In this document: positions 1-64,000 of the stretch, piece after piece
How positions within the stretch are numbered: position 1 is the stretch's first letter
Layout of the letters: each line of letters starts with the position of its first letter
Assembly (NCBI GenBank): GCA_963764165.1
Contig: CAVXRD010000001.1
Span: forward strand, 1,056,001-1,120,000
Origin: an uncultured Verrucomicrobiae bacterium
GTDB taxonomy: Bacteria; Verrucomicrobiota; Verrucomicrobiia; Limisphaerales; Palsa-1400
Direction of reading: 5' to 3'
Length of the DNA stretch: 64,000 nucleotides
Translations under genes and position numbers: made by a program
The notes under the pieces: model-generated
Told to the model about the DNA's origin: nothing
What the model saw: the letters and a program-made list of their open reading frames with translations, nothing else
The model's database searches: none

Positions 1-949
1 CAGCGAGCGCCGGCGATTTCTTTCGCCCCGCGAACACGAGGCATGTGGTTCCGGCCAGAAACGCGGCGCATGACGCCACTCGGGCGATTGGGATTCCGTG
101 GACGGGGAACGGATACGGGTTGGCCAGATGATATGGGAAAAATGTTTGCCTCACGTAAATCGCATAAGAAACAATCCCGCTCTCAAGACGCAGCGAGAGC
201 GGGTAAAGATTCGCCCCTTCCACCTTTTCCGAAACCAACGCGGTCGCGATGCATGAGCCGGCCGAAAGCAGAAAAAGCGGAATCTTCTCCGTCACAACTT
301 TCCGCCCAAGCCGCCACCGCTGGAGCGGCCACCAGTCGAGCAGCAGCAGCACGAACGGCAGCGTGACAATCATATTTTTCGACAGCAGCCCCAGCGCGAA
401 GACCGCCAGCATGAAAACGTATCGCCCCGCCGATGGCTGCCGGATGTGGCGAACATAGGCCCAAAGAGTCAAAACGAAAAACAGGCCGCTCAAGACGTCC
501 TTGCGCTCGGAAATCCAGGCAACGGATTCCACCCGCAGCGGATGAAACGCAAACAGCGCCGCCACGATGGCGCTTCGCCAGACAAAACCCGTCATCGTTC
601 GGAAAAGCAGAAACAGGAGCACGGTGGTGGCGGCATGGAGCGTCACATTTACGAGATGCGGCCCTCCGGCGGCGGTGCCGAAAAATTGGCAGTCAACCAT
701 ATGGCTGATCCATGTCAGCGGATGCCAGTGGCCGATTTCGCCATACGTGAAAGCCCATTTTATTCCCTCCCAGGTGATTCCCTTTTGCACAACTGCATTC
801 TCGTAGACGTATTTATTGTCGTCGTAATTGACGAATAAAAACTTTCCCGTCTGGCTGTAGATTGCAAAGACGCCGAGCGCCAAAAAGAAACAAATCGCGA
901 CGACGGTGGAACTCTGAGAATCGTCGGTTGGTGGTTTTCTTGGAGCCAT
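1..949 (-). CDS. TMTC-like GT-C membrane glycosyltransferase, N-terminal part; runs off the left edge
   Basis: Hand translation from ATG 949: MAPRKPP...FVNYDDNKYV...HWHPLTWISH...FHPLRVESVAWISERKDVL...LLSKNMIVTLPFVLLLLDWWPL; no stop inside the window, so absent from the ORF track. Confidence 0.85.
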   Translation of the reverse strand, partial: MAPRKPPTDDSQSSTVVAICFFLALGVFAIYSQTGKFLFVNYDDNKYVYENAVVQKGITWEGIKWAFTYGEIGHWHPLTWISHMVDCQFFGTAAGGPHLVNVTLHAATTVLLFLLFRTMTGFVWRSAIVAALFAFHPLRVESVAWISERKDVLSGLFFVLTLWAYVRHIRQPSAGRYVFMLAVFALGLLSKNMIVTLPFVLLLLDWWPLQRWRLGRKVVTEKIPLFLLSAGSCIATALVSEKVEGANLYPLSLRLESGIVSYAIYVRQTFFPYHLANPYPFPVHGIPIARVASCAAFLAGTTCLVFAGRKKSPALA

Positions 950-982
950 GAAGAATTATATGGGGCTCGACGGAGTCTCGCC

Positions 983-2071
983 CTACCGGGATTTTTGAGG
1001 TGGATTTTCTCGGTAGACGAATGGCGCGCGGGCGCTGGCTTGGGCAGACTCAACGAAGGCCGTCAGCTTGGAACGGTAAGGCGACAAACCGCACGCAGGG
1101 TCGGTTGCCGCGGCATCGCCTGTCAACAACGCAGCCTGGCAGCGGCAGCCGCCAAAATCCACTTCGCGCATGTCGCATTTTGAGCACGGTTCCGGCATCC
1201 AATCCGTTCCGCGAAACCGATTGAAGGCGGGCGATTCATTCCAAATCCATTGCAGCGAATGATCGCGGACATTGTCGAATTTCAGTTCTTTGATTTCCCC
1301 TGCGGTCGGGCACGGCAGGACATCACCCACGGGATTGACAGTGAGATACCGGCTGCCCCAGCCGTTCATGCAAGGCTTCGGGCGGTCGCTGTAATAATCG
1401 GGCGCAACAAACAAAATTCGCATCCGCCCTTCCAAACGCTTCCGTTCGCGGGCCGTGACTTCCACAGCGGCGGCAATTTGCTCGCGCGTCGGCAGCAGCG
1501 CGCCGCGATTAAGAAATCCCCAGCCGTCGTACTGCACGTTGGCAAGTTCCAGCCGTTCGGCTTCCAGCGACTCCGCCAGGGCAATGATTTGCGGCAGGCG
1601 CTCGATGTTGCCGCGATGAATCACGACATTCACGGTAAGCGGAAATCCCGCCGCGCGCGCCATTCGGGCCGCCGCGATTTTTACCTTATGCAGAGAGGTT
1701 CCGGCGATTTCGTTGGCCAGTGTTTCCTCATCAGCTTGAAAACTGATTTGAACACTGTCCAAACCCGCGGATTTCAAACGTTCGAGGCGCGACTCGCTCA
1801 GTCCGGCGGCGCTGGTAATCAAATTTGTGTAAAGCCCGGCCTCGCGCGCCGCGGAAATTAGCTCCGCCAAGTCGGGCCGTTGCAATGGTTCGCCGCCTGA
1901 AATTCCCGCGTGCAGCGCGCCCAATTCCGCCGCTTCCCGGAAAACACGCTGCCACTCCGCCGTTTCGAGTTCGCGGCCATTCGGATATTTTGTTGGATTC
2001 GAGCAATAAGGGCAATGCAGCGGACAGCGGTGCGTCAGCTCGGCCAGCAATAGGAATGGTCGCGGCGTCAT
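983..2071 (-). CDS. pqqE: PQQ biosynthesis radical SAM/SPASM protein PqqE
   Basis: AELTHRCPLHCPYCSNP CxxxCxxC motif; PKPCMNGWG and DFGGCRCQA SPASM motifs. Confidence 0.97.
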   Translation of the reverse strand: MTPRPFLLLAELTHRCPLHCPYCSNPTKYPNGRELETAEWQRVFREAAELGALHAGISGGEPLQRPDLAELISAAREAGLYTNLITSAAGLSESRLERLKSAGLDSVQISFQADEETLANEIAGTSLHKVKIAAARMARAAGFPLTVNVVIHRGNIERLPQIIALAESLEAERLELANVQYDGWGFLNRGALLPTREQIAAAVEVTARERKRLEGRMRILFVAPDYYSDRPKPCMNGWGSRYLTVNPVGDVLPCPTAGEIKELKFDNVRDHSLQWIWNESPAFNRFRGTDWMPEPCSKCDMREVDFGGCRCQAALLTGDAAATDPACGLSPYRSKLTAFVESAQASARAPFVYRENPPQKSR

Positions 2072-2072
2072 G

Positions 2073-2360
2073 TCAAAAAGAAATCAACATTTCTCCCCGC
2101 AGGTGCGACAAACATTCCACGATGTCCGAGGCAATGGCCTCCGCTTCGCAATCGTATTCCTCGCTCAGCGCTTCCGAGATTTCCGCGATGGTCGCCGCGC
2201 CGTCGCAGCGCGAAAGGATCTCGTGCGTCGATTCGTCCAGCGGCAGCACGCCTTCGGGATAGAGCAGCAGCGATTCGCCGGTCAGCGGATCGGGCCGCAT
2301 GCGGACGCCCCGTGCGAGTGCCGGACGCGAGCCGGACGTTATGGGTTCGAGCGGCGGCAT
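2073..2360 (-). CDS. pqqD: PqqD peptide chaperone (RRE)
   Basis: LLLYPEGVLPLDESTHEILSRCDG motif; likely start MPPLEP at 2360, inside the longer track ORF. Confidence 0.9.
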   Translation of the reverse strand: MPPLEPITSGSRPALARGVRMRPDPLTGESLLLYPEGVLPLDESTHEILSRCDGAATIAEISEALSEEYDCEAEAIASDIVECLSHLRGEMLISF

Positions 2361-3043
2361 GAAAGATCGATGGCGTCGAGCATCGCCCAGAGAAGGTCGC
2401 ATTTGAATTGCAAGGCGCGGAGGGCGGCCTCTTGCATTTCGCGCGAGGCGCAATATTTCAAGGTAAGCTCCAGGCCTTCGCGGGAATCGCGCGGGGCCTG
2501 TCCAAGGCGGTTGGCGAAATAATCGAGCCCTTCCGGCTTCACCCATTTGTAGTATTGACGGAAGGCAGCCAGCCGCGTCGCCATCAAATCCGGCGCGAAA
2601 AGTTCCGTCAGCGATGAAGCGACGGCGATGGGCCAGGGTTCGCGCCGCGTGAAGTTGACATAGGCATCCACCGCAAATCGAACGCCCGGGACGACAAGTT
2701 CCTGCGCGATCATCTTCTCGCGGCCAAGCCCGGCGGCCATTCCGAGCCTCAGCCACGCTTCAATGCCTCCCTCGTTGTCGCCGATTCCGTCGTGGTCTGT
2801 GATGCGATGAAGCCACAGGCGGCGCACTTCCCGATTTGGGCAGTTGGACAGGATCGCGGCGTCCTTGATCGGAATATTGACCTGGTAATAAAAGCGATTG
2901 GCAATCCATATTTTGATTTCGTCGCGGTTGAGTTTGCCCTCATTCATCCGCAGGTGGAACGGATGCTTGCTGTGATAAGACGAGCCGCCGATGGCGCGAA
3001 GTTTCGCCGCAAAGGCGGCTGGTTTCCAAGTGGTCTGGGTCAT
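2339..3043 (-). CDS. pqqC: PQQ synthase PqqC
   Basis: YHSKHPFH, NRFYYQVNIPIKDA, SSLTELFAP, FKCDLLWAMLDA. Confidence 0.97.
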   Translation of the reverse strand: MTQTTWKPAAFAAKLRAIGGSSYHSKHPFHLRMNEGKLNRDEIKIWIANRFYYQVNIPIKDAAILSNCPNREVRRLWLHRITDHDGIGDNEGGIEAWLRLGMAAGLGREKMIAQELVVPGVRFAVDAYVNFTRREPWPIAVASSLTELFAPDLMATRLAAFRQYYKWVKPEGLDYFANRLGQAPRDSREGLELTLKYCASREMQEAALRALQFKCDLLWAMLDAIDLSCRRSNP

Positions 3044-3951
3044 ATATCAAACATCATCCCGTCCGCGCCCACTGTCACGCCGGCGGCTTCGACCGTTTTT
3101 CTTTCCACCGAATTGGCATCAAAGATCGGATTTGTATTGTTGATGTGAATATAGACACGATGGCGCGCCGAAAGGCCACTTAAATAAGGCAGGGTGCCGT
3201 CGGAGATTGGCAAATGGGACATGCCGCGAGCAGTGGCCGCCTCGGGCTTGTAGTGCTGCAATTCGCCGTCGGACCAAAATGTGCCATCCACGAAAACGGC
3301 GTCGGACGACTCCGCCCCTCCGCGAAATTCCGCGGTTAATTCGCCCAGCCCGGGTGCGATAAGCGCTTTGCCGCCCGTGCGCGGATCGAGAAATTGATAG
3401 GCGACCGTGTGTGTTCCATGGGAAACCATGCCAGCATAGCGGGGCGCTTTGCCGGTGAGCGGAATGGCCCGAACTTGGAGATGGCTAAGTTTTCCGCCGA
3501 TTCCTTTAAGTGGGATGAATGGGGCAAATGGGTCTAATGGGATCTCCTGCCATTCGACACCGCCGAAGGCTCCCAAAACCTGGTCCACGCCCAGCATTGA
3601 GGCCGAGGCACGAATAGCCGGCGGCGCGTAGATTCGCATGGCACCCCCTTCGCGAAGTGAAATCAATCCGAGAACATGATCGACATCGGCGCTGGTCAGA
3701 AGAATCGCCGCGAGGGGCGTTTGACGGGGAGATTCTGACGCCGGCGCAAGGCATGAATAAGACCGCAACTGCGTTGCGATATCTGGCGATGCATTCACCA
3801 GAAACCAATTGCCAGCGCCATCACCAACAGCAATAGAAGACTGAGTCTGCGGCGATACCGCGCCCAAACGCGCCCGATAACAATTCGGGCAACTGCAATT
3901 CCACTGTGGCAGTCCACCGCCTGCGGCGACACCTAACAGCAGAACACGAAT
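3040..3951 (-). CDS. pqqB: PqqB metallo-beta-lactamase-fold hydroxylase; probable ATT start
   Basis: Conserved N-terminus RVLLLGVAAGGGLPQWNCSCPNC is in frame upstream of the track ORF; HINNTNP near the C-terminus; AGGAGG lies 6 nt before ATT at 3951. Confidence 0.9.
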   Translation of the reverse strand: MRVLLLGVAAGGGLPQWNCSCPNCYRARLGAVSPQTQSSIAVGDGAGNWFLVNASPDIATQLRSYSCLAPASESPRQTPLAAILLTSADVDHVLGLISLREGGAMRIYAPPAIRASASMLGVDQVLGAFGGVEWQEIPLDPFAPFIPLKGIGGKLSHLQVRAIPLTGKAPRYAGMVSHGTHTVAYQFLDPRTGGKALIAPGLGELTAEFRGGAESSDAVFVDGTFWSDGELQHYKPEAATARGMSHLPISDGTLPYLSGLSARHRVYIHINNTNPIFDANSVERKTVEAAGVTVGADGMMFDI

Positions 3952-3978
3952 AATGAGCCTCCTCTGGGGAAGCGGAAG

Positions 3979-4074
3979 TTATTCCGCCCCCACGTAAGCC
4001 GTGCATTCACAGCAAAGCTGAACCGCTTTGACTGAGGGCTTCTTCCATTGCTTGCGAGCTTTGATAGTTTTCAT
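3979..4074 (-). CDS. pqqA: PqqA precursor peptide, 31 aa: MKTIKARKQWKKPSVKAVQLCCECTAYVGAE
   Basis: WxKP leader and ExxxY core (ECTAY), directly upstream of pqqB; below the ORF-track length cutoff. Confidence 0.92.
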   Translation of the reverse strand: MKTIKARKQWKKPSVKAVQLCCECTAYVGAE

Positions 4075-4354
4075 AATAAATGCCTACGGAAAGAACTGTG
4101 GCAAATTCCACAGAAAAGTCAAGCCACTGATTATTGCGGCTTTGGCGCGGTGTGCTGGACAAAATTCTTCACGAAAAGAGCGGCAGCGCCATCCCGCCGC
4201 TGAACCAGCCCGTCAGAGGCGGGACGCCTTTGCCACTCTTAACGAGCACGGCGTCAAAAGAATTTTGTCCTTACCCTTTGGCGCGCGGGCATGCGACAGA
4301 ATTCTTCAGAAAACCTCCCGCGCTCTGAGGACGTGCGGCAATGAGTCTCGCCAA

Positions 4355-5011
4355 TCAGAGATCGTTGGCGTCATCGCTTTGTCCATTTCGCCTTCTTTGC
4401 GCGGCGAATTCATCGGCAAACGCTCTTAGCGTAATCGAAATTCGGCGCCCAGTATGGCGGGCTGAGGCAGGCACTTCATGAGTGAACCGCAAGTTGGTAT
4501 CCCAAGGCATCACAAACACAGTTCCGTGTCGCGCCGGAAAGTCTATCGGAAGCCCCTTCAACTTCGCAGGCCAGGGACGCAACCGGAACGTCCGCTCGTC
4601 TCCGAGGGAGATAGTCACAATCGGAGCGCCGGGAATAAGATTTTTTGTGCTGTCTCGATGGCGGCCAATGTAATGACCGAGCGTTCCGTCATACCAATTG
4701 AGCAACAGTCCATTTAACCGTCTGTCGATGGTCTCTTGTGACCAGGCGAGAAACGCATTCAGAAGGAGAGGTATTGATTCTCCACGATTGACCTGTCCAC
4801 TATATTGATAATCGACACCGTATGCTTGCTGCCATCGCGGCGTCTTTACCAGGCGTCCGTGCATTTTGATCTCGTGAAAATGGTTCGGGTGCAATTGCCA
4901 AATGATTTCAAAATCAACGGTTGCCTGAAGCCTCTCCGGCAATCGACCTATTCGAAAGTCGCTGACGTCGTCCAAGCGGCAACAATCGAATTGTTCAGAA
5001 GCCTCTTGCAT
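4355..5011 (-). CDS. AlkB-family 2OG-Fe(II) dioxygenase
   Basis: LLNWY, HRD, THEVP, RISITLR motifs. Confidence 0.9.
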   Translation of the reverse strand: MQEASEQFDCCRLDDVSDFRIGRLPERLQATVDFEIIWQLHPNHFHEIKMHGRLVKTPRWQQAYGVDYQYSGQVNRGESIPLLLNAFLAWSQETIDRRLNGLLLNWYDGTLGHYIGRHRDSTKNLIPGAPIVTISLGDERTFRLRPWPAKLKGLPIDFPARHGTVFVMPWDTNLRFTHEVPASARHTGRRISITLRAFADEFAAQRRRNGQSDDANDL

Positions 5012-5023
5012 TGCGGTATTAGT

Positions 5024-6811
5024 CTAGCCTGATATCGCTCGTCGGCGATATCCAATGGCGAGAATTAAAAGGGGGGCGAGGAAGGAAATCCCCAACACCG
5101 CCGAGAAAAACCATGGGCCTCTCATTAACGGAATAACATGGGACTCCAACCATTCTGCGGCGCGGAAGAACCATGTGGCAGTAATGAATTCGACGGAGGC
5201 AGGATTGTTCGCATTGCGTGCGATGGCTTGGCCGCCGACAGCGAAATGATGCGCGCACGCCAGGCCCCCTTTCGCCGCCTGCCATCCAAGCGCCGCGCCG
5301 CCAAAGGCCAGCCAGCCCACCGCGAGGCCGCCCATGGCCCACACACCCAGAGCCGCCCCGCCCCACGCGATGGGGCCAATGGCTAAACCACCCAGCGACG
5401 CCACGCCGATGGCGGCGCCTCCAACACTAACAACCCCCGCGCTTGCGCCACCGAGCGCCATGATCCCGAGACTCACTCCCCCGAGGGCCACTCCTCCCAC
5501 AGCCACATTGCCGCACGCGAACAAGATGCCATAGGCTCGATCACCGAACGCGAACCATCCCTTCGCCACCGGGCCCGCGGAGACCGAACACCCAGACATC
5601 GTGGCGCTCTTAACCAGGGATCCGTGACGGGAGCTGAACGCGATATCAATGAGCGGGAGTCCAAACAGGGACAGGCGACTGCGCCATTGGCGCCCTTCCC
5701 ATTGAGCGGCCCAACCGGATAAACGGCGCATGGCAGGAGGTTCAGGCAGTTGCGCGGTACCAGCCGCCAGTTCTTCAATTTGAATTCGCTGGAGAGTGTG
5801 CGCGACTCGAAGTGACCAGGCCAGCGTCAGCCCTACGTAGCTAAAAATCCATACGGCGAGTGAGATTCCATAAGCAGCCGGATGCCTGGCGGCAAGATGG
5901 AAACGCGAAGCCCCGAGCGCAGCCAAGCCGCCCAAAAACACGAGGGTCGTGAGGCCGAGAAAAATGAAACGCTTCAGCAGCATGTCGCGTTGCCGCTGGT
6001 AACGTGAAGTTTGCCAGCTTGCCCAGCCTCCAACGGCGCCGCCGAGAATCCCGCCCAGTCCGCCGAGAAGCCCTCCCCACGCACCCACTCCCAGCAATGT
6101 CTTGGCCACAGGCACGGCGATCTTGCCGCCGGCAACACCGAGGCTCGCGGCCTTTGCGGAAGAAACAGCAACCGCTGGCAACGCTGCCATCACCGCCAGG
6201 GTAAACGCCTTGCCTGGGGTCGTTCGCTCCAGCGTGACCTCGACAAATGCCATTACCTGCTCCTGCAACAACTTGCGCCCTCTCGACAAGCGCTGTCTCA
6301 CCAAATCTTCGCCGAGGTCCAAATCGCGCGCGACGCATTCAACGGACTTCTGTCGGCGATAAAAAAGAACCAGCGGTTCACGATAAATTTCGGGAATCTG
6401 CTCGATTGAGCGCCAGAGAATCGCCTCTTCTTCGCGCCTAATGGCCCCTTCGGAAGGCAGAGGTTCGGGCCCGGGTTTGTCATGCGCATTTTCCAATGGT
6501 TCCGCGGCATGACTCGGCTCGCGAACCTGGCGGCGAAAAACATCCTGAATGCGATGCCGGGCGATGCTGCACAGCCACGCGCGCAATTTGGCCGGTTCGC
6601 GCAGGTCCCGCAGCGTTCTCCAGGCGGCGAGAAAAGTTTCCTGCGCCAAATCTTCGCTTTGGCTGACACTGCCAGTTGCGTTATAAGCCAGCGAGCAAAC
6701 GAGCGATTGGTAACGCTCGACAATTTGTCCAAATGCTTCGCGGTCGCCAGCGACGCTCCGGGCGACAAGATCGACATCGGTGACTTCCGCGCCTGACATT
6801 GATTTATCCAT
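5024..6811 (-). CDS. ECF RNA polymerase sigma factor with long C-terminal transmembrane, Gly-rich extension
   Basis: GDREAFGQIVERY, EDLAQETFLAAW, VRQRLSRGRKLL; hydrophobic C-terminal half; start taken at MDKS. Confidence 0.88.
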   Translation of the reverse strand: MDKSMSGAEVTDVDLVARSVAGDREAFGQIVERYQSLVCSLAYNATGSVSQSEDLAQETFLAAWRTLRDLREPAKLRAWLCSIARHRIQDVFRRQVREPSHAAEPLENAHDKPGPEPLPSEGAIRREEEAILWRSIEQIPEIYREPLVLFYRRQKSVECVARDLDLGEDLVRQRLSRGRKLLQEQVMAFVEVTLERTTPGKAFTLAVMAALPAVAVSSAKAASLGVAGGKIAVPVAKTLLGVGAWGGLLGGLGGILGGAVGGWASWQTSRYQRQRDMLLKRFIFLGLTTLVFLGGLAALGASRFHLAARHPAAYGISLAVWIFSYVGLTLAWSLRVAHTLQRIQIEELAAGTAQLPEPPAMRRLSGWAAQWEGRQWRSRLSLFGLPLIDIAFSSRHGSLVKSATMSGCSVSAGPVAKGWFAFGDRAYGILFACGNVAVGGVALGGVSLGIMALGGASAGVVSVGGAAIGVASLGGLAIGPIAWGGAALGVWAMGGLAVGWLAFGGAALGWQAAKGGLACAHHFAVGGQAIARNANNPASVEFITATWFFRAAEWLESHVIPLMRGPWFFSAVLGISFLAPLLILAIGYRRRAISG

Positions 6812-6921
6812 TATCATATGTGCAGTAGGCGCAAACGGTCGGAAAAGGTGACAGGAATTTTGGCATTGAGCGCGGCAAAGCCCAGTTGTTGATGCGGAGT
6901 CGATGTGTTCCCGCACGTCCG

Positions 6922-9900
6922 CTACGGACAGCGGATAATATAAAAGCACTGGTTCTCGGTCGCTGGCGAGTCAATGAACCGAAGAATACCAGGTGAACTG
7001 CCGGAGACCGTTCCTCGCACGGTCCATTGAGGCATGGGCAACGATAAATTTGTGGAGGCAAGAATGGTGAATGGCAGAGGATTAGCGTTGTTGTTGGTAA
7101 AATCGACCTCAAACGCCCCGTTCGCGTGGACGGTGGAATTGATAAATAGAGGAGGGATCACCTCCGTGACTTGTGAAACGGGGACTGATACCCCAAGAAG
7201 CGAGATGTGCGCGGTGCGATTGGAGGTCGTGGCGGAAAAACGGAAGCTGACAACGCCGTTCGTGACTCCGGTAAGGGATAACCAAGCTTGGTCGCTGGTT
7301 GGCGCAAACGGAGCGGATAGGTTTTCGTTGAGCGGGATAACGGGCGGCAGCGCGCCAGCGCCAGCAGCCGCTCCTTCGTATATGGGTGTCATGTCGACGA
7401 ATGCCCGAGGCGCCTCGAAAATCGTCTGGCTTGTGGCGGAGCCGTAATAGATGTTTCCCAAAGCGTCCACTGACACTCCGAATGGATGCCCCGCGTTGGC
7501 AATCACGGTCGTTACAGCATTATCAGCCGCAGTCCAAATCTTGATCGAGTTATTTCCTGTATCAGCAAGATAAACATTGCCTGCGCCATCAACGGCCAAT
7601 CCAGACGGGGAATTCAAGTTTGATCCGGTGATCGCCGCCGCGTCGCTCCTTATGGGAACATTATTGGTGGCGACATTTACGGCAAGGCAGTTGTTTGCGT
7701 CATCCGAATAGTAGACGTCGCCCGCAACATCAACTGCAAGGCCGCCCGCAACAACGCCAAAAAGCAGATTGCTGAAGTTAGTGGCCGCATCAAGCTCGGC
7801 AATGAGACAAGTGCCCGCGCTCGTGGCTTCCGCATAGTAGACATCGCCGAGAGAATTTACTGCTATCGCGGCAGGGGTCAGTGAACCAGTTGAAGCGAGC
7901 GTGATGAGCTGATTGCTGGACCATTCTTCGACGGCTTGGTTGACAATGTCCGCGATGTAGACATTTCCGGCCCCATCGGTTGCCAGCGCCCCCGGGAAAC
8001 CCAAGCCGGAGGATTCGCCCGCGACAAGAGTGACCGTATTGTTGACTGCCAGCCATTCACAAAGATTTCCTTGCTCGCCATAATTGGAAATCCAAATGTT
8101 CCCACACTTGTCCACCGCGAAGCCGTAGGGATACTGCAATCCTGAAACAATGGCCACGGCCGGAGTCTGAGACGGGACATATGAAGACGCGGCTTGGGTG
8201 ACCGTCAGCACTTGGCCGGCAATGCAAATGGTCCCAGTGCGGGTCGGACCCGAATTGGTGTCGAATGAATAGCCGATCACCGAATTGCCAATGCCGCTGG
8301 CAGCACCCGCGGTCAAATGCAGCCACGGCGCATTGGCGGTTGCGTTCCAAGTGCCACTTGTCGCCAGCATAACTGAGCTGGCGCCAGGGGCTGGTCCTTG
8401 GTAAGAATTCGTGGCGCTCAGCGCAGTCCCCGTCTGAACGACGACAAAACTCTGCCCGTTAATTGTCACGACGGCGCTCCGTGGCGGGCCGCTATTGGAC
8501 TGAAAAGCAAAAGCCACCGGAGAACTGCCCGAGCCGCTGTTATTCGCAAAGGAGAGCCAGGGCGCGTTGCATGACACGGACCAGGATGGATCCACACTTG
8601 GGCTGACGATGAAAAATACGCTATCGCCACCCGCTTCCGCCGGTTCGGACAGTGTGGTCACATTTACAAAATAGTCCGCCTGAGAAACGGGGACAGCCAG
8701 TCCAAGCACGAAGATATTGCCAGTGCGATTTGAAGTGGAGGAAGAGAACGAATAACTGATGACGCCGTTGGACACGCTTGAAACGGCCAGCCAAGGCTGA
8801 TCGGCCCCCGGAGCAAACGGCGCCACCAAATCGGCATTGGTCGGCAAAATTGGCGGAAGCGTGGCACCCCCTGCGGTGATGGGTTCCGTGATCGGGGCCA
8901 TATTTGCAAAAGCGCGGGGAATCTCCACAACTCCTCCGATCGGATAGCCAAGCACGCCGTACGATTCCGGTGTGGCAAAAATATTTCCCGCGCCATCCAC
9001 CGAAGGTTTGCCACTGTAAATTACCGAATTAAAGGCGTTGGCGGTTGATGAGGAAGAATTCACAAGTGTGATTGCGCCCGTCGCAGCAGACCATTCGCTG
9101 ATGTCAATAACATGAAAAGTGCCGAACTCGGTCCAGCCCTGGGTCATCGGGTAAACATTGCCGCGCCCGTCGACCGCCAAACCAGTCAGCAAAAGGCCCG
9201 AAGACGGCATCGAAAACAACGGCGCCATCACCCCGCTGGAAGGCGACCACTTGAAAACCGCGTTCAGCCCGGCGTCGGCCAGGTAAAGATTCCCCGCAAC
9301 GTCGGCAGCAATGCCGACAAGATCGGTCAGGCCCGGCGAATTTACCGCCGTCAGCGCGTTGCTCTCGGCGTTCCACTCCTCGACGCTATTCCCGGAGGAG
9401 ACAAAGACATTTCCGGCGCCGTCAACAGTCAAATCGGTTGGCGTTCCAATCCCCGATTCAAATAACAAGGTCGGCGAAGAGTCACCCTGGTTCCATTTGT
9501 TGACAACGATCGCATCCGCCTGATCCCACTCCTGCGAAGTAAAATAGAGAGTGTTGGATGGGCCGATGGCAAAAGCCAGCGGACCCCAGACTTCAAAAAG
9601 GTAGGCGGGCGAATTTGTGGCGGATTCATTGTTCATGACGCTAATCTCCGCGCCATCGTTGATATAGAGATTGCCGTTGCCGGCCGACACCACCTCGGCG
9701 ATGCCACCAAGCGAACCGGAAACTCCCCAACAAAGCTGAATGGGATGGCTGGGCGCCCGAACGTAGTTTTTGCCACCCTGTGTGACGACCACGGTAAGAT
9801 CGTCAATCGTCAACGTTCCGACGCGAGTGTCTCCAGGGTTGTCATCGAAAGCAAACACCACATTGCCGCTGCCAGTGCCAGCAACGTTGGTTGTGGAAAT

Positions 9901-10182
9901 ATGCAGCCACGACGCATTGGCACTGGCCGTCCATGACGGCGAGTCGGACGCGACCACCAGCACCACGCTGTCGCTTCCAGCGGCTGGCCCCTCCACGACA
10001 TTGGTTACTCCCAAGAATTGAGCCTGCAAAAACAGCGGGAAGCCAAGTATGAAAAGCGCAGCACATAGCCAGCGCGCCAGCCTGGACCCATTGTCGGGCG
10101 CGCGACGATTTCCCGACAAATCTGCTCTGAGATTTAAAAATTGGGACCGCCGCTCCGTTGACTGCTCTTGAAAAATTATCAT
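6922..10182 (-). CDS. Secreted/surface protein with BACON domains, NHL-type beta-propeller repeats and a C-terminal verrucomicrobial-type tail
   Basis: WTASANASWL / WNATANAPWL BACON motifs; repeated AVDGAGNVY; tail ASTNL...W...FYIIRCP; start uncertain. Confidence 0.8.
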   Translation of the reverse strand: MIIFQEQSTERRSQFLNLRADLSGNRRAPDNGSRLARWLCAALFILGFPLFLQAQFLGVTNVVEGPAAGSDSVVLVVASDSPSWTASANASWLHISTTNVAGTGSGNVVFAFDDNPGDTRVGTLTIDDLTVVVTQGGKNYVRAPSHPIQLCWGVSGSLGGIAEVVSAGNGNLYINDGAEISVMNNESATNSPAYLFEVWGPLAFAIGPSNTLYFTSQEWDQADAIVVNKWNQGDSSPTLLFESGIGTPTDLTVDGAGNVFVSSGNSVEEWNAESNALTAVNSPGLTDLVGIAADVAGNLYLADAGLNAVFKWSPSSGVMAPLFSMPSSGLLLTGLAVDGRGNVYPMTQGWTEFGTFHVIDISEWSAATGAITLVNSSSSTANAFNSVIYSGKPSVDGAGNIFATPESYGVLGYPIGGVVEIPRAFANMAPITEPITAGGATLPPILPTNADLVAPFAPGADQPWLAVSSVSNGVISYSFSSSTSNRTGNIFVLGLAVPVSQADYFVNVTTLSEPAEAGGDSVFFIVSPSVDPSWSVSCNAPWLSFANNSGSGSSPVAFAFQSNSGPPRSAVVTINGQSFVVVQTGTALSATNSYQGPAPGASSVMLATSGTWNATANAPWLHLTAGAASGIGNSVIGYSFDTNSGPTRTGTICIAGQVLTVTQAASSYVPSQTPAVAIVSGLQYPYGFAVDKCGNIWISNYGEQGNLCEWLAVNNTVTLVAGESSGLGFPGALATDGAGNVYIADIVNQAVEEWSSNQLITLASTGSLTPAAIAVNSLGDVYYAEATSAGTCLIAELDAATNFSNLLFGVVAGGLAVDVAGDVYYSDDANNCLAVNVATNNVPIRSDAAAITGSNLNSPSGLAVDGAGNVYLADTGNNSIKIWTAADNAVTTVIANAGHPFGVSVDALGNIYYGSATSQTIFEAPRAFVDMTPIYEGAAAGAGALPPVIPLNENLSAPFAPTSDQAWLSLTGVTNGVVSFRFSATTSNRTAHISLLGVSVPVSQVTEVIPPLFINSTVHANGAFEVDFTNNNANPLPFTILASTNLSLPMPQWTVRGTVSGSSPGILRFIDSPATENQCFYIIRCP

Positions 10183-10229
10183 CGGAAAAGCCACTTTGGC
10201 GCGGCTTGCTTCAAATATTAAGTTGCCTA

Positions 10230-11999
10230 TCACTTCTTCAATTGCGCTGGAACAAATTCCTCCATGACCGCTTTGCGGAGAAGTTTCGGCGGGACCAGAC
10301 CTTGGGCGAGCACGAAATCATTGAACGCCATGCGATCGAATTTCCCCCGCAACGCCACTTGGGCGGCCTGGCGGGTTTCCATGATGCGCTGATAGCCGTA
10401 GAAATAAGAAGTCGCCTGGCCCGGTCCGCGAAAGATGTAACGCTGCATTTCCTGCGTCGACATTCCTTCGGACAAACCAACCTCTTCCATCAGGAACGAC
10501 TTGACCTCCTCGGGTGTGATTTGACCGAGGTTGACCATCGGATCAAGGAAGGCGCGGGCCGCGCGCTGCATGCGCGCTTGCAAGGCGAAAAGCTGGCCAT
10601 CGAGCGGTTCGTAAACTTGCATTTCGGCCTCCGCATACAGCGCCCATCCCTCGACGTTGACGCTGTTGAACGCAAAAATCGCCCGCGCCGTGGAAACGCC
10701 GGCTTCCATCATCTTCGCAAATTGAAGCTCGTGGCCGGGTCGCGCCTCATGCGCCGTCAAGGTCCAGGTCATGCCCGAATGCGAGAAATCATCGAACATC
10801 AACGCCTTTCCGGTCGGATCCGGCGGCATGCCGGTGGTCAGGACGAATTCGCCATACTCGCCCGTGTTGCCAATCAGGCGGGGCGGATTCATGTGCGGCG
10901 CCGGCTGCTGGGCATTCTCGGCCTCGGAAGCCAGGCGGATCACCGCTTTTCGATCCGGCAGGGTAACGACACGGTTGACTCGAATCGCCTCTTCAATTTT
11001 CCCAAGCCGTTCGCGGTAAAGCGCCATCACCTCGTCCTTGGGAATCTGCTGTTTCTTCAACTCTTTAATAACCGCGAGATAGCCGGGGTCGGGCAGTCCG
11101 CGTTCTTTCGCAATCAATCCAGCCGTGATATTCATCTGGTTCCGAATTTCCGCGAATGAGGTCAGAGCCTTCGAAATCAGCTCCTCGGGGGAAATATCAA
11201 CGCCGAATTGATGCAGATTATCGGCATAGACTTCCGGTGGCAGCCGGTGGTCGGTTCGCGCGCGCGGAAGGATTTCCGTTTTCACCCACGCGTTGTAATT
11301 TGTGAGCTGCTGTTCCAGCGCGCCATAGGATTTCTCCCAGCCTTTGACTTCGCTCTTGGCCAGCAACTCCTTGATGCCCTTGAGCAGCGTCGGCCCGTCG
11401 TTCAATGCTTGCTCCACTTCGCCCTTGAACGGGGCAATCAGGCCAGGATTGGATTTAATGCGCTCCATGGTGCGGTCTTTGGCCAGGTCGGCAATTGGAT
11501 GGAAGCCGTTGGTCAAGCCCGCGTATTTTTCCAGCCGCGCCACCAGTAGCTGCTGGCGATCCTTCGGAATGCGCGGGTCGAGCGTTTGCTGCGCGACGTT
11601 GTAAATCATCGAAATGACGTTCACGAACGGAATGAAATATTTCCGGTCCAACGCGCGGGAGCGAAGGTCGTCCTGGGCGGCGGTGATCAGAATTTCCATA
11701 TCTTGTTTCACCCTCGGATCGGTTTCGACGGCCAACCGCTTTTGCAGTTCCACAATGGCCGCCTCCGCGTCCGCCTTTTGAAATTCAAACTGGTCGCGTG
11801 ATAGGTCCGTGATCTGGTCGTCAAAGCCATCGACGCCGAGCTGGCTGGCGCCTTCGGGAGCGTATTTGGCCATAATCTGGAGCAACATTTGGGCGTTCGT
11901 GTTGCTCAGTGAAACCCAGGCGGGTTCGGCCCCTGCTGCGGAAGATAGAAACGAGCACAGCCAGACGGCCCACAGCCCTGCAATGGTTTTGCATTTCAT
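10230..11999 (-). CDS. DUF885 family exported metallopeptidase-like protein
   Basis: HEARPGHELQ, EGWALYAE, PGQATSY motifs; signal peptide after MKCK. Confidence 0.9.
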   Translation of the reverse strand: MKCKTIAGLWAVWLCSFLSSAAGAEPAWVSLSNTNAQMLLQIMAKYAPEGASQLGVDGFDDQITDLSRDQFEFQKADAEAAIVELQKRLAVETDPRVKQDMEILITAAQDDLRSRALDRKYFIPFVNVISMIYNVAQQTLDPRIPKDRQQLLVARLEKYAGLTNGFHPIADLAKDRTMERIKSNPGLIAPFKGEVEQALNDGPTLLKGIKELLAKSEVKGWEKSYGALEQQLTNYNAWVKTEILPRARTDHRLPPEVYADNLHQFGVDISPEELISKALTSFAEIRNQMNITAGLIAKERGLPDPGYLAVIKELKKQQIPKDEVMALYRERLGKIEEAIRVNRVVTLPDRKAVIRLASEAENAQQPAPHMNPPRLIGNTGEYGEFVLTTGMPPDPTGKALMFDDFSHSGMTWTLTAHEARPGHELQFAKMMEAGVSTARAIFAFNSVNVEGWALYAEAEMQVYEPLDGQLFALQARMQRAARAFLDPMVNLGQITPEEVKSFLMEEVGLSEGMSTQEMQRYIFRGPGQATSYFYGYQRIMETRQAAQVALRGKFDRMAFNDFVLAQGLVPPKLLRKAVMEEFVPAQLKK

Positions 12000-12117
12000 G
12001 GGCGAATACTGCCCATAAGCCCGCCCATGCAAAAGAAAAATTGAGAGCTGCGATGACGTCGCCAAAATGCGATTGCAAATCAACGCCGGTCAGCGGATAA
12101 ACTCATCACAGAGAACA

Positions 12118-12606
12118 ATGAGCAGCTTTGAGAGCGTCACAATTAGGGAAGTCGAGCCTTCCGATCTTGAAATTTTCTATGAGCATCAACTCGACCCGGA
12201 AGCGATTAGGATGGCCGCATTCGTCTCTAAAGACCGAAAGAACAAGGCAGCTTTCGACGCCCATTGGGATAAAATTTTGAATTTGCCGCGAGTCACAAAC
12301 CGGACGATTGTCGCCGAGGGGCAAGTCGCTGGCTACATAGCGTGCTATCCGCATGGAGAAAACATGGAAGTCACCTATTGGCTTGGACGCGAGTTCTGGG
12401 GAAAAGGATTAGCGACTCTAGCGCTCGCCCAAATGCTCCACCTTATTCCAGATCGGCCGATAACCGCCCGGGCAGCGACCGACAACATCGGGTCGATAAG
12501 AGTTCTGCAGAAATGCGGTTTTAAAATAATCGGCACGGACACCGGTTTCGCCGATGGCAGAGGCGAAGAGACGGAAGAATACCTGCTGCGCTTGGATCAC
12601 AGTTAA
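12118..12606 (+). CDS. GNAT (RimJ/RimL-like) acetyltransferase
   Basis: YWLGREFWGKGLAT and NIGSIRVLQKCGF. Confidence 0.9.
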   Translation: MSSFESVTIREVEPSDLEIFYEHQLDPEAIRMAAFVSKDRKNKAAFDAHWDKILNLPRVTNRTIVAEGQVAGYIACYPHGENMEVTYWLGREFWGKGLATLALAQMLHLIPDRPITARAATDNIGSIRVLQKCGFKIIGTDTGFADGRGEETEEYLLRLDHS

Positions 12607-12668
12607 AGATACTTCGGGATCCATTGGCCAATGGCATAGCGTAGGAAATCACGCAGAATGGCGGGCCT

Positions 12669-13312
12669 GTGCGTTGCTTGGCGACACTGCGAACGGAAGC
12701 GGGACGCTTCCGCCACTTCTTGGCGCTGGCGTCGTTTCTGGGATTGGCAACACTCGATTCAAATGTTCCCACCCTTGTCGTGCCAAACGGGCTTGAAGCG
12801 CGGGAGGGCACCGGCTCCTCCGGCATTTTAAACCAGGCCGGCCGCGGGCAAACCGTGTGTATGCCTCGACTAATTATCCCAGCCGACGAATTGGCCGAAC
12901 GCGCAGCAACTCGTGATAGATGCTGTTTTTGAATCCCTCATGCCGCTTTATTGCGCACTGCCGGAAAATTCAGGAGTCGGGTGCGTGACAACCAATGTTC
13001 AATGGAACATTGATGCTTATGACACCAATGGAAATCCGAAAATCTCCGGCTGCGCCGCCAGCGGCTGCCAGGATCATTCCTGTGGTGAAACCAAACCCGG
13101 AATGACACCGCCCCCCTTTGACGATTACGCCTTCAACCACCAACGTCGGCCTTTCCTGGCCCAGCGATGCTTCGGGTTTCATTCTGGAGGCCAGTTCTAA
13201 TTTGGCGAATTGGTACGCCATTACGCCTCCGGCCACCACGAACGGAGGCCAGATATCCGTCCAAATACCAGCGTCCGCCGAGCGTCCTTTTTACCGGCTT
13301 CACCACAACTAG
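12669..13312 (+). pseudogene. Fragmented secreted-protein gene retaining a C-terminal tail domain
   Basis: Three short ORFs in different frames; the last reads LSWPSDASGFILEASSNLANW...FYRLHHN, similar to the tail of the 6922-10182 protein. Confidence 0.5.
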
Positions 13313-13388
13313 TCGCCGCGCGGTCAGACAATTCCCCGACCCCTCTTTACAAGAGCACGCCTGAAAAAAGCGGTGTATCGTGAGTCAT

Positions 13389-13568
13389 ATGAAAGAAAGC
13401 ACAAAAGATCAGGCGGCTGGCAAAGCCCACGAAATCAAAGGCGGCTTCAAAAAAGAAGTCGGCAAAGCGATGAATCGCCCCGACATCGCCAACGAAGGCG
13501 CTGACGAACAAGCAGCCGGCAAAGTCCGCCGCAAGGTGGGCGAGGTCGAAAAAGTTTTCGGCCAATAG
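13389..13568 (+). CDS. CsbD family stress protein
   Basis: STKDQAAGKAHEIKG...GKVRRKVGEVEKVFG. Confidence 0.88.
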   Translation: MKESTKDQAAGKAHEIKGGFKKEVGKAMNRPDIANEGADEQAAGKVRRKVGEVEKVFGQ

Positions 13569-13724
13569 CCGAGCTACGCGGATCCTGAGTTGGTCGCATC
13601 CCATCTCAGGAGTCAGCTGTTGGATGATCGAAGACTTGCATGGCGCAGGCAGAAGCGTAGCGGGTGGATAATGCCAACCGCGAAATCAGCGGAGCGGAGA
13701 AAGAGACCGATCCGCGGCGCCTGC

Positions 13725-13947
13725 ATGGATAGCGATTCTCGCGAACGAAGCTTTGAAGCTCCCTCCAATGGAGCGGGCGCAGATTATTGACGCGTTGTGG
13801 AGGAGCCTTGACCCTGTCGAACAGAATGCCATTGACAAGGCTTGGCTGCTCGAATCACAAAATCGTCTCGCTGCCTTTCGCGCGGGGCAAGTTACGGCCG
13901 TCGAAGGCGAAGAGGCGTTACGGGACATGGAAGACGAATTAAGCTAA
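13725..13947 (+). pseudogene. Addiction-module antitoxin component with a 1-nt insertion after the second codon
   Basis: LKLPPMERAQIIDALWRSLD...AWLLESQNRL; removing one A from ATGGATAGCG gives MDAILANEALKL. Confidence 0.7.
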
Positions 13948-14025
13948 TAGAAGGTCCGGCTTTTGCGGCCGGCGTGGCAGGAATTGCGGGAAGCCATGAA
14001 GTATTACGAAGACAGTGTTCCGGGC
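13947..14025 (+). pseudogene. Truncated RelE/ParE toxin
   Basis: KVRLLRPAWQELREAMKYYEDSVPG follows ATAG (damaged ATG); similarity stops where REP-like repeats begin. Confidence 0.65.
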
Positions 14026-14039
14026 TGCTATCCAAGCCA

Positions 14040-14245
14040 AACTCTGCGTCCTCCGCGCCTCTGCGCGCGATGGCGTTGAATGGCGCGATGAAACCAAATG
14101 CCAGAGGGAAAAAGCTTTCGCGCAGAGAAGAAGAGGGCGCAGAGAACACAGATACAAATCCGCGCTCCGCTGAAAAACAGCCCGGACTCACATTCTTTTG
14201 GTTGCGGCTCTGCCGCGCTGTGCCTTCGCGTCTTTGCGTTGAATT
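14040..14245. repeat. REP-like short repeat cluster (CTCTGCG / CGCAGAG units)
   Basis: ctctgcgtcctccgcgcctctgcg, cgcagagaagaagagggcgcagag, ctgtgccttcgcgtctttgcg. Confidence 0.55.
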
Positions 14246-14349
14246 CCTGCTTCCTTGTTATGGTGAGTCGGTGGGTGGATGATTCAACAAATACGCAGTG
14301 AAGCGCTAAGTGTGGAATCCGCCTTCGTCAAGACTGCGGCGCGGCAAGA

Positions 14350-14426
14350 TGGTCGGAGCGACAGGATTTGAACCTGCGACGTCTTGGTCCCAAACCAAGT
14401 GCTCTACCAGGCTGAGCTACGCTCCG
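14350..14426 (-). tRNA. tRNA-Pro(TGG), CCA encoded; island attachment site
   Basis: CGGAGCGTAGCTCAGCCTGGTAGAGCACTTGGTTTGGGACCAAGACGTCGCAGGTTCAAATCCTGTCGCTCCGACCA folds as a cloverleaf with TGG anticodon. Confidence 0.97.
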
Positions 14427-14477
14427 ATTTGTTGATGTTCAAGCACTTGCACAACATTTCGCGGGTGCCACAAAGTA

Positions 14478-14502
14478 ACTTGTAACCCGCACTTGTCACC
14501 CG
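14478..14502 (+). promoter_or_regulatory. Tandem ACTTGT(A/C)ACCCG repeats (probable integrase arm sites) overlapping a putative integrase -35
   Basis: Same tandem motif at the far end (47075-47098); TTGTCA-N16-TATGTT with extended TG, ATG 5 nt downstream. Confidence 0.7.
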
Positions 14503-14525
14503 GCAATTTTCTGCTATGTTGTTGT

Positions 14526-16016
14526 ATGAATGCAACAACGCATGAGAATGCCCAGACGAATGGGCATCCTGTCTTCCACAATGTGGGCGAAAATCTGTAC
14601 CGGCTCGAATCATCGGGAGGATACTACGCACTAATTAAGAAGGGGGGCAAGCAGTTTCGCCGCTCGCTCAAAACAAAGGACCGAAAGCTGGCGGAACGGA
14701 AGTTGAAGGAACTCAAAGAAAAAATGGGTGTGTTGCGCGTGACACAAGACCCGCACGGTGATTTCAATAGCATGGCCCATCGTTGGCTTGACTCACGTAT
14801 GCACAGGCTGGCGGAAAGCACGGCGGAGTGGTACGGATACCTCATCAAGAACCTCGCCGAGTTTTTTGGGGCGACTTCGATTCGGAACATCACCGCTGAC
14901 GATTGCGAGGGGTGGGCCAAAGCGCGAAGGGGCACCGCCGGCACCAAAGCCTTCGTCAGCGAACTCGACACAATGAACGCCGTTTTCCAATACGCCATTC
15001 GCCACGGGATCATTCTTACGAATCCCGCAGCCCACATTGAACGCCCCACGGTTCGCCAGCCAAAAATACAAGTTCCAAGTTTGGGCGAATTCCAAAAAAT
15101 CGTCGCAACGATTCGTCAGGCTGATGATCGCAAGGACAGCCAGAAGAAAACAAAAGCTGGCGCCGACCTCATTGAGATTCTCGCCTATTCCGGCGCTCGC
15201 GTCGCTGAAATCACCGGTGGAAGGAAAAAGAAAAATCCCTTAATTTGGTCGCATGTGAATTTTGAAAACAACACAGTTTATCTTCCGGGAACCAAGACAG
15301 AATCAAGCCCTCGCTGGATTCCGATGCCCCACGAACTGCGGGCGTTTTTGGAGAAATTGAAAGCGGAACAAAACCCTGAGCCGAGTGCCGCGCTCATCCC
15401 TATTTCCAGCGCGCGAAAGTGCTTGGAAACTGCCTGCCGCAAACTCGGTTTCCCTCAATACACGCACCACGACTTCAGGCACTTCTTTGCGACGACCTGT
15501 ATCGAATCCGGCGTGGACATTCCGACCATCAGCCGTTGGCTCGGACATTGTGACGGTGGCGCGTTGGCGATGAAACGATATGGGCATCTCCGCCAGGAAC
15601 ACAGCCTCGCCATGAGCAAACGCGTCAGCTTCGACAAACCTGCCAATGTTATCCCAATGCCGGAAACTGCGAACAAACACGCCCAGGCGCAAACATCTGC
15701 AACTCCTGACGGAAGACGCGTCGTAGCCAAAGCCAAAGCGAAATATGGCTATGCTTGGTGGGTGTCACAGAATCCGCTTGAAGTGTTTTGGGGGCAAATC
15801 CATGAAGAAGTCTGGCTTGTGCCGCTTGAAAGATTGCTTGAGGCCGCGAAACAGGCAATGGGCCGTGAAGTGTTCCGTCAGGAAATCAATGACCGGGATG
15901 CCCTTATTGATGAATTCGTGGAAAGAGTCCCCGAATCGTCGCTCAACGAAGTTCTTGCTAAAATTTCTGCCCGTGACGAAAGCGGCCACGGAAAGGACCG
16001 CGAAGCAACCAAATGA
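14526..16016 (+). CDS. Tyrosine integrase with C-terminal extension
   Basis: YSGARVAE, HHDFRH, LGH, KRYGH catalytic residues; N-terminal RRSLKTKD arm-binding domain. Confidence 0.95.
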   Translation: MNATTHENAQTNGHPVFHNVGENLYRLESSGGYYALIKKGGKQFRRSLKTKDRKLAERKLKELKEKMGVLRVTQDPHGDFNSMAHRWLDSRMHRLAESTAEWYGYLIKNLAEFFGATSIRNITADDCEGWAKARRGTAGTKAFVSELDTMNAVFQYAIRHGIILTNPAAHIERPTVRQPKIQVPSLGEFQKIVATIRQADDRKDSQKKTKAGADLIEILAYSGARVAEITGGRKKKNPLIWSHVNFENNTVYLPGTKTESSPRWIPMPHELRAFLEKLKAEQNPEPSAALIPISSARKCLETACRKLGFPQYTHHDFRHFFATTCIESGVDIPTISRWLGHCDGGALAMKRYGHLRQEHSLAMSKRVSFDKPANVIPMPETANKHAQAQTSATPDGRRVVAKAKAKYGYAWWVSQNPLEVFWGQIHEEVWLVPLERLLEAAKQAMGREVFRQEINDRDALIDEFVERVPESSLNEVLAKISARDESGHGKDREATK

Positions 16017-16038
16017 TTTATCCGCATTGGCCGAACGG

Positions 16039-16287
16039 CTATGATGTCTCGCGCAAGAATCGGTCGAGATCATCTCTGGAATAGATTGGGTGGCGTAGTG
16101 CGCGGGAAGGATGGAGGAGGCCCCGCTTTGCCAATCGGTCAATCGTCACTGGGTTCACCCCCAAATACGTCGCGGCCTCGGCACGTTTGAATCCCTTTTT
16201 CTCGACAGAAACATTCGTTTCCGCGCCGTTGGTCTGACAATGGTGGGGGGCCTGTGGTTTAGTCAACTGTTCGTTTTGTTTGAGCAT
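16039..16287 (-). CDS. Excisionase-like HTH protein
   Basis: KRAEAATYLGVNPVTIDRL...YSRDDLDRFL. Confidence 0.8.
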   Translation of the reverse strand: MLKQNEQLTKPQAPHHCQTNGAETNVSVEKKGFKRAEAATYLGVNPVTIDRLAKRGLLHPSRALRHPIYSRDDLDRFLRETS

Positions 16288-16640
16288 AAATCCTCCGATT
16301 TTTCAATCTCGATTGACTGAATCATGCCCTGCACGCCTTCCCACGCATCACCGTATTTTTCCGGCACCGGCATGACCCACTCGACGGCGCGTTCCTGAAA
16401 GCCAATGGCCAGAGAGCGCAGATTCCGGCCTGCAATCTTCACCTTATGATTGACGAACGAGAGCGCAATCGTGTCGCTTTCGTGGGCCGAGTCGAACTTG
16501 GCGACTTCCAAGTGGTGGTAAGGCAGCAGATAAAAACAAGTGGGCGTTACTTCCAACCGCAGGTTGTCCAGGGGGACGTGGTTGCCCATCACTTGACGGC
16601 TTAGGTGGTAACACTCTGGGCGTTCTTTGAATTCTCTCAT
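16263..16640 (-). CDS. Hypothetical protein translationally coupled to the relaxase
   Basis: ATGA overlap with the relaxase stop; LLPYHHL...KIAGRNLRSL. Confidence 0.7.
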   Translation of the reverse strand: MREFKERPECYHLSRQVMGNHVPLDNLRLEVTPTCFYLLPYHHLEVAKFDSAHESDTIALSFVNHKVKIAGRNLRSLAIGFQERAVEWVMPVPEKYGDAWEGVQGMIQSIEIEKSEDLCSNKTNS

Positions 16641-19561
16641 ACTCCAATGCCTCCTCCATATCTTTGTTTGTGCTGATGACTGTGGGTGATTTTCCGCGCC
16701 GTCCGAATCGCTGGCGATTGCCGCACCAACTCCGATTGTTTCTGTGTTTCCGATTGCTGCGCCACCTCGAACACTTTAGCGGCTTCCGCCTGCCCAAATA
16801 ATTCAGCCCGGCGCTGCGCGGTTTGACGTTGTGAATGCTGGACGCTGAGGACGTAGCCAATATCACGGCCCCAAGCTTTCGCCAGCGCATGGATGGCGGA
16901 TTCTTTGACAATGTCCAAGGCCAATTCGCGGCCCCCGGAACGGACGACGTTTTGCCGAAGCTGGATTTTATCGGCGGTGAAAATCTGGACGCCCTTCCGT
17001 CCCCGCGAAATGGTCACATACCATTGCTGGTCGTTGGTTGCGGCCTGCACAGCGGAATCGGAGAACAGGACATAATCCACGGTTTTGCCCTGGGCGGCGT
17101 AGGACGTGACCGCGTAGCCGCGCACGAACTGGCGGTAGTACTTGCCCAACGTCCGGCCATCCGCCAGGGCGATGCGTCCATCCGGGTGAACGTGGTTGAC
17201 CGTGACCAGTTCGCCATTGACCACCTTGCTCCCGTCCGTGGCGTTGCCATTGGCCTTCAATTGCAGCCGGTCGCCGCTGGCCAAGGGCAATTCCTTGGGC
17301 TGGCAAACCGTGAGCCGGTCGAGGTCTTTGAAGGGAACCGGGCGTATGCGCTGGTTGGCCTCAATCAGCAGATGTTTGTCGGTGACGGCGAGCAAGCGGC
17401 CAGTGTCGCCGGGCTTGTAGCCACTGACGGGCCGGTTAAAGACCACTACGGAATCAGGAGCGTAAGATCGCGCATCCCGTTTTTGGGCATCCGTCAAATC
17501 CAGCCGTTCCAGCGCGGTCACGGTGATTTCCTCCTGACCGACCAGTCCTTGAGCTTTCAATCCGTGCCGCACCTGTTCATTGACCTTGTGGATCTCCGAC
17601 CAGCTTTGCGAAACGACCACAGTAGAGTGGCTTGCCTTCACCAGTTCCAAAAAGCGTTCTGCGAGCTTTTGCTGCTGGTTGGCAATGGTGCAGGCGACGA
17701 TGGCGTCCTGCTGGTCCAGGCGGTCAAAGGATTGAGCCAGCTTCCCGGCCTGCGCTTCGCCGACCGCCAGCCGGTATTGTTCCAGCCACTTCCGTTCCGC
17801 CTGAGTTTTCGCCTCGTCGGGATTCTGACGGCGAATGCTGGTCAATTCGGCATATTCCAACCCGGAGTATTTTTCGATTGCCCGGAGTGCGTCGGTAGCT
17901 TCCACGGCCCCGTGCTGGTGCGTGTCGCCGGAGAGAATCACCCGGCCCTCGTTTTCCCTCACCAGCCGGAGCAGTTCCAGCATTTGCTTGCCGCCGATCT
18001 GCCCGGCCTCGTCCACCATGACCACCGCGCCGCGAGGCAGCGAACCACGAGCCAGAAATGCGCTGAGTGTCCGTGCGCCGATGAACCCGTCCCGCTCCAA
18101 ATCCATCACTTGCTGGCGTTGTGGGGCGAGGACTTGGACTGTCTGGCCACTTCGCTTGAGCGCCAAATCAACCTCCCGGAGCGTGTAACTTTTGCCCGTG
18201 CCAGCCCCGCCGCGAAACAGGGTGACAAAATCCCGCGAGGTCAGGATGTGATTGACCGCCTGACGCTGCTCTTTGTCCAGGGCGGTGTTAAGCACGGGCG
18301 GACGAGCGCAAAGCGGCCTGTAACTGCGGATGCCATCTCGCGCCAAACAGACAATTTCCCATTCCCGGCCCAAGACCTCCCGCGTTGTCACCCTGCCAGG
18401 GGAAACTTCGTCCCGCACGTAGCCACGATCTTTTGTGACCGCCTGAATGTCAGCCAATGACACATCCCGCCCGCGAGCATGTTCGAGTGCATGACGCCAA
18501 AGTTCCTGCTCGCGGACGACGGAACGGCGGTCAAACAAGTGATCTTCCGCCCACGTCACGGTTTCGGCGGCGGTCATTTTTGGGGCATCAGGTTGCAATG
18601 GTGAGTTTCGATCAAGCCGGGTCAACTGAATGCGTTCGTCGGACGAAAGCTGCCCATTCCACAACGATTGCAGCCGGGCAATTCCCACGTCCTTGATCTT
18701 TCGCGCCCGTTCCTTGTGGGCGATATGATCCCGGATGGCGTTGATGTTGCGACCGGCCTTCTCCGGTTCTCTGGCCAGCAATTCCCGCGTTTTCCGGTCA
18801 ATCTCCTGATGCCGCTTGGAAAACCGCCCAATCAACTCCTGGGAGACGCCCCGAATTTCAAAATCCCCGCGCGGATTGTTCTCAATGCCGTAACCAAAAC
18901 GCACCAGCGCCTTGGTCAGTTCATCGTAATAGACCTGAATCGTGAATTTTTTGGCCATCAGCATTTCGCAAGTTTCCAATGCCTTCCAACGGTTCTCGAC
19001 TGAATCCCTCGTGGCATTGAACAGAATGCAATGGGTGTGCAAATGCGGGTCCAACTCTCTTGACGTATCATGCCGGAAAACTGCGCCAACCAGATTGCCG
19101 GTCAGACGATATGATGTCTCCCCCTGCTTCCGAACTCGTGTGGCCGCGTACATTTCCAGTTGCCGCATAGCCACCTGCACAGCCTCATCATGCGCTTCCA
19201 GAATTCGCCGGTCATCTCCCACCAACGCCGCAATGGACACCGATTTGGGCGGCGAAAATGTGAAATCATAGAACACCCGGCGATTGGCAACCTCATGTAA
19301 ATTGCCGTCCTTCCCTGCTTCCATCCGTGTTCCATTATGCCGTTGAGTCAATCGTTCGTCCGTACTTGGATTAAGGTTCCGGCACAGTTTCAGGAACTCA
19401 TCCGTATGCGTCACTCCTGCAAGCCCCAATGATACCGCGCCCTGTCCAATCCATTGTCCCATCACCCGACGACCTTCCATATAATAGTCGCCGACCTGCA
19501 AATGCTCATTAAAGTATTCCTCCGCATTCGACAAACTGTATTGGGCCTTCGTCGCCAGCAT
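16637..19561 (-). CDS. MOBF (TrwC/TraI-like) relaxase-helicase
   Basis: N-terminal EYF...DYY tyrosines, DFTFSPPKSVS, HDTSRELDPHLHTH, GGAGTGKS, VDEAG, YAVTSYAAQGKT. Confidence 0.96.
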   Translation of the reverse strand: MLATKAQYSLSNAEEYFNEHLQVGDYYMEGRRVMGQWIGQGAVSLGLAGVTHTDEFLKLCRNLNPSTDERLTQRHNGTRMEAGKDGNLHEVANRRVFYDFTFSPPKSVSIAALVGDDRRILEAHDEAVQVAMRQLEMYAATRVRKQGETSYRLTGNLVGAVFRHDTSRELDPHLHTHCILFNATRDSVENRWKALETCEMLMAKKFTIQVYYDELTKALVRFGYGIENNPRGDFEIRGVSQELIGRFSKRHQEIDRKTRELLAREPEKAGRNINAIRDHIAHKERARKIKDVGIARLQSLWNGQLSSDERIQLTRLDRNSPLQPDAPKMTAAETVTWAEDHLFDRRSVVREQELWRHALEHARGRDVSLADIQAVTKDRGYVRDEVSPGRVTTREVLGREWEIVCLARDGIRSYRPLCARPPVLNTALDKEQRQAVNHILTSRDFVTLFRGGAGTGKSYTLREVDLALKRSGQTVQVLAPQRQQVMDLERDGFIGARTLSAFLARGSLPRGAVVMVDEAGQIGGKQMLELLRLVRENEGRVILSGDTHQHGAVEATDALRAIEKYSGLEYAELTSIRRQNPDEAKTQAERKWLEQYRLAVGEAQAGKLAQSFDRLDQQDAIVACTIANQQQKLAERFLELVKASHSTVVVSQSWSEIHKVNEQVRHGLKAQGLVGQEEITVTALERLDLTDAQKRDARSYAPDSVVVFNRPVSGYKPGDTGRLLAVTDKHLLIEANQRIRPVPFKDLDRLTVCQPKELPLASGDRLQLKANGNATDGSKVVNGELVTVNHVHPDGRIALADGRTLGKYYRQFVRGYAVTSYAAQGKTVDYVLFSDSAVQAATNDQQWYVTISRGRKGVQIFTADKIQLRQNVVRSGGRELALDIVKESAIHALAKAWGRDIGYVLSVQHSQRQTAQRRAELFGQAEAAKVFEVAQQSETQKQSELVRQSPAIRTARKITHSHQHKQRYGGGIGV

Positions 19562-19743
19562 GTCTCAAAACTATCATCGAGCGGGTAAAATTTTGCTCCC
19601 AGGTGTGCGCAAAAAATCTGGTCGGTGATGCTACCTATAATGTGAATTGGTTATGGGACGCTTGTCTCCTTGCTGGAGCAAGGGGGCGGATGGAAACCGT
19701 TTTCCGAAGCGATTTTCCAAACCAGTTCGGAAACAAGTTCCGA
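19562..19743. other. Probable oriT / divergent promoter region
   Basis: Intergenic gap upstream of the relaxase with short inverted repeats; nic site not identified. Confidence 0.4.
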
Positions 19744-20109
19744 ATGAACATTCCAAACGAGTCAGCGGCGGAATTGATCGCGCGTTTCAGCCCGAAGCGG
19801 CCCAAACGCTACGCCGGACTTCATCCGCACGCTGAGTTCATTCGGGAACTCCGGCGCAATCGCGCCTCGTACGACACCATCGTCGCCATTTTGCGCGAGC
19901 GGCACGGCCTTCAAGTCACCGACACCACCGTCCGGCATTTCTGCCGCGACATCTTGCAGGAGCGGACCGCCAGGCGGCGGGCAAAGACGGCTCAGACACC
20001 GGCAACTCCCATCCGCCAAGCGGCTCAAATCCTTTCGCTTCGACCTGCCCGAAACCCAAATGCGGACGGGCCGCAAATCGCCGAGGTGGAATTCATCAAA
20101 GAACCATAA
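19744..20109 (+). CDS. Small DNA-binding / mobilization accessory protein
   Basis: LHPHAEFIRELRRNRASYDTIVAIL HTH-like pattern; divergent from the relaxase. Confidence 0.65.
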   Translation: MNIPNESAAELIARFSPKRPKRYAGLHPHAEFIRELRRNRASYDTIVAILRERHGLQVTDTTVRHFCRDILQERTARRRAKTAQTPATPIRQAAQILSLRPARNPNADGPQIAEVEFIKEP

Positions 20110-20114
20110 ACGAT

Positions 20115-20852
20115 ATGAACAAAATGAAAAAACGACTCGTACTCATCCTCAATGGCAAAGGCGGCGTGGGCAAAAGCTTCTTTGCCGTGAACTTCATTCA
20201 ATACCTCAAGGACCGCGATATTGCCCACGCGGCCTTCGACAGCGACGACGAGAATTCGACCTTGAAACGCTTCCATTCGGAAGTCGGTTTCATTGACCCT
20301 AACACGCCAACGGACATGGACCGCATGGTGGAACCTTTGGAAGACAAAGATGTGGTGGTGGTGGATTGCCGCGCCGCTTCAACCCGCATTTTCCTCAAGT
20401 ATTTCGAGGAGACAGGGTTGCATACCATACTTGAAGGCATTGGCACTGCCCTGACCATCGCCAGCCCGGTCAATCATGAACTGGACAGTATTCACCAGCT
20501 TCAACGCCTCGTTGGCGGGATTGCCGGAAAGCCGGATTTCCTTATCGTTCGCAACGAAGTCCATGGCGAGGGCTTTGATTTGTTCGACAAATCGAAAATC
20601 CGCCAAAAGCTGTTGAATGACTTGGGCGCGCGCGAAATCCATGTGAAGCAGATGTATAAATGGCTGGTGGAAGGATTGCAGCGGAGCAAGGCCACACCCA
20701 CGCTCGCGCTGAAGGATTCAGACTTCACCATAATGGACCGCCAACGCCTGATCAATTGGCAGCGCCACTTTTATGAACAACTTGATTCGGTGAAAGATTT
20801 GCTTCTGCCTGCAACCGATGAGAAAGGAAAACCCGCCCATGCAGCCGCGTAA
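20115..20852 (+). CDS. ParA/MinD-like P-loop ATPase (TraL/MobD-like)
   Basis: NGKGGVGKS deviant Walker A, FDSDDEN, VVVVDC. Confidence 0.8.
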   Translation: MNKMKKRLVLILNGKGGVGKSFFAVNFIQYLKDRDIAHAAFDSDDENSTLKRFHSEVGFIDPNTPTDMDRMVEPLEDKDVVVVDCRAASTRIFLKYFEETGLHTILEGIGTALTIASPVNHELDSIHQLQRLVGGIAGKPDFLIVRNEVHGEGFDLFDKSKIRQKLLNDLGAREIHVKQMYKWLVEGLQRSKATPTLALKDSDFTIMDRQRLINWQRHFYEQLDSVKDLLLPATDEKGKPAHAAA

Positions 20853-21384
20853 TGTCGAGGACGGCAGACGCCGCCTCAATTCTCCCCGCCGCGACCAACG
20901 CACATTTCGGCTCCTTCCACAGACAGCGGGCGTCCCTCACCCCGCCCGCCCCTGTCCGCTCCAGTCGCCAAAATGTGCGTTCGTCACGGCTTCCCTTTGG
21001 CTTCCGTCTGGACTTGCGTCGCGGCGTTCCGCTACGGATTCCACCCCTGACGCCCTGTTCCATTCCTTCGCTTCACTCTCCGCGCCGCAAGGCCAGACCG
21101 AAGCTAAGATGTCAGCCCATTCGGGTCGGCTTGTCCATGCGGACGACCTCGCATTCACGAACCCCGATTCGAGCCTCATGCAGATGCACTTGAATCGAAT
21201 GAATATCCTTCCATTCGTGACAACGCAGCCAAGGCTGTGGTATTTGCGTAGAGTCGGATGGCAATTGATAAGTGAACTCAAAAAGAATACCGCAAATGTC
21301 CGTGCGAACGCGACGAGCAATCGACGTTTATCTTACGATGAACGTCGGCCAGAGCATTGCCGTCTATGAATACGGAGGGCGCAC

Positions 21385-22929
21385 ATGAGCAAGCTCCGAA
21401 TCTTTATCAGTTCCGTTCAAAAGGAATTGGAGAACGAACGCCTCGCCGTTCTGTCGCTCATTTCGACCGACGCATTTCTTCAAGTCCACTGCGAGCCAGT
21501 GCTCTACGAATTTGAGCCAGCTTCCCCAAAGGACGCCGCTCAAGAATGCCTCGCGCTCCTTAGCGGGTGCGAGATTTGTTTGACCATCATTTGGAAAGAA
21601 TATGGCCACGCCGTTGACGGCGTTTCCATCACGCGGCAGGAGTATCGCCTAGCGAGAAACAAGGGCCTGCCGGTGCTGGCGTTCATCAAGGGTGACGCAA
21701 CACTCCAGCGCGAGCCGGGAACAGCCGACTTTCTCAAGGAAATCGGCAAAGGCGGGCTAAAATACAAACGCTTTGGCAATTTGCTCGAATTGCTCCGGGA
21801 GGTCCGTGCTTCGCTGTTGAAAATCCTGAAGGAGCGGTTCGCCATTGAACCAACGTCCGACGAAAACGAAATCGCAGAGCAGACTATCACGGCAACATCC
21901 AATTTCGAGCTTCAGGCCCTCAAGCGTCTCCGCTGGGAAGACCTCGACCACGAAACCGCACGGCGGTTGGTTGCAAGCGCCGAACAAAAGGAAGCACGGG
22001 GCATTTCAGCAGAAGACCTGCTTCACGATCTGCTTGCGCGCGGCCTGGTCTGGAACGACCCGGAGACTGGCGGCCATTACCCCACCGCTGCGGGCATCGT
22101 TCTGCTGGCTCGCGATCCGTCTGTCGTTTTTCCACATTGCAGGATATTGGCCGACGCCTATCGCGGTATCGAGCCGGATGGAGATCCGTCCGACCACACA
22201 GATTTACGTGCCCCGATGCCGGTTGCCATCGAGCAAGCGATTGCCTTTGTCGAACGCAACACCCGACACCCCATCCGCATCGTTGGGCTTGATCGCGTCC
22301 GACTTGACGAATATCCCGCTGAGGCTTTGCGCGAAGCCTTGGTCAATGCTGTCGCTCATCGGGATTACGAGGACGGCTCCCGCAAAATCATGTTGGAAGT
22401 TTTTCCCGACCGAGTTGTCATTTCCAGTCCCGGACTGCCGCCGCCGCCAATCACATTACAAAAACTGCGGTCCAGGAAATATCGTCCGTGTTCCCGCAAC
22501 CCGATTCTCGCTCAGTGCCTCTCCTTCTTTCATCGCATTGAGGAACGCGGCAGTGGTTTCCGACGAATGCACGACCAGATGGTTGACCACGGGCTTGAAC
22601 AGCCACGACTCGCAACAGATACCGGCTATTTCCAAATCATTTTTGCAGGGCCTGGGAACAATTTGAGGCGGCTACGTGTTCCCGCCGGTCGTGCCAGGAA
22701 AACCGTGCCGCCATCGGTGGAGCAACAACTAACTGAGCGACAGAAGGAAATGGCTACGCTACTTGTGGCTGGGGAAGAATTGACCAGCCGTCAGTGTGAG
22801 GCCAAGTTTGGAATCACCCGTCCAATAACCTCCAAAGATTTTGCGGCTTTGGTTCGATTGGGTTTGGCAGAAAAAATCGGCTCCGGTCGCTCCACCCGAT
22901 ACCGGCTCAAATCCCCAAGTGAATCGTAA
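21385..22929 (+). CDS. DUF4062 + RecG-C-like HATPase + winged-HTH protein
   Basis: RIFISSVQKELENER; EYPAEALREALVNAVAHRDY, SPG, RNP, IEERGSG; C-terminal wHTH ending GSGRSTRY. Confidence 0.85.
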   Translation: MSKLRIFISSVQKELENERLAVLSLISTDAFLQVHCEPVLYEFEPASPKDAAQECLALLSGCEICLTIIWKEYGHAVDGVSITRQEYRLARNKGLPVLAFIKGDATLQREPGTADFLKEIGKGGLKYKRFGNLLELLREVRASLLKILKERFAIEPTSDENEIAEQTITATSNFELQALKRLRWEDLDHETARRLVASAEQKEARGISAEDLLHDLLARGLVWNDPETGGHYPTAAGIVLLARDPSVVFPHCRILADAYRGIEPDGDPSDHTDLRAPMPVAIEQAIAFVERNTRHPIRIVGLDRVRLDEYPAEALREALVNAVAHRDYEDGSRKIMLEVFPDRVVISSPGLPPPPITLQKLRSRKYRPCSRNPILAQCLSFFHRIEERGSGFRRMHDQMVDHGLEQPRLATDTGYFQIIFAGPGNNLRRLRVPAGRARKTVPPSVEQQLTERQKEMATLLVAGEELTSRQCEAKFGITRPITSKDFAALVRLGLAEKIGSGRSTRYRLKSPSES

Positions 22930-23533
22930 ACTAATCGTTAAGCATTTTTCGGTAATCGTAAAGTTGGCTCATGCAGGAACTCACAAGCCACCGTGCTCCG
23001 GCGACTGAAATGAGACGGCAGCAAATCGCCAAATAATCGTCAGGTGTTTTTCCAGAACCGTCAGATGGCTCCTACCCATATCCCGCCGGGGAGGTGCGCA
23101 CGATGTTTTCAAACGGAAATAAGACTTTTATGGGACTTTTGAACCAGAACCCTGTGGGCGGAAGGAGACAATATTGGGACATTGCATCTTGGAGCATCAG
23201 GGGATTGGACGCGGAGGCATCCACATCCTTCGGCGGAATCGTTTCATAAAATTGACAATCGTGCCATCGGCCACCGGCCACCCCGATAATTCCGCACAAT
23301 GGAGTTGGGCCGGTGCCAGGAAAAGCCCGTCCCAAACCCGCCAAACAGGTGTGGTTTAATCGTCAACGTATTTTCCAGAATCGTCAACTTGTCCTCTAAA
23401 GAAAGGGCTTGCCCCGCTCAGGCGCGCAAGTCCCACCGATTCTAAATCGAACGGGAGAAATTGCCCGCAATCGTCAGATAATCGTCAGGTATTTTCCCAG
23501 AATCGTCAGATGGCTTCTGCCCATATCCCGCCA
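22922..23533 (+). repeat. Four clusters of helically phased AATCGT(CA) direct repeats
   Basis: Motif starts 22922/22933/22954, 23024/23035/23056, 23358/23379, 23469/23480/23501; ~65 bp near-identical repeat at 23024 and 23469. Confidence 0.85.
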
Positions 23534-23881
23534 TGTGCCCAAATTCCATCCTGCCGGGCAGGAGCGAACTCGCTTGTCGCCGAAGGGTCGTTATGGATAA
23601 ACTCCCCTGCATTCAGAGATTTAAAATGACGATTAACTAATTTTATAAAAATACATTTCGCGTAGCTTCGGCTGCTGTTCCCCTCGAAACCTAGGAAATT
23701 TCGCACGAAAGACAGCGCTTGATGCACGCCCCGCCTGGGGCGTGCTGAAAGCGTTCTTTCGTGGGCCCCCTAGGTGCCTGAGGAGAGACGTAAGTAAGTA
23801 CGTCCCTCTTTTATTTCAGTCACCAGGGTTCCCACAAAGGACAGTCAAAAACAGGGCTGATTCGCACGCGAGCGAACAGCC

Positions 23882-26800
23882 ATGCCCCGAATCTTCGACA
23901 ACATCGAAGCCGATTTGCTTCCCGCGCTGGCGCAAACACTTTGCGTCTCCGAACGGGCCGACTTTTGCGTCGGCTATTTCAATTTGCGCGGCTGGAAAGC
24001 CATAGATACCTTGATCGACCAATGGGTCGGAGGCGAAGGAGCACAATGCCGTCTCATCGTTGGTATGCAGCGACTCGCTCAGGACGAACTTCGCCAGGCG
24101 TACAGCCTTTTGCCGGAGGAGGAAGAAATCAGCCAAAAGGCGGTCATCCGCTTAAAACGCCGTCTTGCCGAGGAGTTCCGCGCTCAACTCACGTTTGGCG
24201 CACCCACCGACGCGGACGAAGCCGGACTTCGCCGTCTCTCCGCCCAACTCAAAGCGGGCAAAGTGGTGGTAAAATTATTTCTCCGCCACACGCTTCACGC
24301 CAAGCTATACCTTTGCTTTCGCCCCGACCCCAACAATCCCATCACTGGCTTTCTCGGTTCCAGCAATCTCACACTTTCGGGCCTGTCCCATCAAGGCGAA
24401 TTGAACGTGGACGTGCTTGACCAGGACGCCACCGATAAACTTGCTAAATGGTTTAAGGATCGGTGGGATGATCGTTGGTGCGTGGACATCACCCAGGAAC
24501 TGATTCAGGTGATTGACGAGAGTTGGGCGCGGCCAGAATGTCCGCCGCCCTATCAGATTTATGTCAAAATGGCCTACCATTTGGCCGAAGAAGCCCGCGC
24601 CGGCCTGTCAGAATTTTCCATCCCCTCGGACATGCGTGGCACCTTGCTGGAATTTCAATCCGCCGCCGTCCGCATCGCCGCCCGCCATTTGGAAAAACGC
24701 GGCGGCGTCATTCTTGGCGACGTTGTTGGCCTTGGCAAAACCCTCATGGCTACCGCGCTGGCCCGCGTTTTTCAAGACCCGCCGCGCTCTCTCGAAACCC
24801 TCATTCTCTGCCCCAAAAATCTTGTCGGCATGTGGAAGGACTACGCCCACCGCTACCGCTTGATCGCCGAGGTTGTCTCCGTCACTCAGGCGCAAAACAG
24901 TCTCCCCGATCTTCGCCGTTACCGCGTTGTCATCATTGACGAAAGCCACAATTTGCGAAATCGCGAGGGCCGACGCTGGGCCGCTGTCCGCGATTATCTG
25001 GCCCGCAACGCCAGCAAAGTCATTCTTCTTTCCGCCACGCCCTACAACAAAGCCTACCTTGATCTCGCCAACCAACTTCGTCTGTTTATCAATCCAGACG
25101 ATGCAGTCGGCATCCGGCCCGAAGAATACTTGCGGCGTGATTGCGACGGACGGCCCGACGAATTTACCCGCCGCCATCAGTGTGCCGTCAATTGCCTTTC
25201 CGCCTTCGAGAAAAGCGGCCATGCCGACGACTGGCGTGAGTTAATGCGCTTGTTCATGGTCCGCCGCACTCGCAGCTTTGTCGAACGCAACTACGCCTTC
25301 ACCGAATGTCCCAAGTGTTTCACCGTCCTCTTGCCCACTCAGGAAAAGTGTCCCAAGTGCGACCGCGCCAAGGTGAAGGAGGACCGCCGCTTTCTCATCC
25401 TTGAAGGCGGCAGCCGTTTCCATTTCCCCAAACGCCAGCCCAAGACTCTGGCGTTCAAGATTCGCGACAGCGACCAGGCCGACCAATACGCCCGGCTTTA
25501 TTCCGATAAAGTGGTGGACACCGTGCGGATGTTGCACCTTCCACGCTACGGCCTCGCCAATTATTTAAAGCCCACCCTCGACGTGCCGCCGTCCCAGGAC
25601 GAAGCCGAAATGATGGACAACCTCTCCCGCGCTGGCAAACGGCTCATCGGTTTTTGCCGCACCAACCTTTTCAAGCGGCTGGAAAGCAGCGGCCATGCCT
25701 TCCTGCTTTCCGTCCGCCGCCACATTCTGCGCAATTATATTTTTCTGCACGCACTGGAGAAAGGTTTACACCTGCCCATCGGCACCCAGGATTCTGCGCT
25801 GTTCGACACCCGCACCGAAGATCACGACAGCGATAGCAATATGTTTGGCGCGGACGATGCCGCCGCCGCCAAGCCAACCGAAATCACCGCCCAAAACCTC
25901 GCCGAGTTCGCCCAAGCCGGAGCCGCAGGCTATCAAACGCTAAAAACCGACCACGCCCGCAATTTCGATTGGTTGCGCTCCGATGTTTTTGTCGAAGACC
26001 TTTCCCAGCACCTTCAGCAGGACGCCCAGCGGCTTTTCTCCATCCTTGAACTCGCTGGCCAATGGCAACCAGATCAGGATAATAAACTGGCCGAACTCCA
26101 TAAACTTCTGACCAAAAAACATCCCAGCCAGAAAATTCTCATCTTCTCCCAATTCGCCGATACCGTCTCCTACCTTGCCGAGCAGTTGCAGGAACGCGGA
26201 ATTAAGCACATGGCGGGCGTCACCGGCGACACCGAATCGCCATCCAACTATGCCCGCCGTTTCAGTCCCGAAAGCAACAAGGCGCGGGACAAAGGCTCGC
26301 CCCACTACGTTTCGCCCGCTGAAGAACTCCGCGTGTTGGTCGCCACCGATGTTCTCAGCGAGGGCCAAAACCTCCAGGACGCCGCCATCGTTGTGAACTT
26401 CGATTTGCCATGGGCCATCATTCGCCTCATCCAGCGGGCCGGTCGCGTGGACCGTATCGGCCAAAAGGCGGAGGAAATTCTCTGCTACTCCTTTGTCCCC
26501 GCCGAAGGCGTCGAACGCCTCATCCGTCTGCGTATGCGCGTCCGCCAGCGCCTCCAGGAAAACGCCGAAGTCGTTGGCACCGATGAAACCTTTTTCGAGG
26601 ACGAAAAACACGACACTGTCATCCGCGACCTTTTCACCGAGAAATCCGGCGTCCTGGACGACCCGACGGACGACGAAGTGGATCTTGCCTCACTGGCCTA
26701 CCAGATTTGGAAAAACGCTTGTGACACCGATCCGACATTGAAAAAAATCATCCCCGATCTGCCAGGCGTTGTCTTTTCCACCAAAGCCCTGTCCGCCATT

Positions 26801-27364
26801 CCCGCCAAACCCGCCGCCGCCTCTGGCCCCCAGCCCGTCCCCGGCGTCATGGTTTACGTCCGCACCGCCGACGGCAACGATGCGCTCGCTTGGGCGGACG
26901 ATGAAGGCCGCACCGTCACCGAAAGCCAGCACGAAATCTTGCGTGCCGCCGCGTGCGAACCGGCCACCCCGGCGCTCCCGCGCCTAATCAATCACCATCC
27001 GCTCGTCCAAAAAGCCGTCAGCACCATCCAAACCGAACACATCACCACCGGCGGCCAGCTTGGCAAACCTTCCAGCGCCCGCCGCCGGGTCTATGAGCGG
27101 CTTAAAGATTATGCCGCCCAGGTCAAAGACAGCCTGTTTGACATCAAACCGCTTCATCAGGCCATTGATGAAATTTACGAGGCCCCGCTCACCGAATCCG
27201 CCCGCGATCTCCTTAACCGCGAACTCCGCACTGGCGTCAGCGATGAAAAACTTTTTGAACTCGTCCTTTCGCTCCATGAGGAAGACCGGCTTTGCATCCC
27301 GAAAGACGATGCCGAAGCCCGCGAACCCAAAATCATTTGCTCCCTTGGCATCCGTAAAGATTAA
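23882..27364 (+). CDS. PLD-nuclease + SNF2-like helicase (restriction-type subunit)
   Basis: HAKLY...GSSNLT PLD motif; DVVGLGKT, DESH, LSATP, SEGQNLQ, QRAGRVDRIGQ. Confidence 0.92.
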   Translation: MPRIFDNIEADLLPALAQTLCVSERADFCVGYFNLRGWKAIDTLIDQWVGGEGAQCRLIVGMQRLAQDELRQAYSLLPEEEEISQKAVIRLKRRLAEEFRAQLTFGAPTDADEAGLRRLSAQLKAGKVVVKLFLRHTLHAKLYLCFRPDPNNPITGFLGSSNLTLSGLSHQGELNVDVLDQDATDKLAKWFKDRWDDRWCVDITQELIQVIDESWARPECPPPYQIYVKMAYHLAEEARAGLSEFSIPSDMRGTLLEFQSAAVRIAARHLEKRGGVILGDVVGLGKTLMATALARVFQDPPRSLETLILCPKNLVGMWKDYAHRYRLIAEVVSVTQAQNSLPDLRRYRVVIIDESHNLRNREGRRWAAVRDYLARNASKVILLSATPYNKAYLDLANQLRLFINPDDAVGIRPEEYLRRDCDGRPDEFTRRHQCAVNCLSAFEKSGHADDWRELMRLFMVRRTRSFVERNYAFTECPKCFTVLLPTQEKCPKCDRAKVKEDRRFLILEGGSRFHFPKRQPKTLAFKIRDSDQADQYARLYSDKVVDTVRMLHLPRYGLANYLKPTLDVPPSQDEAEMMDNLSRAGKRLIGFCRTNLFKRLESSGHAFLLSVRRHILRNYIFLHALEKGLHLPIGTQDSALFDTRTEDHDSDSNMFGADDAAAAKPTEITAQNLAEFAQAGAAGYQTLKTDHARNFDWLRSDVFVEDLSQHLQQDAQRLFSILELAGQWQPDQDNKLAELHKLLTKKHPSQKILIFSQFADTVSYLAEQLQERGIKHMAGVTGDTESPSNYARRFSPESNKARDKGSPHYVSPAEELRVLVATDVLSEGQNLQDAAIVVNFDLPWAIIRLIQRAGRVDRIGQKAEEILCYSFVPAEGVERLIRLRMRVRQRLQENAEVVGTDETFFEDEKHDTVIRDLFTEKSGVLDDPTDDEVDLASLAYQIWKNACDTDPTLKKIIPDLPGVVFSTKALSAIPAKPAAASGPQPVPGVMVYVRTADGNDALAWADDEGRTVTESQHEILRAAACEPATPALPRLINHHPLVQKAVSTIQTEHITTGGQLGKPSSARRRVYERLKDYAAQVKDSLFDIKPLHQAIDEIYEAPLTESARDLLNRELRTGVSDEKLFELVLSLHEEDRLCIPKDDAEAREPKIICSLGIRKD

Positions 27365-27367
27365 CCT

Positions 27368-30300
27368 ATGCCCCTCGACTTCCAACGCGCCCGCCCCCTC
27401 CTGCAAAACGGGAATCTCAGCAAGTTGTTTGTCGAGGAACTCGGCTGGGAACCCTGTCGTCAAAAACTCACGCTCCGGGCCGGTGAAACTGATTACGCTT
27501 TTACTGCCATCGCCGAAAAACGCGGCTTCACCGCCTGGCTATGCGCCAACGCCGACGGTAAATTGCCAGACCACACCACGCGGTTGAAACTTGACCGCGC
27601 CCTGACTCAGACCAGCTTTGAACATCTCATCGTTTTTCCCACCCGCGACGGCACCCAGCAATCGTGGATGTGGGTGCGCCGCAAAACAGGCAAGCCGCTC
27701 GCCGCCCGCACCCATGAGTTCAATCGCACGCAGCCCGGCGACTCGCTGCTCCAGAAGCTCCAGCACCTCTATATTTCACTCGAAGACGAAGAACGGGGCG
27801 ATGTTCATACCCTCACTCTTTCCGCCGGAGCACAGGCCGCGTTCGACATCGAGCGCGTCACAAAAAAATTCTACAAGGACTTCGATGCGCACCGCATCGC
27901 GTTCCTTAAATTCATTGACGGCATCGGCGAAGTGGCCGACCGCGAATGGTATGCCTCCGTCATGCTGAATCGCCTGATGTTCGTCTATTTCATCCAGCGC
28001 AAGGGCTTCCTCGATGGCGACCACGATTACCTTCGCAACCGTTTGGACCGTTGCAAAAGGGAACAGGGCAAAGACCAGTTCTACACCTTCTACCGTTATT
28101 TCTTGCTCCGGTTGTTCCGTGAAGGCTTCGGCAAACGCCGCAAGGACCGCGCACCTGACCTTGAAAAACTCATCGGCAACATCCCGTATCTCAATGGTGG
28201 CTTGTTCGACGTGCATGAGCTTGAGAAGCCGGAACGCTACGGCAAGGTCATCCAGATTCCCGACAAAGCTTTCGAGCGCATCTTTAATTATTTTGATCAA
28301 TACCAATGGCACTTGGATGAGCGCCCGCTCCGCGACGACAACGAGATCAATCCCGATGTTCTTGGCTACATCTTCGAGAAATACATCAACCAGAAACAAA
28401 TGGGAGCCTATTACAGCAAGGAGGACATCACCGAATACATCAGCAAAAATACCGTACTGCCTTTCCTCTTTGACGCCGCCCGCGCCAAGTGCAAGGTGGC
28501 TTTTGAAAATCCCAACGGCCCAACCGTCTGGGATTTGTTGCGCGAAAATCCTGATCGCTTCATTTATCCCGCCGTGCGCCATGGTACCGATAAAAAACTT
28601 CCGCCGGAAATCGCCGCCGGACTCGATACCACCAAGCCAAACCTGATCGAACGCCGCAAAGTGTGGAATAGACCCGCGCCCAGCGACTACGCCTTGCCTA
28701 CCGAAATCTGGCGTGAAGTCGTCGCCCGCCGACAGCGTTACGGGGAAGTCAGGCAGAAACTCGCCACCGGCCAAGTCCTGGAAGTGAACGACTTCATCAC
28801 CCTGAATCTTGATCTCCGCCAGTTCGCGCAGGATGTCATCCAGAATTGCGAAGGCCCGGATTTACTCATGGCCCTGTGGCAGCCCATCACCACCATCACC
28901 GTCCTTGACCCTACTGGCGGATCAGGCGCGTTCATCTTTGCCGCCCTCAATATACTTGAACCCCTTTACGAAGCCTGTCTGGACCGCATGGAGGCGTTTC
29001 TGGCGGAGTGGGGTGAGAACGGCAAAAAGACCCATCCAAATTATCACAAAAAATTTACCGAAGTCCTCGCCCGCGTTGACGCGCACCCCAACCGGCGCTA
29101 CTTCGTCCTCAAATCCATCATCATCAATAATCTCTACGCCGTGGACATCATGGAAGAGGCGGTGGAAATCTGCAAACTGCGCCTGTTCCTCAAGCTCGCC
29201 GCTCAGGTCGAGCCGGACGTTGGACGCGATAACCTCGGCATCGAACCGCTCCCGGACATTGACTTCAACATCCGCGCCGGCAACACACTCGTCGGTTATG
29301 CCACGGCGCAGGAAGTGCGCAAGTGCCTCACCTCGGAGAAGACGTCCGGCCACGACCAAATGCGCCTTGGTGTGCTGGGGGAAAAAGACGCCTACGCCAC
29401 CTTCGAGGACAAACTACAGATCGCCGACGCGGCATATCGCAGCTTCCGTCAGCAGCAGACCGAACTCGGTGGCATCGTCACGGCCCAGGATAAAGCCGAC
29501 TTAAAAACCAAACTCAAGACACTCGAAGACGAATTAAACTGCTATCTGGCGCGCGAATATGGTGTCAAAGTGAGCGACAAGCCCGCTTACTCCAACTGGC
29601 TGAAGTCCCACCAGCCGTTCCACTGGTTCATCCAGTTCTACAGCATTATCGCTCGCGGCGGCTTCGATGTCACCATCGGCAACCCACCGTACGTCGAATA
29701 CGGCACGAAGTTACAAAGCCAGTACCAGGTCAGGAACTACGCAACGCTGTCATGCGGCAACCTCCACGCTTTTTGCGCCGAAAGGAGCCTCTCGTTGACC
29801 TCACCGTCTGGTTGCGTCGGCCTCATTGTTCCACTCCCGTCCATCAACACAGATCGAATGGCTGCGCTACAGTCGCTCGTGAAACCAAACACGGGGGCCA
29901 AGGGAAGAAGTCTCTGGGTGTCCGCTTTCGACGAGCGTCCAAGCAATCTATTCAGCGGCGTGGACCAAAGACTGGTCATCGAGATCTTCGGTGCGGAAGC
30001 GCAACCACCCACCCTCGCCACAACTGGGATAAATCGGTGGGCCTCCAAGACCCGCGACAATCTCTTCCCGACCATCGCCTACTCACTTCAAGACAACGAG
30101 TCCATAGGCCGAACACGTACCATCCTCAAACTCAAGAACGTAGCCATCGAAACCTCCCTTCTCAGGAAACTCTACTCAAATGACCCCATCGAACACTTCC
30201 GCTCCACGCTGCCCACCAAGAACCTAGTCGCATACCGCACAGCAGGTGGAAGATACTGGAAAGTCGCACTGGACACTCCCTTCGACTCTGAGGCTGTTAG

Positions 30301-30718
30301 CGGCAAGGTGGCATATCTACAGGGTATTTCTGGCAGACAAGCTGTTGCCCTAATCAGCAGCTCCACGTTCTGGTGGTACTACTCCTCCCACTTCGACATG
30401 TACAACCTCAAGGACTACATGATATTTGGTTTTCGATTCTCAAGCGCCTCCCAAAGCATCCTCGCCGACCTGGACAAGATTGCTGGGAAACTCGTGAAAT
30501 CCATCGAACATAACGCGGAGGTTCAAACAATGCAGTCGCAAACCCGCGGGGCCGTTGAGCAGAAGATATATAAAGCCGGTAAGTCCAAGCCCATAATCGA
30601 CGAAATCGACACAGTGCTTGCGGAGCACTATGGGTTCACAGAGGAGGAATTGGACTTCATCGTGAATTACGACATCAAATACCGCCTTGGCCGCGACACC
30701 GAAACCGAGGAGGAGTGA
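27368..30718 (+). CDS. Eco57I/type IIG-like amino-DNA methyltransferase with C-terminal target recognition domain
   Basis: PYLNGGLF, GAYYS, DPTGGSGAF (motif I), GNPPY (motif IV). Confidence 0.92.
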   Translation: MPLDFQRARPLLQNGNLSKLFVEELGWEPCRQKLTLRAGETDYAFTAIAEKRGFTAWLCANADGKLPDHTTRLKLDRALTQTSFEHLIVFPTRDGTQQSWMWVRRKTGKPLAARTHEFNRTQPGDSLLQKLQHLYISLEDEERGDVHTLTLSAGAQAAFDIERVTKKFYKDFDAHRIAFLKFIDGIGEVADREWYASVMLNRLMFVYFIQRKGFLDGDHDYLRNRLDRCKREQGKDQFYTFYRYFLLRLFREGFGKRRKDRAPDLEKLIGNIPYLNGGLFDVHELEKPERYGKVIQIPDKAFERIFNYFDQYQWHLDERPLRDDNEINPDVLGYIFEKYINQKQMGAYYSKEDITEYISKNTVLPFLFDAARAKCKVAFENPNGPTVWDLLRENPDRFIYPAVRHGTDKKLPPEIAAGLDTTKPNLIERRKVWNRPAPSDYALPTEIWREVVARRQRYGEVRQKLATGQVLEVNDFITLNLDLRQFAQDVIQNCEGPDLLMALWQPITTITVLDPTGGSGAFIFAALNILEPLYEACLDRMEAFLAEWGENGKKTHPNYHKKFTEVLARVDAHPNRRYFVLKSIIINNLYAVDIMEEAVEICKLRLFLKLAAQVEPDVGRDNLGIEPLPDIDFNIRAGNTLVGYATAQEVRKCLTSEKTSGHDQMRLGVLGEKDAYATFEDKLQIADAAYRSFRQQQTELGGIVTAQDKADLKTKLKTLEDELNCYLAREYGVKVSDKPAYSNWLKSHQPFHWFIQFYSIIARGGFDVTIGNPPYVEYGTKLQSQYQVRNYATLSCGNLHAFCAERSLSLTSPSGCVGLIVPLPSINTDRMAALQSLVKPNTGAKGRSLWVSAFDERPSNLFSGVDQRLVIEIFGAEAQPPTLATTGINRWASKTRDNLFPTIAYSLQDNESIGRTRTILKLKNVAIETSLLRKLYSNDPIEHFRSTLPTKNLVAYRTAGGRYWKVALDTPFDSEAVSGKVAYLQGISGRQAVALISSSTFWWYYSSHFDMYNLKDYMIFGFRFSSASQSILADLDKIAGKLVKSIEHNAEVQTMQSQTRGAVEQKIYKAGKSKPIIDEIDTVLAEHYGFTEEELDFIVNYDIKYRLGRDTETEEE

Positions 30719-31260
30719 TCGGAATCACCATGACCCCAACGGTCCTCCATGCCAGCAGCCCGCTTTACCCGGCGCGTTTGCGCGGGAAGCTGGGCGATGA
30801 TGCTCCACCGCAACTGTCTGCCTTTGGAAATCTGGATTTGCTCGCCCTGCCCAAAACCGCGCTGTTCTGTTCCGCCCGCTGCCCCGGCAAAGCCATCCTC
30901 ACCACCTACGACCAAGCTGCCCGGTGGCGCGACTTTGGCCGCTGCGTCATCAGCGGTTTTCATTCGCCGGTGGAAAAGGAGTGTCTCAGCATCCTTTTGC
31001 GCGGAAGCCAGCCGGTCATTATCTGTCCGGCCCGCAGTCTTGAGAACATGCGCCTTCCTCCCGACTGGAAGCAGCCGCTCTCCGACGGTCGGCTCTTGAT
31101 TCTCTCCTGTTTCGTCGAACGCAACCGCCGTGTTACCGCAAGTCTCGCCGTCCGCCGAAACGAGTTCGTCGCCGCTCTGGCGGATGAAGTCTGGTTTGCT
31201 CACATCGCACCCGGCGGCGAAATGCAATGCCTGGCTCATAAAATTGCTGCGCAAGATTGA
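30715..31260 (+). CDS. Short DprA/Smf-like (SLOG fold) protein
   Basis: YPARL...GNLDLL, VISGFHSPVE, AVRRNEFVAALAD; GTGA overlap with the methyltransferase stop. Confidence 0.82.
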   Translation: MIGITMTPTVLHASSPLYPARLRGKLGDDAPPQLSAFGNLDLLALPKTALFCSARCPGKAILTTYDQAARWRDFGRCVISGFHSPVEKECLSILLRGSQPVIICPARSLENMRLPPDWKQPLSDGRLLILSCFVERNRRVTASLAVRRNEFVAALADEVWFAHIAPGGEMQCLAHKIAAQD

Positions 31261-31270
31261 TTTGACTGTC

Positions 31271-31831
31271 ATGCAGATCATTCGCGCAGTGCCGGTGAGC
31301 GCCGATGATTACGTGGGCACAAGCTTCCATCAGGGTGTCGAGCCGCCATGTAAGTGCCCTCACTGTGACACGACGAATGCCCTCAAGGCGTTGGGGTATT
31401 ATTCCCGAAATGTCACCAGTCCAAAACGTGGCGTTCTGCGCATTTGTGTGCGGAGGTTTCGATGTTGTGAATGCGGTAAAACGGTCAGCATCCTTCCCTC
31501 ATTCGTCCAACCCTATCGGTTGGTTTTAAATCTCACAATAAACGAGTATTTTGGCGGAACACTCAACACCAACGCACTTTCATGGCTACCGCTTTTGAAA
31601 CGGTCCTGGAATCGCTTTTCAAACTGGCATCCACGGATTGACCGCATCATCAGGTCCGTCGTCTCGCGCTCGCCGCCTCATTCGGACGCTTCTGGATGGT
31701 GGAAGGTCATGGCCGCAACTTTGGGCGACCTTGAAAAAATTACAACGGTGCTTGTGGACCGATTTGGCGTCACCCTGTTCGGTCGCTATCGTTGCCACTC
31801 GCCGTTCTCCAACGGCCCGCCACCGAACTGA
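31271..31831 (+). CDS. Zn-ribbon protein, DUF6431-like (normally transposon-associated)
   Basis: CPHC...GYYSRNV...RRFRCCECGKTVSILPSFVQPYR. Confidence 0.65.
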   Translation: MQIIRAVPVSADDYVGTSFHQGVEPPCKCPHCDTTNALKALGYYSRNVTSPKRGVLRICVRRFRCCECGKTVSILPSFVQPYRLVLNLTINEYFGGTLNTNALSWLPLLKRSWNRFSNWHPRIDRIIRSVVSRSPPHSDASGWWKVMAATLGDLEKITTVLVDRFGVTLFGRYRCHSPFSNGPPPN

Positions 31832-32021
31832 CGTGGCTCCACACAACTTATGTATTTCACTGAAAGCCAACGCGTGGAAATCTTTGCGCGCAAATGAAAA
31901 TGGTCTCTGAATTAGCTTTGAGCGATAAACGGCGCACCTCCAAGGACGTCGATCTTAATTTCAAGTCACGGGAAATCCGCAATTGTGCAGTCCGCACTTG
32001 TGGCAACGAGTTTCTTTTCGT

Positions 32022-32444
32022 ATGAGCACCAGCCAAACTGTACCACCACCCATCAGTGCCGCCGCTTACGTGAGAACGGCCACGGAGAACCAAGACTCGG
32101 CAAGCAACCAAATGGACTCCATCAGAAAATATGCCGAGCGCCGGGGAATACAAATCGTCAAAGAGTATTCTGACGCAGGCAAGAGCGGTTTGAGTGCCAA
32201 GGGCCTCGAATCCCTGGCAGAGATGATTCGGGATGTTCAGAATGGACCAATCAATTTCTCAGCCATCCTTCTGTACGATGTCAGTCGGTGGGGCCGATTT
32301 CAAGATGCCGATGAAAGCGCCTATTATGAATTCATCTGCCGCCGAGCCGGGGTGTTGGTTCATTATTGCGCCGAGCAATTTGAAAGTGAGGCCATCCCTG
32401 TTTCCATGATTGTCAAATTACTCAGACTCTTTCCGCGTAAATGA
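32022..32444 (+). CDS. Truncated serine-recombinase paralog lacking the catalytic Ser
   Basis: YVRTATE versus YVRMSTE in the neighbour; catalytic domain only. Confidence 0.8.
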   Translation: MSTSQTVPPPISAAAYVRTATENQDSASNQMDSIRKYAERRGIQIVKEYSDAGKSGLSAKGLESLAEMIRDVQNGPINFSAILLYDVSRWGRFQDADESAYYEFICRRAGVLVHYCAEQFESEAIPVSMIVKLLRLFPRK

Positions 32445-32454
32445 AAACTTCTGC

Positions 32455-33999
32455 ATGAGCACTGGCCCATCAAACCTACCACCAAACAATGCCGCCGCTT
32501 ACGTGAGAATGTCCACGGAGCACCAGCAGTACTCAACCAGCAACCAGATGGACGTCATAACAGAGTACGCCAAACGCCGTGAAAAGCAGATCGTTAAGCA
32601 ATACTCGGACGAGGGCAAGAGCGGACTAAATATCCAAGGCCGCGAATCGCTGGCGCGGATGATTCAGGATGTTCAGGACGGGCAAATCAATTTTTCATCC
32701 ATCCTCGTGTACGATGTCAGCCGGTGGGGGCGATTTCAGGACGCGGACGAAAGCGCCTATTACGAATATATCTGCCGCCGTGCCGGGGTTTCGGTCCATT
32801 ATTGTGCCGAGCAATTTGAAAATGACGGCAGCCCGATGTCCTCGGTCATGAAAACCATGAAGCGGACGATGGCTGGTGAATACAGCCGCGAATTGTCATC
32901 CAAAGTTTTTCAAGGAGCCTGTCGGTTAATCCAAATGGGGTTCAAGCAGGGCGGCACTGCTGGATTCGGCCTTCGGCGCGTACTGGTTGATCAGAGCGGC
33001 CAGCAAAAAGCCGTGCTAAAAATGGGAGAGCATAAAAGCCTTCAAACTGACCGGGTGATCTTGATTCCAGGGCCGGAGGAGGAAATCAAAACTGTTCGGT
33101 GGATGTATTCGGCATTTGTTGAAGGAAAAAGCGAATCGGAAATTGCCAAGGTGCTGAACGCCCAGGGAGTGCTCACCGACTTTGGGCGCGCGTGGAACCG
33201 TTCCACCGTCCATCAGGTGCTCACCAACGAAAAATATATCGGCAACAATGTTTATCATCGCACGTCTTTCAAACTGAAACTCAAACACATTGTGAACCCG
33301 CAGGAAAAATGGATTCGTGGGGACGGCAAGTTTGAGGCCATTGTGGAACCCAGCCTTTTTCACACGGCCCAAGGCATCATCCTGGCTCGGAGCCGGAAAC
33401 TTTCGGATGATGAAATGCTGGAGAAATTGCGCGGCGTGCTCAACAAGCATGGTCGCATCTGCGGCATACTGATCGACGAGGCCGACGACCTTCCTTCCAG
33501 CACCGCGTTTCGTTCTCGTTTTGGAAGTTTGGTCTCAGCGTACCGGCTAATCGGCTACGACCCCGGCATTGATTATGATTTTGTCGAAATCAACCGCCGT
33601 CTCCGCCAAGAGCATCCCGTGTTGGTGGCGCGGGTGGTACGCCAAATTGAGGAACTCGGCGCCGTGGCACGATGGGACAAAGAACACCAGATTGTTCATT
33701 TGAATGAGGAACTCCGGGTTTCCATTGTCCTGTGCCGACACTGCACGACGCCTGGCGGGTCGTCGCGATGGCTGGTTCGACTGGATGACGGGTTAAAACC
33801 GGACATTACCGTCGCGGTGCGGATGGACGCAGCCAATGCCGGAATCCGCGACTATTACCTGCTGCCAGCAATTGATATGACTTGGGAAAACCTGCATGTT
33901 GGGGAGGAGAACGGCATTTACCTGGACGCGTATCGCTTTGACACGCTGGAATATCTCTTCGGGATGGCTCAACGCACAAAACTACAGGAGACCGCATGA
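32455..33999 (+). CDS. Large serine recombinase
   Basis: YVRMSTEHQ, DVSRWGR, LTNEKYIG recombinase domain. Confidence 0.93.
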   Translation: MSTGPSNLPPNNAAAYVRMSTEHQQYSTSNQMDVITEYAKRREKQIVKQYSDEGKSGLNIQGRESLARMIQDVQDGQINFSSILVYDVSRWGRFQDADESAYYEYICRRAGVSVHYCAEQFENDGSPMSSVMKTMKRTMAGEYSRELSSKVFQGACRLIQMGFKQGGTAGFGLRRVLVDQSGQQKAVLKMGEHKSLQTDRVILIPGPEEEIKTVRWMYSAFVEGKSESEIAKVLNAQGVLTDFGRAWNRSTVHQVLTNEKYIGNNVYHRTSFKLKLKHIVNPQEKWIRGDGKFEAIVEPSLFHTAQGIILARSRKLSDDEMLEKLRGVLNKHGRICGILIDEADDLPSSTAFRSRFGSLVSAYRLIGYDPGIDYDFVEINRRLRQEHPVLVARVVRQIEELGAVARWDKEHQIVHLNEELRVSIVLCRHCTTPGGSSRWLVRLDDGLKPDITVAVRMDAANAGIRDYYLLPAIDMTWENLHVGEENGIYLDAYRFDTLEYLFGMAQRTKLQETA

Positions 34000-34877
34000 A
34001 CGACGACGTACAAATGATTCCAATCGACCACATTCGCATTATCAATCCGAGACTTCGGAACAAAGCAAAATTTGAGCTGATTGTGGACAGCATTAAAACA
34101 CTTGGGCTGAAAAAGCCAATTCAGGTGAGCCGTCGTGCGGCGGACGAAGGAAGTGAGCCAGGTTATGATCTGGTCTGCGGGCAGGGAAGAATTGAGGCTT
34201 GCATGGCCTTGGGCTACAAAGAAATTCCGGCGATTGTAGTCGAGGTGAGCAAGGAAGAGCGGTTGCTGCGGAGTTTGGTGGAGAATGCGGCCCGGCGATT
34301 TCCCGTGCCGGCAGACTTGTTGCGCGAAATCGAGCGGTTGAAGGTCGCTGGCTATGGCAATGGCGATATTGGAAAAAAGTTGGGAATTTCTGAATCGTAT
34401 GTCAGCAATTTGATGACGCTGAAGCGGGCCGGAGAAGAGAGGCTTCTCACTGAAGCGCTCAATGGCAAAATTCCAATTTGGATTGCAATGGACATCGCGA
34501 AAACCGATGACGTGGAAATGCAGCGGGAAATGCTCAAGGGACTCGAAAGCAAAAAACTGAACCATATTTCCATTCGGGTGGTGAAGCGCATTATCGAGCA
34601 ACGACGTTTTCTCGGAAAAACACGGGTTCGAGATGATCGAGACAGCCACGCCAGCGCCGATAGCATGGTGAGCATTTACAGGCGCGAGTGTCAGCGCCAG
34701 AAGCTCCAGGTGCGGAAAGCGAAATTATGCGAGGAGAAGCTTCTGTTTTTGGTGAAGGCGTTCGACAAGCTGGTTGGGGACGAAAACTTTGTCAATTTGC
34801 TGAGGGCCGAAGCTTTGTTTACGATGCCAAAATACCTATGGACGAAAACGTCCCACAAACATGAGGAGGCCGCATGA
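33996..34877 (+). CDS. ParB/RepB-like protein 1
   Basis: SIKTLGLKKPI, LVCGQGRIEA, SLVENAARR; ATGA overlap. Confidence 0.87.
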   Translation: MNDDVQMIPIDHIRIINPRLRNKAKFELIVDSIKTLGLKKPIQVSRRAADEGSEPGYDLVCGQGRIEACMALGYKEIPAIVVEVSKEERLLRSLVENAARRFPVPADLLREIERLKVAGYGNGDIGKKLGISESYVSNLMTLKRAGEERLLTEALNGKIPIWIAMDIAKTDDVEMQREMLKGLESKKLNHISIRVVKRIIEQRRFLGKTRVRDDRDSHASADSMVSIYRRECQRQKLQVRKAKLCEEKLLFLVKAFDKLVGDENFVNLLRAEALFTMPKYLWTKTSHKHEEAA

Positions 34878-35749
34878 GTGCTGCCAAAGTGGCGTTCGAG
34901 ATGAAAACGATCAAAGTGTCGCTTGATCTGATTTTACCTCTACGCCGAATGAAAAATCCGCACAAAACGATCAGCCGGTACAAAAGGATTCTAACCTCTA
35001 TCAAAGAGGTGGGGCTGATCGAACCGCTGGCAATCCACCCGCAGCGGGATAAATCTGGCACCTACATGCTCCTCGACGGGCATCTTCGTCATAGCGCCTT
35101 AAAGGAGTTGGGTATGACAGAGGCGGACTGCATTATCGCAACCGATGACGAGAGTTTTACCTATAACGCCCGGGTCAGCCGGTTGCAGCCCATCCAAGAG
35201 CACAAAATGATTGTCAAAGCCGTGCAAAACGGGGTGAAGCCGGAGAGAATTGCTGCGGCCCTCGACATGCCGTTGAGCGCGGTGCGTGCATCCATGAATC
35301 TATTGGACGGCATTCATGCCGAAGCGTCCGACATGCTGAAGGACAAGCCGATCAGCCCCAAAGCACTTCGGTTTCTAAAAAAGGTGACAGGCGTTCGGCA
35401 AATTGAAATGGCCGAGTTAATGGTGAATGCGAACATATTCGCATCTGGATATGCCGAGGCGCTTTACTTGGGCACGTCGCGAGACCAACTGGTCGATTCT
35501 GAAACCCCGAAAGTCAAAGAGGGATTGTCACGGGAAGAAATCGCGCGCATGGAGCAGGAAATGGAGTCATTGGAAAAGGATTTCAAGGCAATCGACGAAG
35601 CATTTGGGGAGAACGTGCTGAATCTGACGGTGGTGAAGGGTTACACGAAAAAATTGTTGGAGAACGCGAAAGTGATCCGTTTTTTGAAGGCGAACTATCC
35701 TGAATTTCTGAGCGAATTTGAATGGATCGCGGCGGCGGAAACTTTGTGA
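34874..35749 (+). CDS. ParB/RepB-like protein 2
   Basis: SIKEVGLIEPL, LLDGHLR, DDESFTYN; ATGA overlap. Confidence 0.87.
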   Translation: MSAAKVAFEMKTIKVSLDLILPLRRMKNPHKTISRYKRILTSIKEVGLIEPLAIHPQRDKSGTYMLLDGHLRHSALKELGMTEADCIIATDDESFTYNARVSRLQPIQEHKMIVKAVQNGVKPERIAAALDMPLSAVRASMNLLDGIHAEASDMLKDKPISPKALRFLKKVTGVRQIEMAELMVNANIFASGYAEALYLGTSRDQLVDSETPKVKEGLSREEIARMEQEMESLEKDFKAIDEAFGENVLNLTVVKGYTKKLLENAKVIRFLKANYPEFLSEFEWIAAAETL

Positions 35750-36095
35750 GGTCAACCCAGGTCATCACTTGCGCGTCAAGGATGACTTTTTTGGGGCAAA
35801 GCCCTGGAACAAGCCCCGCCGGAACCAGCGCGTGCCTCGCGCCCTGATCGCGCCCTGAACGAATACTCGGGCACAATTCTCGTGCTCGCAGTCCATGGGT
35901 CGTTCGGATAGACTTATAAGTATCACAACGGGATACGATGCGGCTCGCCCCTGACGTGATAGAGCGTCAACTTGCCCACAAGGGGCGTGATAAGGTTCGC
36001 TCCGCTTACAACCCACGCTCAATATTTGCCTGAACGCCGCAGAATGATGCAGTGGTGGGCCTTACCTTGGTTGCGTGGCCACAAAGAAATGACAG

Positions 36096-37034
36096 TCATT
36101 TAGTAAATTTGAGGATTTGTGCAATTCGAGGCCAAAACCTTGGCACTCTGGGGACGGAGGCGTCCTTCACATCCCCTTTGGCCGCGATGGTCCCGCTTTC
36201 CACTGATCTGCTGTTGAAGTGCCTGATGTCAAAAAGCGCGTCGCCCGTTTCCTCAGGCGGATGATGCTGACAAACCTTGTTGCGAAATAAAGCCATCCGG
36301 TCGTTCGGGGTCAGCGTACCGCGATTCCCATCATAATCCAAATACACAAATTCACGATCATCCGTAAACCAAGGTGTCAGTAATTGCGTTATTAGTCCGA
36401 CGGCGGTTGATGCCAGAACCCCATTTGACCAAACTACTTGCGGTCGACTGCCCGCAGCGCCATATTTCTTTGCCTCTTGCGCCAACCGTTCATCCGTAAT
36501 CAAGCCTACACACCGCAAACATGGCTTGCCAGGCATTGAAAGAATGACCTGGCCGCCGATTAAATATTGCTCGCCGCCTAATTCGTGGACGTCCATCCCA
36601 ATGTCGATGTACGGTATTAGGTGCCTTCTGGCAAAGCGTTCCAGTTGTTCGCGTTCGATGAATGAATCCACTGCACCCGCAATAACATCGCACCTCGTTA
36701 GTTCGGAGACGGCGCTGTGCCAAGAGCCTCGAATGCTAATTATGCGTGGCTGTTCAACCAAGCCCGCGAGTTGCCGTTGCGCGATCGTAACTTTGGCTGT
36801 CGCGGGTCCGATGTCGGCCAAGGTTCCGCCTATGAGCCGATTGGTATTTGTGTCGGTGATATGGTCGGGGTCAATGTTGACATAACCGCCGATTCCAAGA
36901 TGGCCGCATTGCTGGACAATATGAGAGCCGCCGCCACCGAGGCCAATAAGGCCAACGGTGGAAGAATACAGCGTGGCCTCACTATCGGTTCCGAGAAAGC
37001 TTTGCCGCTCAAATCGACTCACCTGGTTTGCCAT
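36096..37034 (-). CDS. ThiF/E1-like adenylating enzyme (BilD position)
   Basis: RFERQ, GLGGGGS, DPDHITDTNTNR, PCLRC. Confidence 0.92.
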   Translation of the reverse strand: MANQVSRFERQSFLGTDSEATLYSSTVGLIGLGGGGSHIVQQCGHLGIGGYVNIDPDHITDTNTNRLIGGTLADIGPATAKVTIAQRQLAGLVEQPRIISIRGSWHSAVSELTRCDVIAGAVDSFIEREQLERFARRHLIPYIDIGMDVHELGGEQYLIGGQVILSMPGKPCLRCVGLITDERLAQEAKKYGAAGSRPQVVWSNGVLASTAVGLITQLLTPWFTDDREFVYLDYDGNRGTLTPNDRMALFRNKVCQHHPPEETGDALFDIRHFNSRSVESGTIAAKGDVKDASVPRVPRFWPRIAQILKFTK

Positions 37035-37519
37035 CCTTTCAACGGCGTGCCCACTTCAACAAATTCGTTGATGATCCTGCCCGGTTGATCTGCGCCCAAC
37101 CAAATGTGACCTCGCGCATGGGTGTGGCTTAAAACCAGCGCACCGTGGGGAAAGCGCGGTGCAACCTGAAAAAAGTTTGGCACAAATTTGGCCTGCTCAC
37201 GAAGGTCAACTTTGCTGAATCCAGGATGTCCCTGCCCGCAGTGCGTATGAACATGGAATATGGAAACACCAGACATTGCCCATTGTAGAGCCTTGCGAAT
37301 TGCCTCCGGCCCCATCATCGCCCCTACGGAATTGTCTCGAAGGTAATCGTCGTCAGCGACAGGACGATAAGCGCGAGCATATACAGACAAGTCACCAACC
37401 GTAGCCGACACCCCGCAGGCAATGAAACCGACCCGCTCATAGGCGAACGGGTGCTGACGCGCCAAGTCCTGTCGAACGGACTTCAAGAGTTGGCGGGTGA
37501 TTTTAAACCGGATTTTCAT
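37019..37519 (-). CDS. JAB/MPN+ peptidase (BilC position)
   Basis: ERVGF...HVHTH...FSKVD JAMM motif; ATGA overlap with the upstream gene places the start at 37519. Confidence 0.87.
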   Translation of the reverse strand: MKIRFKITRQLLKSVRQDLARQHPFAYERVGFIACGVSATVGDLSVYARAYRPVADDDYLRDNSVGAMMGPEAIRKALQWAMSGVSIFHVHTHCGQGHPGFSKVDLREQAKFVPNFFQVAPRFPHGALVLSHTHARGHIWLGADQPGRIINEFVEVGTPLKGWQTR

Positions 37520-37851
37520 GATACCGCTCGGAGATGCGCACCCAACATACTGGTCCAAGGCTGCTCGGCCACGACGTTGTTCCACGATGGCGCCCACCAA
37601 CTACGGCCCAGCACCGTATGGTCTTTCCAGCCAGTGCTCTGCCCGATACCCTCCAGCTTTTGTTCGAAAAAAAGTCGGGTTGTGTATCCGCTATGGATTG
37701 AGGGGTGCAATAGAAGCGCCATCGTTATTGTCTTGCCTCCTGCCCGAAATTTGAAATTCGGCAGCAGCACGATAGGCACACTGTTTTCAGCATGAAGAGC
37801 CGCATCGGCATGCAATGCCTGCATAGCGGCAAATTCGACCTTGGCATCCAT
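37516..37851 (-). CDS. Small prokaryotic E2-like protein without any Cys (BilB position)
   Basis: LLLHP...GYTTRLFF...W...GRSWWAPSW pattern; position between Ubl and JAB. Confidence 0.65.
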   Translation of the reverse strand: MDAKVEFAAMQALHADAALHAENSVPIVLLPNFKFRAGGKTITMALLLHPSIHSGYTTRLFFEQKLEGIGQSTGWKDHTVLGRSWWAPSWNNVVAEQPWTSMLGAHLRAVS

Positions 37852-38528
37852 TAGGAAGAGCCTCCGCCGTTCACCTGGCTATAGAAGTGCATACCACATT
37901 CGATGCGAATGTTTTCATGGGGTTTTAATGTAACAAGCTCGCCATCGGGGGTTTTCAAGTTCAGCAAATACCCCGGCTCAATAGGAAATTTGGACATGAG
38001 TTGTTCGGTGGTATAGACCCCGGGTGCAAGCTCATAGGCAACGTCCTTAAAAAACACTTTTACGAAACGCTTTTCGGTTCTCAAATGCTCCGTCCCCGGC
38101 TCTGCAAAATTGACCTCGTCATCCGGACCCAAAACCTGGTCTGGTCGATCCTTGCGTTCCAGAACCAACAATTCATCCGGCTTCACATGCGCAATCATCC
38201 GCAGCATCGGCTCTTTTATTTTGGAGGAGCCCCAATCAAATCCGCGTTCGTCCACCGTGAACCGGTAGACCCGGTCAGACCTGAATGCCCAAAACACCTC
38301 AACGCCGGGATTGCGAAGATCCACCGTCTGATCCAGGCCGACTGCGACCGTTCCGTGCGCCAGAACCTGAATAAGAACGCAATCATCTGCCGGGCGAAAA
38401 TCCGCTTTGTCCAGCATTTGACGGGCTGTTGGCACGGGGTCCTTGAATTCAAATTTTCGTTCATTTATGGTAGCCGGGAAATGCCCGGCTTTATCGGCAT
38501 GGGGGTCATTTTCAGTTGCGGTGTGCAT
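37851..38528 (-). CDS. Multi-ubiquitin-domain protein, three beta-grasp repeats, C-terminus GGGSS (BilA position)
   Basis: Three ~70 aa repeats (VDLRNPGVEVF, VNFAEPGTEHL, IRIECGMHFYS) and a terminal Gly motif. Confidence 0.9.
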   Translation of the reverse strand: MHTATENDPHADKAGHFPATINERKFEFKDPVPTARQMLDKADFRPADDCVLIQVLAHGTVAVGLDQTVDLRNPGVEVFWAFRSDRVYRFTVDERGFDWGSSKIKEPMLRMIAHVKPDELLVLERKDRPDQVLGPDDEVNFAEPGTEHLRTEKRFVKVFFKDVAYELAPGVYTTEQLMSKFPIEPGYLLNLKTPDGELVTLKPHENIRIECGMHFYSQVNGGGSS

Positions 38529-38577
38529 TATGTGCTCCTTTGTTCTTGCTGTTAATGTTTGCTCTCATTACGACCCA

Positions 38578-38683
38578 ACCCTAACCTACAGGGTTTGCAA
38601 TGTCAAGGCACACACGCACTTTCGTGCGTGTGTGCCGCACATTGCGTGTGAGGTTGACATGGGCGGTGTCACCCTGTATCAAT
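38578..38683. promoter_or_regulatory. Divergent sigma70-type promoters flanking a 13-bp perfect inverted repeat
   Basis: Minus strand TTGACA-N17-TAGGGT; plus strand TTGACA-N17-TATCAA; GGCACACACGCAC-tttc-GTGCGTGTGTGCC at 38607-38636; ACCCTGTA present in both promoters. Confidence 0.75.
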
Positions 38684-38688
38684 AGACA

Positions 38689-39000
38689 GTGATTCCAGAC
38701 CCGATTTACAAATTCATTGGCGCGAAAATTCAGGCCCGGCGCAAAAAACTCAATCTCAAGCAGGAGAATCTGGCGCGAATGCTAGGTATATCAAGAGGAT
38801 CACTCGCAAACATAGAAACAGGCCGACAGAGCATTCTTGTCCACCAGCTTTTCAAGTTTGCGGTACAGCTTCAATTATCGCCATTCGATTTGTTGCCAGA
38901 ACAGTCACAGGATGACGTGGGGGGTGAGGCCACAGAACTGCCACTGCCCGCCGACTTAAAGGGGCAGCAAAAAAAGCAGGTTACCAAAATGTTTTCTTAA
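38689..39000 (+). CDS. XRE-family HTH regulator (CapH-like)
   Basis: IQARRKKLNLKQENLARMLGISRGSLANIETGRQ. Confidence 0.9.
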   Translation: MIPDPIYKFIGAKIQARRKKLNLKQENLARMLGISRGSLANIETGRQSILVHQLFKFAVQLQLSPFDLLPEQSQDDVGGEATELPLPADLKGQQKKQVTKMFS

Positions 39001-39040
39001 AATATCAAAAACCCAAAAAAAGTAAAACAAGGAGGAAATA

Positions 39041-39574
39041 ATGTCAAAAATCGCAAAGATTGATCCTTATGCTCGCGCACGACAAGTGCTCGACAAACAA
39101 TCGATAAAATCGTTTCCAGTTCCGGTCGAAAGAATTGCCAAGGCCTTGGGCGCGCAGATTCGGTTTGCCCCTCTGGATGATGAACTCTCAGGAATGGTTT
39201 ATGTGAAAGACGGTGTGCCAATCATCGGCGTCAACTCGCTCCATCATCCAAACCGACAAAGATTCACCATCGCTCATGAAATCGGTCATATGGAACTTCA
39301 TTTGGAAATGATCACCAGTTCCGTCCATGTAGACAAAAAGTTTATCGGCCTTATGCGGGATTCAAATTCTTCAACTGGCAACGAGGAGATTGAAATTCAG
39401 GCCAACCAATTCGCAGCAGAACTATTAATGCCCCAAAAACTCATTGAGGAAGAGTTGGAAGGAAAGCAATTTGACATTGATGACGACGGCCCAATTGAAG
39501 AACTTGCCAAAAAATTCCGCGTCAGCAAGCAGGCTTTACTTTATAGAATAGGAAATCGCAGTCAAAAGGACTAG
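39041..39574 (+). CDS. ImmA/IrrE-family Zn metallopeptidase (CapP-like)
   Basis: RQRFTIAHEIGH and EIQANQFAAELLMP. Confidence 0.93.
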   Translation: MSKIAKIDPYARARQVLDKQSIKSFPVPVERIAKALGAQIRFAPLDDELSGMVYVKDGVPIIGVNSLHHPNRQRFTIAHEIGHMELHLEMITSSVHVDKKFIGLMRDSNSSTGNEEIEIQANQFAAELLMPQKLIEEELEGKQFDIDDDGPIEELAKKFRVSKQALLYRIGNRSQKD

Positions 39575-39586
39575 GCCCAGATCACC

Positions 39587-40993
39587 ATGAGTCTCATCTT
39601 TTATGATACTGAGACAACGGGAACTGAAACCTTTTTTGATCAAATTTTACAGTTTGCCGCGGTACGAACCGACGCCGATTTCAATGAACTCGATCGCATC
39701 GACATTCGATGTCGGCTTTTGCCTCATGTAGTGCCTGCGCCGGGCGCAATTACGGTAAACAAACTTAAAGTTTCGCAGCTAATCGACCCTTCTTTCCCAT
39801 CACATTACGAAATGGTTCGTGCCGTTCGCGCGAAATTACTCTCGTGGTCACCTGCGTTGTTTGTGGGCTGGAATTCCATAAAATTCGATGAAGCGCTGGT
39901 TCGCCAAGCGCTCTATAAAACATTGCACAATCCCTATTTGACAAATGCAGGTGGAAACACTCGCTCCGATGTGATGCGTATCGTTCAGGCCTGTAGCATT
40001 TATGCACCTGATGCCCTTGCATTTCCGAAGGACAGTAACGGGCAACTGCAGTTTAAGCTGGAAACGGTTGCGGCTGCGAACGGTTTTTCGATTAAAAATG
40101 CTCACGATGCGATGGGGGATGTGGAGGCAACCATCTATCTGTCCAAACTGCTGGCAGAAAGGGCCGCCCGGATTTGGTCGTGCTTTATGCGGTTCAGTAC
40201 AAAAGCAGCGGTGGTTGATTACATAAGCAACGAGCGAATATTTTGTTTAAGCGACGTTTACTTTGGGAGACCGTATTCGTACTTGGTTACAACAATTGGT
40301 CAGAACCAGGCTAACACTGCCGAATGGTATGTTTATAATTTAGAGGTTAATCCCGAATCCTTGATGTCGCTTTCGAAACAGCAGTTAATGGTTCGCCTCG
40401 ACCAGTCAAAAAAGCCAATCCGTAAACTGAAATCAAATGCGGCTCCAATGCTGTTTTCATCCGACGAAGCCCCGGAAACCTGCGCTGGAATTGAACACGG
40501 TCCGGACGAACTGGAACGTCGCTGCGTATTTCTGGAAAGCAACACTAAACTGCGTGATCGGATCGTGGCCGCCTTTGAAGCAATTCAAAAAACATATGCG
40601 CCATCAAACCACGTTGAAAAACAAATATATGACGGATTCCCGCAAGAGGCTGACGAAAAACTGATGACGGAATTTCACGACGTTCCGTGGGCGCAACGAA
40701 CTGAAATCGTGGAAAGATTCTTGGATTCGCGCCTGAGGAAGATTGGAAGGCATCTGATCCACACTGAACGACCTGACCTTTTGGAAAAACACATTCGTCG
40801 GGATCACGATTTGGCGACCGCAAAAAGATTACTTGGACACGGCGAAGAAATTGCTTGGGTGACCTTGCCGGAAGCTCTTAACGAAATCGAACAATTGGTA
40901 AAGAGTGCCAAAGGAGCGGCGTCAATATTCTTTCAGGAACATGAGCAATATCTAAGGAAGCGGCATGAACAAGCCCTCATTCATGTAAAATAG
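39587..40993 (+). CDS. Exonuclease I (SbcB)-like 3'-5' ssDNA exonuclease
   Basis: FYDTETTG, GWNSIKFDE, FKLE...ANG, AHDAMGDV, EKQIYDGF. Confidence 0.88.
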   Translation: MSLIFYDTETTGTETFFDQILQFAAVRTDADFNELDRIDIRCRLLPHVVPAPGAITVNKLKVSQLIDPSFPSHYEMVRAVRAKLLSWSPALFVGWNSIKFDEALVRQALYKTLHNPYLTNAGGNTRSDVMRIVQACSIYAPDALAFPKDSNGQLQFKLETVAAANGFSIKNAHDAMGDVEATIYLSKLLAERAARIWSCFMRFSTKAAVVDYISNERIFCLSDVYFGRPYSYLVTTIGQNQANTAEWYVYNLEVNPESLMSLSKQQLMVRLDQSKKPIRKLKSNAAPMLFSSDEAPETCAGIEHGPDELERRCVFLESNTKLRDRIVAAFEAIQKTYAPSNHVEKQIYDGFPQEADEKLMTEFHDVPWAQRTEIVERFLDSRLRKIGRHLIHTERPDLLEKHIRRDHDLATAKRLLGHGEEIAWVTLPEALNEIEQLVKSAKGAASIFFQEHEQYLRKRHEQALIHVK

Positions 40994-41077
40994 GCGGATT
41001 TTTCATCCAATTCTTCCTACAAAAATCACTTTTCAAGATCAAGGTCAGTCGGGTGCTTGTCCGGTGCCTTGGCCCAT

Positions 41078-41449
41078 TCAGTCAAATAATGAAGCCTGCG
41101 GCGACCGTTTCCTGTCCAGAAGGCTTTCTGGCGTCACATCCACTTCATAAAGCCCAAGCTGCCCTTTCACGGGAAACGGTTCAATGGCTCTTATATTTTG
41201 AAGCACCCATGCGAAAGCGTTGGGGTAAATAGAACACTGGGCCGCAACCTCGTCCGCCTTTGTCATCACCCGGCAATCAACAAGGTTTGCAACTGCAACA
41301 GCACATCCGGCAGGCTCAATGTTTGGGACCTTGGAAGATACCAAGAGAACCTGGCCCCGGTATAGCGTCGCCCATTCCCGCGTTTCAATAGTTTTTTTGC
41401 CTGATGCAATCAGGTTGGCCCATGGCTGTTTTATGGAAATTGCCTTCAT
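41078..41449 (-). CDS. ASCH domain protein
   Basis: SIKQPWANLIASGKKTIETR and PVKGQLGLY. Confidence 0.92.
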   Translation of the reverse strand: MKAISIKQPWANLIASGKKTIETREWATLYRGQVLLVSSKVPNIEPAGCAVAVANLVDCRVMTKADEVAAQCSIYPNAFAWVLQNIRAIEPFPVKGQLGLYEVDVTPESLLDRKRSPQASLFD

Positions 41450-41459
41450 CGGTTACGAC

Positions 41460-42836
41460 TTAAATTCCCAGCAGTCGCTTTGACTCGGCGGAAGCCATGA
41501 CGCCAAGATTTTTCAAAAAATCATTCGACCAGCGAAGAAGCATGTCTCCCCACGGCGCGTGCGTCGTGATTTTTTTGTCTCCGAATCTTTCGGCAGTGGC
41601 GACCGGAAAAAATCCGTGCGAGAGCACAATGATTTCCCGACTCAACGGAGAACAGGTTGTAACCTTGCGGGCGAATGAAACTAGAGCGCGAAAATCCATT
41701 TGTTTCGTTGTGTCAACGGAACCGAGATTTTCAAACAGTTTGAACCCATAATCATTAGCTGAATCAAGCCCCGCCTCTTTCATGGCGATTCGCCGATAGA
41801 TGCACGGGACGCAATAACCACAGTGGCGGACGCCTAAATTTTTATACCTGCTGGGTCTTGCGCAGGAAACGGACCGGCGCATTGCTTGTGCCAGTTTTGG
41901 ATCAAGACTGCGGAGCATGTCTGTTTTGCTTTCAAACAGAAACGGGTTTTTGATGTTTCCTTTGAAGATTCCCGTTGAATGCAAAAAGTCGGCAAGCTCC
42001 ATCAGATATTTTGGATGTGCGGTGCGGGTGCTGAGTGTTCCAAGGCGGTTTTTCCCAAGCGGAGGATTGAGTGCAATCAGTCCGTTCTCTGGTATGTAAA
42101 CCGTGTCGATCTTTGCATCATTGGCCAGTGCTATTGCGAGGCTAAGAAATAAAAGTGAGCGCGGGCGGTGCGTTTCCTCGCATTTGTCAGGAAGGTTATA
42201 GCGGTGATCGGCTGTAAATGCCCGCGCTGCGCGACATTGAATTAGCTTCAACTGCTTTGGGAACATTGTTCTCAGCACCTCCGCAAGTTCAGTCTGCGCC
42301 GAAGCCGCCGTGCCATCGGCCTGATGACCGCACAACAAAAGTTTTTTCCCCTGCGACAGCAACTTGTGTGCGCCGAGGAATGAATCTATTCCCCCGGAGA
42401 ACAGACAGACAGCGTCAAAACCAACGGGCAGATGCAAACGATGGGTTCCGAATCCGTCCAATGCAGGCCGGTCGCACCAGGTAAAACGATATTTGTCACC
42501 GGCCAGTGTTTCGAGCATCTGGCTGAGGGGGGCTTGATTTGCCGTCCACAGCTTGGGATTCTTTACCGGAAACAGAATGTCGAATTCACGGGTCCAGTCA
42601 TCGCCTCTTTCTTCGATCTCATCGACAATGTAAACCAGCGTGGCAAGGTCCAGAAAGTCCCGTGTCAGCGGTTCGTGGGAAATTTCCAATGGATGCGAAT
42701 CCATCTCCAAACGTAGCGTAACATTTGCGCCGCCGGGCACAGAATTGACGATGGTGTAGCCAGAATCCGCTGCCAGGCTTTCGAGGTAAATCGTGGGCAG
42801 CTTGTCTCCTTTGCCTACATAACGCACGGCCTTCAT
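41460..42836 (-). CDS. qatC: QueC-like protein QatC
   Basis: CLFSGGIDS, PENGLIALNPPL, STRTAHP, HCGYCVPCIYRR. Confidence 0.92.
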   Translation of the reverse strand: MKAVRYVGKGDKLPTIYLESLAADSGYTIVNSVPGGANVTLRLEMDSHPLEISHEPLTRDFLDLATLVYIVDEIEERGDDWTREFDILFPVKNPKLWTANQAPLSQMLETLAGDKYRFTWCDRPALDGFGTHRLHLPVGFDAVCLFSGGIDSFLGAHKLLSQGKKLLLCGHQADGTAASAQTELAEVLRTMFPKQLKLIQCRAARAFTADHRYNLPDKCEETHRPRSLLFLSLAIALANDAKIDTVYIPENGLIALNPPLGKNRLGTLSTRTAHPKYLMELADFLHSTGIFKGNIKNPFLFESKTDMLRSLDPKLAQAMRRSVSCARPSRYKNLGVRHCGYCVPCIYRRIAMKEAGLDSANDYGFKLFENLGSVDTTKQMDFRALVSFARKVTTCSPLSREIIVLSHGFFPVATAERFGDKKITTHAPWGDMLLRWSNDFLKNLGVMASAESKRLLGI

Positions 42837-42849
42837 GTCAAATCCCTTG

Positions 42850-43659
42850 TCACAATGCTTTCAGCCTTCCTTCAAGTTCCGACACCAATTCGTTTCCAAG
42901 TTTTATACCGCCTTGTCCGAACCAGTCGGTTTTGTCAAAACGCCCCGATGCTTTGCTTTCCTTGATTAAGGATTCCACATGTGACCGGCAGGATTGTCCG
43001 ACGGCAATTCCCAATCCCTCCGCACCAGCACCTTCGGCCTTAAATTCCGCATGGCTTTGAACGGCATTCCAGACACGGTCAAAGACATAATTTGTCAGGA
43101 AGGACTGCACGAGTCCTTCGACGCCGTTTTGATCGAAAAATGCTTGCAGCGCTGTTTCCAAATCGTTGTATTGACCACCATCTTCAAGGGCAGCCACTTC
43201 AATTAAGGTGTCTTTCAAGGCGTCACACAAAATATCGCGCTGAAGGGGATCATCGTTTTCGGCAAGATGCTCTGCAATTTTGGCGATAACTTCAGCGGCT
43301 GGTTTGCCTTTTAGGTCGCCTAGGCCAAGCGAACCAAGCGCTTCGTCCAATCCGCCATGTTGAAATGCACCACCGAATCCACCCAAGCGAGAGGTTACCC
43401 CTCCAATTGATGCACTTCGTCCGCGACCACCGCCGCCACCGCCGCCACCGCCGCCGCCAGCACCACCACCACCACCGCCACCGCCACCGGATCGTGCAGC
43501 TTGCGAAGGCAATCCCAAACCACCCAGGGCGCGGACGGTTCCGCCGACTATTCCTGCGGGGGTAGCCTTGGCACCACCATTGAGGTTAAGCGTGATTTCC
43601 TTTTTGACCGGCGTCCATTGCCCGCCGCTTGGCGTTGGTTTTCCTTTTGATGTTCCCAT
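42850..43659 (-). CDS. qatB: QatB
   Basis: MGTS N-terminus, poly-Gly linker, GLDEALGSLGL; lies between qatA and qatC. Confidence 0.85.
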   Translation of the reverse strand: MGTSKGKPTPSGGQWTPVKKEITLNLNGGAKATPAGIVGGTVRALGGLGLPSQAARSGGGGGGGGGAGGGGGGGGGGGRGRSASIGGVTSRLGGFGGAFQHGGLDEALGSLGLGDLKGKPAAEVIAKIAEHLAENDDPLQRDILCDALKDTLIEVAALEDGGQYNDLETALQAFFDQNGVEGLVQSFLTNYVFDRVWNAVQSHAEFKAEGAGAEGLGIAVGQSCRSHVESLIKESKASGRFDKTDWFGQGGIKLGNELVSELEGRLKAL

Positions 43660-45449
43660 TATGGGTTGCCTCCCCGGCGCGAGTTTTTACTGGGCCTGCT
43701 GAGCGCATCCGCAATTGTTGAAGCCTTTTTGAACTTGGCCGTGACCGTATCTGGAACATCCGCACCCGCGTCTTTTGCCTTTTGCAAAAGAGTTAGCGCC
43801 GCCAACGCTACAGCGGTTTTACTGCCGTCCAGTTCGCCAACAGGTTTTACCATTGTTTTGAATAGCTCCTTGTGGGTTGCCCCAATTTGAGACAAGCCGC
43901 CTAGAATATTAGCGATGGCAGTTGCGTCCGCTGCCGATGGCAGGTCTACCAAAAGCTGGCGCACAACGGCTGATGCCAAAGCGGGTTCCTGCGCGGCGGC
44001 CCGCTTTGAAGCTGAACGGGACATCAGTGAATCAGTTCCTTCGATGGCGCGGACAAGCTGTTTGGTTTTTTCATCCACTGACACGATGCCAACCGGCTGT
44101 CCATGGCTGAGCGAAGTTTGGGCAAGGAAAAGATAAGGCGTGAGGTTGGTGTTTCCGTCCAGTCGCGGTTCCGCGAGCATGAAACCGCAAAGCCCCGGTT
44201 CTCCCAGGAATGAGTTCAAAGTGGGTGATTGCTCCGTCACCGTTTTGCCATCGCCGGTCTGAACAATCTGAGCGAGCAATTCGCTGGTCCCTGTCGCCGG
44301 GTCGATGGTTTCAGCAAGAATGCTGAAAAATTCGGCCCAAACATATTCCAGCACGGCAAATTTCACCAAGAGTTCAGGCTTAACATTGGGAAGCATGTTG
44401 GCTTCGACCAGTTGTTGGCGCAGCGAAAGAATATTCAGGAAGCGTTTAATCTGGCGCGGGTTGCCCCGCAGTCCCCGCGCAAGCGTGTCAACAAACGGGA
44501 GGACGCCTGTGAGTTCCTTATCAATCGCATCCTGTGTGGTCGAAAGCACCATTCTATTTTCAGAAACCCATTTTGAGAATACCCCGGCAAGGTCGCCTAC
44601 ATGGGAATAAAACCCGGAGCGGGCATCGCTTAATTTTGACCACGCACTTTCGTTCAGGTGCCTGCCGATTATCAGCATTCCGACGTAACAGCCAATATCG
44701 CGCACGTCCTGCGCGGGAATGCTGAACGGTATCTGGACGATCTTTTCCAGATAATCCTTTTGCCGCCTCAAATCATTGCCGACTTTGTAAACCTCGCCGA
44801 CGGCGTGCTGAATCTTTTCCGCGTCCGCGCCGATCACGAAGGTGCAGGCGGGCGTATTCAGGAAAAGTTTAATGGTCTCGAATGTTTCGATGACCTTGGC
44901 GCTCGAACACCGGTCAAGGTCGTCGATGAAAACGACGATCCGGTCAATTCCGACAAGCTTGAGCAATTGTTTGAAATCGCCTTCAAACGATTCCATGGTA
45001 TCGGTCACTTTGTCCGATTCCTCTTTGAAGCAGTTGGCGAATTCCTCGACATTGGGCGTCATGGTGATGGCGCTTTTCATGAGAAATTTGCCAAGCTTCA
45101 AGACGCTCGCGCCTTTTTTCAGTTTGTCGATAAGCTGCTTGGCCTCGCCAGCAAGCGTCACGTCCCTTTGAAGATTGGAGAGGATGGCGTGAATGAGGGC
45201 GCTTTGCGCTTCCTCCCGGCCTTCATACATCCAGGCATTGAACCACAGTGTGCTGCGCTTTTTCTCAGCCTTGGTAGCCTCGATGGTCATCATCATCATC
45301 TGCATCAGGCTCGTTTTCCCGCTGCCCCACGGACCAAATATGCCAAGCGTCAGCGGTGCCAGGTCTTTATGGGTGCAAATGTTGGCAAGCACCGACACAT
45401 AAGTGCTGTAGCCGAGGCAGTCTTGGCGTGTTTCACGGTCTGACCACAT
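43659..45449 (-). CDS. qatA: KAP-family P-loop NTPase QatA
   Basis: MWSDRET, GPWGSGKTS, FIDDLDRC, YLEKIVQIPF, GNPRQIKRFLN. Confidence 0.92.
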   Translation of the reverse strand: MWSDRETRQDCLGYSTYVSVLANICTHKDLAPLTLGIFGPWGSGKTSLMQMMMMTIEATKAEKKRSTLWFNAWMYEGREEAQSALIHAILSNLQRDVTLAGEAKQLIDKLKKGASVLKLGKFLMKSAITMTPNVEEFANCFKEESDKVTDTMESFEGDFKQLLKLVGIDRIVVFIDDLDRCSSAKVIETFETIKLFLNTPACTFVIGADAEKIQHAVGEVYKVGNDLRRQKDYLEKIVQIPFSIPAQDVRDIGCYVGMLIIGRHLNESAWSKLSDARSGFYSHVGDLAGVFSKWVSENRMVLSTTQDAIDKELTGVLPFVDTLARGLRGNPRQIKRFLNILSLRQQLVEANMLPNVKPELLVKFAVLEYVWAEFFSILAETIDPATGTSELLAQIVQTGDGKTVTEQSPTLNSFLGEPGLCGFMLAEPRLDGNTNLTPYLFLAQTSLSHGQPVGIVSVDEKTKQLVRAIEGTDSLMSRSASKRAAAQEPALASAVVRQLLVDLPSAADATAIANILGGLSQIGATHKELFKTMVKPVGELDGSKTAVALAALTLLQKAKDAGADVPDTVTAKFKKASTIADALSRPSKNSRRGGNP

Positions 45450-46277
45450 AATATTTTCCTGAAGATTCGTTCCCCCGTCTCTTGGGCGCGAATGATCGAG
45501 AACTATCGTAGGCTGGGGAGGAAACAGGGCAACCTAAAAGTGCAGGCGGGGACATCCTTGCAGCGCTCTGAAAAAAACAAATAAACCGTTCGGTCTTGAA
45601 TCGGTTGGCATCGGTATCGCCGTGAGTTCGGCGGGAGAGGAAACAAGTTGGAAATGTTGGCTGGTTTTGGCGCGAAACGCCTCGTCATTGTACGGCCCGT
45701 CTGCGCCTGTCAAGGTAGTGCCCCCGTCTCCCGCTGCCTCCACCTTGACAGTGCTCGCCGGGCCTGGGGACTTTGCTCTTAGGATTTCGCGCCGGGAATA
45801 CTGCCAAGAACAGGGAAACCGCATTGGGACGGATGACCCGAACGATGGATTGACCACTCCGACCCGCTCACGAAAGTTGTAATGCCTTCGTTACAACCTG
45901 ATTCCTCATTCTCTGTAATTCTGTGCTCATGGTTAAGGCTATATATCGGGTTGCCGAAGCAGATTGTCCGCATTTGCGGACAAAGTTTTCCCGGCTGTGC
46001 GGTACGGTGCCAACGATGAGAGCAATTGTTCATCGTGCCATGCCTGCCGGAAACATGCGGCAGGATGTTCAGAAGCCTGAACAACTTGATGCCACATCTT
46101 CTGGCAACATAACGACCGTGAGAATGGCTGTCAGGCCGCGAAGTCCGCCAGCAGCGACAACGTATTTTGTGTCCCTGATACACCTGACGGTCCTGTGGTT
46201 GTGCCAAAATAAGACAATGGAAACGATTGTTCATGGTCTGCACGAGCACAAAGCGGCCTGACAAGAAGGTGGTTTGA

Positions 46278-46625
46278 GTGAAAAAGTTGAATTTGACGGG
46301 CAGACTGGTCAACAAGCTCCGCAACGAGCGCGGCTGGACCCAGGATGAATTGGCCGACCGCCTGCAAAAGGCCGGTTGGTTGATCTCGCGCAGCGGCGTT
46401 TCAAAAATCGAGAGCGGTTTTGTTTATGTCCACGATTTTCAAATCCAGGTCTTCGCTTACGTGTTTCGCGTTCCGGCCATCATTTTCGTCCCCACCCTTG
46501 ACATGAGCAAACCGATTGACGAGACCCTTGGCCGCCTCATTTACAACGAGAAGCATGGCCTTGCGTCGAAAACGAACAAGATGTTTCACGCGGCCTTGTT
46601 CGCCGCCAGCGGCAAAGCCGCTTGA
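46278..46625 (+). CDS. XRE-family HTH regulator
   Basis: LRNERGWTQDELADRLQ...SRSGVSKIESG. Confidence 0.85.
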   Translation: MKKLNLTGRLVNKLRNERGWTQDELADRLQKAGWLISRSGVSKIESGFVYVHDFQIQVFAYVFRVPAIIFVPTLDMSKPIDETLGRLIYNEKHGLASKTNKMFHAALFAASGKAA

Positions 46626-46635
46626 AACAGAATTT

Positions 46636-46842
46636 ATGGAAACCGTCGCCAAACCCGAAGAACCATCCGCCATGACTGAACGACTGGCTTATTCCATCGA
46701 GGAAGCCGCAGCCATGCTCGGCGTCCACTATTTCAGCGTTTACAGGCTGATTCAGCGCGGAAAGTTAAAGCCATGCCGCGCCTTGCGCGGCAAGCTGCTG
46801 GTGCCTCGCGCCGAACTGCTCAAACTGTTAAAGTCCGAATGA
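46636..46842 (+). CDS. Excisionase-family HTH protein
   Basis: RLAYSIEEAAAMLGV...VYRLIQRGKL; adjacent to the att site. Confidence 0.85.
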   Translation: METVAKPEEPSAMTERLAYSIEEAAAMLGVHYFSVYRLIQRGKLKPCRALRGKLLVPRAELLKLLKSE

Positions 46843-47074
46843 GGACGCCCGCCTACGACGGCGTGGATAAGGGCATACTTGACAGAAAACTAGCCGGGGC
46901 CGGGACATGAACCGACTGGCCAATGATTTCCAGCGCCGATTCACCCACGGGGTTTCCAACTAGGAGACGCTGCCCACATGCAAAAGCATGGTCGCGGAAT
47001 TTGGGTTTGACTGCGGCACAAGACCTCTTCGATTTCGTTTTGACAGTCGTATTGCGCTTGCGCCATAGAGAAAA

Positions 47075-47098
47075 AGTTGTCACCCGACTTGTCACCCG
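47075..47098 (+). repeat. Tandem TTGTCACCCG repeats (probable integrase arm sites)
   Basis: AGTTGTCACCCG-ACTTGTCACCCG; matches 14478-14502. Confidence 0.75.
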
Positions 47099-47236
47099 AC
47101 TGGAAAAATTCAGTCTTTATGAGTCCAAGTGAGTGCAAGCTGAATCACGGCGCAACAATCTTGTGTAAAGGCACTTGCAACGAAAGCAACCACTTTGAAA
47201 AGATGGCAAAAACTGGCTAAAATCAACCAAACTTGC

Positions 47237-47276
47237 TCCCAAACCAAGTGCTCTAGCCAGGCTGAGCTACGCTCCG
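47237..47276 (-). repeat. att site: displaced 5' half of tRNA-Pro
   Basis: CGGAGCGTAGCTCAGCCTGGCTAGAGCACTTGGTTTGGGA; identical to the tRNA 5' half except one extra C in the D-loop. Confidence 0.95.
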
Positions 47277-47359
47277 TTCTCCAGAACTGCCATCTTCGCA
47301 CATTCCCCGCCCGTTGCAAGCGCTACCACAAGGTTTCTTTGACGACGAGGGGCGAAATA

Positions 47360-47518
47360 ATCTGGAACTCAGGAAATCAGGAACAGAGGCCGGAGGCATT
47401 TTCGGGCGACGGGAGGCAACGTGAATTACAGATATAAATAGCGGGCCCGCCCCCCGAATTCACGGCCGACGTGAACATCAACCCCCAGCCTCTTTTCCAG
47501 ATTTCCTGAGTTCCAGAT
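47360..47518. repeat. REP/MITE-like element with ~24-bp terminal inverted repeats
   Basis: atctggaactcaggaaatcaggaa ... ttccagatttcctgagttccagat. Confidence 0.7.
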
Positions 47519-47587
47519 TCAATTTTTCCCATCGGGACGCGCCCGATTGAGGTTGACACCATCCACTTTGCCTGGCAAAGTAAAACC

Positions 47588-48190
47588 ATGCAGTCGGAAT
47601 GGGCAGCGGAAAATTTGCAGGTGATTCGCACCTTGATGGAGCGCAGCGCGGTTTACCGCCGCGCCCTGGCGCCCGTCATGGGCGCGATCGGCTTGACAGG
47701 TCTCGTGGCGGGCGTGGTTGCCGTCAAGATGAATGTGAACACGGGCGTTGGTTTTGCGGCGTTTTGGATGGCGGTGGCCGTTGTTTGTTTGACTGAGGCG
47801 TTTCTCCTCGTGCGCAGGCAGGCGCTGGCCGACGCCGAATTGTTCTGGTCGCCGCCCACCCGCCGGGTGGCCCAGGCGCTTTTTCCGGCGCTTTTCTGCG
47901 GCACGGCGGCCGGATTGGCCTGCATGTGGTTTCATCCCAATGACGCCTGGCTTCTGCCCTCGGCTTGGATGGCGCTTTACGGCTGCGCGATGCACGCCGC
48001 CGGATATTTCATGCCGCGCGGATTCAAACTTTTTGGCTGGGGATTTATCGTTGCCGGCTGCGCCTGGATGACCGCCGCAACGACGTCCTTGGCCGTGGCA
48101 AGCTGGGCGATGGGCATTTTCTTTGGCGGCGCGCATGCGGCCTACGGGCTTTATCTGCATTTCACCGAATGGCGGGGGAACGGAATGTGA
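47588..48190 (+). CDS. Membrane protein
   Basis: AAENLQVIRTLMERS followed by several hydrophobic helices. Confidence 0.8.
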   Translation: MQSEWAAENLQVIRTLMERSAVYRRALAPVMGAIGLTGLVAGVVAVKMNVNTGVGFAAFWMAVAVVCLTEAFLLVRRQALADAELFWSPPTRRVAQALFPALFCGTAAGLACMWFHPNDAWLLPSAWMALYGCAMHAAGYFMPRGFKLFGWGFIVAGCAWMTAATTSLAVASWAMGIFFGGAHAAYGLYLHFTEWRGNGM

Positions 48191-48516
48191 ACCCAAAACC
48201 GTTTCTCCAGATTGACCGCGTTATCCATGAAAAGGGCCGGCTGCCCATCATGTCCCTGCTGGCCGCCTCGCCGGGAATGTCCTTCACGGATCTCCGCGAC
48301 GCCCTCAATATGACCGACGGCAACCTGAGCATGCACATCAAAACGCTCCAGGAAGCGGGGTTCATCTCCGTCACAAAATCTTTCCAACGGCAACGCCCCC
48401 TGACGACCTGCTCGCTGACTCCCGGAGGCCGCCGCGCTTTTGCGGAATACATTGATTTGTTGGAGCAAATCGTCAAACAAGCGAAAGAAACCCGCCAAAT
48501 CATCGAAAAAAAATGA
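48187..48516 (+). CDS. Winged-HTH (ArsR/MarR-like) transcriptional regulator
   Basis: IDRVIHEKGRL...MTDGNLSMHIKTL...LTPGGRRAF; GTGA overlap. Confidence 0.88.
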   Translation: MNPKPFLQIDRVIHEKGRLPIMSLLAASPGMSFTDLRDALNMTDGNLSMHIKTLQEAGFISVTKSFQRQRPLTTCSLTPGGRRAFAEYIDLLEQIVKQAKETRQIIEKK

Positions 48517-48590
48517 ACGAAATTTCCGTTATGCCTTCTAACTTTGTAATGCAAAGTTTAATTCAGGAAGCTGCCACCAAACGGCGCACT

Positions 48591-49424
48591 ATGAAAATCA
48601 TTCGCGCAGCTCACATGGGAATGTGCTTCGGCGTGCGGGACGCCATCGCGAAAGCGATCGATGAATCGTCCCACCGCCCCCTCACCATTCTCGGAGATTT
48701 GGTTCATAACGAAAGCGTGCTGCAAGACCTGCGCTCGCGCGGCATCGCCATTGAGACACAGGCGGCGGCGGTGCAAACTTCGGCTGTGATGATTACGGCG
48801 CATGGCGCTTCCGACAAGACGATGGCGCAAGCGCGCTCGCGCGGGCTGGAAGTCCACGAGGCCACCTGCCCGCTCGTCCACTTCGCGCATCGCGCGGTCC
48901 GGCAATTGGTGCAGCAGGGTTATCATCCGGTCATCATTGGCCAGCGGGGGCACGTCGAAGTGCGCGGCATCACAGAAGACTTAAACGAATTCGATATTGT
49001 GCTGAGCGAAGAGGATGTTCTCGCTCTGAAAGAGCATCCACGGTTTGGCGTCGCCGCGCAAACCACGCAGCCGCTTGATAAAGTTCGAAGGCTTGCCGAG
49101 CTGATTCGCCAGCGATTTTCCAATTCCGAAGTTCGTTTAGTTGACACGGTTTGCCAACCCACCAAACAGCGCCAATCTGCCGCAGTCGAACTGGCCCGGC
49201 AATCAGACGTTGTCATAGTCATTGGTGGCGCGAACAGCAACAACACCCGCGAATTGGCCGCAACCTGCGGGCGCTACTGTGAAAACGCGCATCACGTCCA
49301 AGGCCCGGAGGATTTGCAATTGGATTGGTTCGCCGCGGCCGCCACCGTTGGCATCACCGCGGGAACATCGACACCCGATATTCTTATTGACTCCGTCGAG
49401 AACTGGCTGCGCGCCAATTTATGA
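48591..49424 (+). CDS. ispH: 4-hydroxy-3-methylbut-2-enyl diphosphate reductase
   Basis: GMCFGV, TAHG, ATCPLV, QTT, TVC, SNNT, TAGTSTP. Confidence 0.95.
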   Translation: MKIIRAAHMGMCFGVRDAIAKAIDESSHRPLTILGDLVHNESVLQDLRSRGIAIETQAAAVQTSAVMITAHGASDKTMAQARSRGLEVHEATCPLVHFAHRAVRQLVQQGYHPVIIGQRGHVEVRGITEDLNEFDIVLSEEDVLALKEHPRFGVAAQTTQPLDKVRRLAELIRQRFSNSEVRLVDTVCQPTKQRQSAAVELARQSDVVIVIGGANSNNTRELAATCGRYCENAHHVQGPEDLQLDWFAAAATVGITAGTSTPDILIDSVENWLRANL

Positions 49425-50852
49425 TTTCCTTTTGCGGCTCGCCTTGGCCGGGCCGACGACGCTTTCCACCTCTCCTTGATGCAGGCGGGTGCGAATCTTC
49501 TGGCCGGCCTGAGCATCCTGGCTGGAGCGGATGATTTTGCCGCTGGCAGAGTCCGTCGTGATGGAATAGCCGCGAGCCAAAACTTGCTCCGGCCCGAGGA
49601 GACGCAGATGCCCCGCCAGTGCGTCGCATCGCTGGCGCAAGTCGCGCAGCCGCCGCCGCGCTTGCTCATGCAATCGCGAAGTTTCTTGCGCGAGCTTTTC
49701 GCGGCGCTGCGCCAGGAGGCGGCCGGGACGCAGCATCCGCAATCGGGCCGTCAACAATTGCGCCGCGTGCGCGCGCCAGGCGAAGCCTTCTTGCATCGCT
49801 TGCGCCAGCGCGTCTTTCAGGTCGTCAAAATATTGCAGGCGCTGATTGAGCAAGCGTCGCGGGTGCGAGGCCCGCAGCCTCGCCGCGACTTGCGACAAAT
49901 GGCGTTGTTCCCCGGCGACGCGGCGCCGCGCAGCATCGTCCATCCGATCCAACGCTCCCGGAATCCACCGTGCGCCCGCGAAAAACCCTTCCGTTAGAAT
50001 TTCCGCGCCAGCCGTCGGGGTCGCCGCGCGAAAATCGGCGGCGAAATCGCTGATGGTAAAATCGATCTCGTGGCCCACCGCCGAGACGATGGGAACGGCG
50101 GATTTCACAATCGCGCGGGCAACGGCCTCCTCGTTGAACGCCCACAAATCCTCCAAACTTCCGCCACCGCGTGTCAATAAAATGGCATCCAATTTCGTGC
50201 TGCTCCGCAAGGACCATTCGTTGAGCAGTCCGATGGCCGCCGCGATTTCAGATGCGGCGCCCGATCCCTGCACGGAGCTGGCAACGAAAATGATTTCGAG
50301 CGCGGGATGCCGCCGCTGGACGCAATGCAAGACATCGCGCAGCGCAGCGCCACTGGGCGACGTAATCAATCCGATGCGCTGCGGAAATCGCGGCAGCGGA
50401 CGCTTGCGCTCCTGGGCAAAAAGCCCTTCGCTGTCGAGCTTCAGCTTGAGCCGCTCGAAGGCCGCCTGGAGCGCGCCGATGCCCTGCGGCTCGATGGCGA
50501 GAACGTGAAGCTGGTATTGGCCGCGCGGCTCATAAACCGTCAATTCCCCCTTAAGAATCACCTTCTGCCCGTCCTGCAAAGAACCGCGATTGGCCACCGC
50601 GTCCGTGCGGAACAAAACGCAACTGATTTGCGCGCCGCCGTCCTTCAACGTGAAATAAATGTGCCCCGAGCTTTGATTGCGGCAATTCGTGATTTCTCCG
50701 GAAATCCACAGTTGCCCAAAGTTTCGCTCGAGGATTTTTCGAATATCGCCCGTCAGTTCCGTTACGGAAAAAACCCGCCGCGTCGCCTCCTGCGGGAAAA
50801 GCTCGCCGCCAAAATCCCATTGTGATGACGACTGGCGCGGCATGCGTGTCAA
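49419..50852 (-). CDS. xseA: Exodeoxyribonuclease VII large subunit
   Basis: SGHIYFTLKD, RGGGSLEDLWAFN, GHEIDFTISD, LARGYS. Confidence 0.96.
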   Translation of the reverse strand: MTRMPRQSSSQWDFGGELFPQEATRRVFSVTELTGDIRKILERNFGQLWISGEITNCRNQSSGHIYFTLKDGGAQISCVLFRTDAVANRGSLQDGQKVILKGELTVYEPRGQYQLHVLAIEPQGIGALQAAFERLKLKLDSEGLFAQERKRPLPRFPQRIGLITSPSGAALRDVLHCVQRRHPALEIIFVASSVQGSGAASEIAAAIGLLNEWSLRSSTKLDAILLTRGGGSLEDLWAFNEEAVARAIVKSAVPIVSAVGHEIDFTISDFAADFRAATPTAGAEILTEGFFAGARWIPGALDRMDDAARRRVAGEQRHLSQVAARLRASHPRRLLNQRLQYFDDLKDALAQAMQEGFAWRAHAAQLLTARLRMLRPGRLLAQRREKLAQETSRLHEQARRRLRDLRQRCDALAGHLRLLGPEQVLARGYSITTDSASGKIIRSSQDAQAGQKIRTRLHQGEVESVVGPAKASRKRKS

Positions 50853-51631
50853 TTCAACGATTCGGAAATGCGGATGATGGAGGTCGCGCGGCCCGTCTCA
50901 TTATCGATCCCGATCAGCGCGCCCTGCAATTTGATATTTCCCGAAGCGACACCAAATTTTCGCGGCGTGTTGGTGCAAAATTTCTCGATCACAGGCTGGA
51001 TTTCCCGCCCGAGCACGCTTTCGTGCGGGCCCGTAAAACCGGCATCTGTCAAATAAGCTGTCCCGCCCGGAAAAATCTGTTCATCTGCTGTTTGAACGTG
51101 GGTGTGGGTGCCGATCACGGCGGAAACTTTTCCGTCCAGCATTCGCGCCATGGCAATTTTCTCCGATGTCGCCTCGGCATGCATGTCAACGATAATAATT
51201 GGCGTCATTTGCCGCAGATGCACGATCTCCGCCAGCGCGCAGGGAAAGGGATTATCCAGCGGCGCCATGAAAGTGCGGCCTTGCAGGTTGAGCACGCCTA
51301 CCGCTGGTGCGCCGGAGGATCTCCAGACCGTGCTGCCGCGGCCGACGGTGCCAGGCGGATAATTGCACGGGCGCAAGATTCGCGGTTCGGTTTGCAGAAG
51401 CATCATGACTTCCTTTTGGTCCCAAAGATGATCCCCCGTGGTGATGATGTGGACGCCCGCATCGAGAATTTCCCCGGCGGTGTTGATGGTGATGCCCGCG
51501 CCGCCCGCGGCATTCTCGCCATTGGCCACGATCACATCAATTTGATGTTTCTCCCGCAAGCCCGGCAGCAGCCGGCGCAGGGCGTGCCGGCCGGGTTCAC
51601 CGACCACATCGCCGACGAAAAGCAGATTCAC
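50849..51631 (-). CDS. YmdB-family metallophosphoesterase
   Basis: GDVVG, NGENAAGG, DMHAEATSEK, GTHTHVQTAD. Confidence 0.93.
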   Translation of the reverse strand: MNLLFVGDVVGEPGRHALRRLLPGLREKHQIDVIVANGENAAGGAGITINTAGEILDAGVHIITTGDHLWDQKEVMMLLQTEPRILRPCNYPPGTVGRGSTVWRSSGAPAVGVLNLQGRTFMAPLDNPFPCALAEIVHLRQMTPIIIVDMHAEATSEKIAMARMLDGKVSAVIGTHTHVQTADEQIFPGGTAYLTDAGFTGPHESVLGREIQPVIEKFCTNTPRKFGVASGNIKLQGALIGIDNETGRATSIIRISESLN

Positions 51632-51685
51632 GCAGCGAGCTTAGCTCCCGCGAAGCGAGTGGCAAGGGCGCAAATCGATCTTTGA

Positions 51686-51789
51686 AGGCAGGGACGCCTC
51701 GGCGAGGCGTCCGGGGTGAAACGTTATCCACGCGGGAGCCGTTGGAATGTCCACGCCCAACCGGACGCCTCGGCGAGGCGTCCCTGCCT
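51686..51789. repeat. REPIN-like pair of GGACGCCTCGGCGAGGCGTCC palindromes
   Basis: Two copies with inverted AGGCAG/CTGCCT flanks; same element at 61411-61508. Confidence 0.85.
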
Positions 51790-51870
51790 CGGAATTAAGA
51801 TGCGTCTGCCCTGACTGGAAGCCGAACTCTGCTCGACATTCCTGCTTCGCTTCGGTAAACAACACGGTGC

Positions 51871-52689
51871 GTGAACCCTGGGTTGCCAAGTCTCCTGCTT
51901 TTGATTCCGGCCTATAACGAAGAGGCGCGGATTGGCCCCGTTTTGAAGACTTACGCCGAATTCTTTCCGAAACATTACCAGGGCAAATTTCAATTGGTGG
52001 TCGTGCTGAACGGCTGCCGCGACAACACGCTGGGCGTTGTGAAATCGGTCGCGGCCGATTACCCGGTTATCAGCTGGGCCAACCACCTGGACCCCATCGG
52101 CAAGGGTGGCGCATTGATCGAGGGGCTCAGGATGGCTCCGCTGGCGGATTTGATCGGATACGTGGACGCGGACGGCGCCACCGAGCCGCTGGCTTTTCTC
52201 GATCTTGTCAAACACATCGAAGAGGCCGATTGCGTCATTGGCTCCCGCTGGGTCAAGGGAGCGGTGCTTCACCAGGTGCAATCGGGTGAACGGCGGGTCG
52301 CCAGCAGGTGCTTTCATTTCATCGTCCGCTTTTTCTTTCCGAGCCTGAAAATACGCGACACGCAGTGCGGCGCCAAAGTGATGAAACGGGAGGTCGTCGA
52401 GAAAATTCATTCGTCCCTTTGCATCGCCGACATGGCCTTCGACATAAATCTTCTTTACCTCATCCAGCGCAGCGGCTATCGCATCCTTGAAGTTCCGACC
52501 GAATGGACCGACAAGACGGGTTCGAAAGTGAGTCTCTTCAAATCATCGCTGACGATGCTGCTGTCTGTGCTTCGTGTGCGTTCAATTTATTCGCCGCTCA
52601 AGCCGTTGCGTCCGCTTTTTGCCCCGATTGAGAATTGGTTTTATCGGAAGCTTTCTCCGGTCCCGCCAAAGCCGGATCCAAAGGAGTGA
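51871..52689 (+). CDS. GT2 glycosyltransferase (polyprenol-phosphate hexosyltransferase-like)
   Basis: IPAYNEE, GKGGA, YVDADG, DTQCGAK. Confidence 0.9.
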   Translation: MNPGLPSLLLLIPAYNEEARIGPVLKTYAEFFPKHYQGKFQLVVVLNGCRDNTLGVVKSVAADYPVISWANHLDPIGKGGALIEGLRMAPLADLIGYVDADGATEPLAFLDLVKHIEEADCVIGSRWVKGAVLHQVQSGERRVASRCFHFIVRFFFPSLKIRDTQCGAKVMKREVVEKIHSSLCIADMAFDINLLYLIQRSGYRILEVPTEWTDKTGSKVSLFKSSLTMLLSVLRVRSIYSPLKPLRPLFAPIENWFYRKLSPVPPKPDPKE

Positions 52690-53959
52690 GCGGCCCATTC
52701 CCGAGCGAGAAAAGAGCCGCGACCAAACAAAGCGCCAAATTGGCCGCGCCGACCGTCTGAATCACCCGGACGAACGCATCAAATGGCTGCGCCATCCGCA
52801 CCAGCGCCGGGGCTTCCAAGCAAAGCGCCGCTGTATAAAGTGGCGGCACCAGCATCAGCCAACATATCGCCCGAAAATCCCCTCGCGCGAGGAGGTTTTG
52901 CACCAGCACGTTGGCGACGGTCAGCGGCAGCAGCGCCCAGGCAAACCAAGGCACCAACGGCGCGGCGCTCCACATTTCGCGGTTGCTGAAGTAAATGCCC
53001 ATCAGCGGCAATTTGGGAAAAATCGTGCAGCCAATTCCAGAGACCATTCCAAATAGAATTGTCGCAACGAGTGTCACGCGCAGCCCGCCGCCGTCTTCAG
53101 AGCGCGACACGCTCTTCGCCACCCGCGCGAACATTACGAGCGCAACCGGCGCGATGAATTGCACGATGGCAAAGCCCGTCAGCATCGCGCCGAGGTAAAG
53201 CGCAGTCTGGCGCGTGTCGGTGAAAAGGCTTTGCACGAAGAGCATGTCGATGCTTTGCATCAGAAGCACTGTCCCGAGTCCGACGGTCATCGGCAGCGCG
53301 ACGTTCAACCATTTTCGCCATCGAAATTTCACTTCGCTCCTGGCGGCCCAAACGGGTCGCGTCATCAATGCTCCGAGCACAATGGTGATCACCTGTCCCA
53401 CCACGGCTGCAAACATCACCGAAGCCGCTTTGCCACCGAAAGCGAGCACCACGAGGCACGTTGCCGTGAAGCGTCCTGCTCCGTCGCAAATTTGCAGCCA
53501 GCCCAATCCAAAAAAATGGTGTTGACCTTGAAGGACGCCCTTCGCCACTGGAATCCAAAGCGACGTCAAACCGATGACCAGCATGAAACCGAGCGCGGCG
53601 ACATTGTGAATCTTGAGAAGGTGCGAGATTGGCCGCGCCGACGCAAAAATGGCGATTGCGCATAGCGCCCAAATTGAAAACGTCGCAAATAAAACGGATC
53701 GAACAGTGCTTGCGAGTTCCGCTTCTTCGGCGTCGTTCTTCACTGCCGCCGCCTGACGCGCGAAAATTGTTTGAAGGGCGGCGGCGGGGATCCCGAGGAT
53801 GATGAGAACGCGCAACAACGCTCCAAAAGTCGAATAATCCTCCGCTCCCATTTTTCGCGCGACCGTGTGGACAAGGGTCATGAGCGTCCCGCCGACGAAC
53901 GTGGAAATGACCATCCAACCACTTTGCCGAAAGAAGCCCGTGTCCCGCTTCGCGCTCAT
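52598..53959 (-). CDS. Oligosaccharide flippase (Wzx/MATE-like)
   Basis: Multiple TM helices; GVLQG, LYLGA patterns. Confidence 0.75.
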   Translation of the reverse strand: MSAKRDTGFFRQSGWMVISTFVGGTLMTLVHTVARKMGAEDYSTFGALLRVLIILGIPAAALQTIFARQAAAVKNDAEEAELASTVRSVLFATFSIWALCAIAIFASARPISHLLKIHNVAALGFMLVIGLTSLWIPVAKGVLQGQHHFFGLGWLQICDGAGRFTATCLVVLAFGGKAASVMFAAVVGQVITIVLGALMTRPVWAARSEVKFRWRKWLNVALPMTVGLGTVLLMQSIDMLFVQSLFTDTRQTALYLGAMLTGFAIVQFIAPVALVMFARVAKSVSRSEDGGGLRVTLVATILFGMVSGIGCTIFPKLPLMGIYFSNREMWSAAPLVPWFAWALLPLTVANVLVQNLLARGDFRAICWLMLVPPLYTAALCLEAPALVRMAQPFDAFVRVIQTVGAANLALCLVAALFSLGNGPLTPLDPALAGPEKASDKTNSQSGQKADATA

Positions 53960-53963
53960 GGAG

Positions 53964-55093
53964 TCATGGCAGCGATTGCAGGAAACGAAGGAAGCAGTCC
54001 GCGGCGCCGTTCAGAGATTTCAGACTGATCCACTCGTCGGCAGTGTGAGCCTGGGCAAGGTCGCCCGGCCCAAACACAATGCTCGGCGTGCCCGATTCCG
54101 CCAGCACCGCGGCATCGCAGAAAAAATGAACTCCCACCGGCGCTTTTTGGCGTGCCGCTTTGAGGAATTGCTGCACCAGCGGACGGTCCGCGTTTGTTTC
54201 CATCGGCTGGCAAGGAGCGTCTTTTTCGTCGTGAATAATCGCGCGCAATTTGTGCTTGCGCAGCAGCGCCTGCAATTCGCGCTTCACGCTCGCTTCCGTT
54301 TCCCCCGGCAATGTGCGGCGGTCGGCGCTCGCTTCGCACGCGGCGGGAACGATGTTCGCCTGGCTGCCGCCCTTGATCCAACCAACGCTGATTGTCGGAC
54401 TGCCGAGCAATGGATGCCTCCGCTTGGCCAGCATCGCGGCATATTCGGTTTGCATCACATCGACAATGCGGGACATTTCGTGGACTGCATTTATTCCCCG
54501 ATCGGGGCATGCACCGTGCGCCGCTTTGCCGCGAGTTTCGAGGTGCAGCCAGAGGCTCCCTTTGTGGGCCGTGACGACCTTTAGTTTGGTTGGCTCGCCA
54601 ACAATGGCCAGGTCCGCTTTGAAACCGCTGGCGGCCAAGGCGCGCGAGCCCGCTTGCGCTTTCTCCTCGTCAATGAATGCGCAAAAAACAATTTCGGTTT
54701 CGGCGGCCGCGGATGATTTCGCGCAAACTCCATCAGCGCCCCCAGCATCGACGCCACCGAACCTTTCGTGTCGCACGCCCCGCGCCCGTAGATGCGGCCA
54801 TCGCGCAGCGCGGGAACAAGCTGCTCCGGCGTGAACGCGCCAACGGTGTCCATGTGCGGCGCAAGGAGAATGCGTTTCTTGACAGGGCCGCTTGGAGAAA
54901 GGCTGGCAAGGACATTCGAACGGCCCTGAACAACGTCCTGCATTTCGACATCCAGTCCCGCCTTGGCAGCAGTCGCCGCCAGGAAATCCGCGACGCGCCC
55001 TTCGCCCGCCAGTGGGTCGCCCTCCGGCAGAAAAGCAGGATTGACGCTCGGCAGCGCGATCAGTTCACGCGTGAGTTTTTCGATTTCGGTCAC
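53964..55093 (-). pseudogene. M20 ArgE/DapE-family deacylase split by a frameshift near 54700
   Basis: HMDTV and GRGACDTKG in one frame; DEE, GEPT, GPG...AHT in another. Confidence 0.85.
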
Positions 55094-55495
55094 CGGCGCA
55101 GATTAATCCCTTCACCCACCGGCGCAAGGCAAAGTCTGCTCGTCCCTTGTTCCCTGGCGCAGGGCAGCTTTTGACAGAGGCGGATTACTGCGCCGAACTG
55201 ATGACGAACCACCCCGGTGCCATCGGTTCCGATTAAAGACGTGGGTCCGCACCCAATCGGGGACACCTTTTCATTTTTCTTGGACACACAAAAACCCCAT
55301 CGCTAAACGTGGCACGCGGGCATTGAGGCTTGCCACTGCCCGCGTGCCGAGTTGCTGTCAAGAGGATTGGAAGCCAAATGCGAATCAAATCCATGCAAAC
55401 CAGAATTGAGCCGCTGGCGCGAAGGGAGGCAAATGAGTTTGCAAATCTGATTCGCGCCCGTTATTCCCCCGGCAATCGAAGCGCAATCGAATTTT

Positions 55496-56569
55496 CTACA
55501 ATAACGTGAGCTGTTGGGCGGTTGGCTCCCGAAGATTGCTTACACCCAGCCCAAGCAGACGCAGCGGCCTCGATACCAATCTTTCGCGACCCAATAAAAA
55601 GCATCCAAGCCGGTAAATTTCCGACGATTCGGTGATCGGCTCCTCAACGGAAATCTGGCGCGTGAGAGTCGTGAAATCCGTGTAGCGAACTTTCACTTGG
55701 ACAGTGTGCGCAGCCAGTTGCTTTTTTTTGAGGCGCCCCGAAATATCAGCGGCCTGCTCGCGCAAACAGGCGCGCAGAATTTTCCGATCTTCGGTGTCCC
55801 TCAAAAATGTCTCCTCGCCACTGATGCTCTTGACATCGTCTCCAATGGAAAGCGGACGATCATCCTCGCCGAAGGCAAACTGTTTCAACTTGACGCCGAA
55901 CGAACCGATGATCGCGCGAAGGTCGCCGGTGTAATCCTGCAAATCCCCCACTGTCGCCACGCCCGCCTGCGCCAGAGTTTGCTCGGTGACTTTGCCGACA
56001 CCGTAGAGCGCGCGCACCGGCAGAGGGCGCAGAAAAGCAATCTTGTTCTTGTCAGGCACGACGGTGAGGCCGTCGGGCTTTTTGTGGTCGCTCGCAATCT
56101 TTGCCAGAAGCTTGTTCGACGCGATGCCAATGGTGGCCGTCAGCTTTCGCTCGGCGGCAATTCTATGTTTGACAGTTTGTGCCAGCGGAACGGCCTTTTG
56201 CAGAGAATCATCGATTTCGGCGGCCTGGCAAAGCTGGGAGACGTCGAGGTAGGCTTCGTCGATGGACATTTGCTCGATGATCCCGCCGGTGTCCGCCACG
56301 ATGTCCATGATGCGGCGCGATTCTTCGCGATAGCGATCCATGCGCGGCCGCACGAAAACGCCATTGGGACAGAGCCGCCCGGCGGTTGCGCTCGGCATGG
56401 CGGAACGAACGCCGAATTTGCGCGCCTCGTAGCTCGCCGCGCAAACGACGCCACGCTGGTTCGGCGGCGCGCCGACGATGACCGGGCGCCCGCGCAGCCG
56501 CGGCTCATCGCGCTGCTCGACGGATGCGTAAAAGGCGTCCATGTCCAGATGGCAAATGACGCGAAACAC
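55496..56569 (-). CDS. dinB: DNA polymerase IV
   Basis: HLDMDAFYASVE, SYEARKFGVRSAM, SIDEAY, AKIASD..KPDG. Confidence 0.96.
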   Translation of the reverse strand: MFRVICHLDMDAFYASVEQRDEPRLRGRPVIVGAPPNQRGVVCAASYEARKFGVRSAMPSATAGRLCPNGVFVRPRMDRYREESRRIMDIVADTGGIIEQMSIDEAYLDVSQLCQAAEIDDSLQKAVPLAQTVKHRIAAERKLTATIGIASNKLLAKIASDHKKPDGLTVVPDKNKIAFLRPLPVRALYGVGKVTEQTLAQAGVATVGDLQDYTGDLRAIIGSFGVKLKQFAFGEDDRPLSIGDDVKSISGEETFLRDTEDRKILRACLREQAADISGRLKKKQLAAHTVQVKVRYTDFTTLTRQISVEEPITESSEIYRLGCFLLGRERLVSRPLRLLGLGVSNLREPTAQQLTLL

Positions 56570-56692
56570 AGGCTGACAGTAACCTATTCGATGCGGCAGG
56601 GCGAGGCTCCTGCCGAGCCGTTCGACCATTGCCTGAAAATAGGAAGAATGGGACTTATAGGGCTCAAGGTCCTATGAGCCTCCCATAAATTA

Positions 56693-57934
56693 TTACAGAA
56701 CCGCCGGAATTTTCGTTGAGCGCGAAGATAAATCTTCCGGCTGACCCGCATCCGCCTCCACCGGTTCCGTCACGGGGAAAATGATCGCCGCCGCCACCAT
56801 TGCCAATGCGCCACACGACAGCCACAGCGCATAAGGGCTGATGGCAAAGAGGCGCAGGCCGATTTGGGGCGCAACGATTAATGCAGCTGACCACGTCAGC
56901 GAATACACTCCCATGTATCTCCCCCGCAAATGCGCCGGCGCAAGCCCCGCAACGTATGCGCTGGACACCGGCATCGTCACCATTTCGCCAACGGTGAAAA
57001 TCACGAGGCACCCCACCAGCGCGGGCACGGTGTGCGCGAACGCGATCAACGTGAACCCTGCCCCGATGATCAAATAGCCCACAAACATCACGAGGCGCGA
57101 AGGAAGCTTCCGCGTCCATGAGGTCAGCGGCAGCTCGCACATCACCACCAAGACGCCGTTCAGCGACAAGATAAGCCCATACGTCGAGGTGGGAAATCCC
57201 TGCTTCGTGACGTGAAGCCCGAACGTCGAGCTGATTTGCAGGAACACAATGGCGAGCAAAAACGCGGCGCCCAACACGCGGAGAAATCTCCGGTCGCCGC
57301 CGAGCGCTTTAAAATCTTTTGTCCATCCGCCGCCCTCATGGGGAACGGGTTTTCCCCGCGGCAAGGCGATCAGCGCGATGATTCCGAACAGCACCGAGGT
57401 CGCGGCGTCACCCGCAAACAACCAGAAGTACCCCCTCGCCGCCAGAAAACCGGCCGTCGCCGGGCCGAAGGCAAATCCCGCATTAAATGCCATCCGGTAA
57501 GCCGCGTAAGCAGTGACACGTTGATTGTGAGGCACAAGGTCGGCGAGCAACGCGCTGCTGGCGGGCCGATAAAGCTCGCCTGTCAACGCGGCGAGAAAGG
57601 TCGACAAAATAATGCCTGGCAGGCTGTTCGACTGCGACAGCATCACCATCGCGGCAGCCACGGAAAACATCGAAATCGCGATCGTCTTGCGCCTGCCGAT
57701 GACGTCTGCCAGATGGCCGCCAATGAGCGACGCCATCAAGCCTCCGAGTCCGTAGGCGCTCATGGCCAGGCCGGCGTCGGTCAAGGAGAATCCGCGCTGC
57801 GTCAAATATAAGGTAAGGAACGGGATGACAAACGTCCCGAATTTATTCAGGAACGTCCCGAGAAACAAAACCCACGCCGCCCGCGGGAGCAAGCGCAGCC
57901 GCGTCAACAACGAACCATCATCAGCTTCGTTCAT
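56693..57934 (-). CDS. MFS transporter (drug-efflux-like)
   Basis: GHLADVIGRRK MFS motif A; LRGRYMG; 12-TM pattern. Confidence 0.92.
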   Translation of the reverse strand: MNEADDGSLLTRLRLLPRAAWVLFLGTFLNKFGTFVIPFLTLYLTQRGFSLTDAGLAMSAYGLGGLMASLIGGHLADVIGRRKTIAISMFSVAAAMVMLSQSNSLPGIILSTFLAALTGELYRPASSALLADLVPHNQRVTAYAAYRMAFNAGFAFGPATAGFLAARGYFWLFAGDAATSVLFGIIALIALPRGKPVPHEGGGWTKDFKALGGDRRFLRVLGAAFLLAIVFLQISSTFGLHVTKQGFPTSTYGLILSLNGVLVVMCELPLTSWTRKLPSRLVMFVGYLIIGAGFTLIAFAHTVPALVGCLVIFTVGEMVTMPVSSAYVAGLAPAHLRGRYMGVYSLTWSAALIVAPQIGLRLFAISPYALWLSCGALAMVAAAIIFPVTEPVEADAGQPEDLSSRSTKIPAVL

Positions 57935-57975
57935 AAAAGCAAAAAACCCTGCCCGCCTTTCGGCAAGCAGGGTTT
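57935..57975 (-). terminator. Intrinsic terminator/attenuator directly upstream of the MFS start codon
   Basis: AAACCCTGCTTGCC-GAAA-GGCGGGCAGGGTTT followed by a U tract. Confidence 0.85.
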
Positions 57976-57993
57976 GGAAAAATTCTTTCTTCT

Positions 57994-58149
57994 TTACCTG
58001 CCCGCCTCCGCTTTGTGCCAGTTCAGATTCATGGACTGGACAGAGTTACGGCCAAACATAACGCGCGTGGAATAGCGCGCAGCCATCGCCGGCTTGGAAG
58101 CCAGCGGCGCGGCGCCGTTCGCGGCGGTCATGTTCGGGCAAGTGGTCAT
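57994..58149 (-). CDS. Putative leader peptide (up to 51 aa, ends ...MNLNWHKAEAGR)
   Basis: Its last codons contain GGCGGGCAGG, complementary to the 5' arm of the terminator. Confidence 0.55.
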   Translation of the reverse strand: MTTCPNMTAANGAAPLASKPAMAARYSTRVMFGRNSVQSMNLNWHKAEAGR

Positions 58150-58248
58150 TTACTGTGGGAAATTTCTAACACGGCGGCGTTCCAGAGGGCAACTAATAAC
58201 TTTCATGAATCACAATCGCAAGATGTAATATTCGGATGCGTTGATGAG

Positions 58249-58698
58249 TCACTTCTTCTCGCTGTCTTCCTCTTTCACTTTCGCATCCGCGCGCAGCTTT
58301 GCGAGCTTGGCGGTGTCGCCGAACCACACCACCGCGCCGCAGCGCGCGCACATGCGGGCCTTGGTGGCAATGGAACTGTCCTTGAGCGTCCAGAATTTCG
58401 TTTTTGCAGGGGAGAAATAATTCAATCCCGTGCTCCGCACCGTTCCCTCGATCAAATCGTCGTGGCGGCAAACCGGGCAGATCTCGCGGGCCTTGTCCAC
58501 ATCGCGATCACTGTGATAAATCTGCATCACAGCATCAAGGTCCTCCTGCCAGAAGCGCGTCGAGTCCCCAACTTTGCGATAGGTGATTTTCCCCTCGCGC
58601 ATCCAGCGGTAGAGCGTCGGCTCGCCGACGTCGAGGATTTCCGCGGCCTCGCGGATGGAGAACCATTTCATTTTCGCGGGCGATTCAGTCGATTCCAT
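58249..58698 (-). CDS. Excisionase-type HTH + Zn-ribbon DNA-binding protein
   Basis: FSIREAAEILDVGEPTLYRW; CPVC...CARC. Confidence 0.8.
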   Translation of the reverse strand: MESTESPAKMKWFSIREAAEILDVGEPTLYRWMREGKITYRKVGDSTRFWQEDLDAVMQIYHSDRDVDKAREICPVCRHDDLIEGTVRSTGLNYFSPAKTKFWTLKDSSIATKARMCARCGAVVWFGDTAKLAKLRADAKVKEEDSEKK

Positions 58699-58770
58699 AA
58701 TGATCCATTTTACGCGCCATCTCGCAACGCGCAAGGAGAAATGATATTAAATGATAGCAAATGATATTTT

Positions 58771-61371
58771 CTATTTCGCGTCCAGGGGAATGACATCGCG
58801 GCCATGCGAGGCCACATTGACCACGCGCTTTCCATCAATAAGGATTTGATAAGCCACGCCGTCGCGACCGTCAATCTCCGCTTTGCCATCACGAATGGCG
58901 ACCGGAAACGGCGCCGTAACGCCGCGCCCTCCCCCCGCCGCCACCGCCAGCGAATCCAGCTTTCCTTCCAATGCGAAACGAAGGCTGACCAGCGCCGACG
59001 GATTAATGGCCGGCTCGTTGCGCTGCTGGCTGCCCAGATTGAACGAATCCGGCAGGCATCCGGCAAACGGGCCGGAAGGATATTGCTCCTGCTCGGCTGT
59101 CAATAGAATTCCTGTCGCAATTTTTGGCCAGTCGGCGCTCTTGTCATAAGGCGCGAGCATCGTCAAGGCATAGGCGTAAACATACCCGCACCATTGAACG
59201 GGCAGGCCCATCCAATTGGGCGCGCGCCAGCCCGTGGCCCCGAAGACGGCGATGGTCGCGTAAGGCATCACCGGTTGATTTCCCCATTGGTAAACGAACG
59301 GCAATCCGCTGATGGCCCAGCCGCGGGCGCGTTCGAGATATTCCGGTTTTCCAGTCAACTGGTAGCCGCGAACATAAGCGTGGACGAGGTGCGCTGAGGC
59401 CATGATGTCGGGTGTGTGCAGCGGAACTTCCCATGTCTGCGCCCCGCGCGGGTCGCGGAAATGTTTCATGTACTCCAGGGCTTTGATCCCGGCCTTCAGG
59501 GCTTCGGTGTCGCCGGTCAGCCGCGCGTGATCAAGCAATTCCGCGGCTTGCAATGCGCAGAATCCGCTCGCGGTGTCCTCGTAATGGCCTCGGGCCAGCT
59601 TCCCCTCGTAGCGAAATGATCCGTCCGGTTTCTGATTCGCGATAATGGATTTTGCGTGGGCCGTTCGCATCTCCAGCCATTCCTGGGCGCGCCCGGTCAC
59701 GAAATAAATCGAATCGTTCACGATGTGCCCGCCGCCTGGAACAATGTTCGGAAGCGAAGGCGCTTGGCCGCTCAGCCGCCACAGCGTCGAAGCTTCGTCC
59801 GCAAAGGGCGCGCGTCCCCATGAAGGCTCTATGCAATGGCCCCAGCCCGCCTCGGTTCGGAGCGGCGGCCCGTTCAACGTTGTCAAACACAGCGCCAATT
59901 CCTCATCGCGCGTGCGGGGAGTCGCCGGCAGCGGCGGCAAATCGTGCTGGCGGAATGCCCAAAGAATCGTGTTCTCGATTGGCCCGGGCGGGCGCACAAG
60001 TATTCTGCAATCAATGCGTTTGCCGCGAAGCGATGCGCGGCTGGCATCCGGCCCGTCCAAAAAATTCGGCGTGGCGTAGACCGGCTGCAATGTCATGTCG
60101 TCCCAAGTCATCGCGGTCGAGGCGCGGTCCGTGACGAAGGACATCAGCGGCATGGTGACCTTCATGGGATCGGGGGCGTAGCGGACGTGCTCGTCCGTCT
60201 CAATATCAAGCGTGGAGGAAGAGTGCTCTCCCGGCCCGAGATATTCCAACCCGGCGAAAATGCCCTGGTCGAGCGGGCCCAAAGCGCGGAGCACCGGCCC
60301 TTCGCAAGGCAGGGAGCTCTCGATTGTCACATAAATTTGATTATTGGCGGCGCTCAAGCGAAGCATAATCCCCTCGCCGTTCCATTGAAGGCCGCCCTTT
60401 CTTGAGGCGATGTCCATCTTGGGAGACCAGCCGTCAACGCTCACCAGCGGCGCCAGCAACGCCACCAATTTGCCGTCCAATTCAATGCGCGCTCCCGAGC
60501 CATCTTGCGCCGCGCGCACGCGAAGTTTGCCCGCCTCCACCGTCGACCAGGAAACTTTCGCGTTCGTATTAACAATTTCAATGGAGCGATGAATGTCCGG
60601 CGTCCCCTGGCTCCTCACAACGACGTCGCGCAGCAGGAACGGCGACGCAGCCGCGCTGTTTTCGGTTAATTCAGTGGTGCTGCCGGGATCGAGTTTGTAG
60701 GGAAAGCCATCCAGAGTCATCAGAACCCGCTCGATTGAATGGTTGGCAACCCGGGCGGTGATCTGCGTGCCATCCGTCCGAACGGACACAATTTCCAGCG
60801 GATGCAGCGTTTGTTTGACGACGTGAATTGAAGCCACGTCCACCACTCCTGCCGCTTCGAGGGGATCGAGCCGCAGTTGTTGAATTCGTTCCGAAGTGTT
60901 CAGTGGGACGGTGTAATCATGCCATTGGCCATCGTGGATCAAGTGAAAATGCTGGCTGCGCCCCTCATCGAAACCGGGCGCGTCAACGGGCGACCAAAAA
61001 ATCTGAGCGCTGCCGCCTGCCGCGCAACGCATCCGAATTTGCACCACCACCGGCCCGCTGGCGCGCATGGACGGACCGAATAAATACGGATCATTTCCGC
61101 CGCATTCGATCCGCAATGCGCCATCGGCCACCGCCGCCGTGCAATCGTGCATCGGCGTCCAATCTGTCAATCCATGGGCTACATCCCATCCCAGCAATTG
61201 TTCGGTGCGAATCACGGGGCGCGGAAATGGATTCAGCACCTCGTCGGCAAAGGCAGGTTGTAGAATAAATTGCCAAATGAAAAACAGCGGGCACCAGCGA
61301 CGAATGAAATGTGTTTTCACGGTAGTCTTCACTCTATCACCGCAGATTTCGCCGTAAATCTTTGTTTCCAA
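58771..61371 (-). CDS. Large exported hypothetical protein (CBM-like N-terminus, possible alpha/alpha-barrel C-terminus)
   Basis: Long ORF with signal-like segment; DGQWHDYTV...QLRLDP motif; start uncertain. Confidence 0.65.
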   Translation of the reverse strand: METKIYGEICGDRVKTTVKTHFIRRWCPLFFIWQFILQPAFADEVLNPFPRPVIRTEQLLGWDVAHGLTDWTPMHDCTAAVADGALRIECGGNDPYLFGPSMRASGPVVVQIRMRCAAGGSAQIFWSPVDAPGFDEGRSQHFHLIHDGQWHDYTVPLNTSERIQQLRLDPLEAAGVVDVASIHVVKQTLHPLEIVSVRTDGTQITARVANHSIERVLMTLDGFPYKLDPGSTTELTENSAAASPFLLRDVVVRSQGTPDIHRSIEIVNTNAKVSWSTVEAGKLRVRAAQDGSGARIELDGKLVALLAPLVSVDGWSPKMDIASRKGGLQWNGEGIMLRLSAANNQIYVTIESSLPCEGPVLRALGPLDQGIFAGLEYLGPGEHSSSTLDIETDEHVRYAPDPMKVTMPLMSFVTDRASTAMTWDDMTLQPVYATPNFLDGPDASRASLRGKRIDCRILVRPPGPIENTILWAFRQHDLPPLPATPRTRDEELALCLTTLNGPPLRTEAGWGHCIEPSWGRAPFADEASTLWRLSGQAPSLPNIVPGGGHIVNDSIYFVTGRAQEWLEMRTAHAKSIIANQKPDGSFRYEGKLARGHYEDTASGFCALQAAELLDHARLTGDTEALKAGIKALEYMKHFRDPRGAQTWEVPLHTPDIMASAHLVHAYVRGYQLTGKPEYLERARGWAISGLPFVYQWGNQPVMPYATIAVFGATGWRAPNWMGLPVQWCGYVYAYALTMLAPYDKSADWPKIATGILLTAEQEQYPSGPFAGCLPDSFNLGSQQRNEPAINPSALVSLRFALEGKLDSLAVAAGGGRGVTAPFPVAIRDGKAEIDGRDGVAYQILIDGKRVVNVASHGRDVIPLDAK

Positions 61372-61410
61372 GCGGCGCGCATTTGAGGGGTGATTACAAG
61401 TCGGAAAAAA

Positions 61411-61508
61411 AGGCAGGGACGCCTCGGCGAGGCGTCCGAGGCCGTGATGTTTTTCGAAGCGTTCGGACTTGCGAGTGTCTCCGGACGCCTCGGCGAGGCG
61501 TCCCTACC
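61411..61508. repeat. REPIN-like pair of GGACGCCTCGGCGAGGCGTCC palindromes
   Basis: Same unit as 51686-51789. Confidence 0.85.
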
Positions 61509-61578
61509 CCGCTTCGCGACCAAAAGCCCACCCGCTTTTTATGGCGCCTAGCTTTGGAGATTTGTGTTACAGTGTCGC

Positions 61579-62655
61579 ATGTTTTTGACCGGAATTGGAA
61601 CGGCCGCCCCCGCCGGGAAATTTACGCAGTTGGAATGTTGGGATGCCCTGCAAAGGGCGCCGCAATTTCCAAAATTGCATGGCCGCTCCCAGGCGCTGCT
61701 GCGAAAAGTGCTGTCGGGTGACAACGGCATTTCCACCCGGCACTTCGTCATGGATAACTTGGCGGATGTGTTCGATCTCACGCCGGACGCGCTGCACGCC
61801 CGCTTCAGCGAACACGCCCCGCGCCTCGCCACACAGGCGGCTGAACGGGCGCTGGCCGCCGCAAATATTCCACCCTCGCAAGTCGACGCCGTCATCATCA
61901 GCACATGCACCGGTTATCTTTGCCCCGGACTGACCAGCTACGTGACGGAAAGGCTTGGGTTGCGTCAGGACGTCCACGCGCTCGATCTCGTGGGGCAAGG
62001 TTGCGGCGCGGCCATGCCGAACTTGCGCACCGGCGAGGCGCTCATCGCTTCGGGACGGGCGGGGCATGTGCTGTCCGTGTGCGTCGAGATTTGCAGCGCG
62101 GCGTTTTATTTGGACGATGACCCGGGCGTGCTGGTCAGCGCGTGCCTGTTCGGCGATGGGGCGGCGGCGGCTGTGCTGTCGCGCGAAGCTTCGCCAAGGG
62201 TTCGGCGCGTCGAATGGAAAACGTGCGGCACTTTTGTCAGCACCAAGGACCGGGACACGCTGCGTTTCGAGCAGCGCCATGGCATGCTGCGCAATATGCT
62301 TGACCGCAAAGTCCCCGCCCTTGCGGCGATGCATGCGGAGAATGTTTTGAACGGCGTGCTGCAAAGCCATCCGCTGAATCGCGCGGAGATCACTGGCTGG
62401 ATTCTGCATGCGGGCGGGCGTGAAGTGCTCGCTTCGCTGCAGCGGCGCCTCCATCTGACAGATCACGACGTCCGCCCCAGCGCCGGGGTTTTGCTCGAAT
62501 ACGGGAATGTGAGCAGCCCGTTTGTTCTATTTGCGCTGGAACGCGCCCTGGCCGAAAATGCTCCAGGCGGCTGGTGGTGGATGTCCTCCTTCGGCGCCGG
62601 ATTCAGTTGTCACGGAGCCTTGTTGAAGACAGATGAAAATGATTCGTGTGGTTGA
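61579..62655 (+). CDS. Type III polyketide synthase
   Basis: Cys-His-Asn triad: GQGCG, LHAGG, YGNVSS; LFGDGAAA. Confidence 0.95.
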   Translation: MFLTGIGTAAPAGKFTQLECWDALQRAPQFPKLHGRSQALLRKVLSGDNGISTRHFVMDNLADVFDLTPDALHARFSEHAPRLATQAAERALAAANIPPSQVDAVIISTCTGYLCPGLTSYVTERLGLRQDVHALDLVGQGCGAAMPNLRTGEALIASGRAGHVLSVCVEICSAAFYLDDDPGVLVSACLFGDGAAAAVLSREASPRVRRVEWKTCGTFVSTKDRDTLRFEQRHGMLRNMLDRKVPALAAMHAENVLNGVLQSHPLNRAEITGWILHAGGREVLASLQRRLHLTDHDVRPSAGVLLEYGNVSSPFVLFALERALAENAPGGWWWMSSFGAGFSCHGALLKTDENDSCG

Positions 62656-63337
62656 GCCAGAATTGCTTGACAGTCTCCCGCCCACTGATCCGATGGCCAT
62701 CGGGTCGCGGGCGGATTTGCGCACTCTTAACACCCTCATGGGCAACGTCCGCTGGACGACGCGCGCCATTCGCGAGCATTGCGTTTTTTCGCCGCACCGT
62801 CCGCTGCGGCTGGTGGAATTGGGCGCGGGCGATGGCACGTTTATCCTGCGCGTGGCGCGGGGCATTGCCGCCCTTGGGCGACATGCGGAACTGACGCTGC
62901 TGGATCGCCAATGCTCCGTCAGCGGCCAGACTTTGCGCTCGCTCGCCGCCATGGGCTGGTCGACCGAAATGGTGACGGGCGACGCGTTGAAATGGCTGGA
63001 GGGATCCTCGGCGGGTGTTGACATTATTTGCGCCAATTTATTCCTCCACCATTTCCACCACCGGTTTCTGGGCCAGTTGCTGCAATTAGCCGCCGCCCGC
63101 ACCCATTTGTTCATTGCCCGCGAGCCGGAGCGGTCCGCCGTTGCGCTGACCGCCGCGCGGCGAATCGGGTTAATTGGCTGCAACGAAGTCACGAAACACG
63201 ACGCAGTCAAGAGCGTGTGCGCGGGATTTGCGGGGCGCGAGCTGAGCGCGCTTTGGCCGGCCAGCGGCGAATGGCTTGTCATCGAAAAAACGGCGGGGTT
63301 GTTCTCGCACACGTTCGTCGCGAAGCGGAATGGGTGA
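62633..63337 (+). CDS. SAM-dependent methyltransferase
   Basis: VELGAGDG, ANLFLHHF, HDAVKSV. Confidence 0.88.
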   Translation: MKMIRVVEPELLDSLPPTDPMAIGSRADLRTLNTLMGNVRWTTRAIREHCVFSPHRPLRLVELGAGDGTFILRVARGIAALGRHAELTLLDRQCSVSGQTLRSLAAMGWSTEMVTGDALKWLEGSSAGVDIICANLFLHHFHHRFLGQLLQLAAARTHLFIAREPERSAVALTAARRIGLIGCNEVTKHDAVKSVCAGFAGRELSALWPASGEWLVIEKTAGLFSHTFVAKRNG

Positions 63338-64000
63338 CACGATCACCATTGTCGGAGGAGGGCTGGCGGGGCTCACGCTCGGCATCGGGCTTCGGCAGCG
63401 CGGAGTCCGCGTGGCTGTCATTGAGGCCGGCGATTATCCGCGCCATCGTGTTTGCGGTGAATTCATCAGCGGGCTCGGGCAAGGTTCATTGAAGCGGCTT
63501 GGACTGCTGGACGAATTGAAGGAAATCGGGATGCGCCAGGCCGCCACCGCCGCATTCTACGACGGCCCCGACGCTATCGCAAAGCGCCCCCTGCCGGAAC
63601 CAGCGCTCTGCGTTTCCCGGTTTATGCTTGACGCATGGCTGGCCCGCAAGTTTGTCAAGTTAGGCGGAGAATTGTGCCGCGGCCAGCGCTGGACCCGCCA
63701 GTGCGTCGACGGCGTCGTCAGGGCCACCGGGCGGCGCGTGGAAGCGCGGGTGGACGGATGGCGGCTTTTCGGCCTGAAGGCCTATGCGGGGAACGTCGCG
63801 CTGGAGGCCGATCTTGAATTGCATTTTGTTCGTTCCGGTTATGTGGGCATTTGCCAGTTGCCCGACGGCCTCGTCAACGTGTGCGGACTTTTCCGGTCCC
63901 GCGTCGCTGTTCCCGACCTCGCGAAACATTGGCGGGACTGGCTGCGCGGGCGTTCCGATTCCATATTGCATGCCCGCCTCGCGAACGCCCAATGGGTCGA
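63330..64000 (+). CDS. FAD-dependent oxidoreductase; runs off the right edge
   Basis: Hand translation: MGDTITIVGGGLAGL...YPRHRVCGEFISG. Confidence 0.88.
   Translation, partial: MGDTITIVGGGLAGLTLGIGLRQRGVRVAVIEAGDYPRHRVCGEFISGLGQGSLKRLGLLDELKEIGMRQAATAAFYDGPDAIAKRPLPEPALCVSRFMLDAWLARKFVKLGGELCRGQRWTRQCVDGVVRATGRRVEARVDGWRLFGLKAYAGNVALEADLELHFVRSGYVGICQLPDGLVNVCGLFRSRVAVPDLAKHWRDWLRGRSDSILHARLANAQWV

Follow-up and report, generated by a model that had tools for sequence, protein, structure and literature searches.

We wondered which bacterial ubiquitin-like pathway is encoded by a short operon of an uncultured Verrucomicrobiae bacterium, whose genes follow the BilABCD order and appear to lack thioester cysteines. 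The operon lies in a stretch of 64,000 nucleotides (contig CAVXRD010000001.1, positions 1,056,001 to 1,120,000), which was analyzed as a whole and is called the window here; coordinates are counted from its first letter. A sequence-only reading had proposed a minimal subtype of Bil architecture using Ser/Tyr oxyester chemistry or, alternatively, a non-catalytic E2 adaptor. We consider it quite probable that the operon is instead a third branch of Bub type, unfused and devoid of BubE, in which a Ser-ended ubiquitin-like protein (Ubl) would be relayed by oxyesters at Tyr191 of the E1 and Ser89 of the E2 to target lysines. According to the ORF listing, the minus strand holds all four ORFs as separate genes in the order Ubl-E2-JAB-E1:

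37851..38528, minus strand: Ubl3 of 225 aa with three beta-grasp domains, C-terminus G-G-S-S (Pfam Multi_ubiq, E 8e-24)
37516..37851, minus strand: E2, UBC-fold and BubB-like, 111 aa, 0 Cys (AlphaFold2 model, fold and profile matches)
37587-37585, minus strand: codon of the predicted E2 nucleophile Ser89 (conservation, alignment with the Bub serine)
37019..37519, minus strand: JAB/JAMM-type peptidase, 166 aa (motif E28, H91, H93, S102, D105 intact)
36096..37034, minus strand: ThiF-type E1, 312 aa (Pfam ThiF)
36464-36462, minus strand: codon of the predicted E1 nucleophile Tyr191 in the crossover loop (conservation, alignment with Bub E1s)

The Ubl and E2 genes overlap at TAATG, the E2 and JAB genes at ATGA, and the ATG of the E1 gene sits within the final codons of the JAB gene. 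For the JAB, the ORF lister had chosen TTG 37600 as the start, and homologues favor ATG 37519, which yields the 166 aa protein. Coordinates and junctions thus bear out the earlier description of four overlapping genes for a Ubl3, an E2-fold protein, a JAB and a ThiF-type E1. Its details were equally accurate for the window: the 225 aa ORF ends in GGGSS, the 111 aa E2-like protein carries GRSWWAPSW and no Cys, and in the translated 312 aa E1 the loop following CLRC reads as quoted and contains no Cys. We compared the operon with 109 loci that carry an E1 of the same family, the window counted in and without dereplication, which were drawn from 20 GTDB genomes, plasmids, metagenomes (the best 80 of 552 confirmed) and one viral contig. 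The gene arrangement is not a product of chance, because all four genes are present in 81 of the 83 family loci with sufficient upstream DNA.

The Ubl matched the Ubl3 proteins of E. coli type II BubA, M. brachiatum BilA and Citrobacter BubA in the PDB, the E. coli type II BubA Ubl3 being the best match. Ubl3 proteins of Bub and Bil are described as Ca2+-binding and filament-forming (Gong et al., PMC11601603). Alignment to the Citrobacter Ubl3 revealed that D30, D85, D130 and E147 are kept and E62 and E68 are not; predicted filament formation by the window's Ubl is only partly supported. Shorter Ubls are found in many family members. The reactive end of the protein was approached through 79 distinct Ubl ends, obtained from 85 loci, which share the motif G-x-[S/A]-[S/A]. 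Gly occupies position F+7 in 77 and position F+8 in 50 of these ends. At position F+10, 74 ends carry Ser and five Ala, and none of the 79 has Gly at F+9 or F+10. In 75 ends the stop codon comes directly past F+10, and the four longer ones vary only past this residue. F+10 aligns with the reactive Gly of type I BubA, and F+7 falls three residues short of it. Type II BubA ends in Ser in all seven cases inspected, and E. coli BubA is Ser-ended in Table S2 as well (Ye et al., bioRxiv 10.1101/2024.11.21.623953). We infer that the terminal Ser would be the reactive end of the Ubl. The C-terminal Gly assumed previously is probably wrong, as family Ubls end in Ser or Ala.

A different fate of the Ubl end has to be weighed, in which the same Tyr/Ser relay operates but the JAB first removes three residues (x-S-S) to expose the F+7 Gly and thereby creates a Gly-ended tag. 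The near-constant F+7 Gly and a JAB that is intact and always present in the family agree with this idea, and BubC, which cuts BubAB at a Gly (Ye et al., bioRxiv 10.1101/2024.11.21.623953), sets a precedent for trimming by a JAB. However, the exposed Gly would be out of the type I BubA register by three residues. A fixed length and a restriction to Ser/Ala are unexpected for a leaving peptide, all the more as the four extended Ubls vary only past F+10, and type II BubA is Ser-ended without any JAB. We regard such trimming as unlikely and retain the Ser-ended tag of the Bub-type reading. The peptidase itself is a putative JAB. Its residues E28, H91, H93 and D105 are invariant in 25 of 25 sequences, Pfam and NCBIfam searches gave no match, a search of the PDB with the single sequence found no JAB, and profile comparison with the BubC domain produced weak matches (E 0.13 and probability 59%). 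The fold assignment rests on the motif and on these weak profile matches. Because most Ubls require no processing, the JAB is likely to be mainly a deconjugase.

The E2-fold protein had no match in sequence searches of the PDB, Pfam and NCBIfam, so that its link to BubB was found via folds and profile-profile comparison only. The AlphaFold2 model (pLDDT 96) had BubB as its best fold match (Z 9.0-9.1, rmsd 3.6, 107-108 residues aligned, identity 6%), and BubB was the sole chain at Z >= 8 among 48,161; Atg3, the TSG101 UEV domain and canonical E2s followed. Foldseek alone returned nothing at E 0.001 or better, with BubB at the top by TM-score (0.61). When the E2 profile was aligned to five BubB-type E2s using hhalign, the probability was 92% and the serines were aligned. 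The match of the model to BubB bears out the proposal that the small ORF has a UBC fold. In the family the E2 stands alone and unfused, since 148 of the best 150 E2 clusters are 125 aa or shorter.

Ser89 is present in 147 of 151 E2 representatives; the other four sequences are truncated or carry a frameshift. In a 147-row alignment with a mean identity of 31%, prepared after removal of ten fragmentary or extended rows, no other column is invariant. Cys occurs at position 89 in none of the 151 relatives. The absence of any Cys, as noted earlier, is correct for this E2 but does not extend to its family: only 11 of the 151 relatives are free of Cys, and 90 carry one at position 49, where the window's protein has His49. 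In the primary sequence, position 49 lies well away from position 89, the predicted catalytic site. Further conserved residues are Tyr56, Arg59, Trp75, Trp85 and His106. Arg59 is found in 146 of the 151 representatives and aligns to Asp299 of BubB; His106 is found in 138 and lies on the final helix. Both are candidates for residues that activate Ser89. At the +2 position, 87 of 87 loci have N, K, Q, R, S or D and never His. Both helpers of type I Bub, the +2 His and the Asp, are missing, which leaves activation of the candidate nucleophile Ser89 unexplained.

The lack of both helpers would fit an E2-fold protein that is a non-catalytic adaptor, with the E1 itself handing the Ubl to the target, either from Tyr191 or from the adenylate stage, and the rank of UEV domains (TSG101, Z about 7) as next-best fold matches points in the same direction. 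Against this, Ser89 is the sole invariant residue of the protein and is located at the site of the tested catalytic serines in both Bub types. The adaptor role offered earlier as an option is disfavored by this invariance, and we consider it improbable. A catalytic E2 with Ser89 as nucleophile is what the Bub-type reading predicts.

The E1 consists of a single ThiF domain; the IAD and CYS domains of Bil are absent. BubCD of Citrobacter tops its PDB profile matches (88 bits, next 62) as well as its fold matches (E 3.6e-17, followed by ThiF at 7.6e-14), and ThiF, MoeB and MccB are the folds ranking after BubCD. The E1 has many close homologues, and its C-terminal tail is amphipathic. Tyr191 is kept in 120 of 120 close homologues, is invariant among 36 diverse ones and is found in all 106 family loci with a readable loop pattern, the pattern being unmatched in three of the 109. 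Type I Bub E1s taken from genomes and plasmids have their crossover Tyr at the same alignment position. In the AlphaFold2 model Tyr191 is placed near the end of helix 181-193, which is followed by a low-confidence loop (194-200), a position that would fit a mobile catalytic loop. The counterparts in Bub are Y370 of BubCD and S333 of BubB, and mutation of the Tyr or the Ser abolishes Bub conjugation (Ye et al., bioRxiv 10.1101/2024.11.21.623953). With Ser89 and Tyr191 invariant and aligned with these residues, the proposed Ser/Tyr oxyester chemistry is likely. Of the five cysteines of the E1 (43, 115, 172, 175 and 255), none is in the crossover loop. C172, C175 and C255 are invariant in the diverse alignment together with H257 and look like a zinc site (CxxC...CxH). 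Beyond the residue adjoining CxxC, not one of the 106 family loci has a Cys in the crossover loop.

Family E1s group together in a single clade (support 92/98 in one tree and 98/97 in another). AU tests rejected no grouping (family with Bil, p 0.094; with type I Bub, 0.28; with type II Bub, 0.16), so the nearest kin of the family E1s is not fixed among Bil, Bub I and Bub II. In the first tree, Bil grouped with MoeB/TcdA on long branches.

As ThiF, MoeB and MccB come right after BubCD among the fold matches of the E1, we also considered a non-tagging pathway of ThiF/MoeB- or MccB-like type, serving sulfur transfer or the modification of a small molecule. The NCBIfam ThiF/MoeB score of the E1 is far under the cut-off (48 vs 275), and the crossover-loop Cys of ThiF/MoeB sulfur-carrier adenylyltransferases is absent. 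An E2 fold is encoded within the operon, its neighbors include no rhodanese, desulfurase or biosynthetic genes, and a separate MoeB-rhodanese exists elsewhere in the same genome, all of which makes this explanation very improbable. Least credible is thioester chemistry hidden at another Cys: E1 C115 (120 of 120 close E1s), Cys176 adjoining the CxxC (107 of 120) and E2 Cys49 are common, yet the window's operon has Val176 and His49, fewer than half of the family loci (50 of 106) carry Cys176, C115 varies once the alignment is widened and is placed away from the crossover loop, and Ser89 and Tyr191 are retained with or without these cysteines.

We then asked how the operon compares with described systems. 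Bub was defined as two types, both with oxyester intermediates and Ubl-lysine conjugation, and bubE is stated to be present in all Bub operons (Ye et al., bioRxiv 10.1101/2024.11.21.623953). BubE (DUF6527) was found in none of the 109 family loci, 80 of which have at least 1 kb of downstream sequence; the control model recovered 13 of 19 held-out DUF6527 loci. The window's own genome, which is 97% complete, has no DUF6527 either, and a supply of BubE in trans was rejected for it. Of 26 carrier genomes or records, 24 lack DUF6527, and the two matches are not beside the operon, one being about 27 kb off and the other part of a separate JAB-E1-fusion operon. JAB and E1 share a reading frame in four of the 109 family loci and are separate in 105.

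Type I Bub (formerly 6E.1; BubAB, BubCD and BubE of Citrobacter sp. RHBSTW-00271; PDB 9EA4, 9EAE, 9EAV) has the same domain order Ubl-E2-JAB-E1. It also shares with the family a ThiF-type E1 with a crossover-loop Tyr, a Ubl3, a short E2 of UBC fold whose Ser is invariant, the association with CapH/CapP and the location on a tRNA-integrated mobile element. In contrast to type I Bub, where in the first portion of Table S1 the DUB is always fused to the E1 (Ye et al.), the family lacks BubE and keeps JAB and E1 mostly apart. In its E2, Arg replaces Asp299 of BubB and the +2 residue is other than His (His335 in BubB), its Ubl ends in Ser or Ala rather than Gly, and its E1 has a shorter crossover loop, the CxxC...CxH zinc site and a clade of its own. 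Type II Bub (6E.2; BubA, BubBD and BubE of E. coli ZDHYS365) likewise has Tyr and Ser replacing Cys and shares the standalone Ubl ending in Ser. However, it possesses an E2-E1 fusion and BubE and typically no JAB, the opposite of the family, and its E1s form a clade distant from the family E1s. BilABCD of type I and II (Collimonas sp. OK412; Ensifer aridi TW10) is likewise encoded by four unfused genes arranged as Ubl-E2-JAB-E1, is associated with CapH/CapP and includes Ubl3 forms. Bil is described as a phage defense that tags a virion protein. Bil E1 and E2 are Cys-based (Chambers et al., Hör et al.; bioRxiv 10.1101/2023.09.04.556158, 10.1101/2023.09.26.559546). Unlike the family E1, the Bil E1s compared here span about 515-520 aa in an IAD-AAD-CYS arrangement with a helical insertion and a catalytic Cys, and neither the catalytic Cys of the Bil E2 nor a Gly-ended Ubl occurs in the family.

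Judged by its genes and predicted residues, the operon agrees with Bub in the E1 Tyr and the E2 Ser, departs from Bub in BubE and in the fusion pattern of either type, and departs from Bil in all but the gene order. It does not score as a described Bil or Bub subtype, given the absence of BubE, the fusion patterns and the missing Cys features of Bil. Of the proposed minimal subtype of Bil architecture, the gene order and a minimal form uncatalogued in the sources covered stand; a Bil affiliation going further than gene order is not supported, in view of the single-ThiF E1 and of BubCD as the closest solved relative.

The Bub catalogue was keyed on the DUF6527 gene, as the header of Table S1 indicates (Ye et al., bioRxiv 10.1101/2024.11.21.623953), and a survey keyed in this way could not show relatives without BubE. 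Only Bil I/II and Bub I/II are listed in the accessible text of Gong et al. (PMC11601603), and the operon types 6a-6e in the accessible portion of Iyer et al. 2006 (PMC1779556) include no Cys-less four-gene form without a metal-binding gene. The literature on Bub and Bil operons that we covered, to which the final NSMB paper does not belong, contains no description of a BubE-less, unfused four-gene form. The PADLOC-DB 2.0.0 library of 2023 had no match for the Ubl, E2 and JAB and weak CBASS E1-E2 matches for the E1. Mesorhizobium sp. WSM3224 was discarded as a catalogued member, since its operon in the Bub table is a type II E2-E1 fusion vs a standalone 301 aa E1 in the locus found here. Five further carrier names are absent from the available part of the Bub table. 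There is a small but real chance that the family is already catalogued in a source outside this coverage. Tyr/Ser oxyester chemistry as such is already published for Bub (Ye et al.); what sets the branch apart, as predicted from its genes, is the following: the absence of BubE, nearly always unfused genes, an E1 clade of its own, an uncatalogued E2 family and a Ser/Ala-ended Ubl.

The operon is held by a mobile island, and a putative regulatory gene pair lies divergent from it:

14350..47276, no strand: integrated mobile island of 33 kb holding the operon (tRNA-Pro and partial copy)
38689..39000, plus strand: CapH-like repressor of XRE/HTH type, transcribed away from the operon (Pfam HTH_3; PADLOC capH, E 2e-5)
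39041..39574, plus strand: ImmA/IrrE metallopeptidase, CapP-like (Pfam Peptidase_M78; PADLOC capP, E 3.5e-37)
39587..40993, plus strand: Exonuclease I-like protein (DEDDh), accessory, behind the CapH/CapP-like pair (Pfam, NCBIfam)

The island is bounded by tRNA-Pro(TGG) (14350-14426) and a 45-bp, 96%-identical partial copy of it (47232-47276), and its cargo comprises an integrase, a TrwC relaxase, a PLD-SNF2 helicase, a type IIG RM system and QatABC. A CapP-like gene accompanies 52 of the 69 family loci whose upstream DNA extends for 3 kb or more, and a homologue of the exonuclease 13 of 108.

For the third Bub-type branch we propose the following course. By analogy with published CapH/CapP, the CapH/CapP-like pair would likely de-repress the operon upon DNA damage. 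Trimming should be unnecessary for most members' Ubls, and the E1, probably a homodimer like BubCD, would adenylate the terminal Ser of the Ubl, as conservation and register suggest. Tyr191 may then accept the Ubl as an aryl ester and pass it to Ser89 of the E2, based on homology to the BubCD and BubB residues, with Arg59 and His106 as candidate activators in the transfer. Target choice would likely be made by the E2 without an E3, and the products would be lysine conjugates. The JAB, the only peptidase, likely assumes the deconjugating role of BubE and may trim the few extended Ubls. A bolder version, which we put forward as tentative, is that the operon represents a third, minimal Cys-free class with an unprocessed Ser-ended Ubl relayed through Tyr191, a new Ser-Arg-His E2 site and a JAB that cuts Ser-lysine isopeptide bonds. 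From its context, the most likely role is in an anti-phage or stress response; no phage protection is reported for Bub in the accessible text of the respective sources (Ye et al., bioRxiv 10.1101/2024.11.21.623953; PMC13373217).

As judged from an E2 profile search, which yielded 330 clusters at 50% identity, the family is widespread and occurs in several phyla, with carriers in Pseudomonadota, Acidobacteriota, Nitrospirota, Gemmatimonadota and Binatota. Per genome the operon is rare. It was found in four of 301 genomes of the window's phylum, its own genome counted, in three of 301 (strong matches) in the phylum of carrier locus L004, and in one of 401 in the class of carrier locus L001, this one real match being the genome on which that sample was centered. 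For comparison, the phylum of carrier locus L007 has DUF6527 in 17 and the Bil E1 domain PF14459 in four of 401 genomes. GenBank phages contained no copy and IMG/VR one, which rules out a phage-borne cassette. Cultured carriers include Methylocystis rosea, Rhizobium leguminosarum and Bradyrhizobium plasmids.

If the Bub-type reading is true, BubE would not be needed for oxyester ubiquitination, a third layout of the E2 active site would be functional, and a Ser-ended tag could pair with a JAB. Four small, separate proteins from cultured strains offer material for asking about Bub-type targets and phage defense. Should the minimal Cys-free class hold true as well, it would be the cleanest system to show an anti-phage function of oxyester ubiquitination, with no BubE erasing the conjugates.

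Two further operons encode Ubl, E2, JAB and E1 in other layouts.

L030:2441-4888 (CP013100.1, a Candidatus Tenderia plasmid), BubE-less operon with a different layout
L043:29-2106 (G965), operon with a Ser-ended Ubl and a JAB-E1 fusion

On the Tenderia plasmid, Ubl3 and E2 are fused with a Gly at the junction, the E2 motif reads S-W-D, and JAB and E1 are each encoded as standalone proteins, the E1 carrying a crossover Tyr. At the L043 locus the E2 is separate and has an S-F-N motif, the Ubl ends in Ser, and JAB is fused to an E1 that is sister to the E1 family of the window operon (96/83). Operons on Bradyrhizobium and Rhizobium plasmids (L029 and L031) resemble type I Bub and carry an inserted phosphotransferase gene, which sits between the E1 and BubE genes.

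Within the family, the two incomplete loci (L003 and L028) both adjoin transposase genes, and in L028 a Tn3 element has replaced the Ubl and E2 genes. As read from translations, a sigma-factor-like/HTH gene takes the place of the CapH-like repressor upstream in some loci of the family (L023, L024 and L040).

The island that contains the window operon carries further defence and mobile genes.

41460-45449, (-), QatA, QatB and QatC homologues
41078-41449, (-), ASCH-domain gene
32410-35749, (+), serine recombinase, then two ParB/RepB-like genes
21385-30718, (+), DUF4062-HATPase gene, PLD-SNF2 helicase, type IIG restriction-methyltransferase, then a DprA-like gene

The ASCH-domain gene follows the three Qat homologues in place of an adjacent QatD/TatD, an arrangement that possibly represents a Qat variant. 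Directly downstream of the operon and convergent with it, the serine recombinase and ParB/RepB-like genes possibly form a nested mobile unit.

The E1 of the window operon ends in a C-terminal tail.

36096-36220, E1 C-terminal tail

Here an amphipathic Trp/Arg-rich helix lies at the end of a low-confidence linker. Among 114 close homologues, the tail comprises at least 20 residues in 108 and contains a Trp motif in 75; in distant members the protein stops after the core. A hydrophobic extension has been described in BubE, and the tail is reminiscent of it; we speculate that the tail may tether E1 to membranes.

Follow-up and report, generated by a model that had tools for sequence, protein, structure and literature searches.

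The analysed window, a stretch of 64,000 nucleotides from an uncultured Verrucomicrobiae bacterium, contains a cassette of three genes for an XRE HTH protein, an M78 peptidase and an exonuclease I-like protein (ExoI), which are orientated divergently from an Ubl operon (Table 1). This tandem arrangement, as given in the preliminary description, could be confirmed at the level of open reading frames and gaps, with 40 nt between the HTH and peptidase genes and 12 nt between the peptidase and ExoI genes. The Ubl operon starts on the minus strand at 38528, 160 nt from the HTH gene, and both units are located within a 33-kb tRNA-Pro island. As with CapH and CapP, the regulator pair is located upstream of an immune operon, points away from it and shares its promoter region, which supports the proposed CapH/CapP-like layout. 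Two metatranscriptome runs gave only a few 150-nt contigs on the region, which speak neither for nor against its expression.

Table 1. Features of the cassette and its divergent operon (positions in the window).
Feature	Position	Strand	Remarks
ThiF/E1 protein, conserved Tyr191	36096..37034	-	Pfam ThiF
Putative JAB peptidase	37019..37600	-	HVHTH motif
Putative E2-like protein, 111 aa, Ser89 conserved, no cysteine	37516..37851	-	gene position and analogy
Multi-ubiquitin (Ubl3-type) protein, ends GGGSS	37851..38528	-	Pfam Multi_ubiq
Back-to-back -35 elements flanking inverted-repeat half-sites	38601..38659	.	likely repressor operator
XRE HTH gene, predicted CapH-like repressor and peptidase substrate	38689..39000	+	103 aa, GTG start
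GAF-less M78 (ImmA/IrrE/CapP-type) zinc peptidase gene	39041..39574	+	177 aa
Exonuclease I-like DEDDh protein gene, full-length, accessory clade	39587..40993	+	468 aa

The Ubl gene is likely the first of the divergent operon controlled by the cassette, and its product matches BilA/BubA Ubl3 in the PDB (E 1e-14). The E1 protein has its best PDB match in BubCD (E 3e-11). No Pfam, PADLOC or PDB match was obtained for the E2-like protein. The JAB candidate, the true start of which is probably near 37519, gave no direct profile or PDB match itself, while a relative in the equivalent position matches Prok-JAB. The four separate ORFs (Ubl, putative E2, putative JAB, E1) would fit a Bil-type layout, in which Ubl and E1 are confirmed by profile; the PADLOC Bil models gave no match on the operon. 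Among the operon's proteins there is neither a fused BubAB/BubCD or BubBD nor DUF6527/BubE, which sets them apart from Bub systems. With respect to chemistry, the conserved residues Ser89 and Tyr191 are reminiscent of Bub.

In the intergenic region, TGTCAA at 38601-38606 faces the Ubl operon and TTGACA at 38654-38659 faces the HTH gene. Between these -35 elements, a 13-bp palindrome (38607-38636) and a second pair of half-sites (38636-38648) were found, and this pattern suggests that the inverted repeats likely form the repressor operator. TTGACA with at most one mismatch occurs in 76/76 relatives compared to a mean of 11.4 and a maximum of 21 in shuffled sequences, and the opposing TGTCAA is present in 62 of the 76. 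The HTH promoter was not recovered by a generic promoter scan, none of whose matches exceeded those in shuffled sequences. The HTH start codon follows TTGACA after 35 nt, hence the HTH mRNA is likely leaderless. The HTH protein itself belongs to Pfam HTH_3 (44.5 bits) and matches PADLOC capH weakly (E 2.4e-5), with residues 6-75 that comprise the HTH part only; its C-terminal part, which in CapH is a dimerization domain with the cleavage site, is weakly conserved among 78 relatives, and CapH was absent from its PDB matches.

The peptidase shows the motif HEIGH at 79-83 and scores 100 bits with Pfam Peptidase_M78. The residues H79, E80, H83 and E118, which define an M78 zinc peptidase, are present in 68/68 relatives. 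The PADLOC capP profile is matched with 126 bits over positions 7-150 of 242, and residues 7-177 of the structure model align with residues 6-184 of 278 in CapP (7T5T; Z 16.2, rmsd 3.1, 151 aligned), i.e. the M78 domain is followed by an HTH subdomain as in CapP. The protein stops after this subdomain and is devoid of the C-terminal GAF domain of CapP, a point overlooked in the preliminary description. The same is reflected in the length of the linked peptidases, 171-192 aa (n=81, five shorter, cut or broken sequences being left out). In CapP and PprI, ssDNA is bound in the space that separates the peptidase domain from the GAF domain (PMC13228613), and PprI truncated of its GAF domain loses ssDNA binding and stimulation (PMC10904395); moreover, four of five CapP ssDNA-contact residues tested in PMC13228613 lack a counterpart here. 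Because the GAF domain is absent, the 177-aa protein probably cannot sense ssDNA on its own. The earlier premise that it senses ssDNA as CapP does is, therefore, unsupported. Arg72, the equivalent of CapP R90, is invariant.

A cysteine switch is found in 33% of CapPs. At this position the peptidase has His96 instead of Cys: H96, 17 residues after the first HExxH histidine, aligns ungapped with CapP C113, occurs in 68/68 relatives and together with D98 is invariant, making it a candidate zinc ligand like its CapP counterpart. The H-V-D motif is not confined to linked peptidases, and the loop 95-113 has a pLDDT below 50 in the structure model.

ExoI comprises the Pfam domains RNase_T and Exonuc_X-T_C. 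Its model matches E. coli ExoI over the whole length (TM 0.84, 22% identity), and in the alignment the DEDDh residues of the E. coli enzyme correspond to D7, E9, D101, H173 and D178. The protein thus combines the catalytic site and the full-length fold of the exonuclease I family, in agreement with its initial annotation as a full-length SbcB-like exonuclease. The catalytic DEDHD is kept in 70/74 linked relatives and in 26/26 unlinked rows, and of the four deviating rows two stem from split ORFs in which the first residues are missing, so that a dead nuclease serving as sensor can be ruled out. It also does not represent the housekeeping sbcB of the host, because it scores 204 bits with the NCBIfam equivalog PRK11779, below the cut-off of 260, and was not found in the 100 relatives searched; no further ExoI was detected in the host genome or in these relatives. 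Its best PADLOC match is RTasSbcB (378 bits). No RT was found among the 27 island proteins scanned, a subset of the island ORFs, and an RT or DRT1a adjoins two unlinked ExoI relatives (L129 and L143).

The preliminary description had named missing conservation in other genomes as an outcome that would speak against its idea. However, HTH and peptidase genes precede ExoI in 76 of 108 loci of dereplicated ExoI relatives for which 1100 nt or more of upstream sequence was available, an arrangement far beyond chance. Gaps are -10 to +35 nt in 72/85 loci. Conversely, when close relatives of the peptidase were collected from genome samples, 20/21 carried ExoI. An ExoI match adjoins all seven of the top plasmid peptidase matches, and ExoI accompanies 23/24 peptidases above 200 bits versus 0/12 below, the cut having been set after seeing the data. 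Among 80 viral loci with distant M78 peptidases, in which the surrounding DNA was fetched, no ExoI was found; in viral contigs, a single partial relative of ExoI was detected, along with two matches that are weak. The peptidase was not found in a sample of 400 genomes of the phylum. Paired peptidase and ExoI distances correlate with r 0.80, which is expected from co-inheritance and was not counted.

In the relatives, the operons on the other side of the conserved back-to-back promoter are of Bil, Bub, CBASS and Gabija type. The divergent operon is of the Ubl type in 52/69 loci and of other defence types in several more; at least six types are represented, whereas ExoI remains constant. The linkage is not absolute. 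In the loci L078 and L144/L145, ExoI is found outside the HTH-peptidase unit with the contact helix kept (see below), hence co-transcription is not always needed. GAF-less peptidases without ExoI are found in this layout too, next to Bub, CBASS and Ubl operons, thus a short peptidase can evidently do without an ExoI partner, and two His-loop peptidases (L277, L260) belong to genomes without detected ExoI. Unlinked ExoIs make up 26 of 101 rows in the clade of the tree (FastTree, midpoint-rooted, no order of events being claimed), and the surroundings of such stand-alone members vary, with Thoeris, an RT and DRT1a among their neighbours. The assumption that orphan ExoIs with the contact helix are served by a peptidase encoded at another site of the genome was mostly not borne out: the peptidase was lacking in 14/15 such genomes, incomplete ones included, and present in one. 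No description of the trio was found in the literature searched (subscription journals and bioRxiv supplements were outside the search), consistent with the preliminary description, to which no account of this arrangement was known. Lau 2022 as well as the text and 12 of 14 supplements of the CapK paper do not mention an exonuclease; Ye 2024 has no "nuclease" in the text and no "exonuclease" or "SbcB" in two supplements.

A direct contact of the two proteins is suggested by complex prediction. Peptidase and ExoI reached a score of 0.62 compared to 0.16 for the best of three controls; the score mark was reached by 116/157 solved and 2/215 mismatched pairs, counts that are approximate because own alignments were used for the prediction. 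The runs agree in 100% of contacts, with a partner pLDDT of at least 75. Predicted contacts involve ExoI residues 1, 3, 30, 91, 123, 125 and the helix 194-215, and peptidase residues 39-47, 64-73 and 160. In a comparison of 39 linked with 26 unlinked ExoIs, the interface positions showed linked-specific conservation (mean difference 0.32 vs 0.09), which was reached in 0/20000 random draws. The top linked-specific 15-residue window of the whole ExoI is 198-212 (0.44; best elsewhere 0.20); the contrast of linked and unlinked ExoIs is confounded with ancestry, and the helix motif was picked after seeing the data. The alignment used for folding contained no unlinked ExoI sequences. In nine unlinked rows nested among the linked ones, the helix motif is largely retained (mean 5.4/7 vs 6.6), and F200 and F203, among the most differential residues, are outside the listed contacts. 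On the peptidase side, the conservation difference is 0.45 vs 0.29 (p ~0.001; short M78s, 25 of them linked and 24 unlinked). Pro at position 44 does not mark the partnership cleanly. Ala takes its place in both His-loop peptidases without ExoI, but also in the linked L246, and Pro is found in 4/24 unlinked ones.

The ExoI N-terminus lies within the predicted interface, which agrees with two peptidase-ExoI fusion proteins (P0121, P0122). They are 83% identical with a common junction and are each known as a single-contig protein alone. No others were found among 556 and 7997 candidates or in the best 150 cluster representatives. P0128 was checked and is not a fusion. An apparent triple HTH-peptidase-ExoI fusion (L006) is an assembly frameshift artefact with the peptidase middle out of frame; the neighbouring E1 and Ubl genes are split at this locus as well.

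By analogy to CapH/CapP, the HTH protein likely represses the divergent defence operon and the GAF-less peptidase likely cleaves this repressor. The ungapped alignment suggests that His96 may act as a fourth ligand of the zinc and thereby hold the peptidase closed, comparable to Cys113 in CapP. According to the complex model, ExoI would dock next to R72, the equivalent of the ssDNA-binding R90 of CapP. ExoI likely provides, in trans, the ssDNA input for which CapP has its GAF domain; ssDNA that has a free 3' end and is bound by ExoI may then open the His loop. Since its nuclease is intact, ExoI would also consume the signal, which would result in a threshold and a self-limiting pulse. We regard the chances that ExoI is a bound co-sensor of the peptidase which also consumes the ssDNA signal as evenly balanced, and hypothesize that its effect on the peptidase is activation rather than inhibition. 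The wider scenario of a split damage sensor, in which a CapP-type protease lost its GAF domain, changed its Cys lock to a His lock and recruited ExoI as ssDNA 3'-end subunit, such that the nuclease detects and erases the signal, is plausible but somewhat short of even.

The same predicted interface and co-conservation could also be explained by an inhibitory ExoI, which holds the peptidase off or keeps local ssDNA below a threshold until phage proteins, e.g. SSB-like ones, inhibit, titrate or displace it and free the peptidase. We consider this unlikely. A candidate lock (H96) is already built into the peptidase, and the His-loop peptidases L277 and L260, which persist without detected ExoI, would be left constitutive by a pure inhibitor. 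Furthermore, E. coli ExoI R148, which we take to be the anchor arginine for the SSB tail, aligns to A140 in ExoI here. A precedent does exist, since host SbcB sets the threshold of DRT10 and is opposed by a phage SSB-like protein (10.64898/2026.04.29.721553), and the match to RTasSbcB fits to it.

Developed further, the idea of the preliminary description would be that the peptidase is activated independently, be it by its own basic residues and ssDNA or by RecA filaments as for ImmA, and that the co-expressed ExoI only removes ssDNA, acting as negative feedback or threshold without functional contact. This reading, too, is improbable in our view. It is consistent with the catalytic residues kept in linked ExoIs, the short gaps that suggest a single transcript, the invariant R72 and the ExoI-less short peptidases in regulator-like settings; a private nuclease could help in a host without other ExoI. 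However, it leaves the complex prediction, the conserved helix 198-212 and the fusions unexplained, fits poorly to the ExoIs outside the regulator transcript, and the ssDNA-binding defect of GAF-less PprI stands against it. ExoI as a reset survives as a secondary role and as a rival. A pure reset predicts no interface, yet one is predicted and selectively conserved. Very unlikely is an ExoI that is merely cargo on the regulator's promoter, i.e. an independent damage-induced effector or repair gene against phage or plasmid ssDNA, as its complete fold and the varied settings of stand-alone relatives would permit, because the linkage tracks the peptidase clade and its 200-bit divide instead of the regulated operon, and the interface evidence would have no place.

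For a co-sensor acting in trans, the nearest logic is provided by ImmA/ImmR of ICEBs1. ImmA is short and GAF-less. It relies on another protein, being activated by the RecA-dependent response or RapI (PMC11841131), and governs element excision, whereas the cassette faces defence operons, mostly of the Ubl type instead of excision or transfer genes, and the proposed activator is a cassette-encoded nuclease. The cassette has in common with CapH and CapP an XRE HTH and M78 peptidase pair that precedes CBASS, Bil and Bub-type operons in opposite orientation (10.1101/2022.04.27.489752; PMC13228613); it differs in the missing GAF domain, in the His for Cys and in the third gene with its predicted interface. 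PprI of Deinococcus is likewise an M78 peptidase that carries an HTH subdomain (29% identity in the structural comparison) and cleaves the XRE repressor DdrO upon ssDNA, the same logic as proposed here, but it needs its own GAF domain for ssDNA, acts on a chromosomal regulon of repair genes and has no known partner nuclease (PMC10904395). E. coli SbcB shares the ExoI fold, the DEDDh residues and, in DRT10, a role of an ssDNA exonuclease in setting an immune threshold; in contrast, the ExoI here has 22-27% identity, is sub-equivalog, sporadic and island-borne, and is predicted to act by contacting a protease. CapW/BrxR (WYL) and CapK/CapS (kinase/STAS) are alternative ssDNA-responsive regulators beside the same operon families, but are unrelated proteins with the sensor built into the regulator (PMC13373217).

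What turns phage-defence operons on is a question under active study. The three regulator families described in the studies considered here each carry their own ssDNA sensor, and the GAF-less short peptidases beside the same operons lack an explained input. If true, a nuclease as co-sensor would answer this question and explain how the switch gains a threshold and shuts off, with named residues for contact (ExoI helix 198-212; peptidase 42-44 and 66-71), lock (His96) and catalysis. It would also give a native inducing condition for Bil/Bub-type operons, in a field in which the biological role of Bub is still open (PMC11601596). One active nuclease would then both detect and erase the signal by which interchangeable defence operons are turned on in many phyla.

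In gene content and catalytic residues, the HTH gene, the M78 peptidase gene and the exonuclease I (ExoI) gene of the cassette form a real and conserved trio. The preliminary description gave the open reading frames, their gaps (40 and 12 nt) and the divergently oriented Ubl operon correctly, and its suggested neighbourhood search bore out the linkage. The ExoI query gave 381 loci in genomes and at least 431 in metagenomes; the best 80 of each were taken, which skews the sample to close relatives, and grouped at 90% identity. Among the 108 groups with at least 1100 nt upstream of ExoI, the peptidase lies directly upstream in 78 and HTH plus peptidase in 76. The peptidase is present in 20/21 groups at ExoI identities of at least 55%, 18/18 at 50-55%, 26/38 at 45-50% and 14/31 below 45%. 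The titles of linked loci, many of them MAG labels, name Pseudomonadota, Verrucomicrobiota, Acidobacteriota, Planctomycetota, Bacteroidota, Nitrospinota and others. With the peptidase as query, plasmids gave 15 matches. The best seven of these, at 49-55% identity and with three from nearly identical copies of a single plasmid, each have an ExoI match next to them, and the next five inspected (34-44%) showed no ExoI. Among 1203 genomes of three alphaproteobacterial families, which gave 36 loci from 35 genomes, ExoI lies within 1.5 kb in 23 of 24 loci above 200 bits (20 of 21 minus three seed genomes) and in 0 of 12 below. The cut was placed at a gap observed in the scores, and the loci, counted without joint dereplication, may overlap the earlier ones. 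The literature searches, which took in term searches of the CapP, Bub and CapK papers but did not extend to several Bil papers and preprint supplements, gave no account of such a trio.

The cassette is accessory DNA. Its G+C content is 46% compared to about 57% genome-wide, and it is enclosed by an island of ~33 kb with tRNA-Pro at one edge and, at the other, a 45-nt copy of the 5' part of this tRNA. No second ExoI was found elsewhere in the host genome, no ExoI in 100 relatives searched and no peptidase among 400 genomes of the phylum. QatD, a TatD nuclease, is expected at the position where the ASCH-domain gene sits after the QatABC homologues. Non-coding island DNA at 22932-23532 holds a 30-nt repeat in four copies, 70-80% alike and two of them inside 64-nt duplicates; the repeats are possibly iterons or protein-binding sites. 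A truncated resolvase ORF (31983-32444) repeats the first part of the full serine recombinase next to it (32410-33999; 78% over 300 nt).

Features of the island and of the enclosed cassette
Feature	Position	Strand
tRNA-Pro (island edge)	14350-14426	
45-nt copy of tRNA-Pro 5' part (other edge; island 14350-47276)	near 47.25 kb	
Tyrosine integrase	14493	
TrwC relaxase	16637-19561	
PLD-SNF2 helicase and type IIG restriction-modification gene	23882-30718	
Serine recombinase with two ParB/RepB genes	32410-35749	
HTH	38689-39000	+
M78 peptidase (177 aa)	39041-39574	+
ExoI (468 aa)	39587-40993	+
QatA, QatB, QatC homologues, then ASCH-domain gene	41078-45449	-

Of the 69 linked loci with sufficient DNA, 22 face a Ubl+E2/JAB+E1 operon of the window's type, 12 a Type I Bil operon, nine Bub with DUF6527, nine another ThiF operon, two CBASS and two DUF3892; the other 13 are unassigned, and a scan of 25 of the 26 genes picked from them gave CBASS in two cases, Gabija in one and Thoeris-type TIR genes in two. 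TTGACA stands 33-40 nt ahead of the HTH start in 76/76 (shuffles: mean 11.4, maximum 21), TGTCAA faces the opposite way in 62 of the 76 intergenic regions, and inverted half-sites lie between them. The layout is that of an autoregulated repressor, which would bind here, with a divergent target, and the HTH mRNA is likely leaderless. Since the promoter region is conserved and the divergent operons vary, the cassette is a portable controller. ExoI travels with this controller and not with the cargo operon, and that it is itself cargo is improbable. In four relative loci (L063, L065, L247, L248) a PD-(D/E)XK nuclease gene follows E1 of the controlled Ubl operon, joined in three by a UvrD helicase gene. 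The window's own Ubl operon (36096-38528, minus strand) has four separate genes, as in Bil, and no DUF6527 gene was found in it. Its E2 candidate has no cysteine but a conserved Ser89 (16/17), and its E1 a conserved Tyr191 (17/18) and BubCD as best PDB match; possibly, Bub-type oxyester chemistry is combined here with a Bil-type layout.

The proposed CapH/CapP-like pair stands as far as its working principle is concerned, i.e. repression and HTH cleavage would proceed as in CapH/CapP, but the peptidase model aligns to CapP residues 6-184 of 278 and then ends. The GAF domain is absent, hence we do not class the peptidase as CapP. In CapP, ssDNA is held between the peptidase domain and the GAF domain by R90, K195, W196, Y264 and W280 (PMC13228613); only R90 has a kept equivalent, R72 (68/68). 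GAF-less PprI shows neither ssDNA binding nor an ssDNA response (PMC10904395). The cysteine switch of CapP, C113, is located 17 residues past the first HExxH histidine; at this position our clade has His96, followed by Asp98, both in 68/68 and aligned with no gap; 14 long viral M78 proteins carry Cys at this offset. The loop with His96 is modelled at low confidence; the invariant histidine at the switch position makes a histidine lock likely by analogy. The H-V-D motif also occurs in peptidases without ExoI link and is not exclusive.

Complex prediction supports binding of peptidase and ExoI, with a score of 0.62 versus 0.16 for the best control; the score mark was reached by 116/157 solved complexes and 2/215 mismatched pairs (approximate counts, own alignments). 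The runs give the same contacts throughout (100%), partner pLDDT is 75 or more, and no ExoI-M78 complex that the predictor could have memorised is among the PDB sequence matches listed. The predicted surface comprises ExoI residues 1, 3, 30, 91, 123, 125 and helix 194-215, and peptidase residues 26, 39-47, 64-73 and 160. The peptidase patch adjoins R72 and the HTH subdomain, which by residue numbers would be the side where ssDNA lies in CapP. In 39 divergent linked and 26 unlinked ExoIs outside the folding, the difference is 0.32 at interface positions versus 0.09 overall (0/20000 draws), 198-212 is the highest-difference window of the whole ExoI (0.44; best elsewhere 0.20), and the peptidase interface shows the same trend; these contrasts are confounded with ancestry (nine label changes on the tree), and their contribution is the location of the difference, on the predicted surface. 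In two fusion proteins, known from protein sequences alone, the C-terminus of the peptidase runs into the N-terminus of ExoI, a part of the predicted interface.

Within one clade the two are strongly but not obligatorily paired, and either of them has been lost in places. Short peptidases without ExoI stand opposite Bub, CBASS and Ubl operons, and ExoI was not found in the genomes of two His-loop peptidases. Conversely, 26 of 101 ExoIs are unlinked, the peptidase was absent from 14 of 15 genomes carrying an unlinked ExoI, and nine ExoIs that are unlinked but sit among linked ones in the tree retain most of the contact helix. In L078, ExoI (at 9432) is separated from HTH-peptidase, 3.9 kb downstream, by a Thoeris operon, and in L144 and L145 ExoI is convergent on the peptidase; all three keep the predicted helix. 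Unlinked clade ExoIs at L129:8618-9889 and L143:3-1364 adjoin a reverse transcriptase and a DRT1a-like gene, in agreement with the PADLOC label RTasSbcB. In one subclade a CARF-AAA-HTH sigma-54 activator (RtcR/PspF-like) recurs near ExoI, upstream in L069, L074 and L144.

A physical partnership of some form, as co-sensor or as guard or brake, is probable, and any sign given to ExoI's regulatory effect is hypothetical. ExoI as guard or brake is the less likely form, for which host SbcB setting the activation threshold of DRT10 offers a precedent (10.64898/2026.04.29.721553). Similarly small is the chance of the reset of the preliminary description, in which there is no contact and the peptidase would answer directly to ssDNA or to RecA, the latter known for ImmA (PMC11841131). 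For ExoI as a bound co-sensor we see about even chances: docked on the peptidase, it would deliver the ssDNA input and, as its nuclease is intact, would then use up the same ssDNA.
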